Virus record (IMG/VR): IMGVR_UViG_3300009537_002640
Location: 62,001-126,000 of that record
DNA length: 64,000 bases
Strand: one strand, 5' to 3'
Part shown: piece after piece, positions 1 to 64,000 of the stretch
Layout: every line of letters starts with the position of its first letter
Numbering within the stretch: position 1 is the first letter of the stretch
Position numbers and translations under genes: made by a program
Notes under the pieces: generated by a model
Told to the model about the DNA's origin: nothing
Databases searched by the model: none
The model's input: the letters and a program-made list of their open reading frames with translations, nothing else

Positions 1-93
1 TTTGCGCATCTCAGGATCATTCCTTTGCTCGCGCATCCACTCTACATTGGAAGGGTCTATCTCTTTCAGATATACTTTATCACCAACTATCAT
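1..93 (-). CDS. GNAT/RimJ-RimL family acetyltransferase, N-terminus only (runs off the window)
   Basis: Not in the ORF track. ATG at 93 overlaps the TGA of the upstream gene. It reads MIVGDKVYLKEIDPSNVEWMREQRNDPEMRK, which resembles the start of RimL/PseH-like GNATs. Confidence 0.6.
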   Translation of the reverse strand, partial: MIVGDKVYLKEIDPSNVEWMREQRNDPEMRK

Positions 94-593
94 CAGTTAG
101 TCCTCTTGCTCGTTTTCTTTTTACGAGCGGGCTTCTTAGACGTCTTTTTCTTAGTAGTGGCCTGAGCTATCACCTTATCCTCTTCCGACATAACTATAGC
201 TGGAGCTGTTTGCTCTTGCGGCAAATTCACCACTATAGGAGTTGTGCCCTTGCTTACAACATGAGTATCTTTATTGTCTTCATCTGAACCATATGCGGAA
301 GATGGGTCATTAACAAACTCTATCACTATGCACTCAGTCTCGGCCTCTACTTGATGCATAAAACCTGGAGGAATTGATAGAGATGTTCCTGGTTCAAAAG
401 GAATGCCCTTTATCTGCCCATTCTTAATTACTCTAATGGTAGCTTTTCCGCCCAGAAGATAAAGCACTTTCGTTAGCCTGGTATGAAACACCATGTCGGT
501 TTTCTTACCTGCTTCTATCTTGTGTACGGCACCACCAACATTACGTGCCTTGTCCCAGACAACTGCCCTGGAACCATAACCTATCTCTGACAT
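93..593 (-). CDS. Cupin-domain protein with Lys-rich C-terminal tail
   Basis: Cupin-like motifs MVFHTRLTKVLYLLGG and PGTSLSIPPGFMHQVEA; C-terminus KKKTSKKPARKKKTSKRTN. Confidence 0.65.
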   Translation of the reverse strand: MSEIGYGSRAVVWDKARNVGGAVHKIEAGKKTDMVFHTRLTKVLYLLGGKATIRVIKNGQIKGIPFEPGTSLSIPPGFMHQVEAETECIVIEFVNDPSSAYGSDEDNKDTHVVSKGTTPIVVNLPQEQTAPAIVMSEEDKVIAQATTKKKTSKKPARKKKTSKRTN

Positions 594-603
594 TGTTTTC
601 TCC

Positions 604-1434
604 TTAATATTTTCTTAGCTTCTCTATGATGGGCTGTTCACTTACATACACAGTCTTAATCCCATCACCCAATATAGTCTCAACCTCACGAGCATCACGG
701 CACAACTTACGTAAACCGGTTGGCTCCAATGATGCTGCCTGGTCACTACCATACATTGTACGGTCTAAAGTAATGTGTCGTTCAACTACGGCTGCACCTA
801 GAGATACAGCGAGCAAAGTTGGTAATAGTCCCTTTTCATGCCCGCTGAAGCCGACGCCCTTTGAATCTGGGTATCTTTCGGTGAGAGTCTTAACAACACG
901 AATATTAGACTCCCTGATGTCGGTTGGGTATGTAGAAGTGCAATGCATAACTGTAAAAGGACACTTGTGCTTCCTAAATATTTCTACTGCATGGTCAACC
1001 TGTTCTAGGGTACTCATACCCGTAGATATATAGGTGTGCTTTCCTTCTTGAGCTACAGTCTCTAATAGCTCATCGTATGTCAAGAGCGCTGAAGCAATCT
1101 TATTAAACTCTAGGTCATACTGCTGTAAGAACTTCTGGCTTTCTAAATCCCAGGCGGATGCGCTCCATGCTATACCTTTCTCTTTACAGTATCTATCTAT
1201 CTCGTCGTATTCTTCTTTGCCAAACTCTAAGCCTTCTTTCTGCTGCCTGTTGATTGTTCCCCAAGGCGATTCGCGAGACTTATCTAGCTCTTCCTTTGTA
1301 TACACTAAATCAATAGTGCGCTTTTGAAACTTAACAGCATCACATCCTGCATCTACTGCCAGGTCGATTAGCTTCTTGGCAATTCCCAAGTCACCATTGT
1401 GATTAATGCCTATCTCGGCTATAATATAAACCAT
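604..1434 (-). CDS. neuB: N-acetylneuraminate/nonulosonate synthase (NeuB family), short form without AFP-like domain
   Basis: IIAEIGINHNGD, DAVKFQKR, KIASA, ISTGM, MHCTSTYP, GFSGHE, VERHITLDR..GSDQAASLEP. Confidence 0.93.
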   Translation of the reverse strand: MVYIIAEIGINHNGDLGIAKKLIDLAVDAGCDAVKFQKRTIDLVYTKEELDKSRESPWGTINRQQKEGLEFGKEEYDEIDRYCKEKGIAWSASAWDLESQKFLQQYDLEFNKIASALLTYDELLETVAQEGKHTYISTGMSTLEQVDHAVEIFRKHKCPFTVMHCTSTYPTDIRESNIRVVKTLTERYPDSKGVGFSGHEKGLLPTLLAVSLGAAVVERHITLDRTMYGSDQAASLEPTGLRKLCRDAREVETILGDGIKTVYVSEQPIIEKLRKY

Positions 1435-1438
1435 AACT

Positions 1439-2320
1439 TTACCCCTTATTACAAACTAAAAAGATTGTATCGTGTTTTCTAATGGTTTTAAGAAATGCGG
1501 AATACGCCGCGTTCATAAAACTCAAGCTCTTAAATTTACCTGGCTTACCTCTTAGCAGCCAATACAAATGATTATCGAATGAATATCTCTGTAACCTTAT
1601 TTCTTTCTCTACTAAAAACCTCTCATTGTTTAGTAATTTGGTCAGCGATTTTGGTGTGAAGTATGAACAATGGGCGTTCTGAAAATAGAAGCTCTTGTAC
1701 TTCTCTAGCCCCACCAAGGCGTCATTGAGATTTGGAACCTCCACTATCAGACGACCATTATGACCTAACACATCATAAATATGATGCAAGAAAGGGGCTG
1801 GCTCAGGAATATGCTCTAATACATGAAAGAGGGTTACTGTATCTACCTCTTCCTTCCAATCAGAAATATTGCATAGCCTAACGTCCAGTCCTCTTTCTTG
1901 TGCGCTTCTAACTCGTGCCTCGCTAATATCTACGCCTATAGCTCCATCAATCAAACCAACAAAGTTAGAATAACCAGTGCCAACATCTAAAAGCTTGAGG
2001 TTTGGGTGTACATATTTATTCACAAGCTTTGCTCTTCTTTTATCATCTCTGGAGATTTTGGCTTGGTATTTTACGCCTGTTTCACCAGCAATAGAGGTAA
2101 CAAACTTCTTTTGCTGGTCATTATCATAAAATCTTTTGTACTCCTCATCAGTCATGACGGGGTTCAAATACACCAAATCACACTGAATACATTGCTCTAC
2201 AAGCGGGGATGGAAATGTTCCAAGGTCCTGATATTCACGAACATACATGTGTCCTCGTCTACCAAACGAATGCGTAACATCAGACTTGCATATAGGACAA
2301 TCTCTTTCTATAACTTCCAT
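1439..2320 (-). CDS. Class I SAM-dependent methyltransferase with N-terminal CxxC..CxxC
   Basis: CPIC..CIQC, LLDVGTGYS, TLFHVLEHIPEP, LIVEVPN; this form is typical of glycan-cluster methyltransferases. Confidence 0.85.
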   Translation of the reverse strand: MEVIERDCPICKSDVTHSFGRRGHMYVREYQDLGTFPSPLVEQCIQCDLVYLNPVMTDEEYKRFYDNDQQKKFVTSIAGETGVKYQAKISRDDKRRAKLVNKYVHPNLKLLDVGTGYSNFVGLIDGAIGVDISEARVRSAQERGLDVRLCNISDWKEEVDTVTLFHVLEHIPEPAPFLHHIYDVLGHNGRLIVEVPNLNDALVGLEKYKSFYFQNAHCSYFTPKSLTKLLNNERFLVEKEIRLQRYSFDNHLYWLLRGKPGKFKSLSFMNAAYSAFLKTIRKHDTIFLVCNKG

Positions 2321-3480
2321 TATAGTTCCGCTATCACTTGATCTATAAATGTATCCTTGATTATCTCTAGCTGAGTTTTCTTGGCATCCATATTTGATTT
2401 GTAGGTTGCCAGATTATTTACAACTTCATCAATTGTATTTCTTAGGTCGGCTATATCTCCCTCGGTATCCTTATTTAGTGGGATAATCAAATTACCAAGG
2501 TCTACATCTTCTAGAAACCACTTTACCTTATTATGTTCGCCTATACCAATGGGCGGAGTGTTTTGCCCAAAAGCAATAATATTAGCATGTCCTCGCATAC
2601 CTATCACCAAGTCCATTTGATTATATATGTCTACGAACAGTCCTGCCTTGTAATCAAAGGGTGGATATAGCTCCTCAGCCATACAATCAGATACTACATA
2701 GCCATCGCTACCTAAAACGCTAGTAAATAAATCCCTCATATCTTCTTTGTCGAGCTTATTAGATTCATTGGGCATTAGGTGTTCAATCAAATACACATAA
2801 GCATTATGTTCCTGTGCTTTTTCTTTTAGCACATTGAGAGTGGTATCCAGTTTGGTCTTCGCCAAATTACTATCATTGCTCAAATCAAATCTTTGGTTCC
2901 ACCTATCTGTTGCCCAATTGAACCCTATCTTGAGCCTGTTATTATCTAAACAGCTATGAGTATAGGGATAAGCCTCCGCAAATACCGCTGCATCAGGCAC
3001 TACGGTTACATTGGTCATATCAACACCGAAGGATTCCATGGTTTCATAAGTGCCCATATTGCGCACAGAAAATGCTACGGAGTTGTTCACTACTTCTTTT
3101 ACACTATCCCACATAGACTGCGGGAAGCCCACTTGGTCATGCGGAAATTCATTATAGCCTATTCCATATACGGCTATAGGCACTGTGATACTAGCTATAT
3201 TCTCTGTGTCAATGTTGAATTGCCAACCAGAGTGACTGTTGTCTTGTGGGCGATGAAAAATAAAACCGCCGCCGCCCAGCAATAACATATCGGCCTCTGC
3301 ATTCAACTTAGCAATTATTTGAGGAGAAAAGTAAGTGTTCTGATTATCCACATATACAAAACGCAACTCTGTCCCAGCTGGTGCTCGGTCACGCATTATT
3401 TTAGTGGTGGCTATCTGTAAAGCTCTGTCGCCATAGTTGTTTGACCAGCCGCCTACATGCCATATTGTCTTAACTGTCAT
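2320..3480 (-). CDS. Polysaccharide pyruvyl transferase family protein
   Basis: NNYGD, LLLGGGG, YGIGY, FSVRN, VVPDAA, VIGMRGHANIIA. Confidence 0.85.
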   Translation of the reverse strand: MTVKTIWHVGGWSNNYGDRALQIATTKIMRDRAPAGTELRFVYVDNQNTYFSPQIIAKLNAEADMLLLGGGGFIFHRPQDNSHSGWQFNIDTENIASITVPIAVYGIGYNEFPHDQVGFPQSMWDSVKEVVNNSVAFSVRNMGTYETMESFGVDMTNVTVVPDAAVFAEAYPYTHSCLDNNRLKIGFNWATDRWNQRFDLSNDSNLAKTKLDTTLNVLKEKAQEHNAYVYLIEHLMPNESNKLDKEDMRDLFTSVLGSDGYVVSDCMAEELYPPFDYKAGLFVDIYNQMDLVIGMRGHANIIAFGQNTPPIGIGEHNKVKWFLEDVDLGNLIIPLNKDTEGDIADLRNTIDEVVNNLATYKSNMDAKKTQLEIIKDTFIDQVIAEL

Positions 3481-4156
3481 GAATTAAAGCCTCCGCCATT
3501 GTCCAGTCTGCAGAATCATTAATGTCTACAGAAAAGTTTTTACCCATCCTGTAAGCATATACCTTTCCTTGATGAAAGCTGTTTGTCTTCTTCAAATGTT
3601 CTGCAGTAGAAACAAAAATAGAACCATTTACTACAAATAATGGTTTCTTTATATCCTGTCTTTGTACCTCAAAATTATCAACCCTAACAATAGTTTGCAT
3701 GACGCCCTCTTCATCTATCCATCGTAAACTACTGATTGGCTTATCAAACCTAGACACACTGATAACAGAATCACAGTCCTTCCTGTCTAAAAGCGTAAAA
3801 GCTGCATCAATATCTAGGTTGGTTCTCAGTGGAGATGTAGCCAATAGCATAGCTACACTCCCTATTATTATACCCTGTTCTTCGTAAAAGTTTAAGCACT
3901 CCAATACAGCGTGGACTGCATGAACATCATCTTGGGCATTCTCTTGAGAGCGCCAATGAATCTCTGCGCCATATTGCTTTGCCACTTCGGCAATCTCAGC
4001 ATCCTCTGTAGACACCACAACCCTATCAACTGTGCGCGCCGTGAGAGCAGACTGAATACTATATGCCACCAAGGGCTTCCCTGCCAACTCTTTAATGTTC
4101 TTTCGCTCGATGGCCTTAGAACCACCACGAGCAGGTATTACACACATGTTTATCAT
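3470..4156 (-). CDS. neuA: Acylneuraminate cytidylyltransferase (CMP-nonulosonate synthetase)
   Basis: VIPARGGSKAIERKNI, VVVSTED, LLATSPLR, NGSIF, SVDINDSADW. Confidence 0.92.
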   Translation of the reverse strand: MINMCVIPARGGSKAIERKNIKELAGKPLVAYSIQSALTARTVDRVVVSTEDAEIAEVAKQYGAEIHWRSQENAQDDVHAVHAVLECLNFYEEQGIIIGSVAMLLATSPLRTNLDIDAAFTLLDRKDCDSVISVSRFDKPISSLRWIDEEGVMQTIVRVDNFEVQRQDIKKPLFVVNGSIFVSTAEHLKKTNSFHQGKVYAYRMGKNFSVDINDSADWTMAEALIHDS

Positions 4157-4569
4157 GCATCTTTGTCCTCTGGCCCTACTGAGCCTGGCCCTCTCCTAGG
4201 ACTCTCGTAATCTTTCAAGAAGTCTCTAAGGTCTTTCGCACTGCTACCGTCCTCTCTAAGCCTGAAGCCCCTATCATCCACATATATATCTCCTAATATT
4301 TTGCCCAAGTGTAGCTCGTGAAACTTAACTCCCCAGCCCTCTAGTTGTGATTTAGTAAGACAGTACCAATCCTTGTAGGCTAAAGCTCTATTACCATTGT
4401 GCTTACCCATACCTCGTGCTGTGTGAAATATTATGTAATGCCCCGCATCGTACATTTCATTTATCACTGCTATCATGTCTTCATAAGGATATGCATCCTC
4501 ATAATGTCCGTTTGTGTTATTGCAAATAGTTCCGTCGATGTCGAACACTAAACGCCACTTTTGATTCAT
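4153..4569 (-). CDS. Small HAD-family phosphatase (capsule-biosynthesis EcbF-like)
   Basis: FDIDGTIC (motif I), HTARG (II), GK (III), DIYVDD (IV). Confidence 0.85.
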   Translation of the reverse strand: MNQKWRLVFDIDGTICNNTNGHYEDAYPYEDMIAVINEMYDAGHYIIFHTARGMGKHNGNRALAYKDWYCLTKSQLEGWGVKFHELHLGKILGDIYVDDRGFRLREDGSSAKDLRDFLKDYESPRRGPGSVGPEDKDA

Positions 4570-5324
4570 TATCTACTCCTCATAAAATCATCGATATCTA
4601 AACCGATAGCTTTCTTTATCAAACCATGACTAAAATCATAGACCACTATTCCTGCATCAGTAAACTTGGTGTTAATCATTTTGTCTATATACTCTGCACT
4701 TTCTTGAAAAAACTTTGTTGTCTTATATTCTTTACCCTCGTGTGTAATTGTTATGACTGGGCTTCTATTTGCCAGCTTAGTCGTACTTTTGCGATAATGG
4801 CTATCTGGATAATAATGATCAAACTCATCCTTGAACATTAAGTCCGCACCTATGAGATATATTTTCTTTGAACCTATCATTGCGGCAAAATGCATAGCGT
4901 TTAGTGTTACCGTTCCTACCGATAAACCCTTGTGTCCTCTCGGGCCTATAAGAAACCCCTCGTGTTCTTTATGTTTGTATTTACGAATATTAGGCAGCCC
5001 ATCGAAATAAGAACGAGTCGCAGGAACAGCATTAATGTCCTTGGGGAATTTGTTCAAACTTTTGTTATTCAGTATACGAGGCAGGTCTTTTCTATAGGGC
5101 TCTTTCTTCATAGACTCATAGGATTTAATAGGATTCTTCTCCAGTATCATATGATAATCTAACTGCTCTTCGAAATCCTTGGTGGAAAAGTTCAATCCCA
5201 CAATAACATCAAACTTACCCCGCAACTGGTCTTTATACGGAACTAGGGTTTTAGTTGAATGACCCGTACCTATTATAAGCACAGAACTACCAGGGTGTTT
5301 GTTTTCAAAATCACTTGGTGTCAT
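4569..5324 (-). CDS. DUF115/Maf-like (GT-A variant) putative nonulosonate transferase
   Basis: VLIIGTGHS, IVGLN, TVTLNAMHFAAMIGSKKIYLIGADL..HYY; this pattern is seen in DUF115/Maf and CstII-like folds. Confidence 0.65.
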   Translation of the reverse strand: MTPSDFENKHPGSSVLIIGTGHSTKTLVPYKDQLRGKFDVIVGLNFSTKDFEEQLDYHMILEKNPIKSYESMKKEPYRKDLPRILNNKSLNKFPKDINAVPATRSYFDGLPNIRKYKHKEHEGFLIGPRGHKGLSVGTVTLNAMHFAAMIGSKKIYLIGADLMFKDEFDHYYPDSHYRKSTTKLANRSPVITITHEGKEYKTTKFFQESAEYIDKMINTKFTDAGIVVYDFSHGLIKKAIGLDIDDFMRSR

Positions 5325-6445
5325 ATTTGTGAAATCCTATTTTGTATTCGTTTATGAGCCTGTCCATCAAATGTTATACCCATCTTGTCTAACAAGGCTT
5401 TCTGTTTCTCTGGCTCATGATATCTTCCATATCTCAGACAATCCCTTAGCTTCTGGTCAAGGTCTTTTAAATCAGTTATCTCTACTGCCGCACCTGACTT
5501 CACAGTATCGTAGGGGTCGTATCCGTGCTGGCTATTCTCTTTGGTGCGCACAACAAACAAAGGCTTGCCCATAGCACATGCCTCTATCTCTACTGTCGAA
5601 CAACCATTCACTACAAAGATGTCAGCAAAGTAATAATCCAGCACATGATTTTGTCTTGGCCCGATATAACTCACTCTGGTCTTCTCGTATGTCTTTCTGT
5701 ACTTGTCTCGTAGTTCTGGTAGTCCGTGCTTTTTGAAATAGCCCATTAGCTTTTCTTTTTCCTGCCTAGGTTTCACATATAACAAAAACCTTTCGCTATG
5801 TGCCAACCTACTTAATTCAACAGTGGTCTTAAAATAATCTTCGTTGTGATTTACGAAATCTATTCTATCCTTGCAGCAGAATCCGAAGAAGGCAACAACC
5901 TTTGCTTCTGGATTTTCTTTGTATGCTGTGGGGAAATCTACTGGTAATCTTTCTTTCCTATTATGCTCTACGCCATTGTAAAGTATGTCTAGTTGGGGCA
6001 AAGCATTCAGTAGTATCTTATCCTCGCCAACTTTAGCCACATGAGTTATCCAATCTGTAAATACATCATCCCAGGCACCACAATAAAGGTCGCAGCCCTT
6101 CCACACTTCGGTCCTAAACGCTGCTGGCTTAATCAAACCCTTCACATGATTTCCTACTAACCCATGACTAACGTAGACCTTCTTACAACCAGCAGGCAGT
6201 CTAACTCCCTCTGCACATGGCAAGGATGCCTGAACATACACATCTGGCTGAAACTCATCCACACACTGTTGTAGCTCTTTGCTATTGGCATAATACTTTA
6301 GTGTATCGATTCCAAAGTTATCAGCATCTCCGGGCTCTGGTTTTCCTGGCAACACCATGCGCTGTTTCATTTCCAAGCTCATGGGAAATGCCTGAAAAGC
6401 CCTCTTGTGTGCTGGGGATGTTGCTACATACAGTACTCGTTTCAT
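5321..6445 (-). CDS. GT-B fold protein, CDP-glycerol glycerophosphotransferase/sialyltransferase-like
   Basis: YVSHG, ALPQLD, YVKPR, ADIFVVNGCSTVEIEACAMGKPLF, FDGQAHKRI. Confidence 0.65.
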   Translation of the reverse strand: MKRVLYVATSPAHKRAFQAFPMSLEMKQRMVLPGKPEPGDADNFGIDTLKYYANSKELQQCVDEFQPDVYVQASLPCAEGVRLPAGCKKVYVSHGLVGNHVKGLIKPAAFRTEVWKGCDLYCGAWDDVFTDWITHVAKVGEDKILLNALPQLDILYNGVEHNRKERLPVDFPTAYKENPEAKVVAFFGFCCKDRIDFVNHNEDYFKTTVELSRLAHSERFLLYVKPRQEKEKLMGYFKKHGLPELRDKYRKTYEKTRVSYIGPRQNHVLDYYFADIFVVNGCSTVEIEACAMGKPLFVVRTKENSQHGYDPYDTVKSGAAVEITDLKDLDQKLRDCLRYGRYHEPEKQKALLDKMGITFDGQAHKRIQNRISQI

Positions 6446-7515
6446 AGTTCGTTTTTAATCGCCTCACAGATTCTCTTGCACGCTTGATCGTCTACCTTGT
6501 AAAAGTACTTCTCTATAAGCCAATCCATGCTGCCTAATGCCAGATTGCCACTCAAGAGTTTGTGCAAATCATTAGCATCATAAGCAGTAGGCATTTCATT
6601 TTTAAACTCTGGAAGTCCCTGCAATTCTTGAGATTTTCCAAACAAAACAAAGATAGATGGCTTCTTGAGAACGGCGGCTTCTAGCATCATAGTGCTAGCG
6701 AAACCTACTACTATATCCGAAAAAATTAGCAGTTCTTTAGATTCCCGCCCAGAATTCCTTATATCTCCAATGACCTTTAAATAACTCTTAGGCTTCTTGT
6801 AATGGCTTTCCAACAGCCCAGAAACTTCTTTCCCGCTACCTATTTTCTTCCTATAGCACTTAAAGGACATTGGGTGAATCTTAATGACCACCTGATAATC
6901 TCTATTGTGCCTAGCAAACTCTTCTAGAGCCCGTATAGTTTCCTCTCGCTCTGGAAATAGGTCTATCTTAATATCTACGCCATTCTCCTTCATGTAACAA
7001 TATGGTGGGTATGACGGAAAGAAAATAGTCTTCTTGTTAGGGTCTAATCCGAACTTCTTTGCTATGGCCTCTCTACTTGCCCAATTCTTCCTATCTACAT
7101 AATAATCCCATCGAGGGTAGCCAGTAATTACTGTTTTTGTTTTGTCCTTCCATAGTTCAGCATATGCAGGGCTTGGAGCTAATACCACATCTGGCGTGAA
7201 ATAGTACTCGTTATTGAAGAAGAATTTTTCCTGAGAGAACATAGCTTCCTTTAGAATATCTGTTTTCAGAGGCTCTCTTGGCATCAGAAAAACCTTAAGC
7301 CCCTTGTCTCTTAGGTACTGAAGTGTTTTCCTAATAGGAATCTCCCAGACCTCGGAGGCTATGACAAACTCATAATCAGGCTTTACCCCTTGTCTTGGAA
7401 TATGAAATGCATCTGGATGTAAGTCTATACGTAAACCAAACTTTTCAGGGCTCCAGAGTGACGAAGACTGAAAATCTATCTGCCAGGTTCTGGGGTCTAA
7501 GAATAATCCCTTCAT
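6442..7515 (-). CDS. GT-B fold surface-carbohydrate transferase (sialyltransferase/TagF-like)
   Basis: ITGYPRWD, IKIHP, SDIVVGFASTMMLEAAVLKKP, DDQACKRI. Confidence 0.7.
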   Translation of the reverse strand: MKGLFLDPRTWQIDFQSSSLWSPEKFGLRIDLHPDAFHIPRQGVKPDYEFVIASEVWEIPIRKTLQYLRDKGLKVFLMPREPLKTDILKEAMFSQEKFFFNNEYYFTPDVVLAPSPAYAELWKDKTKTVITGYPRWDYYVDRKNWASREAIAKKFGLDPNKKTIFFPSYPPYCYMKENGVDIKIDLFPEREETIRALEEFARHNRDYQVVIKIHPMSFKCYRKKIGSGKEVSGLLESHYKKPKSYLKVIGDIRNSGRESKELLIFSDIVVGFASTMMLEAAVLKKPSIFVLFGKSQELQGLPEFKNEMPTAYDANDLHKLLSGNLALGSMDWLIEKYFYKVDDQACKRICEAIKNEL

Positions 7516-8342
7516 ACAAATGAACCTTCTCCCTCTGGATAAAACTTCACCAGTGGCACATATTCTTTCATAAAGGCTATTTCTGCCTCGTTGTATTTCT
7601 TAGTATAGGTGCGAGTAGTTGTATTAAATATAGTGGCGTCAGTCTCCTGTATGCCATCAAAACTTACAGTCACCACCAACTGCCCATCAAACTCTGGATG
7701 CTTCTCCACAAACTCATTCACTATCTGCCTTAGCTTCATAGCCTTTTGAATGGGGGTCTTTTCGTCAAACTGATGGCCAACCTTATCGGTGATATCCTTA
7801 GCTGGAGAGCCACCATACACATGATTAGGCTCCATATCCTTTGTGATAACTGAGCCCACTAATGCCATACTCTTCTCACCAATCTTAACAGGAGAAACTA
7901 TACAGTGTCCAACAAGCCAGGCGTCTTTACCTATATACATAGGCTTACGGGAATGCCATCTGGGATTAAGCCCCTCAACTAAATCTCCGAACTGAGCGTG
8001 AGTCCATATTTGACTATGGGCACCTATACCTACGCCGTCATCTATTGTTAAGCCCCCAAGAGAATCTAGCACTGTATTCCCGCCAATCCAACAACACCTG
8101 CCTATCTTCATTGGCAAGGAGCCATGAGCAAATGCAAATGCATGAAGTTTAGAATAGTCTCCGAGCCTAAACTCAGGTACTATAATTCTAGATTCTCTGC
8201 CTATATAGCAGAAATCACCAAGCACAACTTTCTCAGCAGGGCCACCTTTGCCCGTGATTACTACGCCTTCCTCTATAACTACTCCGCGCCCTATCTGTAT
8301 GTCCTTGGCATTTATTTTGCCACGGATATCACTCTCAATCAT
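7512..8342 (-). CDS. Hexapeptide-repeat (left-handed beta-helix) acyltransferase
   Basis: Repeated IG...I hexapeptides, QIWTH, KIGEKSMALVGSVITKD, YGGSPAK. Confidence 0.85.
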   Translation of the reverse strand: MIESDIRGKINAKDIQIGRGVVIEEGVVITGKGGPAEKVVLGDFCYIGRESRIIVPEFRLGDYSKLHAFAFAHGSLPMKIGRCCWIGGNTVLDSLGGLTIDDGVGIGAHSQIWTHAQFGDLVEGLNPRWHSRKPMYIGKDAWLVGHCIVSPVKIGEKSMALVGSVITKDMEPNHVYGGSPAKDITDKVGHQFDEKTPIQKAMKLRQIVNEFVEKHPEFDGQLVVTVSFDGIQETDATIFNTTTRTYTKKYNEAEIAFMKEYVPLVKFYPEGEGSFV

Positions 8343-9637
8343 GTCTTATCTCCAGACATCTCCTTTTTGAAAATGGTCACTGAGCGCTCACCTTCTAGAT
8401 ATTTATCTATAGCGTCTTCTTTTACAGCCTGACCAACAAACTTAAGACTCTCTTTCATAGCATTGATTGTTTGAGTAATGTGTTCTGGTTTATGAGCCCA
8501 AATCACATTTACATTTGTACCCATGAGAATGCCTCGCTTAACCATTTCTTGATGAAACAAATCCTTAACGCCGCCTGGGTCATCAGTCTCGAACTTAGCT
8601 ACTAATCTTGGTCCGATGCCTACCATATGGGCATTGATACCATTCTGCTTGCATAGTTGATTAAATGCCTCTCTAATTGCTGCGCCTTGAGTCCAAAGAT
8701 AAGGATAGATATCATTCTTACCTTCCTTTAGTTCCTTAACAGTCTCTATAGCAGCAGCTATAGAGCAAGCCTCGCCACCAAATGTTGAGGAGAAGAAAAC
8801 ATGGTCTAGCTCTTGCATATACTTCCTCTTGCCCGCAAGAACTGAGATTGGCATCCCATTAGATATCGCCTTACCAAACGTAGCCATATCTGGAACAACC
8901 CCATAGTATTCTTGTGCGCCACCTAATGCCAGCCTAAAACCAGTTATCATTTCATCGAATATTAGAATAGTTTCATACCTGTCACACAGCTCTCTTACGC
9001 CCTCTAAGAATCCTGGCTTAGGAGGGTCTAGAGCAACTGGCTCCATAATAACTGCTGCAAACTTTCCAGTCTTAAGCTTCTCTTCCAAACTGTCCAGATT
9101 GTTATATTCAAATCGTTCTACCAGAGACTTTAGACACTTTGGTAGCCCGTAATCTCTTGGGGTAGCTGCAGCAAAGAAATCTGCCCAACCATGATAATGG
9201 CCTTCTGGACTCAATATATGCTCCTTGCCAGTATGTGCTCTGGCAACACGGACAGCAATAGAAGTCACATCAGAACCATTCTTGCCATACCTAACCTGCT
9301 CAGCACATGGAATTACATCATATAGAAGTTCAGCAAGCTCTACCTCTACAGGGTGCATTAGGGAAAATACGCTGCCTTTCCTAATTTGCTGTTCCACTGC
9401 CTTAACTGTTCTTTTATGCGAGTATCCCAAGATAACAGCACCGAGGCCACATGGATAATCTATATACCAGTTGCCATCTACATCCTTTACCTTACAGCCT
9501 TCACCGCGCTCTAAATAGATTGGATGAACCCCGAAGACATATTGGTCGGGAGCCTTACTCATTGTTTGCGTACCACGAGGCATCAATTCAACTCCTCGCT
9601 TCCACAGTTCTAATGACTTAGTAATTTTTCTTGACAT
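8339..9637 (-). CDS. Class III PLP aminotransferase (glutamate-1-semialdehyde aminomutase-like, glycan-cluster type)
   Basis: DVDGNWYID, ILGY, KNGSD, HYHGW, IFDEMITGFR, PDMATFGKAISNGMP, STFGG. Confidence 0.9.
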   Translation of the reverse strand: MSRKITKSLELWKRGVELMPRGTQTMSKAPDQYVFGVHPIYLERGEGCKVKDVDGNWYIDYPCGLGAVILGYSHKRTVKAVEQQIRKGSVFSLMHPVEVELAELLYDVIPCAEQVRYGKNGSDVTSIAVRVARAHTGKEHILSPEGHYHGWADFFAAATPRDYGLPKCLKSLVERFEYNNLDSLEEKLKTGKFAAVIMEPVALDPPKPGFLEGVRELCDRYETILIFDEMITGFRLALGGAQEYYGVVPDMATFGKAISNGMPISVLAGKRKYMQELDHVFFSSTFGGEACSIAAAIETVKELKEGKNDIYPYLWTQGAAIREAFNQLCKQNGINAHMVGIGPRLVAKFETDDPGGVKDLFHQEMVKRGILMGTNVNVIWAHKPEHITQTINAMKESLKFVGQAVKEDAIDKYLEGERSVTIFKKEMSGDKT

Positions 9638-9649
9638 GTTAAACTCCTC

Positions 9650-10210
9650 TTATTGCCATTCCTGCAATTTGTAAAAACGGTGGGCTGCTAGATAATCCCC
9701 CTCTAAAAAATACTCTTGTGGGATAACGCAATACTCTTTGAACCCATTTCTATCTAGCACTTTAATAGAGCCTATGTTGCCTTCTACCACACCCGCTTCA
9801 ATCTTATTCATGTTGAGTCTATTGAAGCAATAATCTGAGAGAAGACTCACTACCTCGGTAGCTATACCTGCACCCCAGTAGTTTTCTTCCCCTATCATGT
9901 ATCCAACTTCTGCTCGTCTAGAAATCCAATCAATGCTATTTATAGATGTTGTCCCTATATAGTTGAGATACTCGTTGTCTTGAACTAGTGCATCCTTAAC
10001 TTTATCATAGGACAAATTGGACATCATTGCGAACCTCATTTCCCTTTGTCCATCTGGAATTGTTATTTCCTCTCTACACAAAGGTATGCGACCGGCGAAC
10101 ATATATCTATTAACCCTATGGTCATTAAGCCAATCTATGTATTTAGCAGTCACGTGACGGTCTGTGAATTTTACCAGTCTAACCTTGCTGCCCTTCAAGT
10201 ATTCCATCAC
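9650..10210 (-). CDS. GNAT N-acetyltransferase (PseH/RimL-like)
   Basis: YIDWLND, AEVGYMIGE..YWGAGIATE, LNMNKIEAGV..NIGSIKVLDRNGF. Confidence 0.85.
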   Translation of the reverse strand: MMEYLKGSKVRLVKFTDRHVTAKYIDWLNDHRVNRYMFAGRIPLCREEITIPDGQREMRFAMMSNLSYDKVKDALVQDNEYLNYIGTTSINSIDWISRRAEVGYMIGEENYWGAGIATEVVSLLSDYCFNRLNMNKIEAGVVEGNIGSIKVLDRNGFKEYCVIPQEYFLEGDYLAAHRFYKLQEWQ

Positions 10211-10458
10211 ATCACCCGCGTGTATTTTATTTCATCCGTATCTTGCCTAAACTCTACAGCGAACTTCTTAATCCTTCGCATATCACTTCCGCGAACCTCG
10301 GTGCGCTTAAATACACCTTGTTTAATAACCTCTCTCCAGCTCACATAAACAACAGTCCACTCTTTGCCAGAGTTTCTAGAGGTGCCATCTTCAGCATACA
10401 ACTTGGCTTCCTTTGTTAATACAGCTTCATATAGCTTTACTATAGCTGGGTCTATCAT
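10207..10458 (-). CDS. Hypothetical protein
   Basis: 83-aa ORF with 4-nt start/stop overlaps on both sides. Confidence 0.6.
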   Translation of the reverse strand: MIDPAIVKLYEAVLTKEAKLYAEDGTSRNSGKEWTVVYVSWREVIKQGVFKRTEVRGSDMRRIKKFAVEFRQDTDEIKYTRVM

Positions 10459-10877
10459 TGTTTACCTCCCAATTGATCCATAGCTCGTGCAACAAGTTCA
10501 CTGGAACTCTGTGCCTTTTCACCACCTAGATTCCATACGAGCTTTATGTCTAGTTCTTCACACAAAGCAACCTCGGGAGTATTTTCATTCTTCCTGTCGC
10601 CACCATTCCCAAAATACATCACACCGGCCCTATGTTCCCTTAGAGCCTCACACACCGTATCGTCGCTGTCGTCAACTGGAACTACATACTCTACGTTTTC
10701 AAGATTCAATAATATCTCGCAGCGTTCTTCCCATGGCATAAACACGTAGCCCTTCTTTCTCTTGAGCCAGGCGTCACTATTGAGGATGATAAGAACTTTG
10801 TCCACTTTAGCAGCATCGTTTATCATCCTCAGGTGCCCAATATGCAACGGGTCAAAACCACCAGACAAAGCTATCAT
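10455..10877 (-). CDS. HxGH cytidylyltransferase (TagD/glycerol-3-phosphate cytidylyltransferase-like)
   Basis: SGGFDPLHIGHL, LNSDAWL.RKKG, FGNGGDR, SSS. Confidence 0.88.
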   Translation of the reverse strand: MIALSGGFDPLHIGHLRMINDAAKVDKVLIILNSDAWLKRKKGYVFMPWEERCEILLNLENVEYVVPVDDSDDTVCEALREHRAGVMYFGNGGDRKNENTPEVALCEELDIKLVWNLGGEKAQSSSELVARAMDQLGGKQ

Positions 10878-11587
10878 ACCATTGCATCCTTTATAGCCTT
10901 ATTTAAGTCTCCGTGCTTATCATACTCTCTTGTTAAAGCTACCAACATATCGTAATCTTCTTTAGTATCGAATGAAAAATCTTTGATTTTCTGACTGATT
11001 TGACTATTAGGCCGATTATTTAGAAATGGATAAATATCATACTTGGTGCCTACCCTGTACATATATGGGCTAACGTGCTCTCTCATCTGTTGGTCTTTGG
11101 CATATTTCCATGTTTCAGCCAACATCCAATAAGGAAATATTTCTACATCAGTTCCGTCTGGATATGGATTAGGAGATATCAACCCATTGTTTCCCATAAA
11201 GCCATTGTATCCTCTACTAAGATATTCAATCAACATTTCGTCTATGATATATCCTTGAATGAGAGGACAGTCTGCCGTAACCCTAACTATTAGGTTAATT
11301 CCCACTCTTCTGGCTGCTTGGAAATATCTATCCACTAAATCGTCAGAATCTCCAAAATAAACACTAAACCGGCCGTCCACAACTTCAGTAAACTCACCCT
11401 TGCTGTCTCGCTCTAAAAACTCTTGTTTATCATACTCTGGCATAGCAAGCACAATCCTCTGTGGTACTGCTGCACTCTTAACACCTTCCAAGACTCGCTG
11501 TAATGTATATTTGCCATTGATATCCTGATATGTCTTTCTAGGAAATCTATTAGAACCTGTGCGTGCCTGAATTATAACTCCAATCAT
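10874..11587 (-). CDS. SpsF/PseF-like CMP-sugar cytidylyltransferase
   Basis: IIQARTGSNRFPRK, DLVDRY, IVRVTADCPL, YPDGTDVE, REHVSPY, FDTKEDY. Start moved to ATG 11587, which follows a GGAG RBS. Confidence 0.88.
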   Translation of the reverse strand: MIGVIIQARTGSNRFPRKTYQDINGKYTLQRVLEGVKSAAVPQRIVLAMPEYDKQEFLERDSKGEFTEVVDGRFSVYFGDSDDLVDRYFQAARRVGINLIVRVTADCPLIQGYIIDEMLIEYLSRGYNGFMGNNGLISPNPYPDGTDVEIFPYWMLAETWKYAKDQQMREHVSPYMYRVGTKYDIYPFLNNRPNSQISQKIKDFSFDTKEDYDMLVALTREYDKHGDLNKAIKDAMV

Positions 11588-11675
11588 TCTACACTCCAAC
11601 TTATAAAAGCTTTCGCACCTACCCCCTAAGATATTATGGTAAGTGCCCGAATAAACACAATATTACCTGCTTAGT

Positions 11676-12527
11676 TTAACTGCTTGTTTTGACATTATTT
11701 AAATCCTCGATAATGCTACATATTCTAGCAGAACCCCTGCCATCAATATAGCTCTTAGCGAATCTACTCAAAGACTCTCTTTTGTAACTACTCTCTAACA
11801 ATTCCTCCACATGGCCCTTAAGACGCAACATATCACTCTCTATACATCCCTCTGGAAACATTTTTATGTTAGTGAGCTGATGTTCATACTGAGGAATTGC
11901 GATTGTGGGTAGCCCGAAACACATAGCTTGTATCAGAGTAAGCCCACCGTTAGTTATTCCTATCATACAGTCTTGCATGGCGTTATAGTAGTCATCCTCA
12001 GTTAAAACCTCTACGTTCTTAAAAAACATCTTGAAATTAGAATGGTTTATACTCCTAGCCACTATCACTGGCACATCCATAGATTCTAGCATTCTGACTA
12101 CTCTGTATGCCAAATTATTAGCGTCAAAGCCTCCCATGGCAACAAATGCTGTTTTAGACTTAGTGTCCAGTCTATATGTTTCGCTATAAGAGGGCTTCGG
12201 TATAGCAAAGTACTTCGCGCCCTGATACTGTGCAAGTGGATTATAAATAGCGCTAACGCTTGCGTCTACCAACTCTACATCTTCTTCGGCACCATCTATA
12301 AGCACAACCTTTACTCCCGCAGCTTTCGCCTTAAGTATCAAGTCCCTTTGGGTGTGTATATGGTCAACTACAAGAACCTTTGCTTCTGGATTACATTCCC
12401 TATTCTGAACCCAAGATGTAACATGACCTCTGGAGGATAGTTCGCGTGCAATTTCCAATAATCTGTATAAATGCCCGGTACCTATTTCACGCTTCTCTCC
12501 ATGTTCACAAAACAAAGAAACATGCAT
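11676..12527 (-). CDS. PseG/SpsG-like nucleotide-sugar hydrolase (GT-B fold)
   Basis: IGTGHLYRLLEIA, VAMGGFD, ITNGGLTL..AMCFGLP, EHQL, IDGRGSARI. Confidence 0.82.
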   Translation of the reverse strand: MHVSLFCEHGEKREIGTGHLYRLLEIARELSSRGHVTSWVQNRECNPEAKVLVVDHIHTQRDLILKAKAAGVKVVLIDGAEEDVELVDASVSAIYNPLAQYQGAKYFAIPKPSYSETYRLDTKSKTAFVAMGGFDANNLAYRVVRMLESMDVPVIVARSINHSNFKMFFKNVEVLTEDDYYNAMQDCMIGITNGGLTLIQAMCFGLPTIAIPQYEHQLTNIKMFPEGCIESDMLRLKGHVEELLESSYKRESLSRFAKSYIDGRGSARICSIIEDLNNVKTSS

Positions 12528-13351
12528 TATGAATATCTCCTATAAGGCACTGACCCTTGTTCTATATCCTGCAACCCTATCGTACCATCTCCAAGCATTG
12601 ACTCATGTTCGCGTATGGCATCTATCATGTCTCTCATCATTCTTGGGTCAGCTGATACAGCATTATCTGGAGAGCCATCATTCAAGTCAAGCGTAAAGTG
12701 CTTTTCTACAACTGTAGCTCCCATAAATACAGATAGGGATGGGACTAAAATATCATTAGTGTGGTCACTATACCCAACCTCTATCCTTCCGTGCAATAAC
12801 CTGCGTAAAGTTTTAATTGCACTCAGGTTTACCTCATGTTCTGGTGTTGGATAAGAAGAAACGCAATGCAACACGGCCAGTGAATTTACGTCTGGCAAGC
12901 ATGTGAGTGCGCTAGAAAGCTCAGCCGGGTTAGCCATTCCAGTAGACATCACTACCTTTAGTGCCGCATATCTTTTTGCACACTCGTTAATTAGAACCAA
13001 TTGAATGCGGTTTGTTAAGTCCATAGATGCTATCTTAACCCTTCTAACCCCCAGGTCTTCAACTAAGAATGCTAAAGAGTGCTCGTCAAACGGAGTGGAA
13101 AAAAATTCAATGCCAACTTTATCAGCGTGCCACTTAACATCAGCCGTTTGCTCATAGGACAGCTCGCACCTCTTTAGAATCTCGTATGCCCCTTGAGATG
13201 GATTAGACCTAAGGTCCGCCTGATAAGTTTGAAACTTAATGGCGTCTGCCCCGGCCTCTTTGGCTGCTTCGACAAGAGCCATTGCTTTTCCAACATCACC
13301 GCCATGATTTATTCCAGCTTCTGCAATTATAAACGCTTCTTTCTGATACAT
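12527..13351 (-). CDS. neuB: Nonulosonate synthase (NeuB/PseI/SpsE family), short form
   Basis: IIAEAGINHGGD, DAIKFQTY, FFSTPFD, KIAS, MSTGM, LHCVSSYP, GYSDHT, VEKHFTLD. Start set at ATG 13351 (GAGGAG RBS). Confidence 0.92.
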   Translation of the reverse strand: MYQKEAFIIAEAGINHGGDVGKAMALVEAAKEAGADAIKFQTYQADLRSNPSQGAYEILKRCELSYEQTADVKWHADKVGIEFFSTPFDEHSLAFLVEDLGVRRVKIASMDLTNRIQLVLINECAKRYAALKVVMSTGMANPAELSSALTCLPDVNSLAVLHCVSSYPTPEHEVNLSAIKTLRRLLHGRIEVGYSDHTNDILVPSLSVFMGATVVEKHFTLDLNDGSPDNAVSADPRMMRDMIDAIREHESMLGDGTIGLQDIEQGSVPYRRYS

Positions 13352-13362
13352 CTTCTCTCCTC

Positions 13363-15111
13363 TTACTCCACAGTTACACTTTTGGCCAAATTTCTTGGCT
13401 TGTCTATATTGCACCCGCGCAAATCAGCTACATGATATGCCAATAACTGAAGCACCACTGACGCTGTAAATACCGTGGCACTTTCGTGGTGTTCTGGTAT
13501 CTTAATGACTTTATCCACAATATGTTCTGCCAACTCATCGTTTTCGCCTACCACTGCAATTGTAAAAGCACCCCGAGCCTTTACTTCTTCAATATTGGAT
13601 AATACCTTTGGATACACATTACTGTATCTATCTGCTATAAAAATACATGGCACGTTGTGATGTATCAAAGCTATGGGGCCATGCTTTAGTTCACCAGCCG
13701 GATAAGCTTCGGCATGCACATATGAAATCTCTTTTAGTTTCAGGGCTCCCTCTTGAGCAATCGGCACTCCATAGCCCCTACCTAAAAAAAACATAGAGTT
13801 TGCATGATAGATATTTTTTGCTGCTTGCGCAATATTTTGTTCCTGTTGTAACACTTGCTCCATCAATTCTGGAACCCTATATACCCAATCCGGCAAATCC
13901 ACTAATGCATTTGCCAACATAAACAACACGGCCACTTGAGCAGTAAAAGACTTGGTTGAGGCCACACTAATCTCAGGACCAGCCCATGTACAAATACTGG
14001 CGTCAGCCTCTCGTGTCATTGTAGAACCAAGGCGATTAATTACAGTCAGAACATATACATTTTTTTCTTTTGCGAGCTTGATAGCCTCTAGAGTATCAGC
14101 GGTCTCTCCTGATTGACTTACTGCGACCATCACTACATCATCATCCAGAACTCTATTATAGTATCTAAGCTCTGATGCTAATCTAACATCACAATCTATC
14201 CCTTTCGATTCAAAATATATTTGGGCGGTTAGGCAAGCATGATAGCTGGTACCGCATGCAGTGAGCAGGATTTTCTTGTTCTGAAATTGATTCTTCTCAA
14301 CCAGTTCCATAATAGGAACCAGATTTCTTTCCCAGCATTCCCTGATAACTTCTGGTTGTTCAAAAATCTCTTTGTGCATATAGGTATCATGATTTTGATG
14401 CCCCAAGACACCAAACACATCACTCATAATACTAATCGTTTCTGCTCTTGTCTCGTTGCCATTTGCATCGTATAGTTTAATAGAGCCTGATGCAAGTTCA
14501 GCTGTTTGACCATCTTTCATCACTATAGCCTCACTGGCATGACCAATAAGCGCATAGATATCAGACGCCACCGCTGCACCTTTCTCGCAAACACCAATTA
14601 CCAGTGGAGATTGTTTACACGCCAACACTATTTTATCTGGCTCATTTGGAGACATTGCTACGAACGCATAAGAACCCTTGAGCAGTGGAAGGGTCTGTTG
14701 GAGCCGCATAAGTAATGTTCCATCGAAGCTATTAATAACACCAGCGGCTATTTCGGTGTCTGTTTGGGATACTGGATTATACCCCTCGGACAATTCTTTG
14801 TAGTTCTCTATTATCCCATTGTGTACCAATATTACATCACCCACCATATGCGGATGTGCATTAGTTTCATTCGGCTCCCCATGCGTGGCCCATCGTGTAT
14901 GACCAATAGCTATAGAAGATTTAACTGCTGTATCTAGCTTTTTGAAAAGATTAGATACCTCGCCCTTGGCTTTGATTAAGCTCACGCCATCCTCAAGCAA
15001 GTACGCTATACCCGCTGAATCATAGCCCCTATACTCCAAGGTTTTAAGCCCGTGCTTAACATTATGAATCGCATTCTTAGCGTCACTAATGAAGCCTACT
15101 ATTCCACACAT
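13363..15111 (-). CDS. glmS: Glutamine--fructose-6-phosphate transaminase (isomerizing)
   Basis: MCGIVG, LEYRGYDSAG, GHTRWATHG, HNGIIENY, SQSGETADT, EGALKLKEISY, ELKHGP, DKPRNLAKSVTVE. Confidence 0.97.
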   Translation of the reverse strand: MCGIVGFISDAKNAIHNVKHGLKTLEYRGYDSAGIAYLLEDGVSLIKAKGEVSNLFKKLDTAVKSSIAIGHTRWATHGEPNETNAHPHMVGDVILVHNGIIENYKELSEGYNPVSQTDTEIAAGVINSFDGTLLMRLQQTLPLLKGSYAFVAMSPNEPDKIVLACKQSPLVIGVCEKGAAVASDIYALIGHASEAIVMKDGQTAELASGSIKLYDANGNETRAETISIMSDVFGVLGHQNHDTYMHKEIFEQPEVIRECWERNLVPIMELVEKNQFQNKKILLTACGTSYHACLTAQIYFESKGIDCDVRLASELRYYNRVLDDDVVMVAVSQSGETADTLEAIKLAKEKNVYVLTVINRLGSTMTREADASICTWAGPEISVASTKSFTAQVAVLFMLANALVDLPDWVYRVPELMEQVLQQEQNIAQAAKNIYHANSMFFLGRGYGVPIAQEGALKLKEISYVHAEAYPAGELKHGPIALIHHNVPCIFIADRYSNVYPKVLSNIEEVKARGAFTIAVVGENDELAEHIVDKVIKIPEHHESATVFTASVVLQLLAYHVADLRGCNIDKPRNLAKSVTVE

Positions 15112-15119
15112 TTATTACC

Positions 15120-15833
15120 TCACCATGCACTTAGTCCACCGTCTACTACTAAATTCTGTCCCGTAATATAACTAGAGAGTGGGCTGAGCAAAAATAGAAT
15201 TGCATTCACAATTTCTTCAGGCTGTGCCATTCTTTGCATAGGCACTCGGTCTGAATATAGAAAATCGAATTGGGCATCATGGTTCTGCTGGATGCCGCCA
15301 GGACTCACTGCATTAACTCTAACACCCCTGGAAGCTAACAATACAGCTTGATATTTGGTTAACTGTATTACTCCTGCCTTAGATGCGCCATAAGCTACAG
15401 CATTGAATTCTTTTTCATCTCCCATATAAATACGAAAATCAGGACTGAGACATCCATATATACTAGCAACATTAACTATGCTAGCATTTTTGAGAGATTT
15501 GCTAAACCAATATATACAACTATTGGTTCCTGAAACATTAACGGAGAGCGTCTTTTCGAACTCATCTCTAGTAACATGTTTATCTGTACCTTTACATCCA
15601 ATCGCAGCGTTGTTAACCAAACCATCCAGGTACCCATATTTTGCGGTCACCCTGTGAAATAATTGAGATATAGAATGCTCATCAGACAAGTCCAAATCAT
15701 AATCGGCGTCATGTAAATCTGCACCTATGGGATTTGCTCCCTCTACGGTTAAGGCTCTCATAATATGCTGACCCAGAAATCCAGCCGAACCAGTCACCAA
15801 TATATTCTTGTCTTTAAGTTGGAATGTACACAT
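15120..15833 (-). CDS. SDR oxidoreductase (PtmA-like, nonulosonate-cluster type)
   Basis: VTGSAGFLG, LVNNAA, ASIYG..PDFRIY, YGASK, VNAVSPGG, ITGQNLVVDGG. Confidence 0.9.
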   Translation of the reverse strand: MCTFQLKDKNILVTGSAGFLGQHIMRALTVEGANPIGADLHDADYDLDLSDEHSISQLFHRVTAKYGYLDGLVNNAAIGCKGTDKHVTRDEFEKTLSVNVSGTNSCIYWFSKSLKNASIVNVASIYGCLSPDFRIYMGDEKEFNAVAYGASKAGVIQLTKYQAVLLASRGVRVNAVSPGGIQQNHDAQFDFLYSDRVPMQRMAQPEEIVNAILFLLSPLSSYITGQNLVVDGGLSAW

Positions 15834-15834
15834 A

Positions 15835-16140
15835 TCAATACTCTATATACTGAATCATATTTCCTATAAAATCTGCCAGGTTTCCCTCATCTATCTCTAT
15901 ATTTTCTTCTCTGATATTAAGCCCGCCATCTTTACTCATGAACTTAGATATAACCCTGTTGTCTCTAAGGGCCATCTTGTAAAAAGTCTTAGCTGCCCCT
16001 TTAACAGAATCATCAGAGTTGTTCAAAGTAATATTACAATTGGAAACAACCACCTTGAGATTCTTCTCTCGTATGTTATCCAGAGTCTTATCGAACTCTC
16101 CCATGTCACATGTAATATTACAATTAGTTATACTTAGCAT
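15835..16140 (-). CDS. Hypothetical protein
   Basis: 101-aa ORF filling the gap between two enzyme genes; the motif NCNIT occurs twice. Confidence 0.6.
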   Translation of the reverse strand: MLSITNCNITCDMGEFDKTLDNIREKNLKVVVSNCNITLNNSDDSVKGAAKTFYKMALRDNRVISKFMSKDGGLNIREENIEIDEGNLADFIGNMIQYIEY

Positions 16141-16141
16141 C

Positions 16142-17368
16142 TTATCTCCTGTAAAACTTCAGAACTTTCCTTACTGCTTCTATTACATCTGTCACGTCCT
16201 GGTCAGTTAATTTAGAGGACAGTGGTAACGAGATTGTTCTGTCTGAAACCCATTGTGCATTGGGGAAATCTTTTGCTGTCCAACCATAAGTCTTAGTATA
16301 ATAAGGGTGCGTGTGAATTGCCTGATAATGAACCCCTACACCAATACCCTCTTCTTTTAGTGCACCTAGGACAAAATCTCTATTAACCCTAAGTTGGTCT
16401 AACTTCAACTCAATAGTATATAGATGGTGCCCATGCTTAATGTTAGAGGGGTATTCGGCTGGAGTATATAGTGGTAATCCAGACAGCTGCTCGTTGTATT
16501 GTCTCCATATATGATTTCTGCGTTGCCACGACGCTTCGATGCGTTGTAACTGGCAAACACCTATTGACGCCACCAAGTCCATCATATTGTACTTAAAACC
16601 AGGAGCCAGCACTTTGTAGTGTTGGAAACCTTCTGCACCATAACGATTATGGGCATTCCTAGATAACCCATGTAGAGACATCATTCTGACTTCTTTCTCA
16701 ATCTCCTCGTTATCTGTAATCAGCATTCCTCCCTCGCCACAAGAGATGTTCTTAGTGACATAGAAAGAGAACGCACCAACATCTCCAAACGTACCGGCAT
16801 GTTTTCCGTCTATAGTGGTCTCTATGGCATGAGCACAATCCTCTATAACATACAGACTGTATCGTTTGGCTATCTCTGTTATTGGCTCCATATCACATGG
16901 CATCCCACACATGTGAACTGGAATGATAGCCTTGGTGCGTGGAGTTATCTTAGATTCGATTTGCTTCCAATCAATGTTCTGTGTCTTGCGACTAATATCA
17001 CAAAGCACAGGCTTCAACCCACTGTGAACGATAGAAGATATGGTCGCAGTGAATGTAAGGTCTGTGCTTATTACCTCATCGCCAGGTTGAAGGCCCAGTG
17101 ACACAAGAGCAAGATGTAGCGCAGCAGTACAAGAGGAGGTTCCGACTGCATACTTACTTCCTTTGTATGCAGAGAACAGCTTCTCAAATGCTATGGTTTT
17201 TGGACCAGTACTTAACCATCCCGACTTTAATGTGTTAACCACTTCATCGATTTCCGGCTGTTGTATATCAGGGCTACCAAAGACTAGAAAATTCTGTCTA
17301 ACTGGTGTCCCGCCCTCAACGGCTGGAATACTATTGGTCACTGTTTTCGGTGCTACGCTAAAACTCAT
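16142..17368 (-). CDS. DegT/DnrJ/EryC1/StrS sugar aminotransferase (PseC/SpsC-like)
   Basis: SGWLSTGPK, SCTAALHLA, IIPVHMCG, IEDCAHA, FSFYVTKNISCGEGG, GFKYNM, SLPLS. Confidence 0.93.
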   Translation of the reverse strand: MSFSVAPKTVTNSIPAVEGGTPVRQNFLVFGSPDIQQPEIDEVVNTLKSGWLSTGPKTIAFEKLFSAYKGSKYAVGTSSCTAALHLALVSLGLQPGDEVISTDLTFTATISSIVHSGLKPVLCDISRKTQNIDWKQIESKITPRTKAIIPVHMCGMPCDMEPITEIAKRYSLYVIEDCAHAIETTIDGKHAGTFGDVGAFSFYVTKNISCGEGGMLITDNEEIEKEVRMMSLHGLSRNAHNRYGAEGFQHYKVLAPGFKYNMMDLVASIGVCQLQRIEASWQRRNHIWRQYNEQLSGLPLYTPAEYPSNIKHGHHLYTIELKLDQLRVNRDFVLGALKEEGIGVGVHYQAIHTHPYYTKTYGWTAKDFPNAQWVSDRTISLPLSSKLTDQDVTDVIEAVRKVLKFYRR

Positions 17369-17369
17369 C

Positions 17370-18314
17370 TTACTTTATATACTCCGCATAATGTGTTAGG
17401 AACGATCCTACGTTCTCATGTTTTTTGATAACTAAAGGAAAGAGCAAAGATTCAGCTTCATCCATAGTAAGGTTTCTTTCAAACTTAACTCTTCTTCCGT
17501 AGCCGCCTGGTTTAATCTGCTTCTTCCAATGACTAAACCTATAGTAAGCCGAAAAGAATGCCCACCTGTCTTCTGGTGAGATTGCCCTAATGTCACTCAC
17601 CTTAAACTCCACAGGCTCAACTAAGCGTTTCGCCAAGTCTGAGTTTCTTACTATCTTTCTCAGCAAGCCTCTTCGCCTGCTACTATTTTGCAAATCTTTA
17701 GCACTATATCCAAGACAACTATACTTATCAGTGTCTCTTAGTACAGCCTTAAGCTTTTCATTCTTAAGTCCTTGTGGGACAAAGCCAACAAACTCTCTAA
17801 GTATTGGTGGTGCTATAACATCTGCAGAATATTGAATCAGCTTCAATGGGTCTACTCTACCTGCCGCAAGATGCTTCTTGACCATCTTCTTATAGGTAGT
17901 CTTGGTAAAATATTTCTGGTCGCCGTATCTTGATCCATACTTATACGTGTGGCTCCATTGCCTATCGCTCTTACTATATGCGCATGAAAAAGATTTGATG
18001 AGCATATCGCCGAATTTCTTTTGCACAGACTTTGGAAACTTATCAATGATAGCATCTGTAAAGATGATATTCGAGTCTCCCATGCCATATGTTTTATTCT
18101 CGCTGTCGCTTAGCATTTTCTCCATTCTAGATGTAAGCAAATCGAACAGCTGCTCTTTGTCTTTTTTTCGTGCGCCTTCATAAAGCGCTAACCACTCTTG
18201 GTTGCTAAAACTAATATCGCTTTCATATGCAGATATGAAGTCCATAAAAACCTGTGGTGATTTCTTATACATCTTAACCAGGGATTGTGTTCCCCCTTGA
18301 AAATCAAAACTCAT
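17370..18314 (-). CDS. Hypothetical protein (basic, probably helical)
   Basis: 314-aa in-operon ORF; no motif recognised. Confidence 0.7.
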   Translation of the reverse strand: MSFDFQGGTQSLVKMYKKSPQVFMDFISAYESDISFSNQEWLALYEGARKKDKEQLFDLLTSRMEKMLSDSENKTYGMGDSNIIFTDAIIDKFPKSVQKKFGDMLIKSFSCAYSKSDRQWSHTYKYGSRYGDQKYFTKTTYKKMVKKHLAAGRVDPLKLIQYSADVIAPPILREFVGFVPQGLKNEKLKAVLRDTDKYSCLGYSAKDLQNSSRRRGLLRKIVRNSDLAKRLVEPVEFKVSDIRAISPEDRWAFFSAYYRFSHWKKQIKPGGYGRRVKFERNLTMDEAESLLFPLVIKKHENVGSFLTHYAEYIK

Positions 18315-18327
18315 TATAAGCCTTTCG

Positions 18328-18570
18328 TTATATCTTATATTTATCTATGAATGAATTAGTGTCTTTCGTTTCTAGACAACTGCTACCTCTAGTCCAGTTG
18401 CCATCTCCCGTATATATGTTTATACCCCAAATGTCCTCGCCACTTAAAGCGTCAACCACTTTATTGGAGCGATAAATATAAGTAATTTTTCCATTACCAT
18501 CATTCTGCCCACCAGTAATAGGCGGCTTTAGTGTCCACTGATAAAGAAACTGAAGAACCGGGTCAATCAT
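18328..18570 (-). CDS. Hypothetical protein
   Basis: 80-aa ORF with an ATGA overlap with the upstream gene. Confidence 0.55.
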   Translation of the reverse strand: MIDPVLQFLYQWTLKPPITGGQNDGNGKITYIYRSNKVVDALSGEDIWGINIYTGDGNWTRGSSCLETKDTNSFIDKYKI

Positions 18571-19715
18571 TCGTCAAACCCTCTAAGTTCATCTGCGGTA
18601 AATTGCTCAACATTGTCAGATGTATATTCGAATGATTCTACCTTTGGCTCATCAGGATAGCTAATATCCCACCCAAGACTTCTGTCAGTAACTCCTGGCG
18701 GAACAATCTTGTAATACTTGCCACAGTCTACGGTGTACAATACCTCTGTCTTTGATATCAGGTCTTCATGTATCTTCTCGTAACCCCTCAGCCCAATGAA
18801 CTCTACAGGGATGCCGGGAGCAAATGTTTCAGCAAACGCCATAATGCTTGTGGCTTTAAGCTTGGGTATGAATATCTCGCCGCCTATTGTGTTGTTAAGG
18901 GCAAACAGATTTAGATTAACCGCTTCATCCATTGACATAAAGAATCTGGTCATATCTTTGTGCGTAACTTTAACTTCGCCTTCTTTAGCCTGCTGTTCAA
19001 ACAATTGTCTCACAGAACCATTGGAACCATAAACGTTTCCATATCTTGTGCAAGTAAAGACTGTCCCATTTTTGCCAGAATAATTGTTGCCGTTGATAAA
19101 TACTTGTTCAGCAACAAACTTTGTTCCACCATACAAGGTGGCTGGCGCACAGGCTTTATCTGTAGAAACCAGAAGCGCCTTACCTACGTTGTTCTCTATA
19201 CAGGACTCTAAAACATTCACGCTTCCTATTACATTGCTCTTCACAGCTTCAATTGGATTATAAGTGCAGGTTTCCACTCGCTTCATACAGGCAGCATGAA
19301 TACAAACATCCACACCACGCAAAGCTCGCTCTAATCTTTTCCTATCCCTTATATCACCTATCAAATATCGTATGTTTATCTTGTCGGAAAACTTGGCTCT
19401 CATTCTTGCCTGCTTTAATTCACAGCGACTAAAGATGATAACCTTCTTAGCCACGTCAACTATACGCTCTGTTAAAGCATGTCCAAGAGAACCCGTGCCA
19501 CCAGTGATAAGCACAACTTTCCCACGAACGGCGTCTAGATCAGAACCGTCTCGTTTGTATTTAGTCTTTCCTGACATTTCAAGGAACTGGTCATGCGTAT
19601 AGAACATACGCCCAGAAGGTTTGCGTTGGGCTACAAGTTTGCCTTCCTTGTCCCAGTTTCGCAAGGTTTGAACAGAAACCCCAAGTTTTTCAGCCATTTC
19701 AGTTGTCGAATACAC
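18567..19715 (-). CDS. pseB: UDP-GlcNAc 4,6-dehydratase (PseB/FlaA1-like) with N-terminal MerR/IS607-type HTH fusion
   Basis: aa 1-48 EMAEKLGVSVQTLRNWDKEGKL..RKPSGRMFY (HTH). Then ITGGTGSLG, FSRCELKQ, YNPIEAVKSN, STDKAC.PATLYGGTK, RYGNV.GS.GS, MTRF, GGEIFIPK, EKIHE. GTG start with GGAGG RBS. Confidence 0.9.
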   Translation of the reverse strand: MYSTTEMAEKLGVSVQTLRNWDKEGKLVAQRKPSGRMFYTHDQFLEMSGKTKYKRDGSDLDAVRGKVVLITGGTGSLGHALTERIVDVAKKVIIFSRCELKQARMRAKFSDKINIRYLIGDIRDRKRLERALRGVDVCIHAACMKRVETCTYNPIEAVKSNVIGSVNVLESCIENNVGKALLVSTDKACAPATLYGGTKFVAEQVFINGNNYSGKNGTVFTCTRYGNVYGSNGSVRQLFEQQAKEGEVKVTHKDMTRFFMSMDEAVNLNLFALNNTIGGEIFIPKLKATSIMAFAETFAPGIPVEFIGLRGYEKIHEDLISKTEVLYTVDCGKYYKIVPPGVTDRSLGWDISYPDEPKVESFEYTSDNVEQFTADELRGFDE

Positions 19716-19774
19716 GGATGTCCTCCTATATAATATGCCATCATATTAGTAGATTTTACGGTGTTTGGGGTTAT

Positions 19775-19805
19775 ATTATGACACAAATGTATAAAAATGT
19801 GTTAA
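19775..19805 (-). promoter_or_regulatory. Putative sigma70-like promoter with 10-bp direct repeats in the spacer
   Basis: Minus strand reads TTAACA-19 nt-CATAAT with a TG extended -10. The spacer region holds ACATTTTTAT ACATTTGTGT. It lies in one of the few intergenic gaps. Confidence 0.4.
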
Positions 19806-20893
19806 GATAGAATGTCTTTTACTATAGCCTGAGAGCTGTTGGGGGGAGTCATTCCGACATATTGAGACAACCAGTCTTCTATTGCTAGACCGTCTGGCTG
19901 GGGCGGGATTAGTTGAAAGTCCGGAGATAGTGCTTCTTCTTGACTCACACTCCAGACGGCCTCTCTAAAGTTATACACTGGGCTTTCAAAGTAATCTTTC
20001 ATCTTCTTCTTATCATGAGACCAGCGCTTGAGGTTCAGAGGGATATTCACCACATGTTTACCTGCTACCATACACTCATAGATACCCGAGCTATAGAACA
20101 TGACTACACAATGAGTTTCAGCAAAGGCTCCAGAAATTGACGGCGGATACATTTTGTCGCCGTCATCTATTATCAAAGCACCATACTTCTTTAGCTCATC
20201 CGGCATCCATTGTTTCTTGCGCGTTTTGAATATTAGATGGTGCTCGTTACCTCTGCAGATATTATCCATCATCTTTAGGAAATTGTCTTTTCCCCCAAAA
20301 GCAATCTGGACATGCTCTGCTAAAAGATTCGGCAGCAATACTAATAGCCCTGGCCTTGGAACAATATCTGACCTAAGCCCGTCATAAATAGGGGAGCCTA
20401 ACCACTTATCACGCTTCGGGTCTAGCTTTAGCCCGAGCATATCAAGGTGCAGATTCATTAGATGTTGAGATGAATAATAGACACGATCACATGACGTGAT
20501 ATTTTTAGGGTCGGGAGTCCACAAAGAATCCGTAAGGTAAAGGATATTGTAAATCCCAATATTGTTTTTCTTCAGTTCGTTTATGTAGTCTTTGGCCCAC
20601 AAGTAAACCTCAAGACTTACCAGTTTAGTTATCTTATCATGAACCAATTGTTTGAGGAGTTGATTATCATTACCAAACGCTTTTACTTTAGCGGCATTGG
20701 CAACAACCCCTGGGGACGATAGTTTTAGCTTAGCCAAACTTGCTCGATTGTATTCTTTACTGCCTCGCGGAGCATCAAAGTGGTATAGGACATAGGGTGC
20801 ACCTGTCCTGTGAAGTTCCTCCATTATAGGATGGAGAACCTTTAGAAATGTTAATTCTCTAACTACTACTCCGATCATCGGCTGTGTATCCAT
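19802..20893 (-). CDS. GT-B fold putative glycosyl/sialyl-transferase
   Basis: LGSPIYD, IFKTRKK, VMFYSSGIYECMVAGKHVVNI; the C-terminal pattern is shared with 5321..6445 and 6442..7515. Confidence 0.55.
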   Translation of the reverse strand: MDTQPMIGVVVRELTFLKVLHPIMEELHRTGAPYVLYHFDAPRGSKEYNRASLAKLKLSSPGVVANAAKVKAFGNDNQLLKQLVHDKITKLVSLEVYLWAKDYINELKKNNIGIYNILYLTDSLWTPDPKNITSCDRVYYSSQHLMNLHLDMLGLKLDPKRDKWLGSPIYDGLRSDIVPRPGLLVLLPNLLAEHVQIAFGGKDNFLKMMDNICRGNEHHLIFKTRKKQWMPDELKKYGALIIDDGDKMYPPSISGAFAETHCVVMFYSSGIYECMVAGKHVVNIPLNLKRWSHDKKKMKDYFESPVYNFREAVWSVSQEEALSPDFQLIPPQPDGLAIEDWLSQYVGMTPPNSSQAIVKDILS

Positions 20894-21020
20894 ATTTCAG
20901 AAACCCTGCATATATAATTCCTATGTCATAGGGTTTGTATTTTTTCTTCTTCAGTGAATCGTAAAACATCCAATGAAATGTTGGGCCATAAACACCGGGC
21001 TGCACAAAATATTTAGCCAT
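20859..21020 (-). CDS. Small hypothetical protein (53 aa, mini-ORF family member)
   Basis: Not in the track. MAKYFVQPGVYGPTFHWMFYDSLKKKKYKPYDIGIIYAGFLKYGYTADDRSSS; its start overlaps the upstream stop. Confidence 0.55.
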   Translation of the reverse strand: MAKYFVQPGVYGPTFHWMFYDSLKKKKYKPYDIGIIYAGFLKYGYTADDRSSS

Positions 21021-21210
21021 CTACATGCCATCCGTATTTCAATATAAAGGTATATGCCGAATAGATATCATCTTGGCTACACGTACCCTTATTAATTCTA
21101 TCTATAACATCATGTTTCCATAGATGCTTGAGAAATGTCATATCTTCTCTAAACTGAATATCTCTTATGGCTTTACGCTGAGCCGCTGCAACTAAATCTA
21201 TCACATCCAC
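21013..21210 (-). CDS. Small hypothetical protein (mini-ORF family member)
   Basis: 65 aa ending DDIYSAYTFILKYGWHVDG. Confidence 0.6.
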   Translation of the reverse strand: MDVIDLVAAAQRKAIRDIQFREDMTFLKHLWKHDVIDRINKGTCSQDDIYSAYTFILKYGWHVDG

Positions 21211-21488
21211 ACCACATGCCTATTGTAATCTACCAATCTATCATCAATGTGTGCGGGTCTACGACGGGCAACCTTTCCACACTTATTACATATTACATCT
21301 GTTTGAGCAAAACCATATTCCATATAACCAGAAGGGATAACTTCAAAACAGTGCCAATCATGCCAGCACAAAAACTTTCCACGCTCTATCCTGTGCTTTT
21401 TGTGATATTCCACTGCCCACCTCAAATCAGCTGGCTTTATTTTACCTTGACATAGAAAGTACTTATATAGTATTATTTTGTTAAGCAT
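21201..21488 (-). CDS. Small hypothetical protein, possible Zn-binding C-terminus
   Basis: 95 aa; CWHDWHC...CNKCGK. Confidence 0.6.
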   Translation of the reverse strand: MLNKIILYKYFLCQGKIKPADLRWAVEYHKKHRIERGKFLCWHDWHCFEVIPSGYMEYGFAQTDVICNKCGKVARRRPAHIDDRLVDYNRHVVWM

Positions 21489-21628
21489 GTTATCTTGCCT
21501 TTTGACTTAAGTGCCCCAATATACAATTCTCGTATGTCACTAAAACTTACATCATCCATACACTCTGCCATCAACAAACATAAGTACGCATGTTTGAACA
21601 AAACATTATACTGTATATCACCCAGCAT
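21473..21628 (-). CDS. Small hypothetical protein (51 aa, mini-ORF family member)
   Basis: Not in the track. MLGDIQYNVLFKHAYLCLLMAECMDDVSFSDIRELYIGALKSKGKITCLTK; it fills the gap and overlaps both neighbours. Confidence 0.5.
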   Translation of the reverse strand: MLGDIQYNVLFKHAYLCLLMAECMDDVSFSDIRELYIGALKSKGKITCLTK

Positions 21629-22367
21629 CTAACACGCCTCTAGCTACCTTCTTCCACTCTTCCAATTGTTCTGCTGGGTGCTTAAAGCCTTTACGGATTG
21701 CTTTACCGCCTAGATTGCTACCTCTACCAAAGTGAGCTAACACAGGTTCACCATCTACCCAAAACTCATCTGACTGAAATCTTGAATCGAAATATGCACC
21801 GTCGCCAGTTTTGCAATCTACGAATTCCATAGGCTTAACTTGGTCAGGTCTTACATAGTTGCGCAACTGCCAGCCTACATCCTCGTGTGCTTTGTATGGC
21901 CTGTTGGAACGATTCTTATCCTTACCTGGACGAAAATCAATGGTAGTTCCATGACGCAACAGGCGCGAACTGCCTACCAAAAAACAAACATGATAAAAAG
22001 GTTGTCCTGCTAAATCTCCCTTTTTAGCTGCCAGAAGCTTGTGCTTAGAGAAATCTAAATCACCCCAGCCTTTCTTTAAGATGATACAATCGGACTCTAT
22101 TATGGCAAACTTAGGGGTGGTAACAAAATCGAAAGCCGCGTTGAGACCTTCGCCATGACGATTACTCCCACCATGCAGTGCGGGTTCATGTGAAAATATC
22201 ATAATGTTTGGATCATTAGCATACTTATCCAACACATCTTTATTATTGCCATTGTCACATATAACAAAGTGGGGACACGGATCGGTAAACTTTTTGACCG
22301 ATTCAATCATCAGGTCTATTAGTCCAGCATCATTCTCTACAACGGTTACTACTGTTAGGTCTGTCAT
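21618..22367 (-). CDS. Glycosyltransferase family 2-like (GT-A)
   Basis: LTVVTV, VICDNG, HGEGLN, IIESDC, EDVGW, AHFGRGS. Confidence 0.75.
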   Translation of the reverse strand: MTDLTVVTVVENDAGLIDLMIESVKKFTDPCPHFVICDNGNNKDVLDKYANDPNIMIFSHEPALHGGSNRHGEGLNAAFDFVTTPKFAIIESDCIILKKGWGDLDFSKHKLLAAKKGDLAGQPFYHVCFLVGSSRLLRHGTTIDFRPGKDKNRSNRPYKAHEDVGWQLRNYVRPDQVKPMEFVDCKTGDGAYFDSRFQSDEFWVDGEPVLAHFGRGSNLGGKAIRKGFKHPAEQLEEWKKVARGVLDAG

Positions 22368-22368
22368 A

Positions 22369-22671
22369 TTACACCTTGTCTGCTAGCTCTGCCAGAATAT
22401 CACCATGACAGGGCGCATCTGGATTAGCCTTTGTCTTGCACCAGCAGCCTAGCACCTTTCCTTTAAGCTCTGGCAATCTTTCTAATAGGTCTGGCCTGGA
22501 CATGATATACTCTCGGTATTTGTCAACCGCCTCTTCCACACTGGCTACTTTTTGCTTAGCCCATGTTCCATCTTTATGAGTATATGGATTTCCCCATACA
22601 CTACCTCTACCTCGCCCAATATAAACATCATACTCTTCCTGCATACAGTGAACTACTTTAGTCTTACTCAT
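22369..22671 (-). CDS. DUF4326 family protein
   Basis: DVYIGRG.GSVWGNPY, ELKGKVLGCWC..PCHGDIL. Confidence 0.88.
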   Translation of the reverse strand: MSKTKVVHCMQEEYDVYIGRGRGSVWGNPYTHKDGTWAKQKVASVEEAVDKYREYIMSRPDLLERLPELKGKVLGCWCKTKANPDAPCHGDILAELADKV

Positions 22672-22927
22672 TTCCTACTCCCGACAGTTCTTTTACTAGT
22701 ACTTCTTTTTTACAGTCTTCTAGGTGTTTACTTAAACCATCTATAATGAATTTAAGTGCCTCTATCTTTTCTTGTGCGGTCATATATCGATTTTGATTAT
22801 TGGACGTGAGAATAGCAGAAACCATAAATGTCCCAACATCATCATCAAGTCTACCTTTAGTACAACTCAATTCCAAGGCATATGTGTTATAATACTTCTT
22901 TTCACTTAATGTCATCGTCTTCCCCAA
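22664..22927 (-). CDS. Hypothetical protein
   Basis: In-operon ORF; the true start may be a few codons downstream (MTLSEK). Confidence 0.55.
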   Translation of the reverse strand: MGKTMTLSEKKYYNTYALELSCTKGRLDDDVGTFMVSAILTSNNQNRYMTAQEKIEALKFIIDGLSKHLEDCKKEVLVKELSGVGNE

Positions 22928-23121
22928 TACTTAGCCATCTCTTTTTGAAAAGCATCTGGGCCTGCATACCGCTTACAGCGTCGCTTAAGGTCTCCATAAA
23001 AATACTTCCTAGCTATTTTTCTAGTTTTAGGGCTTGTCTTACACACGGCACCTAATGGCACCCAATCATCACCAAGCAAAGCATAATACAATATTCTAGT
23101 TAGTGTTAGTGGTATTGTCAT
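22912..23121 (-). CDS. Hypothetical protein
   Basis: 69-aa basic ORF with an ATGA overlap. Confidence 0.55.
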   Translation of the reverse strand: MTIPLTLTRILYYALLGDDWVPLGAVCKTSPKTRKIARKYFYGDLKRRCKRYAGPDAFQKEMAKYWGRR

Positions 23122-24113
23122 AACCCCAAAGCCTTTAGATATTTATCCGTCATCTTCTCGATTGATAGTTCATTAATAGCGTGTTTACGAGCTGCTGCAC
23201 TCATCACGCTTAAATCTTGCTTGATTATTTCTTCAGTTCCATCTGCCAGTTTCTGTATATACTCTGCTCCATAATCCCAATGCCCGGTAGGAACTATAAT
23301 CCCTGTTTCTTTGTCTTTCACCATATCCGTGTTGCCGCCCCAAGATGGGATGACAACCGGCAGCCCACAAGCCTGAGCCTCTGCTATCACATTATCAGAA
23401 CTAGAACCCTGTCGAGGTCCAAGGAAAATATCCCCGTGCCCATACAGAGCAGTAAGTTTGGTATTAGGTGATGCGCCCAGATACCTTACGTTGCGATCAT
23501 TACTATACGGACTAAGCACCTTAGCACAGTGCCCGTCCATAGTTCCAGCTAAAATCAGAGCAACTTTATGCCCTCGGTTCTTAAGTTCATTATACACTCC
23601 TACAAGGGATTCCATCAAGTAAGAATCGCGCATTTTTCCTACATGCATTAAATTGATGAAACCATCTGATGGGCGGTCTAAAGGCTTGAATAGATTGGTA
23701 TCTACGCCATTATGTATGACCGACCAATTAGAATCTTCTCTGGGGCAAATCTCTTCATCTATTCTTTCTTTCGACCAATTAGATTGATAAACTACATGAT
23801 GAACATTAGGTATATCACTGGCGAGCTTTGTATGAAGAGCAGTCATATCAGGGCGAATGGGTCTGTTAAACTTCTTATTATACTCCTGGTTATATATACC
23901 ATCTATACGCAATAATAGTTTTGTCTTAGCATCTTTACAATATCTGCGAAACTTTCCTGTTTCAATAATACATATGGCGGCGTCAGCTCGTTGTGGCTTG
24001 TCATAAACCACAGTATGCCCGCGCTTCTGCAGCTCTCGTGCCGTCTTATAAACAAAAGTAACAGGGCCTCCGCCACCTGTGCTACCTGGATGATTGAAAC
24101 AAATAATTGCCAT
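23118..24113 (-). CDS. Glycosyltransferase family 4 (GT-B)
   Basis: GGGGP, RIDG, VYQS, IHNGVDTNLF, NVIAEAQACGLPVV..GG..DMVKDKETG. Confidence 0.9.
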   Translation of the reverse strand: MAIICFNHPGSTGGGGPVTFVYKTARELQKRGHTVVYDKPQRADAAICIIETGKFRRYCKDAKTKLLLRIDGIYNQEYNKKFNRPIRPDMTALHTKLASDIPNVHHVVYQSNWSKERIDEEICPREDSNWSVIHNGVDTNLFKPLDRPSDGFINLMHVGKMRDSYLMESLVGVYNELKNRGHKVALILAGTMDGHCAKVLSPYSNDRNVRYLGASPNTKLTALYGHGDIFLGPRQGSSSDNVIAEAQACGLPVVIPSWGGNTDMVKDKETGIIVPTGHWDYGAEYIQKLADGTEEIIKQDLSVMSAAARKHAINELSIEKMTDKYLKALGL

Positions 24114-24118
24114 AGTTC

Positions 24119-24322
24119 TTACCTCGGAAGTAAATCCTTTCCCTTTTCATCGCACCTTTTTATGAAGTCCGCCACAGAATCCTTTTCGGTACTATACTTA
24201 TTAAAATACAGTCTTCCCATTCTCTTGCTTAGAAAATTGTATATCCACTGAAGCCTAAACCCCATATCCTTACCTAAGTAACACCTATAAACATAATCTG
24301 TGTCATTTAGTTTTCTTGCCAT
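24119..24322 (-). CDS. Hypothetical protein
   Basis: 67-aa ORF with a GGAGGGG RBS. Confidence 0.55.
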   Translation of the reverse strand: MARKLNDTDYVYRCYLGKDMGFRLQWIYNFLSKRMGRLYFNKYSTEKDSVADFIKRCDEKGKDLLPR

Positions 24323-25106
24323 CTTGCCCCTCCTTTTTCAGAATAGGAGCGGTGATAACATCATCAAAGTGCTGTGTTACTATCTTAGGCTCTTTGTATG
24401 GTATGTACACTTTATTAGTTCTCTTGTACTTAAGCTCGTTATCTCCTACCTTCTGATATGCCTTTGATTTTGCTGAGTGACTAAACCTCTTTAGTGCCTC
24501 GTATGCCTTGTTCGATCTTGGGTCTATGTGTTTACCCATTGGCTCTATATACATACTTCTTAGTCTCAATCTCTTGATGCGGATGTACATATCACAATCT
24601 TCGCCGCCATATACAAAGTCTGGAGAATAAAATCCTACTTGGTCAAATACATCGCGGCGCATAAATAAGCAGCCACCGCCAAGATTACCAGACTTAATCT
24701 GCATCTTAACGCCATCTACTTCTTTAACAGGATAGCGTTTGCTCTCAACATTAATGCCAGTTATGCCCAGCCTCTCAATCTTAGTGCAAGCTTCAATTAG
24801 CTTTACGTCGTATTCGTCAGGAACCAAAATGTCATCGTCTATGGTCATCAAGTAATCGCCAGTAGCTTCTTTCAACCCGCTGTTCCTTCCACCAGCCACT
24901 CCGAAGTTACTTTTGTTGAACACCTTAATAACACGCTTTGTATTAGCATTGCCTGTTACGGTTTCTAGATATTCACGAGTACCATCTATGGAGCCATTAT
25001 CAACCAAGATAAGCTCATGTGGCACAGTGGTTTTCAGCTTTAGATGGTGAATTGTCTTCTTGCTCAACTCCCTTCTATTGTAATTGAGAACGATAATTGA
25101 CAGCAT
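24303..25106 (-). CDS. Glycosyltransferase family 2
   Basis: LSIIVLNYNR, VDNGSIDGT, GVAGGRNSGL, TIDDD, YGGEDCD. Confidence 0.92.
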   Translation of the reverse strand: MLSIIVLNYNRRELSKKTIHHLKLKTTVPHELILVDNGSIDGTREYLETVTGNANTKRVIKVFNKSNFGVAGGRNSGLKEATGDYLMTIDDDILVPDEYDVKLIEACTKIERLGITGINVESKRYPVKEVDGVKMQIKSGNLGGGCLFMRRDVFDQVGFYSPDFVYGGEDCDMYIRIKRLRLRSMYIEPMGKHIDPRSNKAYEALKRFSHSAKSKAYQKVGDNELKYKRTNKVYIPYKEPKIVTQHFDDVITAPILKKEGQDGKKTK

Positions 25107-25110
25107 AACA

Positions 25111-25878
25111 TTATACGAGACCCGCTTGGGTAAACAACCTCCGAAATTCTTTCTGCATGTCTTGCCAGTCTTTCGTTTGTTGTGGACTGTGTTGACGCTC
25201 TACCTGTGTATCATGCTGTCTCCAGTGATATAGAACTTTGTCTATTTTCACAACTGGATATTTCATTAGCATTCGTCCAGCAATATTGTAGTCTGTAGAG
25301 TATTGATAGTTGGTATTGAAGCCACCTATATCTCTTAAGCAGCTAATTCTAAATGCCCTAAGGTGCCCTATAGGATTAGCTTTCAAGAATATCTTGCGTA
25401 GAACCTTTTGTCCTTCGGGTGTAAATTGATTGGGAACCATCTTTGCTTTAGGGTGATTCTTGTGTTTTACGCCGCCTGTTTTGTTGACGATATTAAAGCC
25501 GGAATATGTTTGCCCTACCTCTGGGTGTTCGGTAAACATCTTTAATACTTCTTCCAAGGCATTGGCTGCTAACATATCATCGCTATCAAGCACTACCATT
25601 ACTTCAGCTTCGGGAAAGTTTTGAGGTATCCATTCATCCAGAACATAGTTGTATGCTTTCTGTTGCCCGAGATTTTCACTCTTACGAACAAAGTGCATAT
25701 GGTCAAATTTTTTCTCATATGTCTCAGCAATCTTATCTGCCCCGTCCGTGCTTGCATTATCTAACACTAGGTGCACCCACTTATCCTTGGGGAGCGTTTG
25801 TGCCAAGGCTGACTGCAAGGCCGCTGGTAATAGATGCTTTCGGTTGTGTACCAATGTCACCAATACAATATCTGTCAT
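25111..25878 (-). CDS. Glycosyltransferase family 2
   Basis: VHNRKHLL, LDNASTDG, LDSDD, GGFN..STDY, YHWRQH. Confidence 0.92.
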   Translation of the reverse strand: MTDIVLVTLVHNRKHLLPAALQSALAQTLPKDKWVHLVLDNASTDGADKIAETYEKKFDHMHFVRKSENLGQQKAYNYVLDEWIPQNFPEAEVMVVLDSDDMLAANALEEVLKMFTEHPEVGQTYSGFNIVNKTGGVKHKNHPKAKMVPNQFTPEGQKVLRKIFLKANPIGHLRAFRISCLRDIGGFNTNYQYSTDYNIAGRMLMKYPVVKIDKVLYHWRQHDTQVERQHSPQQTKDWQDMQKEFRRLFTQAGLV

Positions 25879-25889
25879 TTCTTCTCCTC

Positions 25890-25928
25890 AAAACTAAATG
25901 GGTGCGCCTCTGTAAAGAGAACGCACCC
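25890..25928 (-). terminator. Putative intrinsic terminator / stabilising hairpin
   Basis: Minus strand GGGTGCG-TT-CTCT-TTAC-AGAG-G-CGCACCC followed by ATTTAGTTTT, just after the stop of 25937..26125. Confidence 0.55.
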
Positions 25929-25936
25929 GCACTATA

Positions 25937-26125
25937 TTAGTCTTTCAATTTCTTAGCAACAAGGACATAAGCCAAGCCAGCTGCACAGCCAGCTAGAACT
26001 GCCCAACGATCTCCAACTAGGAAACCGCCACCACAGCCACCAGCTGCAACAACCACTGCCTCATTTAGGTTGTTCTTAACCAGCTTATAGCCTGCCTTCA
26101 AATAGCCTTTTAGTTTATCCAACAT
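25937..26125 (-). CDS. Small hydrophobic membrane protein
   Basis: 62 aa, Gly/Ala-rich hydrophobic hairpin, strong AAGGAGGT RBS. Confidence 0.7.
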   Translation of the reverse strand: MLDKLKGYLKAGYKLVKNNLNEAVVVAAGGCGGGFLVGDRWAVLAGCAAGLAYVLVAKKLKD

Positions 26126-26136
26126 GTTAGACCTCC

Positions 26137-26571
26137 TTAGATTTTAGCTAATCTAATAATCATTAGCTCTTCCCTAAGCTCTTGCGCTTTTTTGTTGGCC
26201 GCGCTAGCTTCTTGCTTACGGCCCAACACTTTACACGTTCCAGCATAGTGATGCCAGAAACGAAAGGAATCTATAGTACGGAATTGAATCTTATCCCATC
26301 CATGATTTTCGAACATTTTCTTAAACCATTCGGGTGGTTCATTGCCTATCCTAGACTCTTTTTTCCAATTGATTAGCTCAGTTACAATAATATAAAGCAT
26401 TATTCCTGAGACTGCAAAAACACCCGGCACAGTAAATAGAGATGGGATTACTTTGTTTTCGTCTGGTCGCTCGTTAAAGAGCAACATAGACCACGCTGCT
26501 ATCGGAACTTGCCACCATCTCCATATGCGTCGAGGCAGGCTAATCACCGGCTCTGCCTTTTTTATCGACAT
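26137..26571 (-). CDS. Hypothetical membrane protein
   Basis: Hydrophobic segment LFTVPGVFAVSGIMLYIIV. Confidence 0.6.
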   Translation of the reverse strand: MSIKKAEPVISLPRRIWRWWQVPIAAWSMLLFNERPDENKVIPSLFTVPGVFAVSGIMLYIIVTELINWKKESRIGNEPPEWFKKMFENHGWDKIQFRTIDSFRFWHHYAGTCKVLGRKQEASAANKKAQELREELMIIRLAKI

Positions 26572-26573
26572 TC

Positions 26574-27368
26574 TTATTCCTTTCTACCATCCAATATAAG
26601 GCCAGTGTCAAACTTAATCACACCCTCGGGGTCTTTATCGGGGTCATATGGAATATAGGGAACGTATACATTGCCCGTCTTTGCTATCATTGCTCGAAAT
26701 TGAGCAAGGCCAGATAATTCCTTAGAGCCCTTCTTGTGAACTTTATTCTTAGCCACTCGATATTCTTTGTCCTTATCTACGTCCAAATGGATTCCCTTTG
26801 GCTCAATATAGGCTCCCATTAGTCCAAGATGCCTTAGACGCCAATACATTGCCGCATCTTCATGACCATATTGACCAAAGGTATTATAGTAGCCCACACG
26901 TTTGAACACTCTCTTTGGCAAGCATAAACAAGCGCCGCCGAGATTTCCGTTCTTGGGTCTAACTCGAACACCATTTATTTCTTGAACAGGAAACTTGAAA
27001 GGCTCTACATTAACACCTGTAATTCCTAATGCGGGAATCTTATCGCACGCATCTGCCATCAATATATCCCACTTATCTGGCACCAACACATCGTCATCAA
27101 TGGTTACAAGATAATCGCCCTGAGCATGAACCAGCCCAGAGTTCCTACCGCCAGCAACACCAAGGTTCTTATCATTAAATACGTAAGTAACTTTTTCGGC
27201 ATTAGTCTTAACCTCTTTAAGATATTCTCTAGTGCCATCAGCAGAGCCATTGTCCACAAATATGAATTCATGTGGTATGGTAGTTTTCTTAATTAGACAC
27301 TCTATAGTTTGTTTCGAATAATGGCACCTATTCCAATTAAGTACCACTATCGACATTAACTTGGTCAT
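26574..27368 (-). CDS. Glycosyltransferase family 2 (paralog of 24303..25106)
   Basis: MSIVVLNWNR, VDNGSADGT, GVAGGRNSGL, TIDDD, YGHEDA. Start set at ATG 27368 (GGAGG RBS). Confidence 0.92.
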   Translation of the reverse strand: MTKLMSIVVLNWNRCHYSKQTIECLIKKTTIPHEFIFVDNGSADGTREYLKEVKTNAEKVTYVFNDKNLGVAGGRNSGLVHAQGDYLVTIDDDVLVPDKWDILMADACDKIPALGITGVNVEPFKFPVQEINGVRVRPKNGNLGGACLCLPKRVFKRVGYYNTFGQYGHEDAAMYWRLRHLGLMGAYIEPKGIHLDVDKDKEYRVAKNKVHKKGSKELSGLAQFRAMIAKTGNVYVPYIPYDPDKDPEGVIKFDTGLILDGRKE

Positions 27369-27561
27369 GTACTTCCTCCGTGTCTTCTGTTCTAATGTCA
27401 AGATTGCCCATCACAAAGTTACTTGTAATCAACAAGTACTTGGCTCGCGGATACACAACACCAGACAAAGTTATATTCGTTATGACAGCTAAGTCTTCTC
27501 CTGAAAGCAGCTTTATCAGCTTAACCCTCAAGCTATACAGAAACTTCTGCCATTTGCTCAT
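27337..27561 (-). CDS. Hypothetical protein
   Basis: 74-aa ORF with an ATGA overlap. Confidence 0.5.
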   Translation of the reverse strand: MSKWQKFLYSLRVKLIKLLSGEDLAVITNITLSGVVYPRAKYLLITSNFVMGNLDIRTEDTEEVHDQVNVDSGT

Positions 27562-29693
27562 TTCTTTCTAAACCTCACAAAGGTTCTAACAGAGCGTCGT
27601 CTCACAACCGAGGTGGGCGTTCTAATGTGTGAAAACTTCGGACGCCATTTCCTTGCAAGATTATTCAATAGCCGCATAAACTCTTTCTTCCCTGAAACCA
27701 AACTTCCAGACCTAGAGTCATGAACAAGCGGACACAGAATACCATAGTTCTTAAATCCATTGCTTAGAGCATTAAGGCAAATATCTGGCCCATAGAAATG
27801 GAAACCGTCAAAGTTTCTTTCGTCAAACCTTAATCCGCTGCTCTTACGAATAATCATGCAGTGCTCGTCAACGGTCTGTACTGGGAAAACCTTTGCACGT
27901 TTTGTCGCCTGCCATTGCAAAGAACCCTTAATACTATGCACCACGCCTGCAGTATCATCTCGCTTTGTTATACCAGCTGTTCCTAATACGCCCCACTTCT
28001 TTCTGTCTGGTAAAGCTTCTATTTCCTCTATACGGTCGAATAGCATATCCACCCAACCCTCATAGAAAAGCACGTCCTGGTGACAGAGAACAACCACATC
28101 TGCTTTTGCCTTCTCTATTCCTATATTCAGTGCTTGAGCTGCTGAATAAGGATTGCCGAAGTTCATGACTGGAATGACTTCATAGTTCCGCTGGGTGTCG
28201 TTCTTAAACAGAGAGCCAACTATGTAATTTCTGTATTGCGATAGGTTGTTCACGCAAGTCACAAAAGACACCTTGACTGGGTACATTCCCTTGGCCGAAT
28301 TTCGTTGATAGGCACCAAAGTCTTTATCTACCTTTGGCAACCACCTACTCTTAAATGCCTGAATGCCCTTTTGTTGTTTTTCTCCAGCAGTCTTATGCTT
28401 ACGTTGTGTTACGCTTTCCGCATGAATAACTTCTGCCCTAGAAGCATATAGAACCTTCTTGTTAAGCCTCTCTCTAACCTTAAGGCATAAGTCTACATCT
28501 TCATAGCAGAAATAGTACACGGGGTCAAAGCCCTCTACTGCCCTAAAGTCCTTTTCTCTAATCAACAAACATGCGCCTGTGACCGCCTGGAAAAATCTAT
28601 CTTCCTCAGCAAACCCCTTAGGGAATGAACCAAGCACAGCCTTACCTAAGTTAGCTGGCCCTTGAGGAATAAAGGCGATACCCGCATGCTGTATACGATT
28701 CTCAGAATATAGTAACTTTGCTCCAACTATACCAATCTCGGGGTGCCTATGAATCTTAGACATCATTTCATATAACCAGAATGGCTGAGGCTCCGTGTCA
28801 TCATTTAAGAACAGCAAATATTCGCCTGTAGCAAACTTAGTTAGCTCGTTGTTTATAGATGAGAATGAACCTTCTGTGGTACCTCTCTCTACTAACTTAA
28901 TCCTCGGGTCTTGTAATTGCTTAATGAATTCAGCTGTGCCGTCTGTAGATACACTATCTCCTACTATCCACTCCCAGTTAGGATACCCTGTATTTTTATC
29001 AAGCGCAGCATAGCACTTTTTAATGTTCTCGATACCATCTCTGGTAGGAGTTATGATGCTAACCTTAGGCACATCACTGGGCTTTCTAATGAGCACCTTG
29101 TCAACCATAGTAGTGCTTCGGGATTGCTTGTAGGGTTTAAACTTCATTGTTTGGTCTTCCTTCACCGTAACTATTACCGGAGGCTTCGGCTTGAGCTTAG
29201 CCTTTAGACTTGCACGTTTATTATCCTTAGTTACCTTGCTTTTTGCCTGTGGTATTGTAGGTAACTTAGGCTCACGAGGTATATTGGGCTTTCCGCTTAT
29301 AATCTGATACCTAATCGTATTTATGAAAACATTACCAGTAGCGTCGTTTGGTCTCCATACCCTAAGATACACAGGAAGATTACCAGGAAACTTAGGCACA
29401 GGCACAGATACCGTGTAGTCTTTTGTTTCGCTACCGGTCACAAATACTGATATATGGTCTCCGTCGTAATTCTTTCCTCCGAAAAAATTTACTAACAGTG
29501 CGCCGTTGCCACTATTTTTAGAGGCAGATATCGTAACCTTATAATGCGAGTTTGGAGCTACTCCTACTGGCACCATAATAATAGAATCTTTTCGCGGCAT
29601 TGTTACGCATGTTGCATTGTCTTTTCTTATTGTGCGTATTGCTCTACCACGCCAGCGGTAGCCATTTCCACCAATTACTGTAGGAGCTGCCAT
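27558..29693 (-). CDS. Multidomain glycosyltransferase: beta-sandwich N-domain + GT2 + second GT-A domain
   Basis: GT2: VSIITPTRD, FLNDDTE, QHAG, AVTGACLL, YEDVDLCL. Second GT-A: SAAQALNIG, LCHQDV, VDEHCMI, FHFYGPDICL. Confidence 0.88.
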   Translation of the reverse strand: MAAPTVIGGNGYRWRGRAIRTIRKDNATCVTMPRKDSIIMVPVGVAPNSHYKVTISASKNSGNGALLVNFFGGKNYDGDHISVFVTGSETKDYTVSVPVPKFPGNLPVYLRVWRPNDATGNVFINTIRYQIISGKPNIPREPKLPTIPQAKSKVTKDNKRASLKAKLKPKPPVIVTVKEDQTMKFKPYKQSRSTTMVDKVLIRKPSDVPKVSIITPTRDGIENIKKCYAALDKNTGYPNWEWIVGDSVSTDGTAEFIKQLQDPRIKLVERGTTEGSFSSINNELTKFATGEYLLFLNDDTEPQPFWLYEMMSKIHRHPEIGIVGAKLLYSENRIQHAGIAFIPQGPANLGKAVLGSFPKGFAEEDRFFQAVTGACLLIREKDFRAVEGFDPVYYFCYEDVDLCLKVRERLNKKVLYASRAEVIHAESVTQRKHKTAGEKQQKGIQAFKSRWLPKVDKDFGAYQRNSAKGMYPVKVSFVTCVNNLSQYRNYIVGSLFKNDTQRNYEVIPVMNFGNPYSAAQALNIGIEKAKADVVVLCHQDVLFYEGWVDMLFDRIEEIEALPDRKKWGVLGTAGITKRDDTAGVVHSIKGSLQWQATKRAKVFPVQTVDEHCMIIRKSSGLRFDERNFDGFHFYGPDICLNALSNGFKNYGILCPLVHDSRSGSLVSGKKEFMRLLNNLARKWRPKFSHIRTPTSVVRRRSVRTFVRFRKK

Positions 29694-29710
29694 TGCATCT
29701 CACCCTCCTG

Positions 29711-30562
29711 TTATTCGTCATCTTGTGTAACTATAGGTTGCTTGTTCTTGTAAACCATATAGTTAGGGTTCTGCAAATACAACTGGTGGTCATTAAATAT
29801 CTTTCCGCTCCATTTCTCTCGAAACAACTTCATATTTGTCTTAAGATGTGGGTGCTGTTTAAATGTCCCTGACACACCTTCGTGATGTATAAGTTGAGCT
29901 GCTGCACAATATACAGAGCTTTTTTTCAACTCATGCCTCAGTCTCAAGCAGTAATCTATATCTTCATATCCGTAAATATATCCTTCATCAAACCCGCCTA
30001 AAGTCTCAAAGTCTTCTCTGCGAACTAAAAGACATGCGCCTGTCACTGCTTGATAATATCTACTTGATGCCATAAATTGTGTTGGCGGTTGTTTGTAGTA
30101 AATATGATAAGGTAATCCGTTGGTTCTCTCATCAAACATTACTCCGCAATGCTGCACTTGTTTCTTATTTGGGTACAACAATAACGCTCCAACCGCCCCC
30201 ACTTTTGGGTCAGTATCAAGCACCGTGGTCATTCCAACCAACCATGACTCGTTAACTGGCTCTATGTCGTCATTCATGAACAGTATATATTCAGAGTCGC
30301 CTTCGGCTGCAGCTTCATTATTGTTAGATGAAAACGAGCCATCATTACTGTCATTGTAAATAGGTTCTATACGATCGTTAAACAAAATGTCATCTATATA
30401 CATGGCGTCATGTATAGCCTGCTTAACTTCATCGTTAGGGTCATTAGCCCATATGTACCATCTGTAATCCACAAACTTAGTGCGCTCTGTAATAGTCTCT
30501 AAGCATATCTTGAACTTATCTACACTTCGATATGTGGTAGTAACAATATCAACCTTAGCCAT
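29711..30562 (-). CDS. Glycosyltransferase family 2
   Basis: SFSSNNNE, FMNDD, VQHCG, AVTGACLL, YEDIDYCL, HHEG. Confidence 0.9.
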   Translation of the reverse strand: MAKVDIVTTTYRSVDKFKICLETITERTKFVDYRWYIWANDPNDEVKQAIHDAMYIDDILFNDRIEPIYNDSNDGSFSSNNNEAAAEGDSEYILFMNDDIEPVNESWLVGMTTVLDTDPKVGAVGALLLYPNKKQVQHCGVMFDERTNGLPYHIYYKQPPTQFMASSRYYQAVTGACLLVRREDFETLGGFDEGYIYGYEDIDYCLRLRHELKKSSVYCAAAQLIHHEGVSGTFKQHPHLKTNMKLFREKWSGKIFNDHQLYLQNPNYMVYKNKQPIVTQDDE

Positions 30563-30569
30563 ACTAACC

Positions 30570-30830
30570 TCAACGATCCCACATCCAATGCTTGGTAATA
30601 GGACTCCATCTCAATTTCTTATCATTCACAAGAGAGTGGAAATGTCCTTCAATAATTCTATACAGCTTATGAGTACATCTTTCCCTCTTGTCCATTGTTT
30701 GCACTTTCGCCTGCAACTTATGAGCTATGTCTTCTTGCAAATCATATGGCAAACTATCTTCGAATGTCACCGTAACATCTCCGTTAGTTCCCCAATCTTC
30801 ATCTATAGTAAACTTAGGAATCACTTGCAT
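30570..30830 (-). CDS. Hypothetical protein (86 aa)
   Basis: Start reassigned to MQVIPKF (ATG 30830, just after the GT2 stop, with AAGGA RBS). Confidence 0.6.
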   Translation of the reverse strand: MQVIPKFTIDEDWGTNGDVTVTFEDSLPYDLQEDIAHKLQAKVQTMDKRERCTHKLYRIIEGHFHSLVNDKKLRWSPITKHWMWDR

Positions 30831-30831
30831 G

Positions 30832-31506
30832 TCATCCTTCCTTTCTGATAATGTCGAGAAAAATCTCCCTTTTTTTATTATATTCTTCAGCCAAGTTAAA
30901 ACCCTCAGCTTTGAATGTCGTGTGGTAAAGGTGCTGGACGTTCGTGCCTTCCGTAATTCCCAGCTTGAACCCGGCCCCCTTTGCCCTATGCGAAAATAAA
31001 ACATCCTCAAAAAACCCACGCCCAAAATTTTCTGGCATGAGACCTACTTTATCAAACACCTCGCGTTTAACTAACAGACACCAGCCTACCAGATATGAAA
31101 ATCTTTCTGCCCGCGTCTTTGCTTCGCCAGGTTGATAATTCCAATTGCTATCCATTCGTCCGCCAGCAGGAGCAGTCATATCGAATTCATCCATAGACTG
31201 AACCATAGTGCTAAGCCACTTGGGATTTGGTAATCGGATATCATTGTTGAGTAAGCATATGAGATTATGCTGCGCCTCTCTTATACCCCGATTGACTGTC
31301 TTTGCGAAACCTAAATTTTTCTCATTCGTAAGTACCTTGACTTGTGGGAACAATTTAGGTATAGCTTTTGATATGGGTTCCTTAGAGCCGTCGTCTACAA
31401 CAATAATCTCAGTCTCTACACCGTATGTCTTAACCAAATCTCTTAAGCAATCTATCGTTACTTTCATCTGGTTGTATACTGGAATAACTATACTAACCTT
31501 CTTCAT
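30832..31506 (-). CDS. Glycosyltransferase family 2
   Basis: VSIVIPVYN, VVDDGS, NLGFAKTVNRG, LLNND, GWCLL, FEDV. Confidence 0.93.
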   Translation of the reverse strand: MKKVSIVIPVYNQMKVTIDCLRDLVKTYGVETEIIVVDDGSKEPISKAIPKLFPQVKVLTNEKNLGFAKTVNRGIREAQHNLICLLNNDIRLPNPKWLSTMVQSMDEFDMTAPAGGRMDSNWNYQPGEAKTRAERFSYLVGWCLLVKREVFDKVGLMPENFGRGFFEDVLFSHRAKGAGFKLGITEGTNVQHLYHTTFKAEGFNLAEEYNKKREIFLDIIRKEG

Positions 31507-31507
31507 C

Positions 31508-31771
31508 TTACCAGCTCCCGTTGCTAAAATAGTCTAGAAAAATACCCATTCCTTCTGCTTGAGTTAAAGCTCTATCTGTCGTTGCCCAACCCGGTGACAG
31601 TTTATAGTCGCCTATAGGGGTGCCATACTTAAGATGACCTATATAAAACGACCTTGTTATCTGTTCCATTATCATCTCAAAGGTTATACCAAATGGCATA
31701 CGACCTTCTATGTGTTTAGAAAACTCATCATACATTTGGTCAGCGCGGGAGTTTGTAAGTTCCTGGCTCAT
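31508..31771 (-). CDS. Hypothetical protein
   Basis: 87-aa in-operon ORF. Confidence 0.55.
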   Translation of the reverse strand: MSQELTNSRADQMYDEFSKHIEGRMPFGITFEMIMEQITRSFYIGHLKYGTPIGDYKLSPGWATTDRALTQAEGMGIFLDYFSNGSW

Positions 31772-32945
31772 AATGCGGAATCCTTCCTTCTACAGCATCA
31801 ATTATCTTTTGGGACGCAGCAGTCCAACTAAACCCATTAACCACGCGCTCCATCTCTGGCTTAAACTTTTTCATAAGCTCGTCGTACTCATTAACAGCTT
31901 TGTGCATAAGCTCTTTTGTATGCTCCTTATTAGCCTCGCCTATTTTTGACTTAGGGTTAAATGTCCAATAAGACTCTACTGGCTTAGCATGTCGCATACT
32001 AGTTTTAATCAGCAGAGAATTATCTTCGTTCATAAAGTCTAACTGCCCACTATAGTTTGGGGCTATACTCAACAACCCGCAAGCCATAGACTCTAGCAAT
32101 GGCATTCCAAAGCCCTCTGCTCCTGTAGTAGTTATGTGACAATCGCAAGCATTATAGATGCTAGACACATTATCTACATGGCCACTTAGCAACTCTATCT
32201 CCGGAATATCCTTACCAAACTTTTGATGCAGCTTCTTAAAGACATCACCCAGGACTATTTCAAATGCCTTTCGGCCCTTAGGATTTTTCTTCATGTCGTA
32301 CTGACCATCACTATGCTTATACACTTTGGTCTTCAGTACCAAGCACACATCATCTTTAGCAGTGAATGCTTCACAATAGGCATTTAGTAGTAGCTCTATG
32401 TTCTTTCTATAGTGAGGTGCTACTACCGATACAAACTTAAACTTCTTCTTGGTGTTAAGTTTGACTTTCGGTATATCTGGATTAAATACCTTTGTATCTA
32501 TACCGTGTGGTATTACAAAAGTTTTTTCTGGCGGCACCCCATTAATAGCAAAAACCTCAGCTGAAAAGTTCGAACTTGGGAAGTAATAATCCACAAAGTG
32601 ATAGAACTTTTTCCACTGAGGATGCCAATAGGTTATTTCGTAGTTATATATTGCACACTTATATCTGCTGTTTGCTAAAAACCGCTGAGGAAAATTCTGT
32701 GGAACCGTATAGGTTATATCTATATCAATAGGCTTCTTGCCCGGCCCGAACTCTAAAAGCTTCAGGGCCGATTCTGCAAGCCTATCTTTTTCTCTATCAG
32801 CGTTGTTTGCTAACCCATTTGTGGATGCAACATAGACATTATGCCCCATTTCTTCAAAGGCATTCATCAAGCGGTCCATCACATATGCCCAGCTCAAACC
32901 GCCTTGCATCCAGGTATAGGTGCGAATATTCAAAGGTTTTTCCAT
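31740..32945 (-). CDS. Glycosyltransferase family 4 (GT-B)
   Basis: VIPHGID..FNP, RKNIELLL.AY, EGFGMPLLESMACGL..PNYSG.LDF. Confidence 0.92.
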   Translation of the reverse strand: MEKPLNIRTYTWMQGGLSWAYVMDRLMNAFEEMGHNVYVASTNGLANNADREKDRLAESALKLLEFGPGKKPIDIDITYTVPQNFPQRFLANSRYKCAIYNYEITYWHPQWKKFYHFVDYYFPSSNFSAEVFAINGVPPEKTFVIPHGIDTKVFNPDIPKVKLNTKKKFKFVSVVAPHYRKNIELLLNAYCEAFTAKDDVCLVLKTKVYKHSDGQYDMKKNPKGRKAFEIVLGDVFKKLHQKFGKDIPEIELLSGHVDNVSSIYNACDCHITTTGAEGFGMPLLESMACGLLSIAPNYSGQLDFMNEDNSLLIKTSMRHAKPVESYWTFNPKSKIGEANKEHTKELMHKAVNEYDELMKKFKPEMERVVNGFSWTAASQKIIDAVEGRIPHYEPGTYKLPR

Positions 32946-32979
32946 TCTTCCATCCTTACAATAAAGAGTCCTTGATTAC

Positions 32980-33009
32980 ATTATACACCAAAAGTTAGAC
33001 CGCTGTTAA
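32980..33009 (-). promoter_or_regulatory. Putative sigma70-type promoter at the start of the glycan cluster
   Basis: Minus strand TTAACA-18 nt-TATAAT, about 35 nt upstream of the GT4 start. Confidence 0.5.
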
Positions 33010-35817
33010 CAATTCTTGCAATCTAGAGCTGGTTACCTGGACTTCCTCATTATTAAACCCTGCCTTTTTAAGATAAACAGTAAGCACTATTTTTGTTCTC
33101 AATTCTGGTCGTGTTACAATATTACGAATATTGTTTGCTCTTATACGCAATATTCCTGATTCTTGCGTATACAACACAGCTATGGTTTCATCAATCGCAG
33201 CGTATCCGTCTACACTCTGGAAGTCATATCCGTCAGTGTCTTTGACAAAGGACTTAACAGATGCTGTTACTTTGACACGGTTATTTGCTAATGCTGTACC
33301 TGTAACCAACGAACCATCTGAATATGTCATTTGATTACGTATGAAGTTATTGAAGATATCCACCTCGCCTTGGGTCGACCCCTCTGGCAAATCTATAACT
33401 ATAGTGTTCACTTCTAGGTCTATAGAGTATGGATTTCCATCTACGTCTAGGAGATTACCATCTAGAAGGACATCTCCCGGAATAAATGTAATATTGGTTC
33501 CGCCATTTTGTGGTGACCCAGTAATATCCTCTTCAGTAAGTTCAGTGAATGTCTTAGGTATGAATCTCCTAAGGTCGCTAAGAACTAGATTCTCTGGCTG
33601 CCACAATGGCACGAAGTCTATTCTGAATTCAATCGGCACAAACGGAACATCGTTAAATGCAGAGTTGGTGCCTATGATATCAGGTGTAGTAGTCAAAGGA
33701 TTAGTAAGATTCTCTACAGTAAGAACCACTCTCTTAAATGAGCTACCTGCATTAAATGCTGTCCCTAACGCAATGTTCTGTTGGATTGATTGAGGGTCAA
33801 AAATGTTTAGAACGCCATCATTGGTAACATCGGCACGAATGATTTCCTCAATTGTTACAGTGCGATTTACGATTGCTGCTTTTTGATCTGAAGATGCAAG
33901 CGAACCACTCTCTAGATTTTTAGAGTATCCGTCAAGGTCGTTTGCTCGTGCTACATCATTAAGGTCTACTACACCATCAGCATTAACGTCACCGTATGCA
34001 TCATCAAATTCCTCTACCTTAATAATACGATACTTAAAATCTGGTTCATCGACATCGGGAATTAGAATCGAACCCACCAGGTTGTTTAATAGAATATCCG
34101 AGTTAGGCTGTATTATTGTAAATGTACTTTCTCTAACCAAACCAGGAAACTCTGTTCTACCCTCAATGGACGGATTATCAACAGGGTTAGTGTCTGTCGC
34201 TGCACCGAGAATGATGTTTTCATTACCCGCGTTTATCAGTGTAATAAGAGTATCTTCTGATACTACAGCAACATCTGGCACATCCTCTATTCTGGTAAAC
34301 ACAGGATTACCGGTAGAAGGATGTGGCACAGCAGTAGTAAAATTATCTTTCTGCTGAACTATCACATAGTTCTTGGCACTTTGCGAAACATCAACCAAGC
34401 TATGATGCCCTTCTACATATGGCGAAGTAATTCCCAAACCATCTTCTTTTGTCTTGGGAGATGTTATTTGACGGCCATTATCAAACGCCGTACCCGAGGT
34501 GATTCTCAGGGCGTTTGTGTAAATCTTAAACCAAAGGTCGCTCTCTGGCACATCTGTCCAGGTATTTTGTGAAAATACGGACATGCGCATTGGGTCTACT
34601 TCATTGGGTTGCGCATTAGTATTTGCTGCTTCCTGTAGAACTATTGTGCCCTTACTGACATTACCAGTTCTCCTGATAGTAAGCATGTAATAGCGACCAG
34701 GTACAATGCTGGGTTCAAGATTAGGATTAGCCAACAGAGATTGAGTGAAAATGAAATCCACTATCTGGGGCGTTCCTGTTAATGCTACACCAAGCTCTTC
34801 TAATTGCTGTTGGTCAAAAGACACTTCTGCAATAGGGGCTGGTTCAGGATCAAACTCAATATCTGTATCTGGTACCGTATCAGTAGGACAACTAGTAGTA
34901 GTCTGTAGTCTACGAATCGCAACTACCAAATCTCCAGACCAATCAAACTCTTCACCGGGTAGGGCTAGAGTGTTCTCTTCTACAGAGAGTAGTAATGATA
35001 TCTTCTGGATGTTATTTGTTGTTGCTTGAAACTTCTGACCTATGATTAAACCTGTACTATCATTTGGCGGCAATTCTCTTTGGTCTGTCGCCGTCACATT
35101 TATACGCAAGTCATTTGGATTGAGAGTTGCTGAGTCTGCAATTTCGTTCAAGAGAATATCTAATGTCTTTGATAGGGTTGCTGGCTTAAAGTTAACATAA
35201 TCCATGTTTGGCTCTATTGCCTGCTCTACCATAATCACATCTCTAGCTAAAGTCATAGGGAGAGATTCTAAGATGCGAATACGGCCACCGTTATCTGCGC
35301 TTGCTATACCAGTAATAGTAGTGTTTTGATTGCCACGAAAATCTTGAGTCATCAAAGCCACTATCTGTGTATAATAGTTTCTTGTTATTTGAGATTCGTT
35401 CGTTTCGAATGTTAGTACTTCCTGAACAAATTCACCTCCAAAGATGAGACCAAATATGTATATCTTCATCTTGGGCGAGCCATCAAGTTCGGCCCCTGAC
35501 ACATTTACTTCGAGCTGAACACCCTCAAATGAATCTGACGGCTGCAGATAAACAGTTTGATTGAATGAGTCAATTGGATATATTGGCTCCCCGTCGAAGT
35601 TTGTTGTATCTATTAATGTTTGAATTGAAGCAGGCACATCATCTGAATCAAAAAGAAGACGCTGGGTAGAGAATTCCTTCTCTACGCCGCTGCCTGCCAA
35701 AAAGTCCACTGCGTTCGCGGTCGTTTCTAACCACGCAGTTTGTTCGACATCAAGGTCAGTCTCTGATATCTGCTGACCGTCGAAGAAATTATTTCGTGGC
35801 AATATTGGACGAGTCAT
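32995..35817 (-). CDS. Virion structural protein (baseplate/fibre-associated) with dockerin-like domain
   Basis: N-terminal RNNFFDGQQISETDL resembles baseplate-attached fibre N-termini. Paired GDVNADGVVDLND / ADVTNDGVLNIFD motifs. Acidic and beta-rich. Confidence 0.7.
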   Translation of the reverse strand: MTRPILPRNNFFDGQQISETDLDVEQTAWLETTANAVDFLAGSGVEKEFSTQRLLFDSDDVPASIQTLIDTTNFDGEPIYPIDSFNQTVYLQPSDSFEGVQLEVNVSGAELDGSPKMKIYIFGLIFGGEFVQEVLTFETNESQITRNYYTQIVALMTQDFRGNQNTTITGIASADNGGRIRILESLPMTLARDVIMVEQAIEPNMDYVNFKPATLSKTLDILLNEIADSATLNPNDLRINVTATDQRELPPNDSTGLIIGQKFQATTNNIQKISLLLSVEENTLALPGEEFDWSGDLVVAIRRLQTTTSCPTDTVPDTDIEFDPEPAPIAEVSFDQQQLEELGVALTGTPQIVDFIFTQSLLANPNLEPSIVPGRYYMLTIRRTGNVSKGTIVLQEAANTNAQPNEVDPMRMSVFSQNTWTDVPESDLWFKIYTNALRITSGTAFDNGRQITSPKTKEDGLGITSPYVEGHHSLVDVSQSAKNYVIVQQKDNFTTAVPHPSTGNPVFTRIEDVPDVAVVSEDTLITLINAGNENIILGAATDTNPVDNPSIEGRTEFPGLVRESTFTIIQPNSDILLNNLVGSILIPDVDEPDFKYRIIKVEEFDDAYGDVNADGVVDLNDVARANDLDGYSKNLESGSLASSDQKAAIVNRTVTIEEIIRADVTNDGVLNIFDPQSIQQNIALGTAFNAGSSFKRVVLTVENLTNPLTTTPDIIGTNSAFNDVPFVPIEFRIDFVPLWQPENLVLSDLRRFIPKTFTELTEEDITGSPQNGGTNITFIPGDVLLDGNLLDVDGNPYSIDLEVNTIVIDLPEGSTQGEVDIFNNFIRNQMTYSDGSLVTGTALANNRVKVTASVKSFVKDTDGYDFQSVDGYAAIDETIAVLYTQESGILRIRANNIRNIVTRPELRTKIVLTVYLKKAGFNNEEVQVTSSRLQELLTAV

Positions 35818-35921
35818 AAGATTTTCTCCCTATTTTTACTTTTTCTCTTGACAAATTTCTGAAACTCGCGCATACAGATCACTGTCGTCTGTACCGGGTT
35901 CCCTTTATATACTTCACCCAT
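35814..35921 (-). CDS. Possible 35-aa mini-ORF
   Basis: MGEVYKGNPVQTTVICMREFQKFVKRKSKNREKIL; its TGA overlaps the ATG of the next gene (ATGA); G-rich RBS. Confidence 0.3.
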   Translation of the reverse strand: MGEVYKGNPVQTTVICMREFQKFVKRKSKNREKIL

Positions 35922-35951
35922 TACCCCACCCCATTAAAGAAATGAAGTAAC

Positions 35952-38900
35952 TTACTCAACAAATGTCACTATAGCTTCTGTGTGAGCAGGTTTAATGACA
36001 TTTATCAATTCCTCTAGCAATTCTTCCAATTGCGTATTTCCTATCACTTTATCGAATGAATCTATCACTTCGACTTCGAATCTAAATATTCCTCTCTCAG
36101 CATTGATTATCGTAGCTAAGAACTCTACAGCTTCAGCAACATCATTAGCGTTTATTAGCCTTGTGGTGAACACATCCTCAACCACAGGTATAGCCGAATC
36201 TGTATTCGCACTATAATTGATATCTATGGTATCATTAGTAGTCACCTTGATTCCCTGCAATCTTTGAATCTCTGAGAACCTAATATTATCCATTCTTGCT
36301 CTAGCACTCTTACTAGCTAGAACATCAGAGCCTATATATATCTTGGAAAAGGTATCGGTCATATCTATGTTATCTACTAAGAACCTATTGACACCGGGAC
36401 GCACTTCAGCCTGCCCGTAAATTATTCCTGTTCCGTATATCAAACCTGTACCGTATCTGATAGTTCCGCGTTCACTTCCATCTACAAATAACCTTAATCT
36501 ATCCTGATTATCTGTGGAGTTCATCTTCCACATGACCATAACCCTATGCCATTCGTGACGATGCCAATCTACGTGAACTGTAATCAGGTGCTCTATTCCT
36601 GATGCTTTAACGAAGAAATTTACGAATCCTTGCGGGTCCCTAAATATACTAACTCTATCTCCCTGAGCACTCAGCGGCACATAAGTTACAACCACAGCTA
36701 TATTCTGTCCGGGTAGTGGAGTGCCTAATGTAATAGTTCGTCTATCAACATTAGATAAGCTTCCTCCAATAGCATAATTAGTCCCAGTCTCATATATATC
36801 AGTGGCTAATCTAACGCTTGTTATTTCTCTAGCCCGCTGAGATATTATGACAGATACACTTGTAGACGATTCCAAACTTTCAGTAACAGTAGATGACATA
36901 TCTACATAGTAATGAAAGTTAGGGTCACCTTTTGTATCATCTAATGGACTAACCCAAAACTCTATCGTTCCTTCGTTGGGTGTAAATACAGAGCCCGCAT
37001 TACTTAGTATTAACGGATCAGTTCCATCAAATAATGCTGCTGTTCCAAATTCCGAGTTTACGCTTGCTGCTGTTAAAACTCCAGCATTAAATCTGTCATA
37101 GAATACAGAGTCATCCTCTGTGTCGTCATCAAAATGAGCAAGAAACAAAGTATTAGAGTTTGCGGTAAATGGGTTATCTGTATTGTAATCAGTGGTTATT
37201 GAGCGCTCTCCTGTCTCTAACTCCTCACCTACGCGAGTATCTTCGGACAAATAATCTAACACCCTAAACTCATCTATAACTCCATCGAATTGAGCAGCGC
37301 CGCTCATGTTGGTTCCTATCTGGAATGTGTCAGGTGTGCCGTCAAATCCTATTCTCAAAAACGTAGGATAGTCAATCTCGTATAAACATGACCTTAATTC
37401 ATAGTCAGAGCCGCCCGTACCATAGGTTTCTAATCTAATCAACCCATTGGAGTAATCTACCACCTCAGCAAAATCCCCGTTATTTTCAGAGATAGTTATT
37501 GGATTATTCTCTTTTATTTCCACTATACCTACAGGTTGTGTTGCGTCAATAGGAATCACTGATACTACTATGGAATCGATGGTTGTCCAATATTCACTGG
37601 TGACATTGATGCCATTTTCTGTAAACAGAAGCGTTTCTTGTGTAGCGCCAGAGTATGTCGTGCCCGTTATTATAATTTGGTTACCAGGAATATCATAATT
37701 GATATTGTCCCCCGACAAACAAATTGCTAGTTTTCTACCAGCCGAATTGTTGCTTGGTTGGCAAGGGTCAGCAAAGTACGACTGAAGTAAGGTTACAAGC
37801 TGAGCACCTATTACGGTACCTATAAGTCCGAAGCCACCACCAGTGCTAATCAAGGTTCTAGGCAATATGATAGAAGTGATTTTTACGTCATCAAGAGATA
37901 CTGGGGCAGAAGCATTTACTCTCAATGTGTTACTCATGCCGTATGAAAACACTCGTTCTCTGCAGCGCTTAAATATCAAACCTAGGGGCTTAACTATTAC
38001 AGCCTCTCCTAAACCTACGCCGTTGTTTATGGTTATTACGTGTGTATGGTCATTTCCTCTACGGACAGCATAATCTGGCACCTCAGCATCAATACCCTGT
38101 AATTCTGTTTCATTACCATCCGCATCAATTGCGAACACGGCAACGTCTTGGAAGTTAACCTCTGTAGTTATTGTAGCTGTTACTGAGTTAACACTGTATG
38201 TTAGATTTCCAAGAGTTAATGTGAACGCTCTATCTACGGTTAGAGTATTGCCGCCTACACCAGTAACTGTGTATGGTAGCCCAAAGTTAGGGTCACCTGT
38301 ACCGTCTGGAGTCTCATCTAATAGGCTTAGAGTATCACCAACCTCTATACCTAACGCCTCAAAGTCCGTATCGAGTGAACGGAAAAGAGTATCACCGGCC
38401 TCAGTGTTACCATCAATTCCTCCAACTATAGGTCGTATTGCTGAAGATATAATAGTCTCTTCTGCTACATCTCCAAAGTCGAACAAATCACTGGCCTTAG
38501 GGTTGCCACCATATTTGAATAGATTTGGAACCTCAGCACCATCTACAAACAAGTGCATTTCATCTCTTTCATAAGGCGAATTGAACACCCACGATACAGC
38601 AACATGGTGTAGCTCATTAGGCTCCCAATCTCGAATATTGTGAGATATATTATAGAACCCGGCATCGTATCCGCGAGTAACCTGGTTATCATACACTTGG
38701 AAGTTTAGATAGCCAGTACCGTCTTTAAAGATGGACATACGATTAGCATCTGGTCTAATACCCATATCAAAGATGTAGTGTTCATCACCGGAGGCAAAAG
38801 CTAACCCATCTAATGCGTAAGTCGTAGTGTTAGATAATGCATCGTATCCATCTATAAATGCTTCAAATCGTATCTCTTGAATAGAGCTTGTGATAACATC

Positions 38901-41900
38901 TGTAATCTCATTTATCTCATAACCATCAGGGCCAACAGGTTTGACTACATTGAAGAACTCTCCGGTGCTAGTTATTCTTCCGGCAAATTCATGAACCTCG
39001 TTTCTATTTTCACGCCACCTGAGTTGCCAAGAGTCATTTGTTTCGTCGAACCATATGAAGAATCCCGTATCGGAGTCTATGTTGTTAGGCTCTCCTATTA
39101 CAGATATGTCTTCACTCTCAGTACTTAAATCGAATGGTATTGCGCTTGGATTAGTCGCAGCAAATCCTATGAATACTTTATTAGGGTCGGTGTAGCCATC
39201 TATCTCTAAGTCTTGAAACGTAAGTGTGGCATCATTAGATAATCCCTTCCAACCTGGCCTAACCCAAGTTTCTATTGTCCCTTCGTTCACTCTAATGTGA
39301 GCTAATGCTGGAACATCAACCCTATCACCATTGTCTACTGTGATACCATTGTCGAACTTACCCAAGTCGAATGTCTCGGTGCCATTTGTCTCTACACCAC
39401 GCAAGTGTAAGTAGTCTCTCCCCAGAACCCAATTTTGAAAAGCTGATTCAATAATGTTAGGTGTTACATCAGTAAATGCTTCTACCAATCTTTCAATAGA
39501 CGGAATAGTGGGCCCTTCAAGGAATGACTGCAGGGTTCCAGACAGAATATCTCTGTACAACTCTCTGTTCAAATTAGGAGAGAAGTTAGTCAACTGATTT
39601 ATCTGAGTTAATGAACCGAAGTTTGTTAATAACGAATCCCTAAGCGCACCATATTTGTATGTAACATAGTACTCATCTCCTCGGGTAAGAGCGCTGCTTA
39701 TACTCCAATCCAAAGCATTGTTTCCATACTCATACGACACCACAAGATTATCTCTAAGGTAAGTATAGTCTACGAATACGTCTCCGTAGTTATAGCTTAC
39801 AATAACCGCATCGCCAACTTGCAACGGATTAGTGCTTCCAAGTGTTATTACGTTTCCTGTTACAGAATCTCTATTGATATCAAAGTAGCCATCTAGGTCG
39901 GCAGCAGGCTCAGTTCCTAATTGAGTTACGCTAAAAATGTTGTTTACAGCTCGAACGTTGTTTTCAACAGTGATTGTTTTTGGGGAGTCTTCAGATAAAT
40001 CCAATACAGTCCATACACGCCCTGTACCAGTATATGTTGCAGCTGGTGTTATCAATACTTCATGTTCGCTTATTATAGCTGTAACTGTGACATCTTCTAC
40101 CGGAGGCTTATTAGAAGACCCTATTCTGATTGTTCTACCTATGTCGGACTCAGTGAATATTGCACTATTAGATATGAATGACGCATCTCCACTGGTGGTT
40201 ATTCCATCCTCTCCGCTTTGATAAGTTCCTACTATCAATGGCCTGGTGCTATTGCTGTTTACAAATCGCTCGCCCACCTGTTCTAATCCAATAACATTAA
40301 CCGTTGTTGGCTCAATGTCTCCCGCGCGATATGTTCGTATGTTTGGGTCCAGAGAACTCTGACTTCTGTATATGTCGTTAACAAGAAGTATGTTTGCATA
40401 GCGAGTCTGTATGCTCTGATGTTGATAACTTATGTCACCCAGGTCTGTATCCTGAGATGAACTGACTGCTATATATACTATGCCATTGAAGTAATTTATA
40501 CAATAATCTCCTACCTGAGCGAGCCTATTTAAGTTTTGTGCTTCGGTAGCAAGCACTGAGTCATAAAAGAACTCTCTAATAAATAAATCACTCCTGGAAA
40601 ATAATACAGAAGTATCAAAGTTTGCTCCTATAAATCTTCCCTGGCTCCCTATCAGCCCACTGTTAGCAAGATTAATCTTCAATATGCGTAGGGAAGTATC
40701 ATTGGTTAATTCATCTGACACCAGCAGAACTTCCTGCGGCACACGAGAAAAGAATGCTCGCTCACGCTCAGCATCTCTTTGTGCCGGTGCCCTTCTACCA
40801 GTAAATGTTATAGAGGTGTCATTAAACCTTACCGGAGTATACAATTCCCCTGTAGTCTCGTTTAGTATTCTGAATACATTAGTTACAGGAAAGTTTAGTG
40901 TCTCTAACTTAAACTCTCCAACCAGTCTGTTTTCAATCCGTTCATTAAGAGCCTCTACGTGAGATAGTAGCCTGAAGTCTTCTCCATCGGCAAAAGTATC
41001 TTCGTAATCAAAGGTTATCTTAGCATCTATACCAGGAATGTTACGAGTAGAGTTTGCTGCAAACTCATCAGTATCACTGTTAAAAGTAAAGTCCAAATCT
41101 GGCACGTAGACCTTTCGATATGTGTAGTTTGCTACCGGGGGGCTAACTCCAGTGCCATCGTTATCTGCATCAACTCCGAATACAAAGACTTCACCAGTCT
41201 CATAGTTAATAGAATACTCCCCTGGTTGAGCTGGCAATCTAAGAATATCGTATCGTAACTCTCGTCTAAAAGCAGGATGTATGGTAGAAAACGCCGGTTC
41301 GCCATCAGCAGATTGTGTATTTAAGAACTCTACGCCGCCCCGAAAAGATATCTCATCTAGTGAGTTAACAATAGGAGAATTGTCTAACGTAAACCTATTG
41401 ATGATAGCAGGAACACTTTCTCGTATAGCCTGACGCACAGATGAAAGTTGCACAGAGTCAGGGTCTACATCTCTACCTAATCGCTTATATACATACGATA
41501 TTCTTATCTCATCCGAAGCAGAAGGTATCTCAAACCCTCCAGCTTGTCCAGTCAAAGAGCTAGTGGACAACTCAACCTCATCATCCCTTAGGTTAACATT
41601 GATTGATGCTGTATCTGTATCGTACCTATTGTCTCTTAGTGTGTAACCAAACGTCTCTATGTCGTATGGTATTTCTTCCGCCCCACGAACTAAAGTAACA
41701 GATATAACCTGAGCTATAGGTCTGTTGGCAACCCTTATCTTAAGTCCATCAAAAAAGTTAGCTTCATCGGTATTGCTGCTTACACTCTCGCCTATGACAT
41801 CAACAGACTGTAAACTAATCGGGTCAGACGATATAGTTTCCAAAATACTATTTGTAATAGTGGAGCTATCTACTTTGAAGCTCGCTCTACGTCCAGCGTC

Positions 41901-42509
41901 AAACTCTAGAGTTGTAGTTATATTGCTGCCAGTAGGGGTGCTAGCTACCCTGAGTATCTCAAACGCTCCGCCGTTAACAAGCTTATCTATAGGGCCATCT
42001 CCGCGCTCATGTCTTTCATCAGTAACATCAATTGATAGATAGTTGGCAGACCTTGCTGTTGATATCTCATCCCCAGCCTTTTGTAGCTGGTCGGCTGCAA
42101 CAGTAATTAGATTTCGTATAGTGCTCGGTTCATCTACAGGGTATATTTCAGGTGCTGCTCTGAACATAGCCTCCCTGATTTCGTTTTGAATCTCGCCAGG
42201 GCTTGCTATGAAGAAGCTGTTCCTATTCCCATCTTCTGATATTCTGTCTCCATTTACTGTCTGAAATGGCTGAGAATCTGTGCTGAAAAAAGTAACCTTG
42301 TACTGAACATTGGGAAATAAAGGGCTAAATGATAGGCTTACAGTAGAGTCCTCCACGTCCACTGACCTTACAGTGATAGATGGAATACTATCAAACTGCG
42401 GGACAATAGAAACGTTGGTCACCATTGTGTTAGTGTCTACATCATCATTAAACAACACTTGCATTTCTGATGTAGATAAACTCAATACTCTAACAAATGC
42501 AAAAGCCAT
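35952..42509 (-). CDS. Giant baseplate wedge protein (P2 gpI/T4 gp7-like segments) with LamG/concanavalin domains
   Basis: Wedge motifs LLTNFG..ELYRDIL..GPTIPSIERLVEAFT and C-terminal LINVIKPAHT. LamG motifs EGTIETWVRP, HHVAVSW, FDGVIDEFRV, GTIEFWVSP, WHRVMVMW, MDNIRFS. Confidence 0.78.
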   Translation of the reverse strand: MAFAFVRVLSLSTSEMQVLFNDDVDTNTMVTNVSIVPQFDSIPSITVRSVDVEDSTVSLSFSPLFPNVQYKVTFFSTDSQPFQTVNGDRISEDGNRNSFFIASPGEIQNEIREAMFRAAPEIYPVDEPSTIRNLITVAADQLQKAGDEISTARSANYLSIDVTDERHERGDGPIDKLVNGGAFEILRVASTPTGSNITTTLEFDAGRRASFKVDSSTITNSILETISSDPISLQSVDVIGESVSSNTDEANFFDGLKIRVANRPIAQVISVTLVRGAEEIPYDIETFGYTLRDNRYDTDTASINVNLRDDEVELSTSSLTGQAGGFEIPSASDEIRISYVYKRLGRDVDPDSVQLSSVRQAIRESVPAIINRFTLDNSPIVNSLDEISFRGGVEFLNTQSADGEPAFSTIHPAFRRELRYDILRLPAQPGEYSINYETGEVFVFGVDADNDGTGVSPPVANYTYRKVYVPDLDFTFNSDTDEFAANSTRNIPGIDAKITFDYEDTFADGEDFRLLSHVEALNERIENRLVGEFKLETLNFPVTNVFRILNETTGELYTPVRFNDTSITFTGRRAPAQRDAERERAFFSRVPQEVLLVSDELTNDTSLRILKINLANSGLIGSQGRFIGANFDTSVLFSRSDLFIREFFYDSVLATEAQNLNRLAQVGDYCINYFNGIVYIAVSSSQDTDLGDISYQHQSIQTRYANILLVNDIYRSQSSLDPNIRTYRAGDIEPTTVNVIGLEQVGERFVNSNSTRPLIVGTYQSGEDGITTSGDASFISNSAIFTESDIGRTIRIGSSNKPPVEDVTVTAIISEHEVLITPAATYTGTGRVWTVLDLSEDSPKTITVENNVRAVNNIFSVTQLGTEPAADLDGYFDINRDSVTGNVITLGSTNPLQVGDAVIVSYNYGDVFVDYTYLRDNLVVSYEYGNNALDWSISSALTRGDEYYVTYKYGALRDSLLTNFGSLTQINQLTNFSPNLNRELYRDILSGTLQSFLEGPTIPSIERLVEAFTDVTPNIIESAFQNWVLGRDYLHLRGVETNGTETFDLGKFDNGITVDNGDRVDVPALAHIRVNEGTIETWVRPGWKGLSNDATLTFQDLEIDGYTDPNKVFIGFAATNPSAIPFDLSTESEDISVIGEPNNIDSDTGFFIWFDETNDSWQLRWRENRNEVHEFAGRITSTGEFFNVVKPVGPDGYEINEITDVITSSIQEIRFEAFIDGYDALSNTTTYALDGLAFASGDEHYIFDMGIRPDANRMSIFKDGTGYLNFQVYDNQVTRGYDAGFYNISHNIRDWEPNELHHVAVSWVFNSPYERDEMHLFVDGAEVPNLFKYGGNPKASDLFDFGDVAEETIISSAIRPIVGGIDGNTEAGDTLFRSLDTDFEALGIEVGDTLSLLDETPDGTGDPNFGLPYTVTGVGGNTLTVDRAFTLTLGNLTYSVNSVTATITTEVNFQDVAVFAIDADGNETELQGIDAEVPDYAVRRGNDHTHVITINNGVGLGEAVIVKPLGLIFKRCRERVFSYGMSNTLRVNASAPVSLDDVKITSIILPRTLISTGGGFGLIGTVIGAQLVTLLQSYFADPCQPSNNSAGRKLAICLSGDNINYDIPGNQIIITGTTYSGATQETLLFTENGINVTSEYWTTIDSIVVSVIPIDATQPVGIVEIKENNPITISENNGDFAEVVDYSNGLIRLETYGTGGSDYELRSCLYEIDYPTFLRIGFDGTPDTFQIGTNMSGAAQFDGVIDEFRVLDYLSEDTRVGEELETGERSITTDYNTDNPFTANSNTLFLAHFDDDTEDDSVFYDRFNAGVLTAASVNSEFGTAALFDGTDPLILSNAGSVFTPNEGTIEFWVSPLDDTKGDPNFHYYVDMSSTVTESLESSTSVSVIISQRAREITSVRLATDIYETGTNYAIGGSLSNVDRRTITLGTPLPGQNIAVVVTYVPLSAQGDRVSIFRDPQGFVNFFVKASGIEHLITVHVDWHRHEWHRVMVMWKMNSTDNQDRLRLFVDGSERGTIRYGTGLIYGTGIIYGQAEVRPGVNRFLVDNIDMTDTFSKIYIGSDVLASKSARARMDNIRFSEIQRLQGIKVTTNDTIDINYSANTDSAIPVVEDVFTTRLINANDVAEAVEFLATIINAERGIFRFEVEVIDSFDKVIGNTQLEELLEELINVIKPAHTEAIVTFVE

Positions 42510-45500
42510 TATCGCTCCTCAACAACAATATCCACTACGCCTGCATCAAGGTATTCATTCCTTTCAGCAGTTATGCTTAATTTATTACCACTATCTTCTG
42601 TGCTAAAGTTCAATACTCTAACTCTATCTATGCCATTAACTGTATAGAGAGTGTTTACAATATCTGACGCATCCACTGTTGTCCCTAAGCTATTAGCAGT
42701 TAAGAAAGACGACACTGCATCAACAGAATCCTGGACTACAGTTTGTTCTTGGTCTTCAAACTCAGGCAATAACACAATGCGAATAGTGACATCTATCGAG
42801 AGTGCCTTAGCCTCTTTCATCAACACGTCAGCGGTTATTGGTCTCACAACCTCAATAGCTGTGGTTGCGTCATTGATTAATCTATTGTGATTATAGGTTA
42901 CGGTTATACGCTCATTCTCTTTTGGAGCAACGTAATCGTAGTCCACAGAATATGCCGTGTTGTTTGTAGGCTGGTTAAAGTTGCTAAGGACTATAGTGCC
43001 CTCTAGCTCTCCAGCCGGATCCTTGAACCCAGAACCTATAGACACTCTAGATATTTCTTGGAATACCTTGTCCGTAACTCTGGTCCCATTTCTTGAAAAG
43101 AACAGCAATTCAGAGTCATCAGTGTCTATGTAATAAAATGTAACTCTGACGATATCAGCTGTATTTAGCTGAGCCTCTACGTTATCTGTGGTCTCTGGTA
43201 ACACAATCTTTGTGTAATTGATAGACTCATCCTTCAGGGCAACTTCTAAATCATAGGAATTGTCACGCAGCTTGTAATTCACTATATCATATTCATTATC
43301 TACTGAGGTTACAACACCAGAGCTATTTACGTTTACTCGCTCAAACTTAACCAATTTAGTAAGTTTGATATCAGATGGTAGGGATGACACCCCTAAGTCT
43401 TTTTTAATAGCAGATTGCAAATCAACCTCAAATCCAGACCCAGAGGTTACTACAACCAGAGCATCTACTACTTTGTGTCTAGTTGTACCTGAAACAACTA
43501 TGCTGCCATTGCTAGAGGTCCCGTCTATCAGAACTCGTATGTTTGAGGCAGCTCTTCTCAAGTTGGTTGATATATCACCATCGTCGTTTAATAAATTAGA
43601 GGTAGGTTGCTCTCCTAATACGGTTGTACCTATAGAGAATTGATTGAAATTCTTCAAAGCAGGCAAGTCTGAAAGTTCAGTTTCAGAAAGCAAGGTGGAT
43701 ACGTTTGCAATGTATGTAGCCAAAACTGGTGTTCCGCCATTAGATACACTTGGGTCCAGTGTTACGACTTTTCCATCAAATGTACCTTCATCGTAACCAT
43801 CTGGAGAGAACACGTCTGCGGCATTAAACCTTACGGTTACTATGTCACCATCCTCTGCCAATGTATCTGTGGGAAGAATGATAGCGCTAGTTCCAGATAA
43901 AGTTCCATCAAACCTATCTGTGTTAAATAACTCAGAACCATCACTTACGCGCTTCATGTCAATTATATTAGTTACCGTTTCGTTCACAGCAATAGCCCCG
44001 CTGTTAACAGTGGCTATGTCGGTGTCAAAGCTATCTATACTTAGTATTTTGAATACCGGGTGACTAAGTGTTACAGTAAGTACCCCATATCCATCATCCA
44101 CTACAGTAGCTGGCTCTCTAACAACTCTATTTCCGAAACCCCAATCTATAGAATCTTGCACGGTTCTAAAGGTATTAATGTCGCTAAGGTTATCAAAGTC
44201 AAACACTCTATCAAAAGGCTTTCTCCATATATAGTCTACCTGTAAGACATCTGTTCCCACAGGAAGAGTACTGCCGCTAATGAGAATTTTGCCAGTTGAG
44301 TTCACCTCATCATCTATTTCCCCATCAGGATTTGGGTCCTCAACTATGTATCGTTCGCCTGTGGTAACATTGACAATTCGACTAACACTCACAACAGGAG
44401 TGTGCTTCAAATACACCTCTTTTCGATTGGATATGTTAACAGTAGAGTTTTCATTGGTAACAAGGAAATCTTGTGTGATGTTACTTATGTCATTAACATC
44501 AGTGAAGCTAAGAGAGTCAGTTCCATTAAACGTGCCCTTAGTTGCCTCCTCGTCCTCTAATTCAATCTGATTAGATGTCCACCTTATCTTATCAAAACCA
44601 AAAGGACTACCTCCGAAATCTCCAGAGTCCTTTAGCAAGATGTAGTTACCCCTTACGCGCCCCTGGTCATCTGTAAATTGCTCTACAAAGTTAGGCCCAG
44701 AGGAACTACCTACCACTGTGATTATGTCATCTACTGGTTGTAGAGGAAGATTATCGATTAGCTCTACCCTACGTTGAGCTGCATTTAAGGTAGAATCTTC
44801 ACCCTGCTGCCCAAGTATATAGTCGTTATCAGGGTCTGTTGGATCATTCCTTCCACTAAGGTCATTGAATATAAATGAGTCTATTTGGCTCTCTAACTGT
44901 GAGCCTAATACATATATGTCTACTTTGCCACCAGAGCCAGGTTCAGATACTACAAGATTACCATCCGTATCTTCAACCACCTGTGTACCATCCCTAATCA
45001 ACAATGGGTCGCCAGGTACAACTACCAAAGAGTCAGTCACTCCATCAAGTACTTCTATTGCGTTAGTATATCCAAGTGCCGTACCAGTATTGCTGCCTGC
45101 AAAAATACTAAGTATCCTGGTTCTAAATTCATCATCTGTTTCTGGATTAGAGCCACCCGAAAAAGTTTGTGTGTTTGTAATACCAGTGATACCGGAAACA
45201 TTCTGTGTTACCAATCCAAATCTACCAATGTTGCCAGAGCTTCCAGAGGTCAATGCCTGTACAGTCACTTCAACCGCAAATGGGTCGGTGATTGTAGCAA
45301 GCTCTAAATCTGTTCTAAGCCTGGTTGCGTTAGCTCGATATACGTTTGGGGTAGAGGATGACATAATAGTGCTGGTGGTTGTTTGAAATGTTATTCCGTT
45401 GCTGGCAGTTACTACAGTGCCCTGCGGAATCAAAATATCCACATCTAGATTGTTGGTAGTAAAAACAGCTACACCTGCTGCACTGGTTCCTTGTCTTCGG

Positions 45501-45736
45501 CTAGCACCAAAGTTTGAGGCAAGGCGATTTAGGTCAGTACCAGAAGAAGCGAAGAGAGACTGAAGCGATGATATATTGCGGAGCTGTATGTATAGATTTG
45601 CCAACTGTTGAGATGGTAAATCAACAAACAAGTCCCTTGAAACTGTTCCTGGTTTGGTGTCTAGATTAGGCTGCGCAATTCTTAATGCCTCTATCGCAGC
45701 TATAACTAGATCATTGAAGGATCGAAAAACCGCCAT
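42509..45736 (-). CDS. Baseplate J-like (gp6/gp47) wedge protein with large internal insertion
   Basis: DTKPGTVSRDL, DLNRLASNFG..R, IPQGT, GSSGNI, FSGGSNPETDDEFRTR, GGKVDIYV; C-terminal RPITADV..LGTTVDASDIV..VNGID. Confidence 0.88.
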   Translation of the reverse strand: MAVFRSFNDLVIAAIEALRIAQPNLDTKPGTVSRDLFVDLPSQQLANLYIQLRNISSLQSLFASSGTDLNRLASNFGASRRQGTSAAGVAVFTTNNLDVDILIPQGTVVTASNGITFQTTTSTIMSSSTPNVYRANATRLRTDLELATITDPFAVEVTVQALTSGSSGNIGRFGLVTQNVSGITGITNTQTFSGGSNPETDDEFRTRILSIFAGSNTGTALGYTNAIEVLDGVTDSLVVVPGDPLLIRDGTQVVEDTDGNLVVSEPGSGGKVDIYVLGSQLESQIDSFIFNDLSGRNDPTDPDNDYILGQQGEDSTLNAAQRRVELIDNLPLQPVDDIITVVGSSSGPNFVEQFTDDQGRVRGNYILLKDSGDFGGSPFGFDKIRWTSNQIELEDEEATKGTFNGTDSLSFTDVNDISNITQDFLVTNENSTVNISNRKEVYLKHTPVVSVSRIVNVTTGERYIVEDPNPDGEIDDEVNSTGKILISGSTLPVGTDVLQVDYIWRKPFDRVFDFDNLSDINTFRTVQDSIDWGFGNRVVREPATVVDDGYGVLTVTLSHPVFKILSIDSFDTDIATVNSGAIAVNETVTNIIDMKRVSDGSELFNTDRFDGTLSGTSAIILPTDTLAEDGDIVTVRFNAADVFSPDGYDEGTFDGKVVTLDPSVSNGGTPVLATYIANVSTLLSETELSDLPALKNFNQFSIGTTVLGEQPTSNLLNDDGDISTNLRRAASNIRVLIDGTSSNGSIVVSGTTRHKVVDALVVVTSGSGFEVDLQSAIKKDLGVSSLPSDIKLTKLVKFERVNVNSSGVVTSVDNEYDIVNYKLRDNSYDLEVALKDESINYTKIVLPETTDNVEAQLNTADIVRVTFYYIDTDDSELLFFSRNGTRVTDKVFQEISRVSIGSGFKDPAGELEGTIVLSNFNQPTNNTAYSVDYDYVAPKENERITVTYNHNRLINDATTAIEVVRPITADVLMKEAKALSIDVTIRIVLLPEFEDQEQTVVQDSVDAVSSFLTANSLGTTVDASDIVNTLYTVNGIDRVRVLNFSTEDSGNKLSITAERNEYLDAGVVDIVVEER

Positions 45737-45748
45737 CGCTATTCTCCA

Positions 45749-46177
45749 TTATGAAATGATTTGAAATATCTCTTCTACCTTAGTTAATCTTTTGGTTGTG
45801 ACCGCAACCCTTACGTTTATTTGCCTTAGGTCTATAGGATTACGATTAATGCTAATCGGACCTATAGATGTTATTAGCTCTCCTAGGGTTACCTGCTGTG
45901 TAGTAGATTGAGCTAATTGTAATTGTCTCAAACGCTCCAAGCTTTGTTGAATAGATGTTTGAGCTTCTACCTCTATCAAGTTATCTGGATAATTTCGTCC
46001 TATGAGATTTTCGCTTATCGAGCATCCATACCACGGATGAAACTTATTTGACCCCAGGGGAGTAAGTATCATCTTGAGCACGTCCTGTCTTAATTTAGGA
46101 GTATCTGTAACTGTGCGCACAGAGCCATCCGATTTGATGCTTATATCTCCATCCACCAATGCTAAGTCAAAAGACAT
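45749..46177 (-). CDS. gp25-like baseplate wedge / sheath initiator
   Basis: KLRQDVLKMILTPLGSNKFHPWYGC; positioned just before baseplate J. Confidence 0.82.
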   Translation of the reverse strand: MSFDLALVDGDISIKSDGSVRTVTDTPKLRQDVLKMILTPLGSNKFHPWYGCSISENLIGRNYPDNLIEVEAQTSIQQSLERLRQLQLAQSTTQQVTLGELITSIGPISINRNPIDLRQINVRVAVTTKRLTKVEEIFQIIS

Positions 46178-46178
46178 G

Positions 46179-47504
46179 TTATTCCTCCGGTTCCTCGTTT
46201 ATCATCTGCTCGTCGTAATTCATAGGCTTGGTTAATTGTCCATCCATCTCATCATATAAGGCTGTCACTTTTTGTTCAAGAACCATTAATGACGATTTGA
46301 CACTGGTGCCCTGATAAGCAATATCACCCTTGATTTTTGCTAGTCTATCCTTGGCTTCTTGGTTTAATAGCCCAATCAGTTGATCTACATCCATCTCAAT
46401 GAGTGCGGTAATAACAACAAGAATATCTACTCCAGATATTCCTGTAAAGCTGCCCAATATAAGAGACAGGGTTTTGTAAGACCCCTTAAGAGTTTGTTCC
46501 GCAGAGGCTTTCTTCATTTCTACCTCTTTCCTATTTTCTTCCTCTGCTCCATCTTCCTCCACAGTGGTGCTACCCAACAACACTTCTGACGCTAATAATC
46601 CTGCCTTCATGTTATTAACACCGTCATCAAACGTATCATCAAATTCAAATAAGCCTATCAGCGATTCTTTCACAGCCCTATTTAACTGTAGATTAATATC
46701 CTGTTGGTCTATGTCCCCCAAATCCTCTTCATCATCTTCCCTAAGCTCTGTCACAGGATTCTGTTCAGCTATAGGGCCAGTTTGTATATTTTGCTTCGTG
46801 CTGGTTTGCGTACCACCTACTTCCGTGGCAGCATCATATAACAGCTCTGGAATGGCTCTTAGGGAGGATTTTAAACTACCCACTAATAGCTCAGTGAGAG
46901 TGCCTAAATCACCAGTAACCCCTGGTAGAACCTGACTTTGTTCTGAAGAGTTTACTACTCCAATACCCTTTAACTTCATTAGTATTATGGTTTCCAGTAA
47001 TGGCCGTTTGTATTTAGACCCACTCTTCTCCAACTCTCTCTCTTTCAAAAAAGCTCCGGCAACCCTTCGACTTTGCGGAAATATCTCCAAGTTTCCATTA
47101 ACCACAAATGGTTTTAGTGGAAGCCTAACCCCCAATGTCTCTCCATCTTTTAGGCCACTGTTTAGTTTTTCAGTAGTTTCTAGTAGAAATTTTTTCTCGT
47201 CTTCCACCTTAACTGTAGCAGTAGCTCTCATTTGTCTCGTGCTTAAATCTTGTTCGTAAGTTCTAAAAGACAACTCGCTCTCGGGAAATATGTTAGCCAC
47301 GCTGTTTTGATCTCTTGGAGGCGCCTTAGGATTTGTCTCAGACTTTATCACTGCCGGTAACCCTACGGCTCTGTAGAAAGCATTAATCCTAGATTCAGCT
47401 GGTATTATATTTCCAAACTTACTTCTAGACCTAATGGAGTCAATAACCTGCATAGCTTTGACAGATACCTGTTCAAAGTTGAAATCAGTATTCTTGTCAG
47501 CCAT
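46179..47504 (-). CDS. Hypothetical virion protein (helical, acidic)
   Basis: 441-aa ORF inside the baseplate operon. Confidence 0.65.
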   Translation of the reverse strand: MADKNTDFNFEQVSVKAMQVIDSIRSRSKFGNIIPAESRINAFYRAVGLPAVIKSETNPKAPPRDQNSVANIFPESELSFRTYEQDLSTRQMRATATVKVEDEKKFLLETTEKLNSGLKDGETLGVRLPLKPFVVNGNLEIFPQSRRVAGAFLKERELEKSGSKYKRPLLETIILMKLKGIGVVNSSEQSQVLPGVTGDLGTLTELLVGSLKSSLRAIPELLYDAATEVGGTQTSTKQNIQTGPIAEQNPVTELREDDEEDLGDIDQQDINLQLNRAVKESLIGLFEFDDTFDDGVNNMKAGLLASEVLLGSTTVEEDGAEEENRKEVEMKKASAEQTLKGSYKTLSLILGSFTGISGVDILVVITALIEMDVDQLIGLLNQEAKDRLAKIKGDIAYQGTSVKSSLMVLEQKVTALYDEMDGQLTKPMNYDEQMINEEPEE

Positions 47505-49447
47505 TAACGACCTCCAGGCTCTCTATCTGAACTAGAGCCGGTAGCAGACTTAGTTGTCTGTCCCACACGCGAAACCTTGCGACGTTTTGGTAGGATAGAA
47601 TCAGCAATGAACTGTACCTCTAATTCTTTCACCACCTCAGTATTGCCATCAAACGTAGTTATGAAGTCTTGATTGACCTTTGCTGAAATAGTAGCAACCC
47701 CAGGAAATGGTGAACTTAACTCGGCAGTAATTTGTCCTGTTGCATTGTTACGCTGTTGATTAGCCAAAGTTCCAAAGTCGGTAAATATATCAACAGCGAC
47801 ATCAACCCCGTCTGGAATGTTTTTAGCTATAGTTGCTCCCGTAAAATCTCTAGGTGTAACTATAACTGTGGCTATATTATCACCGCCGCCTGCCTTGACT
47901 ATATTTTTATCTACAGCCAGTTCACTAGTCACCCTGTCTGTAGACCTTGCAATAACAGCGTTCATAATGGTCTTTAGGTCGTTCTGAAAGCCAAACAACC
48001 TATTGATTAAAAAGTCCTGTTCTTCTTGAAATCCAGATATAACTGTGTCGATAGGTATCGCAGGATTGGGCAAATCATTATTGTTTAAAGTCCTAAGCCT
48101 CGCAATAGAACCATCCAGGTCATCATTAAGGTCATTAACATCACCTAATAAATTGGCCGCCTCAGGGTTTTTATCTAAAGCAGAAAGCTCTGTATCGCCC
48201 ATGCGTGCTTGAAGTTGAGAAATAACTGCCTCAACATCTGGATGACACCCTACCCCTATAATATTTCTTCCAACTAGCATAGGATAGTTTGGCACAATTT
48301 TGTAATCAACCAAGCCTATCTTTGTAATTAAAATAGGGTTAATGGTTACTATAACATTCCCATATGTTTTAGCTATCGGTGATGTTATAGTATTGCCCCT
48401 CTTATCTGTAATTTCCAGATTAAAGTGAGCAGTGTTTCCATCCCCACCAAATGGAGATGCTTCATCTACAGGCTCATCTAGCTGCGGGTCTAACTGAGAT
48501 TTAAAATCCTGCAAGAACGGACGTATTTCAGGTATTCGAGCATTCCCATCCAATGTTATCACCAGATACGCAAAGAAGGGGATAGAGTCACCAAAAAAGG
48601 ATGGTATCAGTATAGCCGAACCTTGCGGAGGATCCTTTAGCACCTGAGGACATTCATTTGTTGTGTCGCTCTCATCACAAGGATAATTTTCATCTCCACC
48701 ACGTGGTAAGCTTCCACGAGAACAATCGGAACGTTTACCACCAGAACACGGAAAGCCAGTAACTAGTCCCAGCAATAAGAATATAAGTTCTAGTAGCGGC
48801 AACAGTAAAGCTAGAATGCCAAACCTGTTCGCTAAATCGGTGATTACTTTTTCAATCATCTGCTGGCAATTTTGTATAATGGCCTGTCTTTCTTCTATAC
48901 TTGCACTAGCAGGTATGCCACTTAGTTCTTTTATGCACGAAATTATCAGCTGAACAGTTGGAACTATCTCTGTCATTATGAAAAACACTATAGCCAAGAT
49001 AGCCTTAATTGTGCTCAGGATAATAATGATGCCAGCAAACGGTGGGAACAGGGAAATAAAAGGAGGTATCCATTTTACAAACAATCTAATTACTGCAGCA
49101 ATAACAGCAAATGGATTCATCATAGCACACATAATTTCTATCAGTCCACGAATAACACCTAAGATAGGTAATATGAGTCCATATGCAGAGATGAATGGCG
49201 CGACCACAGCAAGCATACTATTGATAGCACTACCCATATTTTGCGATGACGCAGGCTCTGCATAACCTTTTAGTTCACTTCCACCCGGAAGCTGATACTG
49301 AATTAAGGTTTCGTTATTACGCTCATTAGCATTGTTAGGCTGAGTATCAGAATCATATGGGGCATTATAGTTAGGCCCAGCTAATTCTAAGATAGTCTGT
49401 ATGATGCTAAGTGCTGTTGGATCCTCTATGAAATGAATATTAACCAT
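47504..49447 (-). CDS. Virion protein with long hydrophobic helices and C-terminal invasin-type Ig domain
   Basis: Hydrophobic at about aa 75-160 and 208-232. C-terminal ATVIVTPRD..G..VDIFTDFGTL..GQITAELSS..PGVATISAKVN. Confidence 0.65.
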   Translation of the reverse strand: MVNIHFIEDPTALSIIQTILELAGPNYNAPYDSDTQPNNANERNNETLIQYQLPGGSELKGYAEPASSQNMGSAINSMLAVVAPFISAYGLILPILGVIRGLIEIMCAMMNPFAVIAAVIRLFVKWIPPFISLFPPFAGIIIILSTIKAILAIVFFIMTEIVPTVQLIISCIKELSGIPASASIEERQAIIQNCQQMIEKVITDLANRFGILALLLPLLELIFLLLGLVTGFPCSGGKRSDCSRGSLPRGGDENYPCDESDTTNECPQVLKDPPQGSAILIPSFFGDSIPFFAYLVITLDGNARIPEIRPFLQDFKSQLDPQLDEPVDEASPFGGDGNTAHFNLEITDKRGNTITSPIAKTYGNVIVTINPILITKIGLVDYKIVPNYPMLVGRNIIGVGCHPDVEAVISQLQARMGDTELSALDKNPEAANLLGDVNDLNDDLDGSIARLRTLNNNDLPNPAIPIDTVISGFQEEQDFLINRLFGFQNDLKTIMNAVIARSTDRVTSELAVDKNIVKAGGGDNIATVIVTPRDFTGATIAKNIPDGVDVAVDIFTDFGTLANQQRNNATGQITAELSSPFPGVATISAKVNQDFITTFDGNTEVVKELEVQFIADSILPKRRKVSRVGQTTKSATGSSSDREPGGR

Positions 49448-49461
49448 GTTTGTCTTACTCC

Positions 49462-51420
49462 TTAAATTACTATATTACCGTTTGGTAGTACAAATCTTTT
49501 TCCTGGTTTCGCTGCCCGAGTTCCTGCCACGGCTTCATCAGCTCCACCACCAAGCCAAATTGTTGTGCCTTCTAATACCAATTGACCTTTAGCCACTATG
49601 GAAAAATCGCCCTTACTGGTAAATAAAGTGTTCCCCTCTATTGCAACTGTTATGCCGGTTTCATCTATGATTATCTTTTGCGGTTCACCACCACTGCGTG
49701 CAAGGTGTATCTCTAATCTTCCTGGTCGCGAGTCGTCGCCAATCTGCATTATTACGTCTCCGTCAGATTGATGAGTTATACTCCTACCCTGTTTATTTCG
49801 GCCAAAATGTGATATCAAACCACCAGCTAAATCCATAACCAACGACTTATTGTCAACACTGTCGGCGCCGATTGATATCTCTGCGCTACCGTCTAAGTTT
49901 ACATTTAGGCTTCTACCACCAGCATTTGCCCCGCCTCCCTCTATAGAGTTATTCAAGGAGGTGGTCATAACCTCACCAGACCCATGCTTACCCTTGCTAA
50001 AAATAGATGAAGCTGTGGTGGTAAGGTCGTGATGAGCAGTACCAGCAGTTATCGTACCAGAACCATCCACTGGCGGCTTATAGGTAGAATTGCTTATCGT
50101 AGGACCTCCTTTGGAAAAAGGAAGCATTTTAACGTCTACTTTGCCAGAATCTCTATAAGTGCCGCTAGACGGATTTTCGTCATCTCTGGTATTAACATAT
50201 CTACCTAATACAGGAATATTACCAGTTTCAGAGCTGGCCGGTATATTAATCTTGGTTAAACCCTCGCCATCAATGTCTATGCTAAAACGGCTGAAATCCT
50301 TACCATTATTGTCACCAGTAGAGCTTTTTGAGGGCTCATTTCCAGACAGCTTCTTGCGAGAGTTTATCTCGTAATGCATCTTTACAGAGCGTCTTAAATA
50401 GGCGTATATGTTGTTTAGGCCCGATTTAGCAGCCGAAGCGTTGCCAGTCTTGATACTATCTGCGTTAGGTACAGGTATAATGTTTCGATTAATGTCCAAA
50501 ACATTACCATATATATCTACAAGTGTTCCCTCTACTTTCTCTATAAGATGATTGTAGTTGTTCAAATTTAGATTTAGAACATCTGTTCGGCGCTCTTGTC
50601 TCGCCGACCTATTTCTGGTTATGTTTTTGAATCCCTTGCCAGGCTGATTTTTGTCACCAGACTCCATAGCAGAGGCTTCATTTTCAAGATTGGTGACGTT
50701 GTAACTCTCAGCGTACTCATAAACAATAGAGCGTTTCTCTACCAAACTGGGATTCCTGATAAGAGGAGCAGATAAGGTTGTAGTCCTGTATGATATGCCG
50801 CTCTTAGGTGAACGTCCTATAGTTCTCAATATCCTATCGTACGCCTCGCCATCTAAGAAATTGAAAGTATTGGTTTCCTGTTCGCGCTCGCCTCTTGCTA
50901 CATTACGTCGGATAACTCCCTCTACACTTCTACCAGCCTCAGTAAACTTAAAGGTGTTGTTCACTCTTGTGAATAATCCTTTAGATACTGTAGATAGTTC
51001 TAAGTTAGAACTCTTCTTGCCAATGTTGGCGCTGAAACTTATATTGCCCTTTCTAAATAAATCTAGTCGAGAACCAGATGGGCCCTTAACACAAATCTCT
51101 CCAGGCTTCATATTCTGAGGATAGGGAGTAGTGTTAATAGATGTATTCTCTACACCCTCAGTATTGAAGTATAGTTCTCTCTCAGGAATACCCTGAACTA
51201 TAAAGGGCTTCTCCATTGGGCCGCGTGCTATAAGAACCGCCTGCCCTACCTCTGGACAAAAGAATATACCACCACCCGACTGTCCTGCCGATGGATGCGG
51301 CATAGGACATCTTATCGTTGGCTCACCGCGTCTATCTGTGAACTCACAATCTACGAAGGTTTTTCCTACCTTTCGTATTATAGCTCGGCGAACATTAAAG
51401 TTTGGTAAACGTCCAGACAT
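49462..51420 (-). CDS. Baseplate spike / gp5-gpV-like protein
   Basis: N-terminal OB-like GIFFCPEVGQAVL, ..PGEI.V.G.SGS; C-terminal beta-strand repeats; follows the hub gene. Confidence 0.7.
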   Translation of the reverse strand: MSGRLPNFNVRRAIIRKVGKTFVDCEFTDRRGEPTIRCPMPHPSAGQSGGGIFFCPEVGQAVLIARGPMEKPFIVQGIPERELYFNTEGVENTSINTTPYPQNMKPGEICVKGPSGSRLDLFRKGNISFSANIGKKSSNLELSTVSKGLFTRVNNTFKFTEAGRSVEGVIRRNVARGEREQETNTFNFLDGEAYDRILRTIGRSPKSGISYRTTTLSAPLIRNPSLVEKRSIVYEYAESYNVTNLENEASAMESGDKNQPGKGFKNITRNRSARQERRTDVLNLNLNNYNHLIEKVEGTLVDIYGNVLDINRNIIPVPNADSIKTGNASAAKSGLNNIYAYLRRSVKMHYEINSRKKLSGNEPSKSSTGDNNGKDFSRFSIDIDGEGLTKINIPASSETGNIPVLGRYVNTRDDENPSSGTYRDSGKVDVKMLPFSKGGPTISNSTYKPPVDGSGTITAGTAHHDLTTTASSIFSKGKHGSGEVMTTSLNNSIEGGGANAGGRSLNVNLDGSAEISIGADSVDNKSLVMDLAGGLISHFGRNKQGRSITHQSDGDVIMQIGDDSRPGRLEIHLARSGGEPQKIIIDETGITVAIEGNTLFTSKGDFSIVAKGQLVLEGTTIWLGGGADEAVAGTRAAKPGKRFVLPNGNIVI

Positions 51421-51426
51421 ATACGA

Positions 51427-54400
51427 TTACTCCTGCACCAACACGGCCTCGATGATATTATTTAGCCCAACTATAGAAGCTGCACTAAAGACCTCATCTC
51501 TAGGATATCTGGATTCAGCTATATTGTGTTCATTAGGATTGATGACATCAATAGGATCATTGTTGCTACTGATAGCTCTAATTTGTCGCTCTGTCAGCGC
51601 CTGGTCATCAAAACTATCCTTATCTAATTTGATAAATTCCTGTTTAGTCTCGATGTACCTGCCACGAGGAGATTTAAACCATGTCCTCATAGCTTCCATT
51701 CTGCGTTTTATCTTATTTGCTTGAGTAGAATCAGTATAATATCCCCGTATCTCTACTTTTGGGAAACCATCTGCAGTGTCAGGACCAATATGAGCAACAG
51801 CCTTAAGCAAAGCATTTTTTAACTGAGTTACATTGTGCAGGGCATACTGTCCATGCAACATATCTATCATTGCAGAATCCCCCTCTTGGTCACCAAATAT
51901 AGCTAGCCCTAAATGTACAACCGGCTTAGCACTTGGAACAGTCTGTCTAATAGTCTTGGTCTTGTTAAATTCTTTTTGTGTTTTGATAAGCGCCTTACCC
52001 ATTACATCTAAAGGAGTAGGTATATACTCTCCCAATGGATGTCCATATTTGAGTTCTAAGGTAGTTTGAAAGCTACCAGAGCCATAATCGAAAGACTGGT
52101 CTACTCTGGTGACATAGTAAAGCATATCACGAGAATTTACATATACCACATCTCCTAGTTGATAAAATTCATTTCCGTAAATGGTTATAGTGCCCCGTAC
52201 AACATTTCTACGCTGCCGTGTAAGCAGCATTAACGCATACGGGGCACATTGGGATTCCGCATCCTTAAAGAAGGGCTTGTTAACCGAGCCCATAGTTCTC
52301 CAACCATATTGTCGCCATAGGTCGAAGTCCGTCGCACCCGCCCACAATACTGGAACTTGTCCGATGTTTCCAGGCTTATCGCCCAGCAAATCTATTTCTC
52401 CAGCAACGTCTATTCTAGTGTACTCTACATTTTCGTCCGATTCTACGAAGTTAGAGGAGATTATTTGGTCATCATATATAATGAATCTCTTAGAGGAACC
52501 TGGCCCCAAGAAATCATTAAAGTCATCCTCTATTATGTCTCTAAAGGGCTCTAAAGCTTCCTCTCTTTCGCTCTTGCTCATATTTGTAGAAAATCTAGAC
52601 GTACCATCACGACCAGAAAATTTATCTTCCTGCTCAGATACTTTAGACAAAGTAGCAGCTAACTGCTGCCTTCGACTAACCAATTGTGAAGTTTTATCAG
52701 TTAAAGCCAACCTCTTAGAGTTTACGTTGGCCGAGCCTGGGCTGTTTAGCTCCTCTATCTCATCTCTTATCTCCTGCTCTTCTGCAGAATTTTCTTGTAT
52801 AGACTCGCCGCCATTACGACTCCTGAGTATATTCATAAACTCCACTACGGTCTTAACTGCGTTCTCTACGCTACCTGATGTGGTTGCTGCACTAGACTTT
52901 ATAGGCTGAAGTTCGAATGCACCAGGACTACTATTATCATCAGTGATCCTTTCCTCTGTGATACGATTTATTTGGTCAAAATTTCCGCCTAGCTTTGTTA
53001 TATTCACAGCTATTTCAGTATCTATGTTCTCCAATTGTTCCTTTAAGGTTTTGGATTTTAGGTTGAACAAAGACCTTAGGAAATCCGGATATAATTGTTT
53101 ACCTTCTCTCTCATCTAGCATAAACAATTTTAGCAACAATGATAGTGGTGTTTTATTGTAACGTGGGGGACGAAAATGTATATGTCCCTGAGTATCACAA
53201 AAGAATTCAAAGTCAAGCGTCTTAGCTACATTTTGACAAATCTCTATAGGAGTTTTGAAACCACTCTCCCACAAGGGCGGTTCTTGTGAATTCAATGACT
53301 GCAGAACAAATGCCTGAATGTCTAAGTCTTTGTCATATTCATCGCCAACTATAAACAGATTCTCATCGTTGTTAAACTTGCATCGAATTTGTGGGCGCAT
53401 TTGTATGAGAGTGTTTCGTAATCTAACAGACCTATCGGATTCTTTTCTGGCCTCAGATTCGCTCTCGGCTGTTTCAGCAGCTACTGTTGTAGCGGTAGGA
53501 TCATTCCCATATATTCTAAGACCCAATGCTTCGCCCTCTTTTGCATGCTGTTTAAACTCTGCCTGTTTCTGGTCTAATCTTTGCTGAACAATTGCTATAG
53601 CATCCTTTAATGCATTCTCTGCTCGCGCTCTATTAGGGTCCGCAGCATCCTTAAATCTAGCACCACCAATGGTATCTAATTGGTCCTGTAATCTCGCCAA
53701 CTCCGAACGAAGATTCCTAATCTCCTTAGAGTCCTGGGTAAGGAAACCCTGTATGTTTACACGCTTATGTAAACTTTTTTGATTTACGTTGATTACTTTG
53801 TAGGGTTGGAAATTTCCCAAAGCCTTGCGGGTGGACTTTTGAATATCAAAAAATGAGTGAAAGTAACTTTCTGCAGAGTTATTTTGTCCGGGAGTATAAA
53901 CTCCTACAGACTTGGCATTTTCAAAGAAAGACTCATAATTGTGAGGAACACCAGTAACCAACAAACTTACTATGTCAGCGGCATCTAAACTGGCAAATGG
54001 CCCACTTTCATTAGAGCCAGTCGTTACAGTAATGCCGTAATCTCTAGCTAGCTTATTGCTCTGGTCATCACTACCATCTAGAGGGCGCTTAAGATTTACA
54101 TCACGAGTTACCGATATGATTCCTTCTTTCCATCTGTATATCATACCTGGCGCATGCTGTTGTATTTCTTGTGCAGTGCCGTCGCCATTATCAGAATAGT
54201 CTTGCACTAAATTCTGTTCAGTAACCTTCTGCCCCTTACGAGAACTAGAATCATCAAAGTGAAGCAAGCCGTCACTTATTCTCTGCTTGTTGGCTTGAAG
54301 CAACTCCTTGCCCTCTATTAAGCCAGTTCCTTCTTGTATTTTAAATGTGTATGGAGTAAGCGGGTCTTCAAGTATTCCCTCTGCCTGGTCTAAACTTGGC

Positions 54401-56172
54401 CTAACATTAATACGAGACATAGCTAACCATTTCATGTTGCTTTGCCCGCTAATATTTAGTGTATATGAGCCACTATTGGCATTATAGTTTTCTGTAACGT
54501 TTGATATCAACCCGCCAAAAGTATGTACCCCTGCATTCCTTAGGAAAGAACTTGTGCGCAATAGTTTGTACAAATCTACCGATATACCTATTTTATCGAT
54601 ACCAAACTGTCGCATCTCTTCTTCTATCATATCATCAGATATATCTCTATCGGTAGCAAACTGTTGAACAAAGTTTGTGCCTGACAACAAGGCATCTAGC
54701 GGGCCAACACCCTCACCGTCTTTGATAGTTTTGCTTCTTATGTAAACATGAATACCATCCATAGGCTGAACTATAGACTTACCAAGATAAAACTTTCGAA
54801 GCTGCCTACGAGCATACTTTACACTGTCCTGGGTATTGACAGCCTTATTGCGTTCATTCATAGCTTGCACAGTTGTGACATACTCATCTAAAAGCTCAAA
54901 TATCTCTACAACTAAACGGTCCTCGGTGATATCCAACTGTTCCAATATAGGTAACTGTAAAAGAACTATTCTAAAATTGTCTTTATTGAAAGTTTCTGGT
55001 AGGTTAGTTATAGTTGCAGTAACCTTGTTTGACGAATAAGACGTTGGGTTTATTTCAAAAACTATCTCTGGAAAATCAGCGTTATTGAGAGGACCAGCGC
55101 TTCCTGCCCCCAGACCAAAGGAGTTAGCTATGCGCTCCTTTCTATGCCTTCTAAGTTCCTCTTCTTTTCTTCGCGCCTCCTCTAATATTTGAACTGGACC
55201 TCTATTTACCTGGCCGCTTAATGCCTCTGGAGAAATACCCTCTTGCAACATCTGCTTTAGAGCTATATCTTCACTATAAGCAAATGTTATAGCCGCATCA
55301 ATATCGTCAGACGTAATTTTCATTATGTTATATGGATCCTGAACACTAAAACTTATAGAGCCAAGCCCTCCGTCTAATGATAATGACGAGCGCAAGTCTG
55401 TAATAGTTGTAAGTTCTATTACGCCTGCGCCGCGTCCTGTGTTAATGGCGTCTGTATCATCAGTATCAACGACCCACGTTGTATTTGTTGCATGCCTAAG
55501 CTTTTCATTTGTTTTTGCTAAGTCCTCCAGGTTCTCAAGAATGTCGTTGTATTTCTTCATTTCCTCTTCAAAGACTTGAACTATATCTAAGAGAAATGCA
55601 GTATTGTTAGGGTCAGTGGCCACAGAAGCCTCTAGGTCTGCGTTTAGTGCATCGAAATTTATACTACGAAGGATATCTATAAGTTGATTTATACGATTGC
55701 TATCAAGCTCTACTTCTTCACTGATTAAGGAAGATGCCTTGGTTAGGGCCTCATATGCTGCAACCTGATTGCACTTTCGCTCAAACAGTAGCTTTGTGGC
55801 GCGCATAAACAGACGCTCTGAGTCATCCATAAATCTGGGATCATACTCGTTCCTTAGCGACCAGAATTGGCGCTTCTTAACATAAACTGTAAGTATTGGT
55901 TCTTGGGTAGTATGGCGCCTGGTTTGAATGTCATCAATATTATCGATGCCAGTGCCAAGAAAAGATGTGCCCGGAACGTTTGTAAAACCACTATCTACAA
56001 ATACGCTCTCTTTGGGCGGAGGTTTGCCTAGACCAATCGGTTGGCCAGTAAGTCTGCTAAAGTTATCTAATATGCCTGAGCTAATGTTACTTAGGTCTTG
56101 GGTAATTTGTGCTACATAATTACCAAAGTGGTCTTCGCGAACACCAGCGTCAGACCCAAAAATGATTGCCAT
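51427..56172 (-). CDS. Baseplate hub protein (gp27/late control D-like) with coiled-coil insertions
   Basis: QPMD.IHVY, FEFFCDTQGHIHFRPPRYN, RQYGWR, RGTITIYGN..QLGDVVY..YYVTRVDQSF..FQTTLELKYG. Confidence 0.75.
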   Translation of the reverse strand: MAIIFGSDAGVREDHFGNYVAQITQDLSNISSGILDNFSRLTGQPIGLGKPPPKESVFVDSGFTNVPGTSFLGTGIDNIDDIQTRRHTTQEPILTVYVKKRQFWSLRNEYDPRFMDDSERLFMRATKLLFERKCNQVAAYEALTKASSLISEEVELDSNRINQLIDILRSINFDALNADLEASVATDPNNTAFLLDIVQVFEEEMKKYNDILENLEDLAKTNEKLRHATNTTWVVDTDDTDAINTGRGAGVIELTTITDLRSSLSLDGGLGSISFSVQDPYNIMKITSDDIDAAITFAYSEDIALKQMLQEGISPEALSGQVNRGPVQILEEARRKEEELRRHRKERIANSFGLGAGSAGPLNNADFPEIVFEINPTSYSSNKVTATITNLPETFNKDNFRIVLLQLPILEQLDITEDRLVVEIFELLDEYVTTVQAMNERNKAVNTQDSVKYARRQLRKFYLGKSIVQPMDGIHVYIRSKTIKDGEGVGPLDALLSGTNFVQQFATDRDISDDMIEEEMRQFGIDKIGISVDLYKLLRTSSFLRNAGVHTFGGLISNVTENYNANSGSYTLNISGQSNMKWLAMSRINVRPSLDQAEGILEDPLTPYTFKIQEGTGLIEGKELLQANKQRISDGLLHFDDSSSRKGQKVTEQNLVQDYSDNGDGTAQEIQQHAPGMIYRWKEGIISVTRDVNLKRPLDGSDDQSNKLARDYGITVTTGSNESGPFASLDAADIVSLLVTGVPHNYESFFENAKSVGVYTPGQNNSAESYFHSFFDIQKSTRKALGNFQPYKVINVNQKSLHKRVNIQGFLTQDSKEIRNLRSELARLQDQLDTIGGARFKDAADPNRARAENALKDAIAIVQQRLDQKQAEFKQHAKEGEALGLRIYGNDPTATTVAAETAESESEARKESDRSVRLRNTLIQMRPQIRCKFNNDENLFIVGDEYDKDLDIQAFVLQSLNSQEPPLWESGFKTPIEICQNVAKTLDFEFFCDTQGHIHFRPPRYNKTPLSLLLKLFMLDEREGKQLYPDFLRSLFNLKSKTLKEQLENIDTEIAVNITKLGGNFDQINRITEERITDDNSSPGAFELQPIKSSAATTSGSVENAVKTVVEFMNILRSRNGGESIQENSAEEQEIRDEIEELNSPGSANVNSKRLALTDKTSQLVSRRQQLAATLSKVSEQEDKFSGRDGTSRFSTNMSKSEREEALEPFRDIIEDDFNDFLGPGSSKRFIIYDDQIISSNFVESDENVEYTRIDVAGEIDLLGDKPGNIGQVPVLWAGATDFDLWRQYGWRTMGSVNKPFFKDAESQCAPYALMLLTRQRRNVVRGTITIYGNEFYQLGDVVYVNSRDMLYYVTRVDQSFDYGSGSFQTTLELKYGHPLGEYIPTPLDVMGKALIKTQKEFNKTKTIRQTVPSAKPVVHLGLAIFGDQEGDSAMIDMLHGQYALHNVTQLKNALLKAVAHIGPDTADGFPKVEIRGYYTDSTQANKIKRRMEAMRTWFKSPRGRYIETKQEFIKLDKDSFDDQALTERQIRAISSNNDPIDVINPNEHNIAESRYPRDEVFSAASIVGLNNIIEAVLVQE

Positions 56173-56181
56173 ATCTCAACC

Positions 56182-57090
56182 TTATATCAGTAATCCGCCT
56201 TCGGTTCTAACTGTAGAGAATCCGTTTAGGGTTCCAGTAGTATTAACACCAAAGTCTGCTGCCAGAGAGCTTCCACCAAATGTAAATGGGGCATTTTCTG
56301 GATGGAATTGCTGCGGCGCTTGTTGGTCAAGTCCAACTAAGGACCTGAGCGCATTGCCAATCCCGTTTATTAATTGTCCCGCAAGATCATCTGCTAATGG
56401 TTCTTTATGCCATGCCATGAAGTTCTTACGATTACCACGTGTCTCTGTAACCATAAAGGTCATGTTGTAATCAAAGAGTCCGAGTTTGCTTATACTTTCA
56501 GTCATAGAGAATTCTGTGAAGAATCCCCTGTATTGTACTCCTTGATAAAATAACATAACACTAAGTGCCAGAGATGCTAGAGAGGGTCTAAGAATGAAAT
56601 TCCTCTCTGACAATTTCTCACTAACAGTTCGTAATGCGTCGCCCGCCGTGTTTAGGTCAAAACCATTTTGAATTGCATCTACTAAGTCTCGTGTTTGAGT
56701 TATGGCCACAAGCTCAAATGCTTTATTTTCCGCACGATAAATATCTCGCAAGGCTTGTATACCTCTTATACCAGAGGAACCAGTAGTGCCACTTAATGTG
56801 AGTTGAGTAAGATTATCTCCCCAGTATTGCATAACAAATCCGCCTTTGGTACGAACACTGCTTATTTGCTTACTCTCTCGAACCTGAAAATTTTCAGGGT
56901 TGATATACATTTGAACACTAGAACCATTAGGCAATCTCCAAGTCATAATCTGTCTATTACGATTAGTGATACCTTGAGCAAGTCTAAAGTTAGGGCCAGG
57001 GGAAAGAGCACGTAATGCTCCACCTACAGCATCGGTTACTTCACCGGCTGTAGATACAAATTCTGATACTCCATCCTTAAAAGTTCCCAT
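56182..57090 (-). CDS. Tail tube initiator / baseplate tube-fold protein
   Basis: MYINPE..RTKGGFV.QYWGD.LT.LTLSGTTG, YRGFFTEFS.TES..FDYNMTF; follows the tape measure gene. Confidence 0.75.
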   Translation of the reverse strand: MGTFKDGVSEFVSTAGEVTDAVGGALRALSPGPNFRLAQGITNRNRQIMTWRLPNGSSVQMYINPENFQVRESKQISSVRTKGGFVMQYWGDNLTQLTLSGTTGSSGIRGIQALRDIYRAENKAFELVAITQTRDLVDAIQNGFDLNTAGDALRTVSEKLSERNFILRPSLASLALSVMLFYQGVQYRGFFTEFSMTESISKLGLFDYNMTFMVTETRGNRKNFMAWHKEPLADDLAGQLINGIGNALRSLVGLDQQAPQQFHPENAPFTFGGSSLAADFGVNTTGTLNGFSTVRTEGGLLI

Positions 57091-57100
57091 AGGTTACTCC

Positions 57101-59620
57101 TTAGTTTTCGGCCCCGCCAGCCTCAACTTCCCTGATTACTTTTTTGATATGCTCGTCATCTACACTAATAGATACTGATTCCTTATCAGCTACTACCTTA
57201 AGCTTTATCTCTTGCTCTACAGGTTCAGACTTAAACTTCAGCCTAATTTGTTCCTGTTGCCTTCTTATTCCCCCGGCTCTTTCTGCAGTTTCCCTTACTG
57301 GAGCCTGTGGACGTTGGCCTCTTCCTACTAATGCATTAAGCTGTTCTCTCTGTTCTTGTGGACGCCTTGCTTGTCGCTCTGTGGTTTCTTCCCCTCTACC
57401 TTGAAGTTGTTGTAGTGCTGCTCTTCCGCGCTGTTGCTCTCGCCTATCTTGAGGACGACGCTCTAACCTACCTGAGCGCATTTCTTTTGCAGACACCTCG
57501 TCTATAGTGCGGCCTGTTGTTGCCCTTTCCGCAGCATTAATAAACTGCTGCAATGATGCCTTCTCTCTTTCTTCAGCATCTGTTGGGCCACCTTCTCGTT
57601 TACCAGCCCTACCAAGTTGATTTAATCTGTCTCGTAAAGGCTCCAAGGTTCTTTGTATAGCGGCCATTGCACCAGGGCTAGAAGTATCTCTGCCCCTAGC
57701 CTGCATGCGAGATAGTTGCTGAGCCAACCTATTATTAGCAGCAACCATGAGATTTCTACCCTCTCCCGGTTGCGCCTGAACAGCAGTTTGCCTCATGGCT
57801 TGTGCACCAGCGTTTCTTTGAATGTTATTTAGAACACTATCTATATCTGGAACCTGTCCTTTTGCTCCGACGTTTTGCATCATTTCTTGTTCACGACGTT
57901 GCTGTACTCTTTGTGGGACACCAGCTTGAGCGACCTGCTCTCTAAACTGATGGCGTTGGTCAGCAGTCATATCTTCTGATTCACCAGTCCCCAAGGTTGC
58001 CAGTGTAGTATTCATAGCCTCTACAGCTTGAGTAATGCCAAGGCCACGTGATAAGTCTCTAATAGCTCCTATGACTAACTTACCTGATGACATCACTGCT
58101 CTTTCTTGGTCACGACTAGCATTATCTATAGCCGACACTGTTGCATTTTTAGTACTCTCACCAGATTTCATAAGGTCATTTAAGGTTTCCTGTGTATCAC
58201 CACCAACAGTCATTCCATTCTTATCTACGTCTTTAAGAATACCTAACATTTGATTTGCTGAAGCTTGATCAACCCCAAGCATTTGTTGTAGCAATTGTCT
58301 TTGTACTATGAAATTTCTTTCCAGTGCAGGGTCAGCCATAGCTTCTTCTCTTGTTATTACACCTTGGCCACCACCAAATTGATTTAGGGCTTGAATTAAG
58401 TTAGCACTTACTTTTTCCATACCTTCACCGGTTTCTAAGGCTGCTTCCATCTGTAGTCCTGCACCTATAGCAGTTCCACCGCCTCCAGCACCGCCTGCCA
58501 TACCCCCTATAGTTCCTAATAGGGCACGTGTACTAAGCCCCATCTTCTGAAGTCCGCCAACATATTGGTTCATTAAATCAGTAGCCAGTCCTTTTCTGCC
58601 TTCACCTAATGAAGCTACAAAAGATTTAAAAACAGGGGTAACTGATGCTATTGTTCCGCCCCACATTTTAAGAGCGCCAGCAGAACTCATTACCGCCTGA
58701 GATACTTGGTTAAAAGTTAGTTCGGAGTCTTTTGCAGCGTCAGCAATTAGTGCTATTGAGTTTCCAGCATCCTGTACCTTTTCTCCCAGCTCCAAATGGG
58801 CTTTACCAAGAATATTAGCCATTTGAGAAGCTTCCATGCCAGTAGCAGCCGCTGTTAATAATGCTAAATTTGTAAGATTCATAGCGCTTTGAACCCCAGC
58901 GCTTGCTTCGGTCAAATTGTTTAGATTGCCTACCATTTCTGTAGTGTCGAACGCAGCAGCTAATGCTTCTCGTACCTGTAGAACTTCTTGAGCAGAAGCC
59001 CTAGTGGTTTGAATGGAGTCTGCCAAAGTGCTCTTAAATATTTCTGTACTTTGTGCAGCGGCGTCAAAGCTTTTACCAAATGCTTGCCCAGCTTTCAAGG
59101 CAGCAGCATCGGCAGCCTTCAAGTCTTTCTCTATAGTAAAAACCCCTACGCCTAATACTTTACTGCTAAGATCATCAAGAGTCTTTATCCCAGATTTCCC
59201 TAGACCAGTCATAGCTATATCTGCAGCGCCTATTGCTGCAGGCACAGTTCCACCAAATACTTCTTTTACATGTTCCCCGGCACTCTTTATGGAATCTCTA
59301 ACCATAGTTACAGCTGTGGCTACAGTTCCGGCCCCTATACTACTAGCATCTAACTTCTCAAACATCTGCCCAAAATCTACCAATGAGCTTTGTGCATTCT
59401 CAGCAGTAGTGCCCATGTTTGATAATGAAGATATAACTGTTTGTATTACAGCACTAGACGCTCCCATCTTCATGAGAGTTTCTATAAGAGATTTGGCCTT
59501 AGCACTAACACCTTCAAGCTTGGCACTCATGTCGCCAAGACTATTATTGGTGCCCTCTACTTGACCTGTTTCTAGAGGGGGCTGCTGTCCCTCAGCTGGC
59601 TGTTGGGTTTCCTCAGGCAT
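57101..59620 (-). CDS. Tape measure protein
   Basis: 839 aa, Ala/Gly/Ser-rich and helical; located after the chaperone pair and before baseplate genes. Confidence 0.8.
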   Translation of the reverse strand: MPEETQQPAEGQQPPLETGQVEGTNNSLGDMSAKLEGVSAKAKSLIETLMKMGASSAVIQTVISSLSNMGTTAENAQSSLVDFGQMFEKLDASSIGAGTVATAVTMVRDSIKSAGEHVKEVFGGTVPAAIGAADIAMTGLGKSGIKTLDDLSSKVLGVGVFTIEKDLKAADAAALKAGQAFGKSFDAAAQSTEIFKSTLADSIQTTRASAQEVLQVREALAAAFDTTEMVGNLNNLTEASAGVQSAMNLTNLALLTAAATGMEASQMANILGKAHLELGEKVQDAGNSIALIADAAKDSELTFNQVSQAVMSSAGALKMWGGTIASVTPVFKSFVASLGEGRKGLATDLMNQYVGGLQKMGLSTRALLGTIGGMAGGAGGGGTAIGAGLQMEAALETGEGMEKVSANLIQALNQFGGGQGVITREEAMADPALERNFIVQRQLLQQMLGVDQASANQMLGILKDVDKNGMTVGGDTQETLNDLMKSGESTKNATVSAIDNASRDQERAVMSSGKLVIGAIRDLSRGLGITQAVEAMNTTLATLGTGESEDMTADQRHQFREQVAQAGVPQRVQQRREQEMMQNVGAKGQVPDIDSVLNNIQRNAGAQAMRQTAVQAQPGEGRNLMVAANNRLAQQLSRMQARGRDTSSPGAMAAIQRTLEPLRDRLNQLGRAGKREGGPTDAEEREKASLQQFINAAERATTGRTIDEVSAKEMRSGRLERRPQDRREQQRGRAALQQLQGRGEETTERQARRPQEQREQLNALVGRGQRPQAPVRETAERAGGIRRQQEQIRLKFKSEPVEQEIKLKVVADKESVSISVDDEHIKKVIREVEAGGAEN

Positions 59621-59623
59621 TCA

Positions 59624-60060
59624 TTACTCCAGGTCTAAATTCATCCAATCCTTGTAAGTTGTTTTTGAAGTTTCTGGCGCGGTAGTTATCGCCTTGTAAT
59701 GTTGCATTGCTGCTTTGGGGTCAACAGAGTGTATCTTACCATCTGCTTTCTTAACACTACCAAGGTCAATATCTCTACCACCAATACTCTTGATAGCACT
59801 TCGTAGATTGTCATCTGTAACTTCAACTGCGCGATCTCTAGCCGATACTATTTGTCTCACTGCTTCTGGCTCTATGAAACTAGCTAGATACTCAGTCATG
59901 TTCCTTCTACTTTCGAAATCTTCCTTATCGTCCTGCATGAAGTTATAGTGGTACCATAGCCACTGTGCATCATTCAGTCGCTCAAATAGGCTGTGGTCCA
60001 TAGGCACGTGCCACAATTTGCAAAGCTTCCAGCGGAGCCTGTGCCAAGGCTCCTTTATGA
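59624..60060 (-). CDS. Tail assembly chaperone, C-terminal (-1 frame) part of the frameshift fusion (lambda gpT-like)
   Basis: The -1 frame is open from the slippery site (LIKEPWHRLRWKLCKLWHVPMDH...). The track's TTG start has no convincing RBS. Confidence 0.8.
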
Positions 60061-60070
60061 GTTTTTTAAA
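60034..60070 (-). promoter_or_regulatory. Programmed -1 ribosomal frameshift signal (slippery site + stem-loop)
   Basis: GAT TTA AAA AAC TCA TAA (T TTA AAA / A AAA AAC), then a 7-nt spacer, then GGAGCCT-TGGCAC-AGGCTCC. Confidence 0.85.
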
Positions 60071-60690
60071 TCTTCACCTTGAACAAGCTTCTGACTCTCC
60101 TCTACCATGTCAGAATAAAGCTCATACATCTTTTCCACTACTGTAAGCTGAAGATTATCAACTATCTCCTTCCGTCTATACAAATCGCTATCAAATGTTC
60201 CATCTACCTCTATTTCATTTAAGCTGACGCCGTTTATAGACTTAAGAGCTAGAGCCATTGTTAGTGTTTTGATTATGAGCACGTCTGTGGAATCTCCAAG
60301 GCCATATAGCTCTTTAACAACCATATTATGCTCTTTATTTGTCAGAGTAGATAATTCGTATTTATTGCCAGCTAACACAAACTCTTTTTGCACCCTGCCC
60401 GCAAATAGCAAATCTTCCAATGTCTTCTTGGACATTTTGCTTTTAACTGTGGTATTAGAGTATGGTGCTGGAGTTGATGGCTGACTATAACTCTTCTGAG
60501 CACCTGTTTCAAATTGTCTTAATCGTTCCTCTAGCGGATCCACTTCTTCATCAACATCCTCCTGCTGAAAAACCTGAGACTCTTCCATCTCAGGGTCGCC
60601 ACTGACGTCTTCAACAACAAATGTTTCTGGTGGATTTTGGACGGAGGTATCCCGTCCCTTCCGCATTGAGGGATGTGTAATCTTAACCAT
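60055..60690 (-). CDS. Tail assembly chaperone (lambda gpG-like)
   Basis: Lies between tube and tape measure; LALKSING..; ends EDLKNS at the slippery site; GGAGG RBS. Confidence 0.8.
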   Translation of the reverse strand: MVKITHPSMRKGRDTSVQNPPETFVVEDVSGDPEMEESQVFQQEDVDEEVDPLEERLRQFETGAQKSYSQPSTPAPYSNTTVKSKMSKKTLEDLLFAGRVQKEFVLAGNKYELSTLTNKEHNMVVKELYGLGDSTDVLIIKTLTMALALKSINGVSLNEIEVDGTFDSDLYRRKEIVDNLQLTVVEKMYELYSDMVEESQKLVQGEDLKNS

Positions 60691-60781
60691 ATCTTCCTCC
60701 TATGTGATTATACGGGTAAAAGGTGAAAGGTGGGTAACCTATCATTTGTGATCCTTACTTTATAAAAACAAATAATGGTTA

Positions 60782-61453
60782 TTACTCTGCAAAGAATGAA
60801 TTGACTAGTCCAGCCGCACTTAGAGAACCTAGACGTGCACCTGTGTTAACCTCACGTTCAACTCCACCACCATCAGTTTGGGCCTCGATACCACGTAGTC
60901 CGCCAGAAGCCGGGATGTCTGCACCCTGACCTAAGCCGCTACCGATAAACGCACTCTCTGCCCAAATATTGGCAGTTTCTGTAATGATGTAGTTGTCTGC
61001 TGCATAAGGAGTCTCATAAGTTTGGAACCAGCAATTCTTGTATGTCATAGTAATAACATTTGCGTCACTTGCAGGATCATCACCCAACCTGGCATTTTCA
61101 TCCGCATTAGTGATATCGAACACTTCGATATCGAACGGTACACGCTGGGAAGCTATGAAACGGAAACCACGAGAAAATGCTTCGGGCAAACGAAGCAAGT
61201 CAAACACAACACGCTCAACTCTCAATTCATAAGTGGTCGCACCATTAGGTACGATTTCAATAACGCCGTCAGTTCCAATTTCTTGGATACGCTGCAACGG
61301 ACGATTTTGCGTAACGCTCAATCGCTGAAGTGCACCGACAGGGTTGTTACCAACCTTGATGATAATCTGAGTTGATAGTGTTGAAGCAGTTCGTGGACTA
61401 CCATTATTGGCATCCAAAGTTGTGCCCGTATTAAGTGGTAAAAGATCTGCCAT
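60782..61453 (-). CDS. Tail tube protein
   Basis: Follows the sheath gene. VGALQRLSVTQNRP...EIG...EIVP, PFDIEV, YKNCWF..Y..PY.ADNYIITE. Confidence 0.82.
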   Translation of the reverse strand: MADLLPLNTGTTLDANNGSPRTASTLSTQIIIKVGNNPVGALQRLSVTQNRPLQRIQEIGTDGVIEIVPNGATTYELRVERVVFDLLRLPEAFSRGFRFIASQRVPFDIEVFDITNADENARLGDDPASDANVITMTYKNCWFQTYETPYAADNYIITETANIWAESAFIGSGLGQGADIPASGGLRGIEAQTDGGGVEREVNTGARLGSLSAAGLVNSFFAE

Positions 61454-61481
61454 TGTTGATATCTCCTATTAGATATATAGT

Positions 61482-64000
61482 TTATAGTAAGCCAACGCTA
61501 ATGTCTACAAATATCCAGTTGACTGGGAAGGTCGGCTGAACTTCTACACTTACATTCCACTGTCTTGGCTCAACCTCGTCACGCTGTACGTTTAGATTTT
61601 GATATGCCGTGATGAGACCTTGAGCGTTCATAGCTTGCAACGCTTTAGTAACTGTAGTTGTGATAGATGCTGTCAAGGTTGGATCTTCGGGAATACCGAT
61701 GAAGCCTCTTAGCACGCTTCGAAGAACCGTAGCAACACGGTCTCGAATGAACACAACTGAAATTTCTTCTTCTTCTGGTGCGCCACTTGCTACGGTTGTT
61801 CTACCGAATAGAACCTGTCCGCCGCCTGTGACTGGTTGCACCACTGTAGCACCAGCATTACCAAGCTCATTACGTAGCTGCGGTGAAAGCAACTTATCAC
61901 GTAGAATGGTAAAGCCAGTTAAAATCTTACGGGTTAGCGGTATTGCAATATTTGGTTGTGCTGCCATATAACCTGCTGCAGCTGCCGCCATGTAAAAACC
62001 ATGAATGAATGTTCTGGTTCCATTAATCGGTCGAACAATTTGATCCGGCCAGAAGTAAACAGTACGGAAGCTTGTTCCATAATTGGTAGTTATGTTGTAA
62101 TCCTGGAGGTCTTCAATGTTACCAGCCAATACTTCTTCTGGGTCATCACCTTGAACACCTTCGATTACACCAACATCTTCTGCTGCAACCAATTCTCGTC
62201 CAACCAAAGCTGCGTTGGTAACGCCTGCTTGCGCACCGATAAACAATATACGCTCACGCTGATTAGCTGTATTACTCATTAGCTCAACGTGACTACGACC
62301 TGCTTGCTGAATTGCACTGAAGGCCAAGTTTGGTAGAGGGACAACAATCTGGCAATCAATAGCCTCAAGAGCTTCATATGCAGAAGCCCAGTTGTTATCA
62401 AAGAAATCAGCATCATCTATATCAATGTAAGATGCTCTGATACCATCTCTACGACGGATAGCTCCGCTGGTTACCAAGTCCTTAGTGAACAGTACCCTGG
62501 CAGACTGGTCAGCATTATCTACTAACTCCCATCTCAAGTTAGATAGGCTTGCAGTGAAAGGCAATGTGCCACCAGCACTTGGGTTGGTAAGAGTAACTAT
62601 AGTATCATCACCACTTCCGTCTCCGACAGAGGCAATATCATAAACACCTGCAACATCACTTGCATCATTACCGAATTTATCTCTACTTAGAATTCTAATG
62701 GATTTTAGAGTGTCGGCTTCGCCTGCTTCGATATTGAAAGATGAGAATGAAGCAGAGTCGGCTGAAAAGGTACTTCCACCAACAGTAGTGACACCATCAT
62801 CACCCTCGTCCTCAACTTCACCATCAAGAATTACAGTGTAACTATAGGTGTAGTCTGGACTGTCTACAAAGTTATTGAACGGGTCAGCAGTAATAACTGA
62901 ATCGTAGAAACCAACTTTTGTTGGGAACAGCTGAGTCTCTTCTCCAGAATCTCTATCAATCACGAAGAGATTAACCGCAGTATCAGTATCTGGTCTGCCA
63001 TTATCCAGAGTGTAACGGAAAGCATCTAAGTCATCAGATGCGACCGGAGTTCCAACTGGTGGGAAACCTTCCTGCTCATCTGAAAGAGGATCGTCTCTCT
63101 CAATCACCACTTCGCTTGTACGACGTGGTAGGGGTGGTCTTGCCTGAAGCGCAATCAAACCGAATGCGCCGTTCTCAAATGCCATAGCTGCACCGAGTGA
63201 AAGTGTATTATCCTCAGATGGCTGTCCGTGTTTTGCAAACAATGCGTTTGCATCTACGAAGAACTCTGGGTCATACAAATCTTGTGCCGCTATGTATCGT
63301 GCTTCTAGAGTATCTCCTTGCTGCAGAACACCGCTTGCTACACGAATAGTATAGCGGTCCCCACGCTCATAAGGAGTTACGCCCTCTGTAATAGCGATTC
63401 TTAGAATGCCGTTATCTCTCACAACACCGTCGCTTATAAATACAACTGGTGCGCCATAGGCATCGGTAGGTTGGCCAGACTCTGAACCGACTGCGGTAAA
63501 TACAGCATTACCAGAAACAGGGTCACCGTATGCATCGCGAATTACGCTTGTTACACGAAGGGTCCATGTTTCTGTGGGGGCATTTGCATCAATTAGCTCT
63601 AATGTGGAAACAGAACCGTCACCTACATTACTTGAGCCTGGTGCAGCAAATACACCTCCCTGATCTACCAAAGCAGCCCTTTGCAACTCAAATCGTCCTG
63701 TGGTTGGCTCAAGACGTGCGTCGAACCGTCCATCGAATGCATCAAGGTCAATAGTGTCCTCAAGAATCCTTAGTGGGATTCCGTTCTTTAACAGTGATGT
63801 TCTTCGTGGGGTCAAGCTAGTCTTTGATAAGACAAAGTGACGTCCGTCTGGGGCATTCGCTGCCTGATAATTGGGATTTACACCGTCTGCTCCGCCACCT
63901 TCGGCTTCTAGCACGACGGTTTCTTGGGCTTCACCCAATCCGACAATTGCAGCAATACGAAGTCCACCCGGGATGGAAACTGCTCTGCGGATTGTTCGAA
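61482..64000 (-). CDS. Contractile tail sheath protein (5' end beyond the window)
   Basis: HVELMS..ERI, AAAAAG..PLTRK, EISVVFIRD, VEVQPTFPVNWI. The frame is open from 63938 to the window edge (RTIRRAVSIPGGLRIAAIVGL). Confidence 0.9.
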   Translation of the reverse strand, partial: RTIRRAVSIPGGLRIAAIVGLGEAQETVVLEAEGGGADGVNPNYQAANAPDGRHFVLSKTSLTPRRTSLLKNGIPLRILEDTIDLDAFDGRFDARLEPTTGRFELQRAALVDQGGVFAAPGSSNVGDGSVSTLELIDANAPTETWTLRVTSVIRDAYGDPVSGNAVFTAVGSESGQPTDAYGAPVVFISDGVVRDNGILRIAITEGVTPYERGDRYTIRVASGVLQQGDTLEARYIAAQDLYDPEFFVDANALFAKHGQPSEDNTLSLGAAMAFENGAFGLIALQARPPLPRRTSEVVIERDDPLSDEQEGFPPVGTPVASDDLDAFRYTLDNGRPDTDTAVNLFVIDRDSGEETQLFPTKVGFYDSVITADPFNNFVDSPDYTYSYTVILDGEVEDEGDDGVTTVGGSTFSADSASFSSFNIEAGEADTLKSIRILSRDKFGNDASDVAGVYDIASVGDGSGDDTIVTLTNPSAGGTLPFTASLSNLRWELVDNADQSARVLFTKDLVTSGAIRRRDGIRASYIDIDDADFFDNNWASAYEALEAIDCQIVVPLPNLAFSAIQQAGRSHVELMSNTANQRERILFIGAQAGVTNAALVGRELVAAEDVGVIEGVQGDDPEEVLAGNIEDLQDYNITTNYGTSFRTVYFWPDQIVRPINGTRTFIHGFYMAAAAAGYMAAQPNIAIPLTRKILTGFTILRDKLLSPQLRNELGNAGATVVQPVTGGGQVLFGRTTVASGAPEEEEISVVFIRDRVATVLRSVLRGFIGIPEDPTLTASITTTVTKALQAMNAQGLITAYQNLNVQRDEVEPRQWNVSVEVQPTFPVNWIFVDISVGLL

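What the first reader, a model, noticed from the sequence alone, without database searches (positions are those of the whole stretch)
9650..19715. Apparently complete pseudaminic/legionaminic-type pathway in a phage
Seen: dehydratase (18567), DegT aminotransferase (16142), GNAT (9650), PseG/SpsG-like hydrolase (11676), synthase (12527) and SpsF-like CMP-transferase (10874). Established: these are the six steps from UDP-GlcNAc to CMP-Pse (PseBCHGIF) or the Bacillus Sps route to CMP-Leg. Inference: host-independent synthesis of a CMP-5,7-diamino-nonulosonate.
Basis: partly seen in the sequence, partly recalled or inferred. Interest (0 to 1): 0.8.

Follow-up and report, generated by a model that had tools for sequence, protein, structure and literature searches.

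The report
Phage-borne pseudaminic-type sugar pathway island
A roughly 200-kb uncultivated tailed phage carries, next to its tail-fibre genes, a gene island that appears able to make activated bacterial "sialic-acid-like" nine-carbon sugars and attach them to something inside the infected cell, probably its own particle proteins; no cultured phage is known to do this.

Summary
All are on the minus strand, with Pfam E-values from 2e-6 (PseG-like; 3e-14 on the PseG model) to 1e-122.

None reaches the curated PseB/C/H/G/I/F cut-offs. The SpsF-like cytidylyltransferase gets no PseF hit. The best PseF-like gene (3470-4156) lies outside the stated range.

Several features favour a pseudaminic (L-series) route over a legionaminic one:
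- The dehydratase keeps the PseB-type Tyr.
- The aminotransferase falls on the PseC/ArnB side, clearly apart from LegC.
- There is a short PseG homologue and no NeuC.

The synthase type is unresolved. It lacks the SAF domain and scores higher on the NeuB model than on PseI.

The pathway is not host-independent. A genuine phage GlmS feeds it, but no GlmM or GlmU was seen in the window.

The six genes are a small part of an island of about 40 kb (93-32945 and beyond the window start). It holds three NulO synthases, at least two CMP-transferases, about seven candidate NulO transferases, tailoring enzymes and eight GT2/GT4 genes. No export or lipid-carrier machinery is present.

The core cassette, including an unusual HTH::PseB fusion, recurs in at least six other metagenomic contigs (L002, L009/L010, L011-L013, L023). 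NeuB clusters occur in at least 575 IMG/VR stretches but in almost no GenBank phages.

Verdict: a new variant of a known pathway. The acceptor is inferred, with virion proteins most likely.

The parts
18567..19715 (-). MerR-type HTH (residues 1-48) fused to a PseB-like UDP-GlcNAc 4,6-dehydratase
   Evidence: PF02719 4.7e-80 plus PF00376 MerR 3.2e-10. TIGR03589 PseB is the top model at 338 bits, below the 408 cut-off. Best PDB match is H. pylori PseB 2gn4 at 254 bits; the TDK...Y...K motif is kept. 41-42% identical to annotated PseB, 26% to LegB. The fusion is conserved in L002 and L009-L013.
18328..18570 (-). 80-aa ORF between the dehydratase and the aminotransferase, function unknown
   Evidence: No family hit. 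A 64-75 aa ORF occupies the same position in L009/L010 and L011, but BLAST finds no sequence similarity.
17370..18314 (-). 314-aa all-helical protein, unknown, not conserved in relatives
   Evidence: No Pfam or NCBIfam hit. Atlas gives only weak helical-repeat look-alikes. No homologue in related loci.
16142..17368 (-). DegT-family sugar 4-aminotransferase of PseC/ArnB type
   Evidence: PF01041 9.8e-123. ArnB model 358 bits, PseC 342, LegC 233, all below cut-off. Best PDB match is ArnB at 302 bits, with the PLP lysine aligned. 41% identical to B. toyonensis PseC, 29% to LegC. The tree separates it from LegC at 100/100.
15835..16140 (-). 101-aa ORF, unknown
   Evidence: No family hit and no homologue in related loci.
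15120..15833 (-). PtmA-like short-chain dehydrogenase
   Evidence: adh_short_C2 8.7e-44. Best NCBIfam model is NF006619 at 156 bits. 37% identical to the SDR of a Rhizobium Leg locus. Conserved in L011-L013 and in the Leptospira idonii locus.
13363..15111 (-). GlmS, glutamine--fructose-6-phosphate aminotransferase
   Evidence: TIGR01135 649 bits (cut-off 418) and NF001484 662 bits (cut-off 381), so it passes the curated cut-offs. The N-terminal Cys is present. Also present in L009/L010 and L011.
12527..13414 (-). Nonulosonic acid synthase #1, SAF-less NeuB/PseI homologue; likely start at 13351
   Evidence: PF03102 1.9e-65. NeuB_NnaB 256 bits, PseI 196 bits, both below cut-off. Best PDB match is 6ncs, a 290-aa SAF-less synthase. 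The catalytic/metal residue set is invariant. Sister to PseI in the small tree (96/95) but unresolved in the large tree.
11676..12527 (-). Short PseG/SpsG-like GT-B protein, candidate UDP-sugar hydrolase
   Evidence: TIGR03590 53 bits, 3.1e-14, below the 154 cut-off. AF2 model pLDDT 93 with a GT-B fold; C. jejuni PseG is among the PDB hits. hhalign to B. toyonensis PseG gives prob 97.7%, E 2e-12, with the N-terminal G-T-G-H-x-x-R motif aligned. The family is almost entirely metagenomic.
10874..11599 (-). SpsF-type (COG1861) cytidylyltransferase #1
   Evidence: PF02348 2.1e-16; no PseF or NeuA model hit. Best PDB match is 6oew 'cytidylyltransferase'. Homologous to the gene next to pseI in Azospirillum and to the gene inside the B. 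toyonensis pse operon. 43-61% conserved in related loci.
10455..10877 (-). 140-aa cytidylyl/adenylyl-transferase-like protein (RfaE-II/TagD-like)
   Evidence: PF01467 1.7e-10. RfaE domain II 49 bits, TagD 33 bits, both far below cut-off. Conserved in L002, L012 and L013.
10207..10458 (-). 83-aa ORF, unknown
   Evidence: No hit.
9650..10210 (-). GNAT (Acetyltransf_3) N-acetyltransferase, candidate for the PseH step
   Evidence: PF13302 3.3e-22. PseH model 34.6 bits (cut-off 93); the SpeG model scores slightly higher. Weak BLAST hit to B. toyonensis PseH, 1.6e-5. 48-53% conserved in L009 and L011-L013.
8339..9637 (-). Class-III (GSA-aminomutase-like) aminotransferase, conserved tailoring enzyme
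   Evidence: PF00202 1.5e-48; NF004856 354 bits, below cut-off. 48-60% conserved in all related cassettes.
7512..8342 (-). Left-handed beta-helix acyltransferase, alternative N- or O-acetyltransferase
   Evidence: Hexapep 4.8e-8; WcaF and NeuD/PglB family hits far below cut-off.
6442..7515 (-). TagB-fold GT-B protein, candidate CMP-nonulosonate transferase
   Evidence: PF04464 8.3e-8. NF046086 (BFO_1060 family) 59.6 bits versus TarB 33 bits. The BFO_1060 family was shown genetically to be the Pse/Leg-derivative transferases of T. forsythia (PMC5420450). 35-53% conserved in related loci.
5321..6445 (-). 374-aa GT-B protein of Glyphos_transf-like fold, second candidate transferase
   Evidence: No HMM hit. 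Atlas feature score 0.96 to viral clusters carrying PF04464, and structure TM 0.74-0.77 to Glyphos_transf proteins. Conserved in related loci.
4569..5324 (-). Maf/MptE-like protein, third kind of candidate nonulosonate transferase
   Evidence: PF01973 4.4e-4, below cut-off. 9 of 32 family members carry a PF01973 hit. AF2 model pLDDT 95.5; the top PDB fold hits are GT29 sialyltransferases with CMP and archaeal MptE, at weak E (8e-3 to 3e-2). The profile touches Maf 5mu5 at E 0.24.
4153..4569 (-). 138-aa HAD-IIIA phosphatase with a DxDGT motif
   Evidence: TIGR01689 capsule biosynthesis phosphatase 38 bits, 1.2e-9.
3470..4156 (-). PseF/NeuA-type CMP-nonulosonate synthetase (cytidylyltransferase #2)
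   Evidence: PF02348 2e-22. TIGR03584 PseF is the top model at 148 bits (cut-off 206). PDB CMP-Neu5Ac synthetases score 92-105 bits. 33% identical to PseF versus 30-32% to LegF, with bit scores of 117-119 versus 93-98.
2320..3480 (-). Polysaccharide pyruvyl transferase
   Evidence: PF04230 3.6e-21.
1439..2320 (-). SAM-dependent methyltransferase
   Evidence: Methyltransf_23 7.7e-16. Homologues in L009 and L012.
604..1434 (-). Nonulosonic acid synthase #2, SAF-less, of a virus-enriched clade
   Evidence: PF03102 4.1e-70. NeuB_NnaB 246 bits, PseI 173 bits. 33% identical to synthase #1. Sits in a 39-row clade made only of viral contigs, SH-aLRT 100.
93..593 (-). Cupin-fold protein
   Evidence: Cupin_1 1.9e-4, weak. 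A cupin lies in the equivalent region of L011.
19802..20893 (-). 363-aa GT-B protein always found just upstream of the HTH::PseB gene
   Evidence: No HMM hit. Atlas score 0.97 to viral clusters, and structure TM 0.74 to Glyphos_transf proteins. 35-48% conserved in L002 and L009-L013.
21618..22367 (-). 249-aa conserved protein of unknown function
   Evidence: No family hit. 45-66% identical homologues in L002, L009 and L013.
23118..32945 (-). Block of eight soluble glycosyltransferase genes: six GT2 genes, one of them a double GT2 of 711 aa, and two GT4
   Evidence: Pfam GT2/GT4 hits of 1e-7 to 1e-26 and PHROG glycosyltransferase hits. Most are conserved in L002. No TM segment in any of them.
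25937..26571 (-). Two small ORFs (62 and 144 aa) with hydrophobic segments inside the GT block
   Evidence: ORFs found; one Kyte-Doolittle segment above threshold in each. Role unknown.

Best explanation
The window is part of a 206-kb myovirus-like phage genome. Directly downstream of its tail and fibre genes, on the same strand, lies a glycosylation island of about 40 kb.

Proposed pathway (inferred from homology):
1. Phage GlmS raises GlcN-6-P supply.
2. Host GlmM and GlmU give UDP-GlcNAc.
3. The HTH::PseB enzyme performs C5-inverting 4,6-dehydration.
4. The PseC/ArnB-type aminotransferase adds the 4-amino group.
5. The GNAT (or the beta-helix acyltransferase) N-acylates it.
6. The short PseG homologue removes UDP.
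7. The SAF-less synthase condenses the product with PEP.
8. A cytidylyltransferase, either SpsF-type or PseF-type, gives the CMP-sugar.

The product is a CMP-activated 5,7-diamino-nonulosonate of the pseudaminic (L-series) type.

Other parts of the island:
- The SDR, class-III aminotransferase, methyltransferases and pyruvyl transferase tailor the sugar or glycan.
- Two further synthases, a HAD phosphatase and the second cytidylyltransferase probably supply at least one other nonulosonate.

Proposed use: soluble TagB/BFO_1060-like, Maf-like and GT2/GT4 transferases build the glycan on a cytoplasmic acceptor. Phage structural proteins are the most likely acceptor, because the island sits at the end of the structural module and has no lipid-carrier or export genes.

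Shown: gene content, homology, conserved residues and synteny. Inferred: every activity, the sugar's stereochemistry and the acceptor.
For: Phage identity:
- Tail sheath and baseplate PHROG hits.
- IMG/VR UViG of 206,495 bp.
- Uniform GC and strand across the window.

Pathway, step by step:
- Dehydratase: best model and best PDB match are PseB, with Tyr kept where SpsM, CapE and PglF have Met (PMC7439481).
- Aminotransferase: 41% identical to a Bacillus PseC, and separated from LegC at 100/100.
- PseG homology: hhalign prob 97.7% with the catalytic-His motif aligned, and a GT-B model of PseG size.
- Synthase: the residue set invariant across the aligned NeuB homologues, including the metal-binding His, is intact.
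- Cytidylyltransferases: the PseF model is the top hit for 3470-4156. The SpsF-type gene is homologous to the gene inside a Bacillus pse operon.
- GlmS passes the curated cut-offs.

Conservation:
- Same cassette, including the HTH fusion, in L002, L009/L010 and L011-L013. L023 carries most of the cassette too, but its N-terminus was not checked for the fusion.
- L013 also carries a thymidine kinase and a LAGLIDADG endonuclease.

Cytoplasmic acceptor:
- No protein of 65 aa or more in the island has a predicted TM segment typical of Wzx, Wzy or an initiating phosphoglycosyltransferase.
- There are several candidate CMP-sugar transferases.

Precedents:
- Megavirinae glycosylate virion fibrils using their own clusters of 6-33 genes, including a UDP-GlcNAc pathway (PMC10117803).
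- Mycobacteriophage capsid and tail-tube glycosylation, as summarised in PMC12619734.
Against: - No enzyme reaches its equivalog cut-off.
- The synthase scores higher on the NeuB model than on PseI, lacks the SAF domain, and is not resolved in the 124-row tree.
- The GNAT scores slightly better on the SpeG model than on PseH.
- The fold search cannot tell a PseG-type hydrolase from a GT1/GT28 transferase.
- The aminotransferase is as close to ArnB as to PseC.
- Nothing in the sequence identifies the acceptor.
- Two small hydrophobic ORFs lie inside the GT block.
- The TagB-like proteins, the TagD-like gene and the HAD phosphatase could equally make a polyol-phosphate polymer.
- No expression data could be found.
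Confidence: 0.55

Rival explanations
1. Same pathway, different acceptor. The phage remodels a host structure during infection: flagellin, S-layer or pilin by cytoplasmic O-glycosylation, or LPS/capsule through host export machinery. The purpose could be to block superinfection or to stop progeny being trapped on debris.
For: - Maf-like and BFO_1060-like transferases act on flagellin and S-layer glycans in bacteria (PMC5420450).
- The closest cellular locus is a Leptospira NulO cluster.
- Prophage-borne enzymes that modify host Pse or Leg are known (PMC12053666 and PMC6586298, listed).
Against: - No Gtr-type, Wzx/Wzy, ABC-exporter or initiating transferase genes in the island.
- The island sits at the end of the virion structural module on the same strand.
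- Roughly 40 kb of a lytic-looking jumbo genome is a large investment for host remodelling.
Confidence: 0.22
2. The product is legionaminic acid or another non-Pse isomer, made by a UDP-linked Sps-like route as in Bacillus subtilis.
For: - SpsF-type cytidylyltransferase, SpsG-like hydrolase and GNAT are the B. subtilis Sps set, which makes Leg (PMC7439481).
- Both window synthases score higher on the NeuB/LegI model than on PseI.
- A PtmA-like SDR is typical of Leg loci.
Against: - The dehydratase has the PseB/Pen-type Tyr, not the SpsM/PglF-type Met. [quoted passage not shown]
- The aminotransferase is separated from LegC at 100/100 and is 41% identical to a Bacillus PseC.
- No NeuC/LegG or LegB homologue is present.
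- The same SpsF-type gene also sits inside a Bacillus pse operon.
Confidence: 0.15
3. The TagB-fold proteins, the TagD-like nucleotidyltransferase and the HAD phosphatase build a teichoic-acid-like polyol-phosphate polymer. Nonulosonates are only a minor decoration.
For: - PF04464 Glyphos_transf hit, and TarB/TarF models hit weakly.
- The small cytidylyltransferase hits TagD at 33 bits.
- The HAD phosphatase hits the capsule-biosynthesis phosphatase family TIGR01689.
Against: - For every TagB-like protein with an HMM hit, the BFO_1060 nonulosonate-transferase model scores higher than TarB or TarF.
- There are three NulO synthases and two or three CMP-transferases, but no glycerol- or ribitol-phosphate dehydrogenase.
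Confidence: 0.1
4. The contig is not viral, or the island is a bacterial fragment joined to phage DNA by misassembly.
For: - IMG/VR contains some misclassified cellular fragments.
- The enzyme families are typical of bacteria.
Against: - GC, GC skew and strand are uniform across all 64 kb.
- The cassette recurs with the same lineage-specific HTH fusion in independent samples.
- The short PseG family was found in only one of 185,579 species genomes, at 23% identity.
- Atlas neighbours of the GT-B proteins are Uroviricota clusters.
Confidence: 0.03
5. The sugars are attached to phage DNA as a hypermodification that protects against restriction.
For: - A DNA-binding HTH is fused to the first pathway enzyme.
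- A nucleoside deoxyribosyltransferase-like gene lies inside the cassette of L009/L010, and a thymidine kinase lies next to it in L013.
- Phage glycosyltransferases that hypermodify DNA are known (cited in PMC12619734).
Against: - No hydroxymethylase or other base-modification gene is seen in the window.
- About fifteen transferases with methyl, pyruvyl and acetyl tailoring look like a complex protein-linked or polymer glycan.
- The HTH is more simply explained as autoregulation.
Confidence: 0.03

Closest known systems
CMP-pseudaminic acid pathway PseB-PseC-PseH-PseG-PseI-PseF (Helicobacter and Campylobacter; annotated loci L017 Klebsiella and L019 Parabacteroides)
   Same: - Same six reaction types and the same protein superfamilies.
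- PseB is the best model and best PDB hit, with its Tyr kept.
- A PseG homologue with the His motif aligned.
- The PseF model is the top hit for 3470-4156.

   Different: - All scores are below the equivalog cut-offs.
- 32-42% identity at best for the dehydratase, aminotransferase and PseF-like cytidylyltransferase.
- The synthase lacks the SAF domain.
- PseG is about 280 aa with a shortened N-domain and is not fused to PseH.
- An HTH is fused to PseB.
- Extra genes: a second SpsF-type cytidylyltransferase, GlmS, an SDR and a class-III aminotransferase.
- The replicon is a phage.
Bacillus routes: the B. thuringiensis/toyonensis pse operon (L018) and the B. subtilis Sps legionaminic acid pathway (PMC7439481)
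   Same: - An SpsF-type (COG1861) cytidylyltransferase sits inside the operon.
- GNAT acetyltransferase and PseG/SpsG-type hydrolase are present.
- The aminotransferase is 41% identical to the B. toyonensis PseC.

   Different: - One PseB-type dehydratase, instead of the Pen+Pal pair or the Met-type SpsM.
- No sporulation context.
- The names Pen, Pal, Pam, Pcp, Phy, Pdi and Ppa for the L018 order rest on my recollection of Li et al. 2015 (JBC). That paper is not in the held library.
Leptospira nonulosonic acid clusters (PMC3438082; L. idonii locus L022)
   Same: - The only cellular genome found carrying the short PseG-like family.
- Its locus has GNAT, SpsF-type cytidylyltransferase, PtmA-like SDR, SAF-less synthase, PseG-like and DegT (44% identical) together.
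- Best PDB hits for the synthase (6ncs) and cytidylyltransferase #1 (6oew) are, from memory, Leptospira proteins.

   Different: - Only 23-44% identity.
- No HTH fusion and no GlmS.
- L. interrogans was reported to have a Leg pathway with LegB, LegC and LegG, which are absent here.
Virus-encoded virion glycosylation: Megavirinae fibril glycan clusters (PMC10117803) and mycobacteriophage capsid/tail-tube glycans (Freeman 2023, as cited in PMC12619734)
   Same: A viral genome carries both nucleotide-sugar biosynthesis for rare bacterial-type amino sugars and the glycosyltransferases, clustered together. Megavirinae also have a UDP-GlcNAc pathway.
   Different: - No nonulosonic acid is reported for those viruses in the held papers: zero mentions of Pse or Leg in the Megavirinae and giant-virus papers that search returned.
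- The hosts are amoebae or mycobacteria.
- Here virion glycosylation is only inferred.
Phage- or prophage-encoded modifiers of host nonulosonic acids: EpaA/EpaB 8-epimerisation of Pse, and 4-O-acetyltransferases in Acinetobacter (PMC12053666, PMC6586298)
   Same: Mobile viral elements carrying enzymes that act on Pse or Leg.
   Different: Those elements add one or two tailoring enzymes to a host-made sugar on host capsule. Here the whole de novo route plus transferases is phage-borne.
Tannerella forsythia Pse/Leg-derivative transferases (BFO_1060 family, PMC5420450) and Maf flagellin nonulosonate transferases
   Same: - Soluble TagB-fold proteins with no TM segment, and NF046086 is their best model.
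- A Maf/MptE-like core whose nearest folds are CMP-sialyltransferases.

   Different: - All matches are far below the cut-offs (23-60 bits against 200; PF01973 20.5 against 34.6).
- The Maf-like protein is only 251 aa, against about 600 aa for Maf.
- Donor and acceptor are untested.

Membership tests
PseB, UDP-GlcNAc 4,6-dehydratase (inverting), TIGR03589 | Polysacc_synt_2 extended-SDR fold | tested here: met
   PF02719 269 bits covering 1-291 of 293 profile positions.
PseB, UDP-GlcNAc 4,6-dehydratase (inverting), TIGR03589 | Score at or above the curated equivalog cut-off | tested here: not met
   337.9 bits against a cut-off of 407.75. It is still the top model; FnlA scores 227 and LegB 52.
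PseB, UDP-GlcNAc 4,6-dehydratase (inverting), TIGR03589 | Catalytic Asp-Lys ... Tyr ... Lys, with Tyr where CapE, SpsM and PglF have Met | tested here: met
   The T-D-K ... Y-G-x-x-K motif aligns with H. pylori PseB and with annotated PseB and Pen. CapE shows Met in the same alignment. SpsM Met146 is described in PMC7439481.
PseB, UDP-GlcNAc 4,6-dehydratase (inverting), TIGR03589 | C5-inverting dehydratase activity on UDP-GlcNAc | not testable with these tools
   Needs an enzyme assay with NMR of the 4-keto product.
PseC aminotransferase, TIGR03588 | DegT fold with the PLP-binding lysine | tested here: met
   PF01041 410 bits. The lysine aligns with the ArnB PLP lysine.
PseC aminotransferase, TIGR03588 | Score at or above the equivalog cut-off, and the best-scoring model | tested here: not met
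   342.2 bits against 423.5. The ArnB model scores 358.5, also below its own cut-off.
PseC aminotransferase, TIGR03588 | Falls inside the PseC clade rather than the LegC clade | tested here: inconclusive
   Separated from LegC at 100/100. It lies in a polytomy with ArnB, the Leptospira DegT and the canonical PseC clade, not inside that clade.
PseH N-acetyltransferase, TIGR03585 | GNAT fold and equivalog score | tested here: not met
   The GNAT fold is present (PF13302 80 bits). The PseH model gives 34.6 bits against 93.1, and the SpeG model 41 bits.
PseG UDP-sugar hydrolase, TIGR03590 | Small GT-B protein with the N-terminal G-x-G-H-x-x-R catalytic-His motif | tested here: met
   AF2 model pLDDT 93 with a GT-B fold. 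G16, H19 and R22 are invariant in 40 family members. The motif aligns with B. toyonensis PseG, hhalign prob 97.7%.
PseG UDP-sugar hydrolase, TIGR03590 | Score at or above the equivalog cut-off | tested here: not met
   53.2 bits against 153.55, covering profile positions 80-278 only. No PDB sequence hit to PseG.
PseG UDP-sugar hydrolase, TIGR03590 | Hydrolyses the UDP-sugar rather than transferring it | not testable with these tools
   The fold search ranks GT1 and GT28 transferases above PseG, so sequence and fold cannot decide.
PseI pseudaminic acid synthase, TIGR03586 | NeuB TIM-barrel with metal- and PEP-binding residues | tested here: met
   PF03102 221 bits. E11, K39, Q41, K106, S109, H197, E216 and H218 are invariant in alignment A2.
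PseI pseudaminic acid synthase, TIGR03586 | Equivalog score, and PseI as the best model | tested here: not met
   PseI 196.4 bits against 340.25. The NeuB_NnaB model scores 255.7 against 399.65.
PseI pseudaminic acid synthase, TIGR03586 | C-terminal SAF (antifreeze-like) domain | tested here: not met
   The protein ends after the NeuB domain at about 274 aa. SAF-less synthases are known in environmental bacteria (PMC8208679), and one is solved (6ncs).
PseI pseudaminic acid synthase, TIGR03586 | Phylogenetic placement with PseI | tested here: inconclusive
   Sister to four PseI references at 96/95 in a 14-row tree. Unresolved in the 124-row tree.
   No PseF or NeuA hit; only weak KdsB-family hits. 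It is of the SpsF/COG1861 type.
PseF CMP-pseudaminic acid synthetase, TIGR03584 | Some gene in the island matches PseF at or above the cut-off | tested here: not met
   3470-4156 has PseF as its top model at 148.1 bits, against a cut-off of 205.7.
Bacillus subtilis Sps legionaminic acid route | SpsM-type retaining dehydratase with Met in the catalytic position | tested here: not met
   Tyr occupies that position in the window enzyme and in all six lineage relatives aligned (PMC7439481).
Campylobacter-type legionaminic acid pathway | LegB, LegC and NeuC-type LegG present | tested here: not met
   26% identity to LegB, 29% to LegC, and no protein with a NeuC hit.
GlmS, TIGR01135 | Equivalog score, with both the amidotransferase and the two SIS domains | tested here: met
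   649 bits against 418. GATase plus SIS domains are present.
BFO_1060 family nonulosonate transferases, NF046086 | Score at or above the model cut-off | tested here: not met
   59.6 bits for 6442-7515 and 23-46 bits for three paralogues beyond the window, against a cut-off of 200. It is nevertheless the best model for each.
Maf flagellin nonulosonate transferases, PF01973 core | Significant match to the MAF_flag10/MptE-like domain | tested here: inconclusive
   20.5 bits against 34.6. 9 of 32 family members carry the Pfam hit. The fold search puts sialyltransferases and MptE on top, but at E of about 1e-2.

The most novel reading that the evidence does not exclude
A lineage of large uncultivated phages makes several different bacterial sialic-acid-like sugars with its own enzymes: a pseudaminic-type sugar plus at least one from a virus-specific synthase clade. 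It then uses its own soluble transferases to coat its virion fibres or capsid with a nonulosonate-rich glycan. This would be a bacteriophage counterpart of giant-virus fibril glycosylation. Possible uses are masking the particle, tuning adsorption, or mimicking host surfaces.
Probability: 0.35. Interest if true: 0.8.

Novelty: new variant of a known kind. Interest (0 to 1): 0.62.

Why it matters
Nonulosonic acids (Pse, Leg, Neu) are treated as cell-surface sugars of bacteria, archaea and animals. In the libraries available here, a complete de novo route on a phage has not been described:
- PHROGs v4 has no family matching the synthase, the PseG-like protein, either cytidylyltransferase or the candidate transferases.
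- Only two uncultured records among 50,697 GenBank phage records carry a NeuB.
- Four full-text searches found no paper on the subject.

Yet at least 575 IMG/VR stretches encode NeuB relatives. Many of these sit with PseB, DegT and cytidylyltransferase genes and carry 2-3 synthase paralogues. The phenomenon is therefore widespread but uncharacterised.

If the glycan ends up on virions, phage particles could carry Pse-type epitopes. That would matter for host recognition, for environmental stickiness and for immune recognition of phages.

The divergent, compact enzymes are also candidate biocatalysts for CMP-Pse synthesis: the SAF-less synthase, the 280-aa PseG and the HTH::PseB fusion.

Tried and rejected
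Searches that found nothing or nothing useful:
- Megablast of the 10-kb region, and tblastn of the tail sheath, against 50,697 phage records gave no match, so no named relative exists.
- tblastn of GlmS against the phage collection returned mostly mislabelled bacterial contigs and was not used.
- PDB sequence search with the PseG-like protein gave only chance-level GT hits. Fold search plus hhalign was needed instead.
- Atlas search on the 314-aa ORF 17370-18314 gave only helical-repeat look-alikes below a useful score.
- Profile search of the Maf-like family against PDB hit Maf 5mu5 only at E 0.24.
- HP and D/E-D/E-G sialyltransferase motif search in the TagB-like families was inconclusive. 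The motifs occur but are not at invariant columns in my small alignments.
- Sigma-70 promoter and terminator scans were at shuffle level and give no operon boundaries. One 11/12 promoter-like site at 33009-32980 is noted only.
- Rfam found nothing in 1-36000. There are no tRNAs in the window.
- No public sequencing run was listed for the region.
- The search for the B. thuringiensis Pen/Pal paper failed because it is not in the held library. Freeman 2023 is not held either.

Readings rejected:
- Campylobacter-type Leg pathway: no LegB, LegC or NeuC.
- Bacterial contamination.

Reading weakened: 'synthase #1 is PseI' rests on the small tree only and did not survive denser sampling.

Full report
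**Observation.** All ORFs of any size in the window lie on the minus strand. GC is about 41% and GC skew is uniformly negative.
- 18567-19715: Polysacc_synt_2, 4.7e-80.
- 16142-17368: DegT, 9.8e-123.
- 12527-13414: NeuB, 1.9e-65.
- 10874-11599: CTP_transf_3, 2.1e-16.
- 9650-10210: GNAT, 3.3e-22.
- 11676-12527: PseG model TIGR03590, 3.1e-14.

The synthase most likely starts at 13351. The HMM match begins there, and the longer ORF would overlap glmS.

**The replicon.** The upstream part of the window encodes a tail sheath (61482-63938), a baseplate wedge protein (42509-45736) and very large fibre-like proteins. One of these is a 2185-aa protein with a ConA-like lectin domain. The source is IMG/VR UViG 3300009537_002640, a 206,495-bp contig. 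It has no relative in 50,697 GenBank phage records at DNA level or for the sheath protein. I therefore treat it as an uncultivated jumbo myovirus-like phage.

None passes its curated cut-off:
- PseB 338 vs 408. It is still the top model by a wide margin.
- PseC 342 vs 424, with ArnB slightly higher at 358.
- PseH 35 vs 93, with SpeG slightly higher.
- PseG 53 vs 154.
- PseI 196 vs 340, with the NeuB model higher at 256.
- The SpsF-like cytidylyltransferase has no PseF hit.

The best PseF-like gene is 3470-4156, at 148 vs 206. Strict membership is therefore not met for any step. The question becomes what the enzymes work like.

**Dehydratase.**
- The best solved relative is H. pylori PseB (2gn4, 254 bits).
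- The alignment keeps the T-D-K ... Y ... K motif, whereas CapE has Met in place of Tyr.
- The B. subtilis Leg enzyme SpsM also has Met (M146). Its mutant was fully rescued by pglF or pen-pal, while pseB restored Leg production only partially or not at all (PMC7439481).
- Against annotated reference loci, the phage enzyme is 41-42% identical to PseB, 36% to Pen and 26% to LegB.
- Tyr is present in all six lineage relatives.

This favours the C5-inverting, Pse-type first step.

**Aminotransferase.**
- Best PDB match is ArnB (302 bits), with the PLP lysine aligned. H. pylori PseC scores 137 bits.
- It is 41% identical to the B. toyonensis PseC, 33% and 32% to the Klebsiella and Parabacteroides PseC, and 29% to LegC.
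- In a tree, LegC forms a separate clade at 100/100. The phage clade sits on the PseC/ArnB side in an unresolved polytomy with ArnB, a Leptospira DegT and the canonical PseC clade.

ArnB and PseC both aminate 4-keto sugars of the beta-L series (established knowledge). This is consistent with, but does not prove, the PseC reaction.

**PseG-like protein.**
- A database search found 40 homologues of 252-292 aa, all from metagenomes; four are labelled SpsG by JGI.
- G16, H19 and R22 are invariant.
- The AF2 model is confident (pLDDT 93) and shows a GT-B fold.
- Foldseek ranks many larger GT1/GT28 transferases first. C. jejuni PseG, which is the same size, ranks 32 and 50 with the highest identity listed (16-17%).
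- Profile-sequence comparison with the B. toyonensis PseG gives 97.7% probability (E 2e-12). The N-terminal E-I-G-T-G-H-x-x-R motif aligns residue for residue, and the phage family lacks an insertion of about 55 residues.

So it is a PseG homologue. Sequence cannot settle whether it hydrolyses or transfers.

**Synthase.**
- Both window synthases lack the SAF domain. Their best solved match is the 290-aa SAF-less enzyme 6ncs.
- Catalytic and metal-binding positions are invariant.
- SAF-less synthases are known from environmental bacteria (PMC8208679).
- In a 14-row tree, synthase #1 with its phage relatives is sister to four PseI references (96/95), and synthase #2 goes with NeuB/LegI.
- In a 124-row tree that includes IMG/VR sequences, the deep nodes collapse and synthase #1 groups only weakly with a Leptospira enzyme.
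- In that larger tree, synthase #2 falls in a 39-row clade made only of viral contigs (SH-aLRT 100).

Synthase typing is therefore unresolved.

**Cytidylyltransferases.**
- 10874-11599 is of the SpsF/COG1861 type (PDB 6oew).
- It is homologous to the gene adjacent to pseI in an Azospirillum flagellin locus. It is also homologous to the gene between pseC and pseG in the B. toyonensis pse operon.
- From memory, that operon position is Pcp, the CMP-Pse synthetase of Li et al. 2015. I could not retrieve the paper.
- 3470-4156 is NeuA/PseF-like.

Either enzyme could activate the sugar.

**Supply.**
- 13363-15111 is a bona fide GlmS: 649 bits against a cut-off of 418.
- No GlmM or GlmU is in the window.
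- The pathway therefore depends on host enzymes and pools, and 'host-independent' is overstated.
- A viral GlmS has a precedent in the Megavirinae UDP-GlcNAc pathway (PMC10117803).

**The island.** The six genes are embedded in a much larger glycan island. Reading in the direction of transcription:
- Eight GT2/GT4 genes (32945-23118).
- A DUF4326 gene, and conserved ORFs with no family hit.
- A GT-B protein (19802-20893), always found upstream of the dehydratase in relatives.
- The cassette discussed above.
- A class-III aminotransferase and a beta-helix acyltransferase.
- Two TagB-fold GT-B proteins, 6442-7515 and 5321-6445.
- A Maf/MptE-like protein, 4569-5324.
- A HAD-IIIA phosphatase, 4153-4569.
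- The PseF-like cytidylyltransferase, a pyruvyl transferase, a methyltransferase, synthase #2 and a cupin.

Fetching the contig beyond the window start shows that the island continues. That stretch holds a second GNAT, a third NeuB (235 aa), two methylases that match the Pse-associated methylase model, three more BFO_1060-like proteins and a GT2.

The BFO_1060 family comprises the genetically proven Pse/Leg-derivative transferases of T. forsythia. They are soluble and TagB-like (PMC5420450). In every phage paralogue with an HMM hit, this model outscores TarB and TarF, though all are below the cut-off.

No island protein of 65 aa or more has the membrane topology expected of a flippase, polymerase or initiating transferase. 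Two small ORFs at 25937-26571 do have hydrophobic segments.

**Conservation.** The cassette recurs in these contigs:

| Locus | Contig size | Source or note |
|---|---|---|
| L002 | 158 kb | IMG/VR |
| L009/L010 | 468 kb | ENA |
| L011 | 90 kb | |
| L012 | 41 kb | |
| L013 | 30 kb | also carries a thymidine kinase and a LAGLIDADG endonuclease |
| L023 | 103 kb | |

- The shared genes are the GT-B gene, HTH::PseB, DegT, SDR, (GlmS), synthase, PseG-like, SpsF-type cytidylyltransferase, GNAT, class-III aminotransferase, the TagB-like pair, a methyltransferase, the Maf-like gene and the second cytidylyltransferase.
- Several relatives insert a formyltransferase, which suggests N-formyl variants.
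- The HTH fusion is present in every lineage member aligned for it (L002, L009-L013) and absent from the cellular PseBs and other viral PseBs compared.
- The short PseG family was found in only one of 185,579 species genomes. That genome is Leptospira idonii, at 23% identity, and its locus has the same family set.

**How common in viruses.**
- Among the best 80 loci, within 8 kb of the NeuB gene, 45 also carry a PseB/Pen-type dehydratase, 41 a DegT, 32 a NeuA/PseF-type cytidylyltransferase and 15 a NeuC.
- Many loci have two or three NeuB paralogues.
- Some carry canonical PseC-clade aminotransferases and others LegC-clade ones.
- By contrast, only two uncultured GenBank phage records carry a NeuB.
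- PHROGs has no family for the synthase, the PseG-like protein, either cytidylyltransferase, the TagB-like protein or the Maf-like protein.
- Full-text searches found no description of a phage-encoded nonulosonate pathway. They found only prophage tailoring enzymes for host Pse/Leg and giant-virus clusters for other rare sugars.

**Interpretation.**
- With about 0.8 confidence, the cassette makes a CMP-activated 5,7-diamino-nonulosonate.
- With about 0.65 confidence, it is of the pseudaminic series. This rests on the dehydratase, the aminotransferase and the hydrolase, and on the absence of LegB, LegC and NeuC.
- The extra synthases, the phosphatase and the second cytidylyltransferase point to at least one more nonulosonate. 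It may be made by a 9-phosphate route, but that is speculative. The support is the adjacent HAD phosphatase and an S-G-H-E motif in synthase #2 that I recall from animal-type synthases.
- The acceptor is inferred. The many soluble transferases, the lack of export machinery and the position at the end of the structural module on the same strand favour cytoplasmic glycosylation of phage structural proteins.
- Host flagellin or S-layer remodelling is the main rival.
- A teichoic-like polymer, DNA modification and misassembly are less likely.

Overall confidence in the combined statement is 0.55.

**Verdict.** This is a real, conserved, phage-borne variant of a known pathway. It has distinctive architecture: the HTH::PseB fusion, the SAF-less synthase, the short PseG and a phage GlmS. 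It sits inside an unusually nonulosonate-centred glycosylation island. It is not unique to this phage, but it is essentially uncharacterised.

Noticed in passing
window 18567-19715 (residues 1-48 of the product); also L002, L009-L013: A MerR/HTH_17-type DNA-binding domain is fused to the N-terminus of the PseB-like dehydratase. The fusion is kept in all six related contigs aligned for it and is absent from the cellular PseBs and other viral PseBs compared. Its role (autoregulation or localisation) is unexplained.
   Followed up: partly
L021 10842-19259 (same contig, beyond window position 1): The glycan island continues about 9 kb past the window start. That stretch holds a second GNAT, a third NeuB homologue (235 aa), two methylases matching the Pse-associated methylase model TIGR03587, three more BFO_1060-like GT-B proteins and a GT2.
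   Followed up: partly
window 4153-4569: A 138-aa HAD-IIIA phosphatase (DxDGT motif, TIGR01689 at 38 bits) sits between the Maf-like gene and the PseF-like cytidylyltransferase. Synthase #2 has an S-G-H-E motif where the other synthases in alignment A2 have S-D-H or S-N-H. Together these hint at a nonulosonate-9-phosphate route.
   Followed up: partly
window 604-1434; IMG/VR loci L026-L102: Synthase #2 belongs to a well-supported clade of 39 sequences found only on viral contigs. These often sit beside a second, PseI-like synthase. At least 575 IMG/VR stretches encode NeuB relatives, while GenBank phages have almost none.
   Followed up: partly
window 25937-26125 and 26137-26571: Two small minus-strand ORFs (62 and 144 aa) with hydrophobic, TM-like segments lie in the middle of the glycosyltransferase block. 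They are the only membrane-like products in the island. They could be holin-like or an anchor.
   Followed up: no
L009 5540-6397, L011 10834-11739, L012 10786-11661: Relatives carry an ArnA-like formyltransferase, after the ArnB-like aminotransferase in L009/L010 and after the PseG-like gene in L011 and L012. The window phage has none, which suggests N-formyl versus N-acetyl variants of the sugar within the lineage. L012 and L013 also carry B12-radical-SAM enzymes in the cassette.
   Followed up: no
window 30570-31025 and 30832-31506: A 151-aa ORF with no family hit overlaps the 3' part of a 224-aa GT2 gene by about 190 nt in another frame. It is either a spurious ORF or a frameshifted GT2 C-terminus.
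   Followed up: no
window 22369-22671: A DUF4326 protein (1.2e-21) is encoded between the GT block and the nonulosonate cassette. Its function is unknown and it has no homologue in the related loci.
   Followed up: no
window 35952-42509 and 32995-35817: A 2185-aa protein with a ConA-like lectin/glucanase domain (Laminin_G_3, 3.2e-13) and a 940-aa protein with no hits lie immediately upstream of the island. Both have 16-17% Ser+Thr. They are the obvious candidate acceptors or fibres.
   Followed up: no
window 33009-32980 (minus strand): An 11/12 match to the sigma-70 consensus (TTAACA, 18 nt, TATAAT) sits exactly between the 940-aa fibre-like gene and the first glycosyltransferase. Overall promoter-like counts are at shuffle level, so this is only a lead.
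   Followed up: no

What the first reader, a model, noticed from the sequence alone, without database searches (positions are those of the whole stretch)
18567..19715. MerR/IS607-type helix-turn-helix fused to the first pathway enzyme (PseB-like)
Seen: about 50 N-terminal residues match the winged HTH found at the N-terminus of IS607 resolvases and excisionase-like MerR domains. They are in frame with an intact dehydratase and preceded by a GGAGG RBS; no recombinase catalytic domain or TnpB is nearby. Established: PseB is the committed step and is feedback-inhibited by CMP-Pse. Inference: a trigger enzyme that couples nucleotide-sugar status to transcription of the downstream operon, possibly domesticated from a transposon DNA-binding domain.
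Basis: partly seen in the sequence, partly recalled or inferred. Interest (0 to 1): 0.78.

Follow-up and report, generated by a model that had tools for sequence, protein, structure and literature searches.

The report
Transposase-type DNA-binding domain fused to PseB
A clade of giant environmental phages has joined a DNA-binding domain of the kind used by IS607 transposases to the first enzyme of a sialic-acid-like sugar pathway, most likely so the enzyme can sit on DNA and control its own operon, but DNA binding has not been tested.

Summary
Window 18567-19715 (- strand) is one 382-aa ORF. Residues 1-50 form a MerR-type winged helix-turn-helix, residues 51-65 a linker, and residues 66-382 a catalytically intact PseB-type UDP-GlcNAc 4,6-dehydratase. 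The closest non-fusion relatives of the HTH are genuine IS607 transposases (51% identity, including the linker helix). No recombinase or TnpB gene lies in the 206-kb phage record.

The fusion is not an accident. At least 73 sequence clusters carry it, on metagenomic contigs of up to 481 kb from huge phages, and I found it in none of 185,579 species genomes. The HTH is conserved about as well as the enzyme and is basic in all 32 aligned members.

In 10 of 10 loci the fusion gene follows an 81-215 nt gap that carries a phage promoter motif, and it heads the sugar-nucleotide module. In the 4 close relatives without the HTH whose context can be read, promoter and gap are missing too.

That fits the proposed autoregulating trigger enzyme but does not prove it:
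- The promoter motif belongs to a genome-wide class (about 8 copies).
- I found no specific operator.
- A tested HTH/promoter co-variation failed.
- The co-loss could be a single deletion.

Verdict: a real, conserved new variant of an HTH-enzyme fusion whose regulatory role is plausible but unshown.

The parts
18567..19715 (-). HTH-PseB fusion gene, 382 aa, GTG start, TGA stop
   Evidence: ORF list and sequence; Pfam and NCBIfam; 100% match in the genome record
19566..19715 (-). Residues 1-50: MerR/IS607-type winged helix-turn-helix (strand, helix 1, helix 2, beta-hairpin wing, helix 3)
   Evidence: Pfam MerR, MerR_1 and HTH_17. AF2 secondary structure. Foldseek matches to DNA-bound HiNmlR, RacA, TipAL, CarH, BldC and Xis. 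51% identity to an IS607 TnpA.
19521..19565 (-). Residues 51-65: linker. The first part (GK.KYK) is specific to the fusion. The last part (DLDAV.GK) is already the N-terminus of the dehydratase, as seen in HTH-less relatives.
   Evidence: Alignment A1; N-termini of HTH-less P0058, P0076 and P0077; lowest conservation, 42% mean pairwise identity; pLDDT 73
18570..19520 (-). Residues 66-382: PseB-type UDP-GlcNAc 4,6-dehydratase (extended SDR). The TGGTGSLG cofactor motif and D186, K187, Y195 and K199 are invariant.
   Evidence: Polysacc_synt_2 E 4.7e-80. TIGR03589 337.9 bits. Foldseek best hit 2gn4, 38% identity, TM 0.88. Sequence alignment to 2gn4. Invariant columns.
19721..19726 (-). Shine-Dalgarno GGAGGA, 5 nt before the GTG
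   Evidence: Read from the sequence
19743..19756 (-). Upstream element of a phage promoter class, AAATCTACTAATAT
   Evidence: Exact motif. Found upstream of the fusion gene in 10/10 loci. About 8 copies on the coding strand of the 206-kb record. 7 of 8 and 4 of 5 exact hits on the coding strand in two related records.
19725..19732 (-). TATATAGG, the -10-like second element of that promoter class. It overlaps the Shine-Dalgarno, so transcripts from this promoter may have almost no leader.
   Evidence: Comparison of promoter copies. The transcription start is inferred, not measured.
19716..19801 (-). 86-nt intergenic gap. It is present in all fusion loci (81-215 nt) and absent in HTH-less relatives.
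   Evidence: Gene tables; junction sequences
19802..20893 (-). Conserved 363-aa gene of unknown function that always precedes the dehydratase gene, with or without the HTH
   Evidence: No Pfam family; homologues of 30-49% identity in the corresponding position in L090, L092-L097, L180 (the extended L007 locus) and L203 (the extended L014 locus)
93..18314 (-). Downstream sugar-nucleotide module, with no further copy of the promoter motif inside the window. It includes a PseC-like aminotransferase (16142-17368), an SDR, a GlmS-like enzyme (13363-15111), two NeuB (12527-13414, 604-1434), a PseG-like gene (11676-12527), two CMP-transferases (10874-11599, 3470-4156), a GNAT (9650-10210), a class III aminotransferase and others.
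   Evidence: Pfam and NCBIfam; motif positions

Best explanation
The gene encodes a single bifunctional protein. A catalytically competent PseB-type UDP-GlcNAc 4,6-dehydratase carries at its N-terminus a MerR-type winged HTH captured from an IS607-family transposase.

The fusion arose once in a clade of huge environmental phages and has been kept by selection. It is the first gene behind a phage promoter that starts the roughly 30-kb nonulosonic-acid and glycan precursor module.

The most likely mechanism is inferred, not shown:
1. The HTH on its own is monomeric, because it lacks the MerR coiled coil.
2. The oligomeric dehydratase body brings several HTH copies together, so the enzyme binds DNA with avidity in or next to its own promoter region.
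3. Occupancy, and with it transcription of the module, then depends on how much enzyme there is and on its ligand state (UDP-GlcNAc and NADP(H) as substrates, CMP-nonulosonate as end-product inhibitor).

That is a trigger-enzyme autoregulator. It would keep the phage from draining the host's UDP-GlcNAc pool more than needed.

Shown: architecture, fold, catalytic residues, conservation, origin of the HTH, position behind a promoter, joint absence of HTH and promoter in relatives.

Inferred: DNA binding, binding site, ligand dependence, direction of regulation.
For: Architecture and start codon.

Intact enzyme: invariant D186, K187, Y195 and K199 plus the cofactor motif. The best structural and sequence match is H. 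pylori PseB, 2gn4.

DNA-binding-type fold: every Foldseek and profile match is a DNA-binding MerR-type wHTH, and most come from DNA complexes.

Selection on the HTH:
- 73 of 79 clade members in the tree have it.
- Mean pairwise identity is 58% for the HTH against 62% for the enzyme and 42% for the linker.
- Net charge is +4 to +11 in 32 of 32 aligned members.
- L18, W21, A29 and Y39 are invariant.
- The HTH type changes at least 17 times on the enzyme tree, yet an HTH is kept each time.

Context: 10 of 10 fusion loci have an 81-215 nt gap with the promoter motif directly upstream. All 4 readable HTH-less close relatives abut or overlap the same upstream gene (-4 to +11 nt), with no gap and no motif.

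The enzyme works without the HTH: there are cellular PseBs and at least 3 losses inside the clade. The HTH therefore adds a function instead of supporting catalysis.

Established knowledge: CMP-pseudaminic acid inhibits PseB (McNally et al. 2008, cited as ref. 41 in PMC8540345). H. pylori PseB is a hexamer, and BirA, NadR and PutA are enzymes with fused DNA-binding domains that regulate their own pathways (both from my own knowledge).
Against: I found no operator. The only conserved upstream words are the two elements of a general promoter class that also precedes the tail sheath gene, a cold-shock-like gene and others.

Promoter and HTH-coding DNA are adjacent, so one deletion or one recombination event can remove both without any functional link. 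Only 1 contrast on well-supported branches, and 3 on all branches, backs the co-loss.

HTH type and promoter variant matched in 9 loci, but the tenth, L302, broke the pattern.

Position 19, the Arg of the TLR motif, varies among R, Q, M and I.

Feedback at the level of transcription is of less obvious use in a lytic cycle.

No RNA or protein data were available.
Confidence: 0.4

Rival explanations
1. DNA tether without transcriptional control. The HTH only anchors the dehydratase oligomer on DNA, for example on the replicating phage genome or near its own gene. This would work the way RacA and the pSK1 Par protein use the same fold to anchor or partition DNA. The effect would be to localise the first pathway step or to nucleate an enzyme assembly.
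For: RacA (5i41, 5i44) and the pSK1 Par DNA-binding domain (8csh) are among the best sequence and structure matches, and RacA aligns over residues 5-60. The domain is uniformly basic. No specific operator was detected. IS607 transposases are described as having minimal target specificity (PMC4058570).
Against: There is no obvious benefit in placing a soluble nucleotide-sugar enzyme on DNA. It does not explain why the HTH is missing exactly where the gene has no promoter of its own.
Confidence: 0.2
2. No DNA role. The HTH has been kept as a protein-protein or intramolecular module, for example to stabilise or gate the oligomer or to recruit the next enzymes. Or it is a nearly neutral remnant of an old IS607 insertion in front of pseB.
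For: HTH pLDDT rises from about 87 when modelled alone to about 90 in the full-length model, and the linker rises from under 50 to 73. That would fit docking onto the enzyme. The DNA-contacting Arg19 is not invariant. The HTH has been lost at least 3 times with the gene still intact.
Against: Conservation is nearly equal to that of the enzyme, with no decay, frameshift or truncation in 73 clusters. All members stay strongly basic. HTH types are repeatedly swapped, but an HTH is always retained. A neutral remnant would not behave this way. I had no way to inspect inter-domain contacts in the model.
Confidence: 0.2
3. Global phage transcription factor. The HTH recognises the TCTAYYAATA element shared by the whole promoter class, so the dehydratase gates many operons, structural genes included, on nucleotide-sugar status.
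For: The motif is the only conserved upstream sequence and lies in front of the fusion gene in 10 of 10 loci. The class has about 8 copies in G000 and similar numbers in two related records, all on the coding strand. HTH type and motif variant agreed in 9 of 10 loci.
Against: L302 pairs an MYS-type HTH with the ATC motif variant, while its sister L300 pairs a TY-type HTH with the same variant. Only 2 independent contrasts exist, p = 0.5. Related phages do without the HTH. A phage sigma factor or RNA polymerase explains a promoter class more simply.
Confidence: 0.07
4. Not a fusion in vivo. Translation starts after the HTH, or the assembly is chimeric, so the enzyme is made without the domain.
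For: The -10-like element overlaps the Shine-Dalgarno, so transcripts from this promoter may have only a few bases of leader before a GTG. The database gene call starts at codon 7.
Against: The same continuous frame occurs in independent ENA, JGI, Logan and NCBI assemblies. Y2 and S3 upstream of codon 7 are conserved. No ribosome-binding site precedes M37 or M47. Other loci have longer leaders that contain a Shine-Dalgarno.
Confidence: 0.03

Closest known systems
PseB / FlaA1 of Helicobacter pylori (PDB 2gn4), UDP-GlcNAc inverting 4,6-dehydratase
   Same: Best sequence match (E 2.5e-74 over residues 65-372) and best structural match (38% identity, TM 0.88). It shares the STDK...YG.TK active-site motif and the cofactor motif. 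It is also the first enzyme of a pathway whose PseC-, PseH-, PseG-, PseI- and PseF-like genes lie downstream.
   Different: PseB has no N-terminal domain. The window protein scores 337.9 bits, below the NCBIfam equivalog cut-off of 407.75, so the exact product (Pse-type or another 6-deoxy-hexosamine route such as FnlA, CapE or Pen) is not settled.
IS607-family serine transposase TnpA (NCBIfam NF033518), N-terminal MerR-type DNA-binding domain
   Same: These are the closest relatives of residues 1-54: 51% identity, E 1e-16, including the Y-T-H-x-Q-Y-L helix after the wing. The viral and cellular hits are true IS607 TnpA, scoring 208-238 bits. The domain is N-terminal and followed by a short linker and a beta strand, as described in PMC4058570.
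   Different: There is no serine-recombinase domain in the gene or anywhere in the 206-kb record, and no TnpB. The whole protein scores 26.5 bits against a cut-off of 110. It is not part of a mobile element.
Enzymes with a fused DNA-binding domain that regulate their own pathway (BirA, NadR, PutA)
   Same: One polypeptide combines a pathway enzyme with an N-terminal DNA-binding domain, and the gene sits at the head of the pathway operon. This is the working model (own knowledge).
   Different: The folds and pathways differ. Those proteins are cellular and their DNA binding has been demonstrated. Here nothing is demonstrated, and the host is a phage.
MerR-type HTH proteins without the canonical coiled coil (CarH, BldC, RacA)
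   Same: The winged HTH is the same. Oligomerisation, and therefore DNA binding, comes from another domain (the B12 domain in CarH) or from head-to-tail packing on repeats (BldC).
   Different: None of them carries a catalytic domain. The partner here is an SDR enzyme.
KKM64059.1 / UniRef100_A0A0F9J2Y1, 'HTH merR-type domain-containing protein', marine sediment metagenome
   Same: Same two-domain architecture, 78% identical to the window protein.
   Different: It carries only an automatic name. I found no study of it or of the architecture.

Membership tests
MerR-family transcription regulators | N-terminal winged helix-turn-helix of the MerR type | tested here: met
   PF00376 40.1 bits (cut-off 28.2) and PF13411 35.4 bits (cut-off 21.6). 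The AF2 fold is strand, helix 1, helix 2, wing, helix 3. Foldseek rmsd is 1.0-1.5 A to HiNmlR, CarH, TipAL and CueR.
MerR-family transcription regulators | Long antiparallel coiled-coil dimerisation helix after the HTH | tested here: not met
   After helix 3 (residues 41-47) come about 18 residues of linker and then strand 1 of the Rossmann fold at 67-71. The model has no long helix.
MerR-family transcription regulators | C-terminal effector-binding region of the MerR type, and action on promoters with an over-long 19-20 bp spacer | tested here: inconclusive
   The C-terminal part is an SDR enzyme, not a MerR effector domain. The upstream promoter has two elements about 10-12 nt apart, and no sigma-70-type site was found. 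The true -35, -10 and start site are unknown.
IS607-family transposase (TnpA) | N-terminal MerR-type DNA-binding domain | tested here: met
   51% identity to the N-terminus of a verified IS607 TnpA. Model positions 2-51 are matched.
IS607-family transposase (TnpA) | C-terminal serine-recombinase catalytic domain, and whole-protein score above the NF033518 cut-off | tested here: not met
   26.5 bits against a cut-off of 110. PF00239 is absent from the whole 206-kb record.
PseB, UDP-GlcNAc inverting 4,6-dehydratase (TIGR03589) | Equivalog score at or above the curated cut-off | tested here: not met
   337.9 bits against 407.75. PseB is still the top family, ahead of FnlA at 227 bits.
PseB, UDP-GlcNAc inverting 4,6-dehydratase (TIGR03589) | Extended-SDR fold with cofactor motif and the Asp-Lys / Tyr-x3-Lys catalytic residues | tested here: met
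   TGGTGSLG is present, and D186, K187, Y195 and K199 are invariant in 32 sequences. They align with STDKAANPINLYGATK of 2gn4. TM 0.88.
PseB, UDP-GlcNAc inverting 4,6-dehydratase (TIGR03589) | Pathway context (PseC, PseH, PseG, PseI, PseF) | tested here: met
   Downstream genes match PseC (342 bits), PseF (148 bits), NeuB/PseI (two genes), PseG (53 bits) and PseH (35 bits). All are below the equivalog cut-offs.
PseB, UDP-GlcNAc inverting 4,6-dehydratase (TIGR03589) | C5-inverting dehydratase activity on UDP-GlcNAc, and inhibition by CMP-Pse | not testable with these tools
   Needs an enzyme assay.
Trigger enzymes (enzyme plus transcription regulator in one protein) | Sequence-specific DNA binding that changes transcription in response to the enzyme's ligands | not testable with these tools
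   Only indirect evidence: a promoter directly upstream in 10 of 10 loci, and joint absence of HTH and promoter in 4 of 4. No operator was found.

The most novel reading that the evidence does not exclude
The HTH-PseB protein is a metabolite-sensing transcription factor of the phage itself. Its transposase-derived HTH recognises the TCTAYYAATA element shared by a whole class of phage promoters, including the one in front of the tail sheath operon. Expression of virion and glycan genes would then be gated by the nucleotide-sugar state of the infected cell. This would be a first phage-encoded trigger enzyme with a global role.
Probability: 0.07. Interest if true: 0.9.

Novelty: new variant of a known kind. 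Interest (0 to 1): 0.6.

Why it matters
Enzymes that double as DNA-binding regulators are known from a handful of cellular pathways. None is known for nonulosonic-acid synthesis, and as far as I could find none is known from a phage. Here the DNA-binding part was evidently taken from an IS607 transposase, so this would also be a clear case of a transposase domain put to new use by a virus.

If the protein binds its promoter in a ligand-dependent way, it would show how huge phages budget a host metabolite, UDP-GlcNAc, that the cell also needs for its wall. It would also give a compact sugar-nucleotide-responsive DNA-binding module.

The proposal is directly testable with one recombinant protein and an 86-bp DNA fragment.

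If DNA binding is absent, what remains is a conserved but unexplained domain fusion, of modest interest.

Tried and rejected
1. Gene-specific operator. A k-mer search over eight upstream gaps found only the two promoter elements and AT-rich words. Short inverted repeats between the elements, such as AATATG-ATGG-CATATT in the window, are not conserved between loci (read).

2. Co-variation of HTH type (MYS... against ..TY.IG..) with the promoter variant (ACT/ATT against ATC). It held for 9 loci and genome-wide in three records. It failed for L302, and there are only 2 independent contrasts. Rejected as evidence.

3. The neighbouring 363-aa gene as a lineage marker. Its tree is star-like and uninformative.

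4. A separate small HTH gene next to plain pseB in other viral contigs, as a precursor of the fusion. None was found within +/-6 kb in about 80 loci.

5. Other enzymes fused to this HTH. The top 150 of 7998 profile hits are small or tandem HTH proteins and the same fusion, one copy of which carries an intein.

7. RNA evidence for the transcript start. No RNA run holds the locus; one DNA run holds 6% of the sampled words.

8. Placement of the phage. Megablast of 15 kb of the window and tblastn of the sheath protein against 50,697 phage records found nothing.

9. Whole-record motif searches in the large ENA and JGI contigs are not possible with these tools.

11. No sigma-70-type promoter or intrinsic terminator lies in 18200-21000.
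Full report
THE OBSERVATION

Window 18567-19715 holds one uninterrupted ORF of 382 codons on the - strand. It starts with GTG and has GGAGGA 5 nt upstream.

Pfam places a MerR-type helix-turn-helix at residues 1-48. MerR scores 40.1 bits, MerR_1 35.4 and HTH_17 28.5, all above their cut-offs. Polysacc_synt_2 covers residues 68-337 (E 4.7e-80). NCBIfam aligns residues 6-55 with the first 50 positions of the IS607 transposase model and ranks PseB first for the rest.

The GTG start is preferable to the ATG at codon 7. Relatives start M-Y-S at the same place, Y2 is at least 90% conserved, and residues 2-3 form the first strand of the fold.

The window is part of a 206,495-bp IMG/VR virus record that CheckV rates 25% complete. 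All long ORFs in the window lie on one strand. A tail sheath gene and other large structural-type proteins lie nearby. The record contains no other MerR-type HTH, no resolvase domain and no TnpB above cut-off.

THE ENZYME HALF

The AlphaFold model built on 32 family members is confident (pLDDT 90, pTM 0.85). Its best match among solved structures is H. pylori FlaA1/PseB, 2gn4 (38% identity, TM 0.88). Pen, WbjB, CapE and the Megavirus enzyme Mg534 follow.

The cofactor motif and D186, K187, Y195 and K199 are invariant in the family. They align with the STDK...YG.TK motif of 2gn4.

The score against the PseB equivalog model is 337.9 bits, under the cut-off of 407.75. I therefore call the protein PseB-type and do not assert the exact product.

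Downstream lie PseC-, PseH-, PseG-, NeuB/PseI- (two) and PseF-like genes, a GlmS-like gene and further tailoring enzymes. Upstream lie several glycosyltransferases.

THE HTH HALF

Modelled alone, residues 1-50 fold as strand, helix, helix, beta-hairpin wing, helix. Every structural or profile match is a DNA-binding MerR-type domain: HiNmlR (40% identity, rmsd 1.2-1.5 A), RacA, the pSK1 Par protein, TipAL, CarH, BldC and a mycobacteriophage Xis. Most of these are from complexes with DNA. The long coiled coil that dimerises true MerR regulators is absent.

A profile of the domain finds 7998 proteins in 1.84 billion representatives.

In viral contigs and in 185,579 species genomes, the closest relatives outside the fusion family are proteins of about 200-216 aa. 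They have an R-V-S-S/T serine-recombinase motif and occur in multiple copies in Ktedonobacter, Acinetobacter, H. pylori and lactobacilli. The five full-length viral examples score 208-238 bits against the IS607 transposase model (cut-off 110).

Identity to the window HTH is 51% over 53 residues (E 1e-16). It extends through the helix after the wing, Y-T-H-x-Q-Y-L. [quoted passage not shown] Capture of the 5' part of such a tnpA gene is therefore the best account of the domain's origin.

DISTRIBUTION AND SELECTION

The homology search returned about 80 clusters (at 90% identity) that cover the whole query at 47-87% identity and carry both domains. Below that level the hits are ordinary PseB proteins of about 325-340 aa.

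The clusters come from independent ENA, JGI, Logan and NCBI assemblies. Several contigs measure 217-481 kb. Only two fusion sequences, both from a marine sediment metagenome, carry a public accession: KKM64059.1 / UniRef A0A0F9J2Y1, auto-named 'HTH merR-type domain-containing protein', and the partial KKL64748.1. I found no paper on the architecture.

None of 171 HTH relatives in the species-genome collection is joined to an SDR domain. IMG/VR holds only two further fusion records.

On a tree of the enzyme domain, the fusion clade (79 rows, SH-aLRT 100) includes a deep branch that also has the HTH. One gain at the base therefore fits, followed by 3-4 losses: P0058, P0070, P0075 and P0076/77. 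P0079 is truncated at its contig end.

Mean pairwise identity is 58% for the HTH, 42% for the linker and 62% for the enzyme. The HTH carries a net charge of +4 to +11 in all 32 aligned members. Nothing suggests decay.

HTH identity and enzyme identity are almost uncorrelated (r = 0.14). Two HTH types, MYS... and ..TY.IG.., need at least 17 changes on the enzyme tree. The 5' module has thus been exchanged often between phages, yet an HTH is kept each time.

CONTEXT

In ten distinct loci (window, L090, L092, L094, L095, L096, L007, L014, L300, L302) genes are otherwise tightly packed or overlapping. The fusion gene is nevertheless preceded by a gap of 81-215 nt. The gap contains AAATCTAYYAATAWT and, about 10-12 nt further on, a TATA-rich element ending in GG.

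The gene upstream is usually the same 360-aa protein of unknown function. In L300 and L302 the upstream genes are divergent instead.

In the four HTH-less clade members whose context can be read, the dehydratase gene overlaps or abuts the upstream gene (-4 to +11 nt), with no gap and no motif. These are P0077 (L093), P0058 (L097), P0070 (L098) and P0076. In L093 and L097 the upstream gene is demonstrably the same 360-aa gene.

So HTH and promoter appear and disappear together, as one cassette of about 250-400 bp between two conserved genes.

WHAT THE MOTIF IS

It is not a private operator. The 206-kb record has four exact and about four near copies. All are on the coding strand and upstream of genes that include the tail sheath, a cold-shock-like protein and a 1680-aa protein. 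Two related records have 8 and 5 exact copies, mostly on their coding strands. It is a phage promoter class.

Inside the window the next copy upstream lies in front of the sheath gene, and there is none downstream. The promoter at 19743-19756 should therefore start a unit that runs through the whole sugar-nucleotide module to about 11 kb beyond the window start.

In the window the -10-like element overlaps the Shine-Dalgarno. The motif starts only 41 nt before the GTG, against 49-193 nt at the other copies measured. The leader from this promoter may therefore be very short.

A TEST THAT FAILED

The own record uses TCTA(C/T)TAATA. The two related records use TCTATCAATA almost throughout. In nine loci the MYS-type HTH went with the first variant and the TY-type with the second.

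I used my last two look-ups on a sister pair with different HTH types. Both members have the ATC variant, so the rule breaks. With only two independent contrasts it was never significant. This lowers the idea that the HTH reads the variable positions of the promoter element.

MECHANISM

The enzyme works without the HTH in cells and in some clade members, so the HTH adds a function. Its fold, charge and ancestry point to DNA binding. Its constant association with the gene's own promoter points to that region as the target.

A lone MerR-type HTH needs a partner for avidity. PseB is an oligomer (a hexamer in H. pylori, from my own knowledge). PseB also binds UDP-GlcNAc and NADP(H) and is inhibited by CMP-pseudaminic acid (McNally et al. 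2008, cited in PMC8540345).

The most economical model is an autoregulating, possibly ligand-responsive, DNA-binding enzyme. I give it 0.4.

The rivals are:
- a pure DNA tether (0.2);
- a non-DNA role or near-neutral remnant (0.2);
- a global factor for the promoter class (0.07);
- a fusion that is not made in vivo (0.03).

The main weakness of the leading model is that promoter and HTH-coding DNA are adjacent. One deletion or one recombination event explains their joint behaviour without any function. On well-supported branches only one independent contrast exists.

COMPARISON AND VERDICT

The protein works like BirA, NadR or PutA only by hypothesis. It is not a MerR-family regulator, because the coiled coil and effector domain are missing. 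It is not an IS607 transposase, because the catalytic domain is missing. By the curated cut-off it is not a certified PseB equivalog, although fold, catalytic residues and context fit.

It is best filed as a new variant of the known kind 'enzyme fused to a DNA-binding domain'. It is confined, as far as sampled, to a clade of huge environmental phages, and its DNA-binding part was recruited from a transposase.

The decisive experiment is a gel shift and footprint with and without ligands, and it is simple.

Noticed in passing
window 19743-19756 (-); G000 198886, 183479, 173809, 163569, 126170 (= window 64170, just past the window end), 51053, 18132 (all - strand): A phage promoter class, AAATCTAYTAATAT followed about 10-12 nt later by a TATA-rich element ending in GG. 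It has about 8 copies on the coding strand of the 206-kb record, in front of the tail sheath gene, a cold-shock-like gene and others. Two related huge-phage records use the variant TCTATCAATA. It matches no sigma-70 consensus, and which polymerase or sigma factor reads it is unknown.
   Followed up: partly
P0130 (746 aa): One member of the fusion family carries an intein with a LAGLIDADG homing endonuclease, inserted in the dehydratase domain at about residues 196-552.
   Followed up: partly
window 18328-18570 (-): An 80-aa ORF whose ATG overlaps the stop of the fusion gene (ATGA). Homologous small ORFs of 64-70 aa follow the fusion gene in L095 (33% identity, E 3e-13), in L300 and weakly in L090. 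It has no family match and its function is unknown.
   Followed up: partly
window 61482-63938 (-) and beyond the window end: The tail sheath ORF listed from a TTG at 63938 (818 aa) can be extended to an ATG at window 64055 (857 aa). That start lies 115 nt behind a promoter copy, so the gene probably starts outside the window.
   Followed up: partly
L095:8127-8429: A 100-aa ORF with a Cas12f1-like/TnpB zinc-ribbon domain lies inside the sugar module of a related 312-kb phage contig, about 2 kb downstream of the fusion gene. It is a trace of IS605/IS607-type elements in these phages.
   Followed up: no
P0121 (1015 aa), P0122 (623 aa), P0140, P0142, P0144: Proteins made of many tandem copies of this HTH type (up to 16 matched stretches in one protein) top the profile search. 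Tandem MerR-type HTH arrays of this size seem unusual. I did not examine them.
   Followed up: no
window 93-18314 (-): The module has two NeuB-type synthases and two CMP-transferases, plus a GlmS-like amidotransferase, a pyruvyl transferase, a methyltransferase and an MptE-like protein. That suggests either two nonulosonic acids or one heavily tailored product. Related loci swap in formyltransferases, aldo-keto reductases, B12-radical-SAM enzymes and sulfotransferases.
   Followed up: partly
window 22369-22671 (-): A DUF4326 protein (100 aa) is conserved in the same upstream neighbourhood in L095 and L096.
   Followed up: no
whole record G000: CheckV rates the 206-kb record 25% complete, and relatives sit on contigs of up to 481 kb. 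The sheath protein and 15 kb of window DNA have no match among 50,697 deposited phage genomes. The lineage appears to have no cultured or named relative in that collection.
   Followed up: partly
Protein-atlas hits 1-2: Two bacterial clusters of PseB-like proteins (463 aa and 374 aa, mostly Thermodesulfobacteriota) also have N-terminal extensions: about 95 residues in the 463-aa cluster, judged from structure alignments to plain PseB. No Pfam family is recorded for the extensions. Whether they are DNA-binding is unknown.
   Followed up: no

What the first reader, a model, noticed from the sequence alone, without database searches (positions are those of the whole stretch)
33770..33996. Dockerin-like duplicated Ca-binding motif inside a phage structural protein
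Seen: YGDVNADGVVDLNDVARA...IIRADVTNDGVLNIFDPQSIQQ, the two-repeat signature with a longer than usual spacer. Established: dockerins bind cohesins in cellulosomes and also occur on surface proteins of other bacteria and archaea. Inference: the virion may dock on host cohesin-bearing surface proteins, or use the module as a plug-in socket for accessory fibres or enzymes.
Basis: partly seen in the sequence, partly recalled or inferred. Interest (0 to 1): 0.62.

Follow-up and report, generated by a model that had tools for sequence, protein, structure and literature searches.

The report
Dockerin knob on a huge-phage baseplate protein
A 940-residue baseplate protein of an uncultivated huge phage carries a real, calcium-binding dockerin module at the tip of a beta-hairpin, but the phage has no cohesin partner of its own, so what the module binds is still unknown.

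Summary
Window 33748-33996 (- strand) encodes residues 608-690 of a 940-aa ORF (32995-35817, -). These residues hold two 12-residue Ca-binding loops, each followed by a helix.

- **Pfam score:** Dockerin_1 is below its cut-off for this protein alone (12.6 and 18.7 bits against 22.9). All 36 cut-out orthologous modules hit Dockerin_1.
- **Profile and fold:** The family profile finds solved dockerins at E 2e-11. An AlphaFold2 model (pLDDT 96.9) superposes on whole cohesin-bound dockerins (Z 8.8; rmsd 1.9-2.4 A over 60-67 residues).
- **The carrier protein:** It is a peripheral baseplate protein. It follows a gp6-like gene and a 2185-aa gene in at least 73 of 80 related loci, and its model resembles the tripod protein of Staphylococcus phage 812.
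- **Distribution:** The family belongs to uncultivated phages of 406-459 kb. Each of five near-complete relatives has exactly one dockerin and no cohesin.
- **The hairpin tip is modular:** One relative has no module there, and 25 have 139-271 residues between the two loops.

The host-cohesin idea stays possible but untested. The phage-socket idea is not supported. This is a new variant of a known module, of moderate interest.

The parts
32995..35817 (-). ORF of 940 aa (P0001): peripheral, tripod-like baseplate protein that carries the dockerin module
   Evidence: Translation. 110 homologues and 164 representative clusters. Full-length AF2 model has pLDDT 85.5. Foldseek top hits are phage 812 baseplate chains 9eui_Q at 5e-8, 9euj_G and 9euf_0. 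9euf_0 is the 1152-aa DUF4815/ORF65 tripod protein (PMC13433997).
33748..33996 (-). Dockerin-fold module, residues 608-690
   Evidence: Pfam Dockerin_1 aligns residues 608-679/680 to profile positions 1-53/54 of 57. AF2 model has pLDDT 96.9. VIA-align gives Z 8.8 to 4uyp_B and Z 7.9 with rmsd 1.9 A over 60 of 62 residues to 2ccl_B.
33955..33990 (-). Ca-binding loop 1, D610-D621 (DVNADGVVDLND). Ligand positions 1, 3, 5, 9 and 12 are D, N, D, D and D.
   Evidence: Read directly from the sequence. Across 141 family members, position 1 is D in 0.99, position 3 is N or D in 0.92, position 5 is D in 0.87 and position 12 is D in 0.99.
33937..33963 (-). Helix 1 (residues 619-627), the first of the two paired dockerin helices
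   Evidence: DSSP on the AF2 models.
33832..33918 (-). Extended inter-repeat linker, residues 634-662. It has an extra helix (642-650) and the helix that leads into loop 2 (656-662). It is about 19 residues longer than the Pfam model.
33796..33831 (-). Ca-binding loop 2, D663-D674 (DVTNDGVLNIFD). Ligand positions 1, 3, 5, 9 and 12 are D, T, D, N and D.
   Evidence: Read directly from the sequence. Across the family, position 1 is D in 0.94, position 3 is N, T or D in 0.96, position 5 is D or N in 0.91 and position 12 is D in 0.98.
33766..33801 (-). Helix 3 (residues 673-684), the second paired dockerin helix
   Evidence: DSSP on the AF2 models.
33997..34032 (-). Beta-strand 596-607, the N-terminal arm of the hairpin that carries the module
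   Evidence: DSSP E596-607. It pairs with the C-terminal arm in the module-only model, E6-12 with E98-104. P0155 closes this hairpin with no module.
33712..33741 (-). Beta-strand 693-702, the C-terminal arm of the hairpin
34504..35241 (-). Lectin- or CBM-like beta-sandwich region, residues 193-438
   Evidence: VIA-align wide search: 9euf_0 (phage 812 tripod) Z 12.8, Cwp84 lectin-like domain 4ci7_A Z 12.0, several CBMs at Z 6.6-8.4.
35952..42509 (-). Upstream 2185-aa protein with a Laminin_G_3 (ConA-like) domain at residues 1942-2027. By gene order it is a candidate baseplate arm or scaffold protein.
   Evidence: Pfam. Syntenic in 78 of 80 related loci. The scaffold role is inferred only from gene order compared with phage 812 (PMC13433997).
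42509..45736 (-). gp6-like baseplate wedge protein (Baseplate_J), 1075 aa
   Evidence: PHROG 6 at 1.5e-35. Pfam Baseplate_J at 2e-24.
31740..32945 (-). First gene of the downstream glycosyltransferase cluster (GT family 4/1, 401 aa)
   Evidence: PHROG 2170 at 2.7e-33. Pfam Glycos_transf_1. Syntenic in 70 of 80 loci.

Best explanation
**Shown.**
- Residues 608-690 of a 940-aa peripheral baseplate protein form a dockerin type I fold.
- The fold has two Ca-binding loops, each followed by a helix, and the two helices pack against each other.
- The linker between the repeats is about 19 residues longer than usual and adds one helix.
- The module sits at the tip of a beta-hairpin, so it projects from a beta-rich, lectin-like body.
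- That body resembles the tripod protein of Staphylococcus phage 812.
- The gene is a syntenic core gene of a clade of uncultivated phages of about 400-460 kb.
- Each genome has one dockerin and no cohesin.

**Inferred.**
- The module folds only with two bound Ca2+ ions, as dockerins do.
- It acts as an exposed, accessory attachment module on the baseplate periphery.
- The phage encodes no cohesin, and the hairpin tip is modular across the family: empty, dockerin, split dockerin or other sequence. I therefore take the partner to lie outside the virion.
- The likeliest partner is a cohesin-type module on a host surface protein. Binding it would add a Ca-dependent contact during adsorption.

My confidence that it is a true dockerin-fold module in a baseplate protein is about 0.9. 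The confidence figure given for this entry (0.4) refers to the host-surface attachment role.
For: **Identity**
- All 36 orthologous modules hit Pfam Dockerin_1, best 6.9e-13.
- The family profile finds PDB dockerins at 2.3e-11 to 1e-6.
- The AF2 model has pLDDT 96.9.
- The Foldseek top 26 are nearly all dockerins, with TM by target up to 0.77.
- VIA-align gives Z 8.8, 8.6 and 7.9, with rmsd 1.9-2.4 A over 60-67 residues that cover whole dockerin chains.
- All 10 nearest ESM-Atlas clusters carry PF00404.

**Baseplate context**
- Tail sheath, gp25-like and gp6-like genes lie upstream.
- The order gp6-like, 2185-aa gene, this gene, glycosyltransferases holds in 70-80 of 80 loci.
- The full-length model matches phage 812 tripod chains at E 5e-8 and Z 12.8.
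- In phage 812 the tripods carry CBM-, lectin- and LysM-like wall-binding domains (PMC13433997).

**Accessory, exposed position**
- P0155 closes the hairpin with no module.
- P0167 has other sequence at the site.
- 25 members have 139-271 residues between the two loops.

**Selection pattern in 141 members**
- The Ca ligands are among the most conserved columns, at 0.87-0.99.
- Positions 10, 11 and 14, which contact cohesin in cellulosomal dockerins, are among the most variable, with entropy about 3 bits.

**Partner not phage-encoded**
- There is no PF00963 hit in the own record or in five 95-100% complete relatives.
- Each of those relatives has one dockerin ORF.

**Cohesins in environmental bacteria**
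- 24 of 81 sampled Bacteroidales species have them.
- 3 of 4 MAGs that contain a relative of this gene have them.
Against: - No host is known and no cohesin partner has been found.
- The four MAG assignments disagree (Bacteroidales, Zixibacteria, Gammaproteobacteria, Thioploca). They probably reflect mis-binning.
- The 3 of 4 with cohesins is not clearly above the base rate.
- The module evolves at the same rate as the rest of the protein (0.58 against 0.59 mean column conservation). It is kept at one site across lineages that are only 31-35% identical. That is unusual for a host-specific receptor binder and fits a host-independent role as well.
- Surface positions vary in most proteins, so the variable 'recognition' positions prove little.
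- The window's own module is below the Pfam cut-off, and loop 2 has Thr at ligand position 3.
- Ca binding, exposure of the helix face in the assembled baseplate, and any binding at all are untested.
- The tripod resemblance is structural only. Pfam DUF4815 does not hit and hhalign finds nothing.
Confidence: 0.4

Rival explanations
1. Intra-virion structural or assembly role. The dockerin is a Ca2+-stabilised clasp or switch. It would hold neighbouring baseplate subunits together, or lock and release a conformation during baseplate rearrangement. Its partner would be a non-cohesin surface of another virion protein, or there would be no partner at all.
For: - The module is kept at one fixed site in 190 of 258 retrieved family proteins and fragments, and in nearly all long ones.
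- It evolves at the same rate as the rest of the protein.
- The Ca ligands are among the best-conserved columns.
- The phage has no cohesin.
- Phage 812 tripods undergo large domain movements and form new tripod-tripod contacts on contraction (PMC13433997).
Against: - P0155 lacks the module and closes the hairpin neatly.
- P0167 carries other sequence at the site.
- The linker tolerates insertions of 100-230 residues.
- This is the behaviour of an exposed, dispensable module, not of a load-bearing contact.
- No dockerin is known to act without a cohesin-type partner. This last point rests on my own knowledge and was not tested.
Confidence: 0.33
2. Plug-in socket. The module recruits accessory fibres or enzymes of the phage through a phage-encoded cohesin, as in a miniature cellulosome on the virion.
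For: The only support is the general logic of cohesin-dockerin systems. The neighbouring 2185-aa protein and other large tail proteins have no Pfam assignment over most of their length, so a very divergent cohesin-like sandwich could have been missed.
Against: - PF00963 is not found in the own record at E <= 10.
- It is not found in five 95-100% complete relatives of 406-459 kb.
- Each of those genomes has only one dockerin-bearing ORF, so there is no set of dockerin-tagged cargo.
- The ESM-Atlas feature search of residues 1-1100 of the 2185-aa protein gave no usable hit.
Confidence: 0.05
3. Not a dockerin: a chance or generic EF-hand-like pair of DxDxDG loops, or a decayed remnant with no function.
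For: - The window's own protein is below the Pfam gathering score (12.6 and 18.7 bits against 22.9).
- 8 of 36 modules also hit EF-hand models.
- Loop 2 has Thr at ligand position 3.
Against: - The profile, fold and family evidence all point to dockerins.
- EF-hand proteins match the model poorly, with TM 0.16-0.30 and rmsd above 5 A.
- The Ca ligands are under strong conservation in 141 members, which argues against decay.
Confidence: 0.04

Closest known systems
Type I dockerin modules of cellulosomal proteins (for example C. thermocellum Xyn10B dockerin, 1OHZ/2CCL; R. flavefaciens ScaB and group 1 dockerins, 4UYP/5M2O; double dockerin 8X39)
   Same: Both have two tandem segments, each a 12-residue Ca loop plus a helix, with D/N ligands at positions 1, 3, 5, 9 and 12. 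The fold is the same, with paired helices. Whole dockerin chains superpose at rmsd 1.9-2.4 A and Z 7.9-8.8. Profile E-values are down to 2e-11.
   Different: - The linker is about 19 residues longer, with an extra helix.
- The module is spliced into a beta-hairpin of a folded protein, not tethered at a terminus by a flexible linker.
- The two repeats are not near-duplicates: positions 10-11 are L-N in one and I-F in the other.
- The genome has no cohesin.
- The score is below the Pfam cut-off for this member.
- The carrier is a virion baseplate protein, not an enzyme or scaffoldin.
Non-cellulosomal ('orphan') dockerins of Bacteria and Archaea
   Same: In both cases a dockerin sits on a surface-associated protein in an organism or element without a cellulosome, and its partner is unknown. 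Papers read here describe such dockerins in ANME archaea and on a viral contig from alkane-oxidising cultures, with a proposed adhesion role (PMC13452462).
   Different: Here the carrier is a conserved baseplate gene of a tailed phage, with one dockerin per genome.
Dockerin-annotated proteins of other uncultivated phages
   Same: The BFVD fold search returns 'Dockerin type 1' proteins of Myoviridae and Siphoviridae metagenome assemblies and a 1332-aa 'Dockerin domain-containing protein' of an uncultured Caudovirales phage. An ESM-Atlas viral cluster of 61 members has PF00404 in 80% of them. A 67%-identical homologue, P0027, is already named 'Dockerin domain-containing protein' in UniRef. A preprint lists a dockerin gene in a 406-kb jumbo phage (10.1101/2024.01.25.577265).
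   Different: Those are automatic names. None of the papers found by my six searches analyses the module, its place in a baseplate protein, its linker variants or its lack of a cohesin.
Tripod protein of Staphylococcus phage 812 and Listeria phage A511 (DUF4815; PDB 9EUF chain 0)
   Same: Both are large peripheral baseplate proteins encoded after the wedge and arm genes. Both have a beta-rich body with lectin- or CBM-like sandwiches. Foldseek gives E 5e-8 and VIA gives Z 12.8 over residues 193-473. The phage 812 tripod also ends in a small wall-binding module, the LysM-like hook (PMC13433997).
   Different: No sequence similarity is detectable: Pfam DUF4815 does not hit and hhalign finds nothing. 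The global TM-score is only 0.13. Neither the paper's domain list nor the hits here show a dockerin in the phage 812 tripod. Trimer formation and attachment to an arm protein were not tested here.
EF-hand pairs (calmodulin-like)
   Same: Both have 12-residue DxDxDG-type Ca loops. 8 of 36 modules also hit EF-hand Pfam models.
   Different: The fold matches are poor, with TM 0.16-0.30. There is no entering helix before loop 1, which follows a beta-strand instead.

Membership tests
Dockerin type I (Pfam PF00404) | Two tandem segments of about 22 residues, each a 12-residue Ca-binding loop followed by a helix | tested here: met
   Loop 1 is D610-D621 followed by helix 619-627. Loop 2 is D663-D674 followed by helix 673-684.
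Dockerin type I (Pfam PF00404) | Score over the Pfam gathering cut-off (22.9 bits) | tested here: inconclusive
   The window protein scores 12.6 bits as a whole and 18.7 bits as the cut-out module, both below the cut-off. All 36 orthologous modules match at E <= 0.01, best 6.9e-13. Three of five complete relatives score over the cut-off.
Dockerin type I (Pfam PF00404) | Acidic or amide Ca ligands at loop positions 1, 3, 5, 9 and 12 | tested here: met
   Loop 1 has D, N, D, D, D. Loop 2 has D, T, D, N, D, with Thr at position 3 being atypical. The ligand columns are 0.87-0.99 conserved in 141 members.
Dockerin type I (Pfam PF00404) | Dockerin fold with helices 1 and 3 packed antiparallel | tested here: met
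   On a predicted model of pLDDT 96.9: Z 8.8 to 4uyp_B, and rmsd 1.9 A over 60 of 62 residues to 2ccl_B. This is a model, not a solved structure.
Dockerin type I (Pfam PF00404) | Usual spacing of the two repeats (about 34 residues from loop start to loop start) | tested here: not met
   The spacing here is 53 residues. Family length classes are 46, 53, 59, 139-177 and 267-271. This is a variant feature that Pfam treats as an insertion. It does not exclude membership.
Dockerin type I (Pfam PF00404) | Ca2+-dependent folding | not testable with these tools
   Needs recombinant protein with and without Ca2+ or EDTA.
Cohesin-dockerin system (cellulosome-like) | A cognate cohesin (PF00963) in the same genome | tested here: not met
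   None in the own 206-kb record at E <= 10. None in five relatives that are 95-100% complete. The own record is only a fragment.
Cohesin-dockerin system (cellulosome-like) | Several dockerin-tagged proteins that share a scaffold | tested here: not met
   Each complete relative has exactly one dockerin-bearing ORF.
Cohesin-dockerin system (cellulosome-like) | Binding of the dockerin to a cohesin | not tested
   No candidate partner could be named because the host is unknown. No complex prediction was sent.
Tripod protein of Herelleviridae-type baseplates (DUF4815) | Sequence membership (Pfam DUF4815 or profile similarity) | tested here: not met
   No DUF4815 hit at E <= 1. hhalign of the family profile against phage 812 Gp122 gives probability 0.3%.
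Tripod protein of Herelleviridae-type baseplates (DUF4815) | Structural similarity and gene position after the wedge and arm genes | tested here: inconclusive
   Foldseek gives E 5e-8 to 5e-6 to 9eui_Q, 9euj_G and 9euf_0, but TM is only 0.13. VIA gives Z 12.8 over residues 193-473. The gene order is comparable.
Tripod protein of Herelleviridae-type baseplates (DUF4815) | Trimer docked on loops of an arm scaffold protein | not tested
   No oligomer model was made.
EF-hand pair | Helix-loop-helix with an entering helix before each loop; calmodulin-like four-helix domain | tested here: not met
   Loop 1 is preceded by a beta-strand. EF-hand structures match at TM 0.16-0.30 only.

The most novel reading that the evidence does not exclude
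The module is a receptor-binding device. A clade of huge phages would use a dockerin on a tripod-like baseplate protein to latch, in a Ca2+-dependent way, onto cohesin modules of giant host surface proteins. That would be the first virus-host adsorption contact made by a cohesin-dockerin pair. The 'split' dockerins with 100-230-residue inserts would then be a way to display a second binding domain on the same module.
Probability: 0.25. Interest if true: 0.75.

Novelty: new variant of a known kind. Interest (0 to 1): 0.45.

Why it matters
Dockerins are textbook assembly plugs of cellulosomes, and what they do outside cellulosomes is mostly unknown. This one is an orphan. It is conserved as a single copy in a core baseplate gene of a whole clade of 400-460-kb phages that have no cohesin. 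It therefore offers a clean case for asking what a dockerin does without its usual partner.

If it binds host cohesins, it gives a new type of phage receptor contact. It also gives a handle for finding the hosts of an uncultivated huge-phage clade. If it does not, it shows a cohesin-independent use of the fold. The natural series at one hairpin tip (no module, dockerin, dockerin split by an inserted domain) is also of practical interest. It shows that the dockerin linker tolerates large insertions.

Tried and rejected
- **Deposited phages:** megablast and tblastn of the gene against 50,697 phage records found no match. The tail sheath finds only Bacillus phage G and Rhodococcus phage E3, at 29.5% identity over 18-19% of its length. 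No named relative is available.
- **PHROGs:** no family for this protein.
- **Sequence link to the phage 812 tripod:** none by hhalign.
- **Host inference:** the scan of GTDB genomes gave four MAGs of four different groups, which I take as mis-binning. Three of these four MAGs hold cohesins. Because 24 of 81 Bacteroidales species also do, I do not count this as evidence. The window has no tRNA genes.
- **ESM-Atlas:** the feature search of residues 1-1100 of the 2185-aa neighbour gave no usable hit. One earlier call failed on length.
- **Literature:** six searches found no study of dockerins in phage tail or baseplate proteins. They found only passing mentions.
- **Complex prediction:** none was sent. 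No specific partner could be named, and any dockerin is likely to dock on any cohesin in such a model, so a pass would not have changed my odds.
- not used.
- **Chance motif or generic EF-hand:** considered and rejected. See the rival explanations.
Full report
**1. The observation**

The window's - strand holds an ORF at 32995-35817 of 940 aa, kept as P0001. Y608 is codon 33996-33994, so the coordinates are right. Loop 1 is D610-D621 (DVNADGVVDLND) and loop 2 is D663-D674 (DVTNDGVLNIFD). The two loop starts are 53 residues apart. In the Pfam Dockerin_1 model the two repeats fall at positions 1-23 and 35-57, about 34 apart.

**2. Is it a dockerin?**

- *Pfam on this protein alone:* P0001 is below the Dockerin_1 cut-off. 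It scores 12.6 bits (E 0.17) as a whole protein and 18.7 bits (E 0.0021) for residues 596-700, against a cut-off of 22.9.
- *Homologues:* The protein has 110 homologues in the 90% clusters, most of about 940 aa, from metagenomic contigs of up to 481 kb. Many carry a precomputed PF00404 hit. One at 67% identity is already named 'Dockerin domain-containing protein'.
- *The aligned modules:* I cut the module out of 36 diverse members (alignment A2). All 36 hit Dockerin_1 at E <= 0.01, best 6.9e-13.
- *Profile against PDB:* The A2 profile finds solved dockerins first: 8x39_A at 2.3e-11, 2y3n_B at 3.6e-7, then 1daq, 1ohz_B and 2ccl_B. EF-hand proteins follow only at E > 0.002.
- *Structure model:* AlphaFold2 on A2 gives pLDDT 96.9. 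The order of elements is strand 6-12, loop 1, helix 24-32, extra helix 47-55, helix 61-67, loop 2, helix 78-89, strand 98-104.
- *Fold searches:* Foldseek's first 26 listed PDB hits are all dockerins, with TM by target up to 0.77. VIA-align gives Z 8.8 (4uyp_B, rmsd 2.4 A over 67 of 73 residues), Z 8.6 (8x39_A) and Z 7.9 (2ccl_B, rmsd 1.9 A over 60 of 62 residues). 26 dockerin entries score Z > 5. All ten nearest ESM-Atlas clusters carry PF00404.

It is not met. These are predicted models, and Ca binding itself is untested.

**3. What carries it**

The window lies in a 206,495-bp IMG/VR virus record. Upstream on the same strand are these genes:

| Coordinates | Gene |
|---|---|
| 61482-63938 | tail sheath |
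| 45749-46177 | gp25-like baseplate protein |
| 42509-45736 | gp6-like Baseplate_J protein, 1075 aa |
| 35952-42509 | 2185-aa protein with a Laminin_G_3 domain |

In 80 related IMG/VR loci the order is conserved:

| Gene | Loci with a match (of 80) |
|---|---|
| gp6-like | 73 |
| 2185-aa protein | 78 |
| this gene | 80 |
| first glycosyltransferase | 70 |

The full-length model has pLDDT 85.5 and is mostly beta. Long strands 596-607 and 693-702 flank the module. Its best Foldseek hits are three chains of the Staphylococcus phage 812 baseplate, at E 5e-8 to 5e-6 and probability 0.93-0.99, though the global TM is only 0.13.

The search that does not lean on Foldseek aligns residues 193-473 to 9euf_0 at Z 12.8. 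The same region matches the Cwp84 lectin-like domain at Z 12.0 and several CBMs. I checked that 9euf_0 is the 1152-aa DUF4815/ORF65 protein. [quoted passage not shown] According to PMC13433997, that tripod has CBM-like and Cwp84-like domains and a LysM-like hook thought to bind the cell wall.

There is no detectable sequence similarity. 'Tripod-like' is therefore a structural and positional resemblance, not a membership.

**4. The family and its phages**

Nothing in 50,697 deposited phage records matches the gene. The tail sheath is only remotely like those of Bacillus phage G and Rhodococcus phage E3. Relatives lie on IMG/VR contigs of up to 459 kb. Five of them are rated 95-100% complete at 406-459 kb. 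The exhaustive search of 1.84 billion representatives finds only 164 clusters.

**5.

- Cohesin (PF00963) is absent from the own record, even at E <= 10. It is also absent from the five near-complete relatives.
- Each of those relatives has exactly one dockerin-bearing ORF, at the position of the orthologue.
- A virion 'socket' fed by phage cohesins or dockerin-tagged cargo is therefore not supported.
- The host-docking idea could not be tested because the host is unknown.
- Four GTDB MAGs contain a relative of the gene, but they belong to four different groups.
- Three of those four have cohesins, but so do 24 of 81 sampled Bacteroidales species. I give this no weight beyond showing that cohesin-bearing giant proteins are common in such bacteria.
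- A preprint reports a 406-kb jumbo phage with a dockerin gene, linked by CRISPR spacers to a Myxococcota bin. I could not check whether it belongs to this clade.

**6. What the family variation says**

- *Rate:* The module evolves at the same rate as the rest of the protein, with mean column conservation 0.58 against 0.59.
- *Ca ligands:* Within the module, in 141 members, the Ca ligand positions are among the most conserved columns.

| Loop | Position 1 | Position 3 | Position 5 | Position 12 |
|---|---|---|---|---|
| Loop 1 | D 0.99 | N/D 0.92 | D 0.87 | D 0.99 |
| Loop 2 | D 0.94 | N/T/D 0.96 | D/N 0.91 | D 0.98 |

- *Recognition positions:* Positions 10, 11 and 14, which carry cohesin recognition in cellulosomal dockerins (established knowledge), are among the most variable columns. 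Positions 17-18 of helix 1 are also highly variable.
- *An empty tip:* The site is modular. P0155 (970 aa) joins the two hairpin arms directly, reading FRIIS-NTDS-TISVEKMVNP, with no module.
- *Other inserts:* P0167 has about 425 residues of other sequence at the site.
- *Spacing classes:* The spacing between the two loops falls into classes of 46, 53 and 59 residues in most members, 139-177 in 23 members and 267-271 in two. A few members show other short values. The longer classes are dockerins split by an inserted domain.

Together this describes a Ca-dependent module that is exposed and dispensable for the fold of the body.

**7. Interpretation**

- *Shown:* a dockerin-fold module at a hairpin tip of a conserved peripheral baseplate protein of huge phages, one per genome, with no phage cohesin.
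- *Inferred:* it is an accessory attachment module whose partner lies outside the virion, most likely a cohesin-type module on the host surface (my estimate 0.4).
- *Main rival:* a host-independent, intra-virion Ca-stabilised clasp or switch (0.33). The uniform conservation favours it. The dockerin-less and split variants weaken it.
- *Other rivals:* the socket idea (0.05) and the chance or EF-hand idea (0.04) are largely excluded.
- The remainder of the probability is for roles I have not thought of.

**8. Novelty**

The module type is known. Homologues and other phage proteins already carry automatic dockerin names. My searches found no analysis of the items below:

- the placement in a tripod-like baseplate protein;
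- the embedded position at a hairpin tip;
- the long and split linkers;
- the orphan status across a whole clade of huge phages.

I rate it a new variant of a known kind, with moderate interest.

**9. Limits**

- All structures are predictions, and I could not inspect coordinates or predicted aligned error (PAE).
- The own record is a fragment.
- Absence of cohesin rests on one Pfam model.

Noticed in passing
Relatives P0102, P0121, P0161, P0131, P0141, P0153 and others; G005:C1:115597-116100: 'Split dockerins'. In 25 family members the two Ca-loop repeats are 139-271 residues apart, against 46-59 in most members. A whole extra domain therefore sits inside the dockerin linker. The inserted domains have no Pfam match.
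   Followed up: partly
Relative P0155 residues 555-585; P0167 residues 620-1050: P0155 is a natural variant without the dockerin. Its two hairpin arms are joined directly. In P0167 the same site carries about 425 residues of unrelated sequence. The hairpin tip is an insertion hot spot.
   Followed up: partly
window 93-32945 (- strand): About 30 kb of sugar-metabolism genes lie directly downstream of the baseplate genes: two NeuB-family genes, a CMP-sugar-type cytidylyltransferase, a polysaccharide pyruvyl transferase, a methyltransferase, a glycerophosphotransferase-like gene, aminotransferases, epimerases, a GlmS/AsnB-like amidotransferase and at least eight glycosyltransferases. Four of them are syntenic in 53-70 of 80 related loci. 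This could serve virion glycosylation or host surface modification.
   Followed up: partly
window 35952-42509 (- strand): The 2185-aa protein between the gp6-like gene and the dockerin gene has only one recognisable domain, Laminin_G_3 at residues 1942-2027. It is conserved in 78 of 80 loci. By gene order it may be the arm or scaffold protein on which the dockerin protein sits. No PHROG matches it and the Atlas feature search gave no hit.
   Followed up: partly
G000 (whole record, 206,495 bp): CheckV rates the record 25% complete. Relatives rated 95-100% complete are 406-459 kb. Either this phage is much larger than its relatives or the estimate is off.
   Followed up: no
window 18567-19715 (- strand): A 382-aa ORF combines an N-terminal helix-turn-helix of the MerR/excisionase type (PHROGs 6620, 2474, 66) with a nucleotide-sugar epimerase domain (PHROG 540, 1.7e-28). 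This is an unusual fusion inside the sugar cluster.
   Followed up: no
L083-L086 (GTDB MAGs: Bacteroidales, Zixibacteria, Gammaproteobacteria, Thioploca): Contigs carrying relatives of this phage gene are binned into MAGs of four unrelated groups, most likely by mis-binning. NCBI names for P0074 (Patescibacteria) and P0096 (Pacearchaeota), which lie on 246-kb and 463-kb contigs, look like the same problem.
   Followed up: partly
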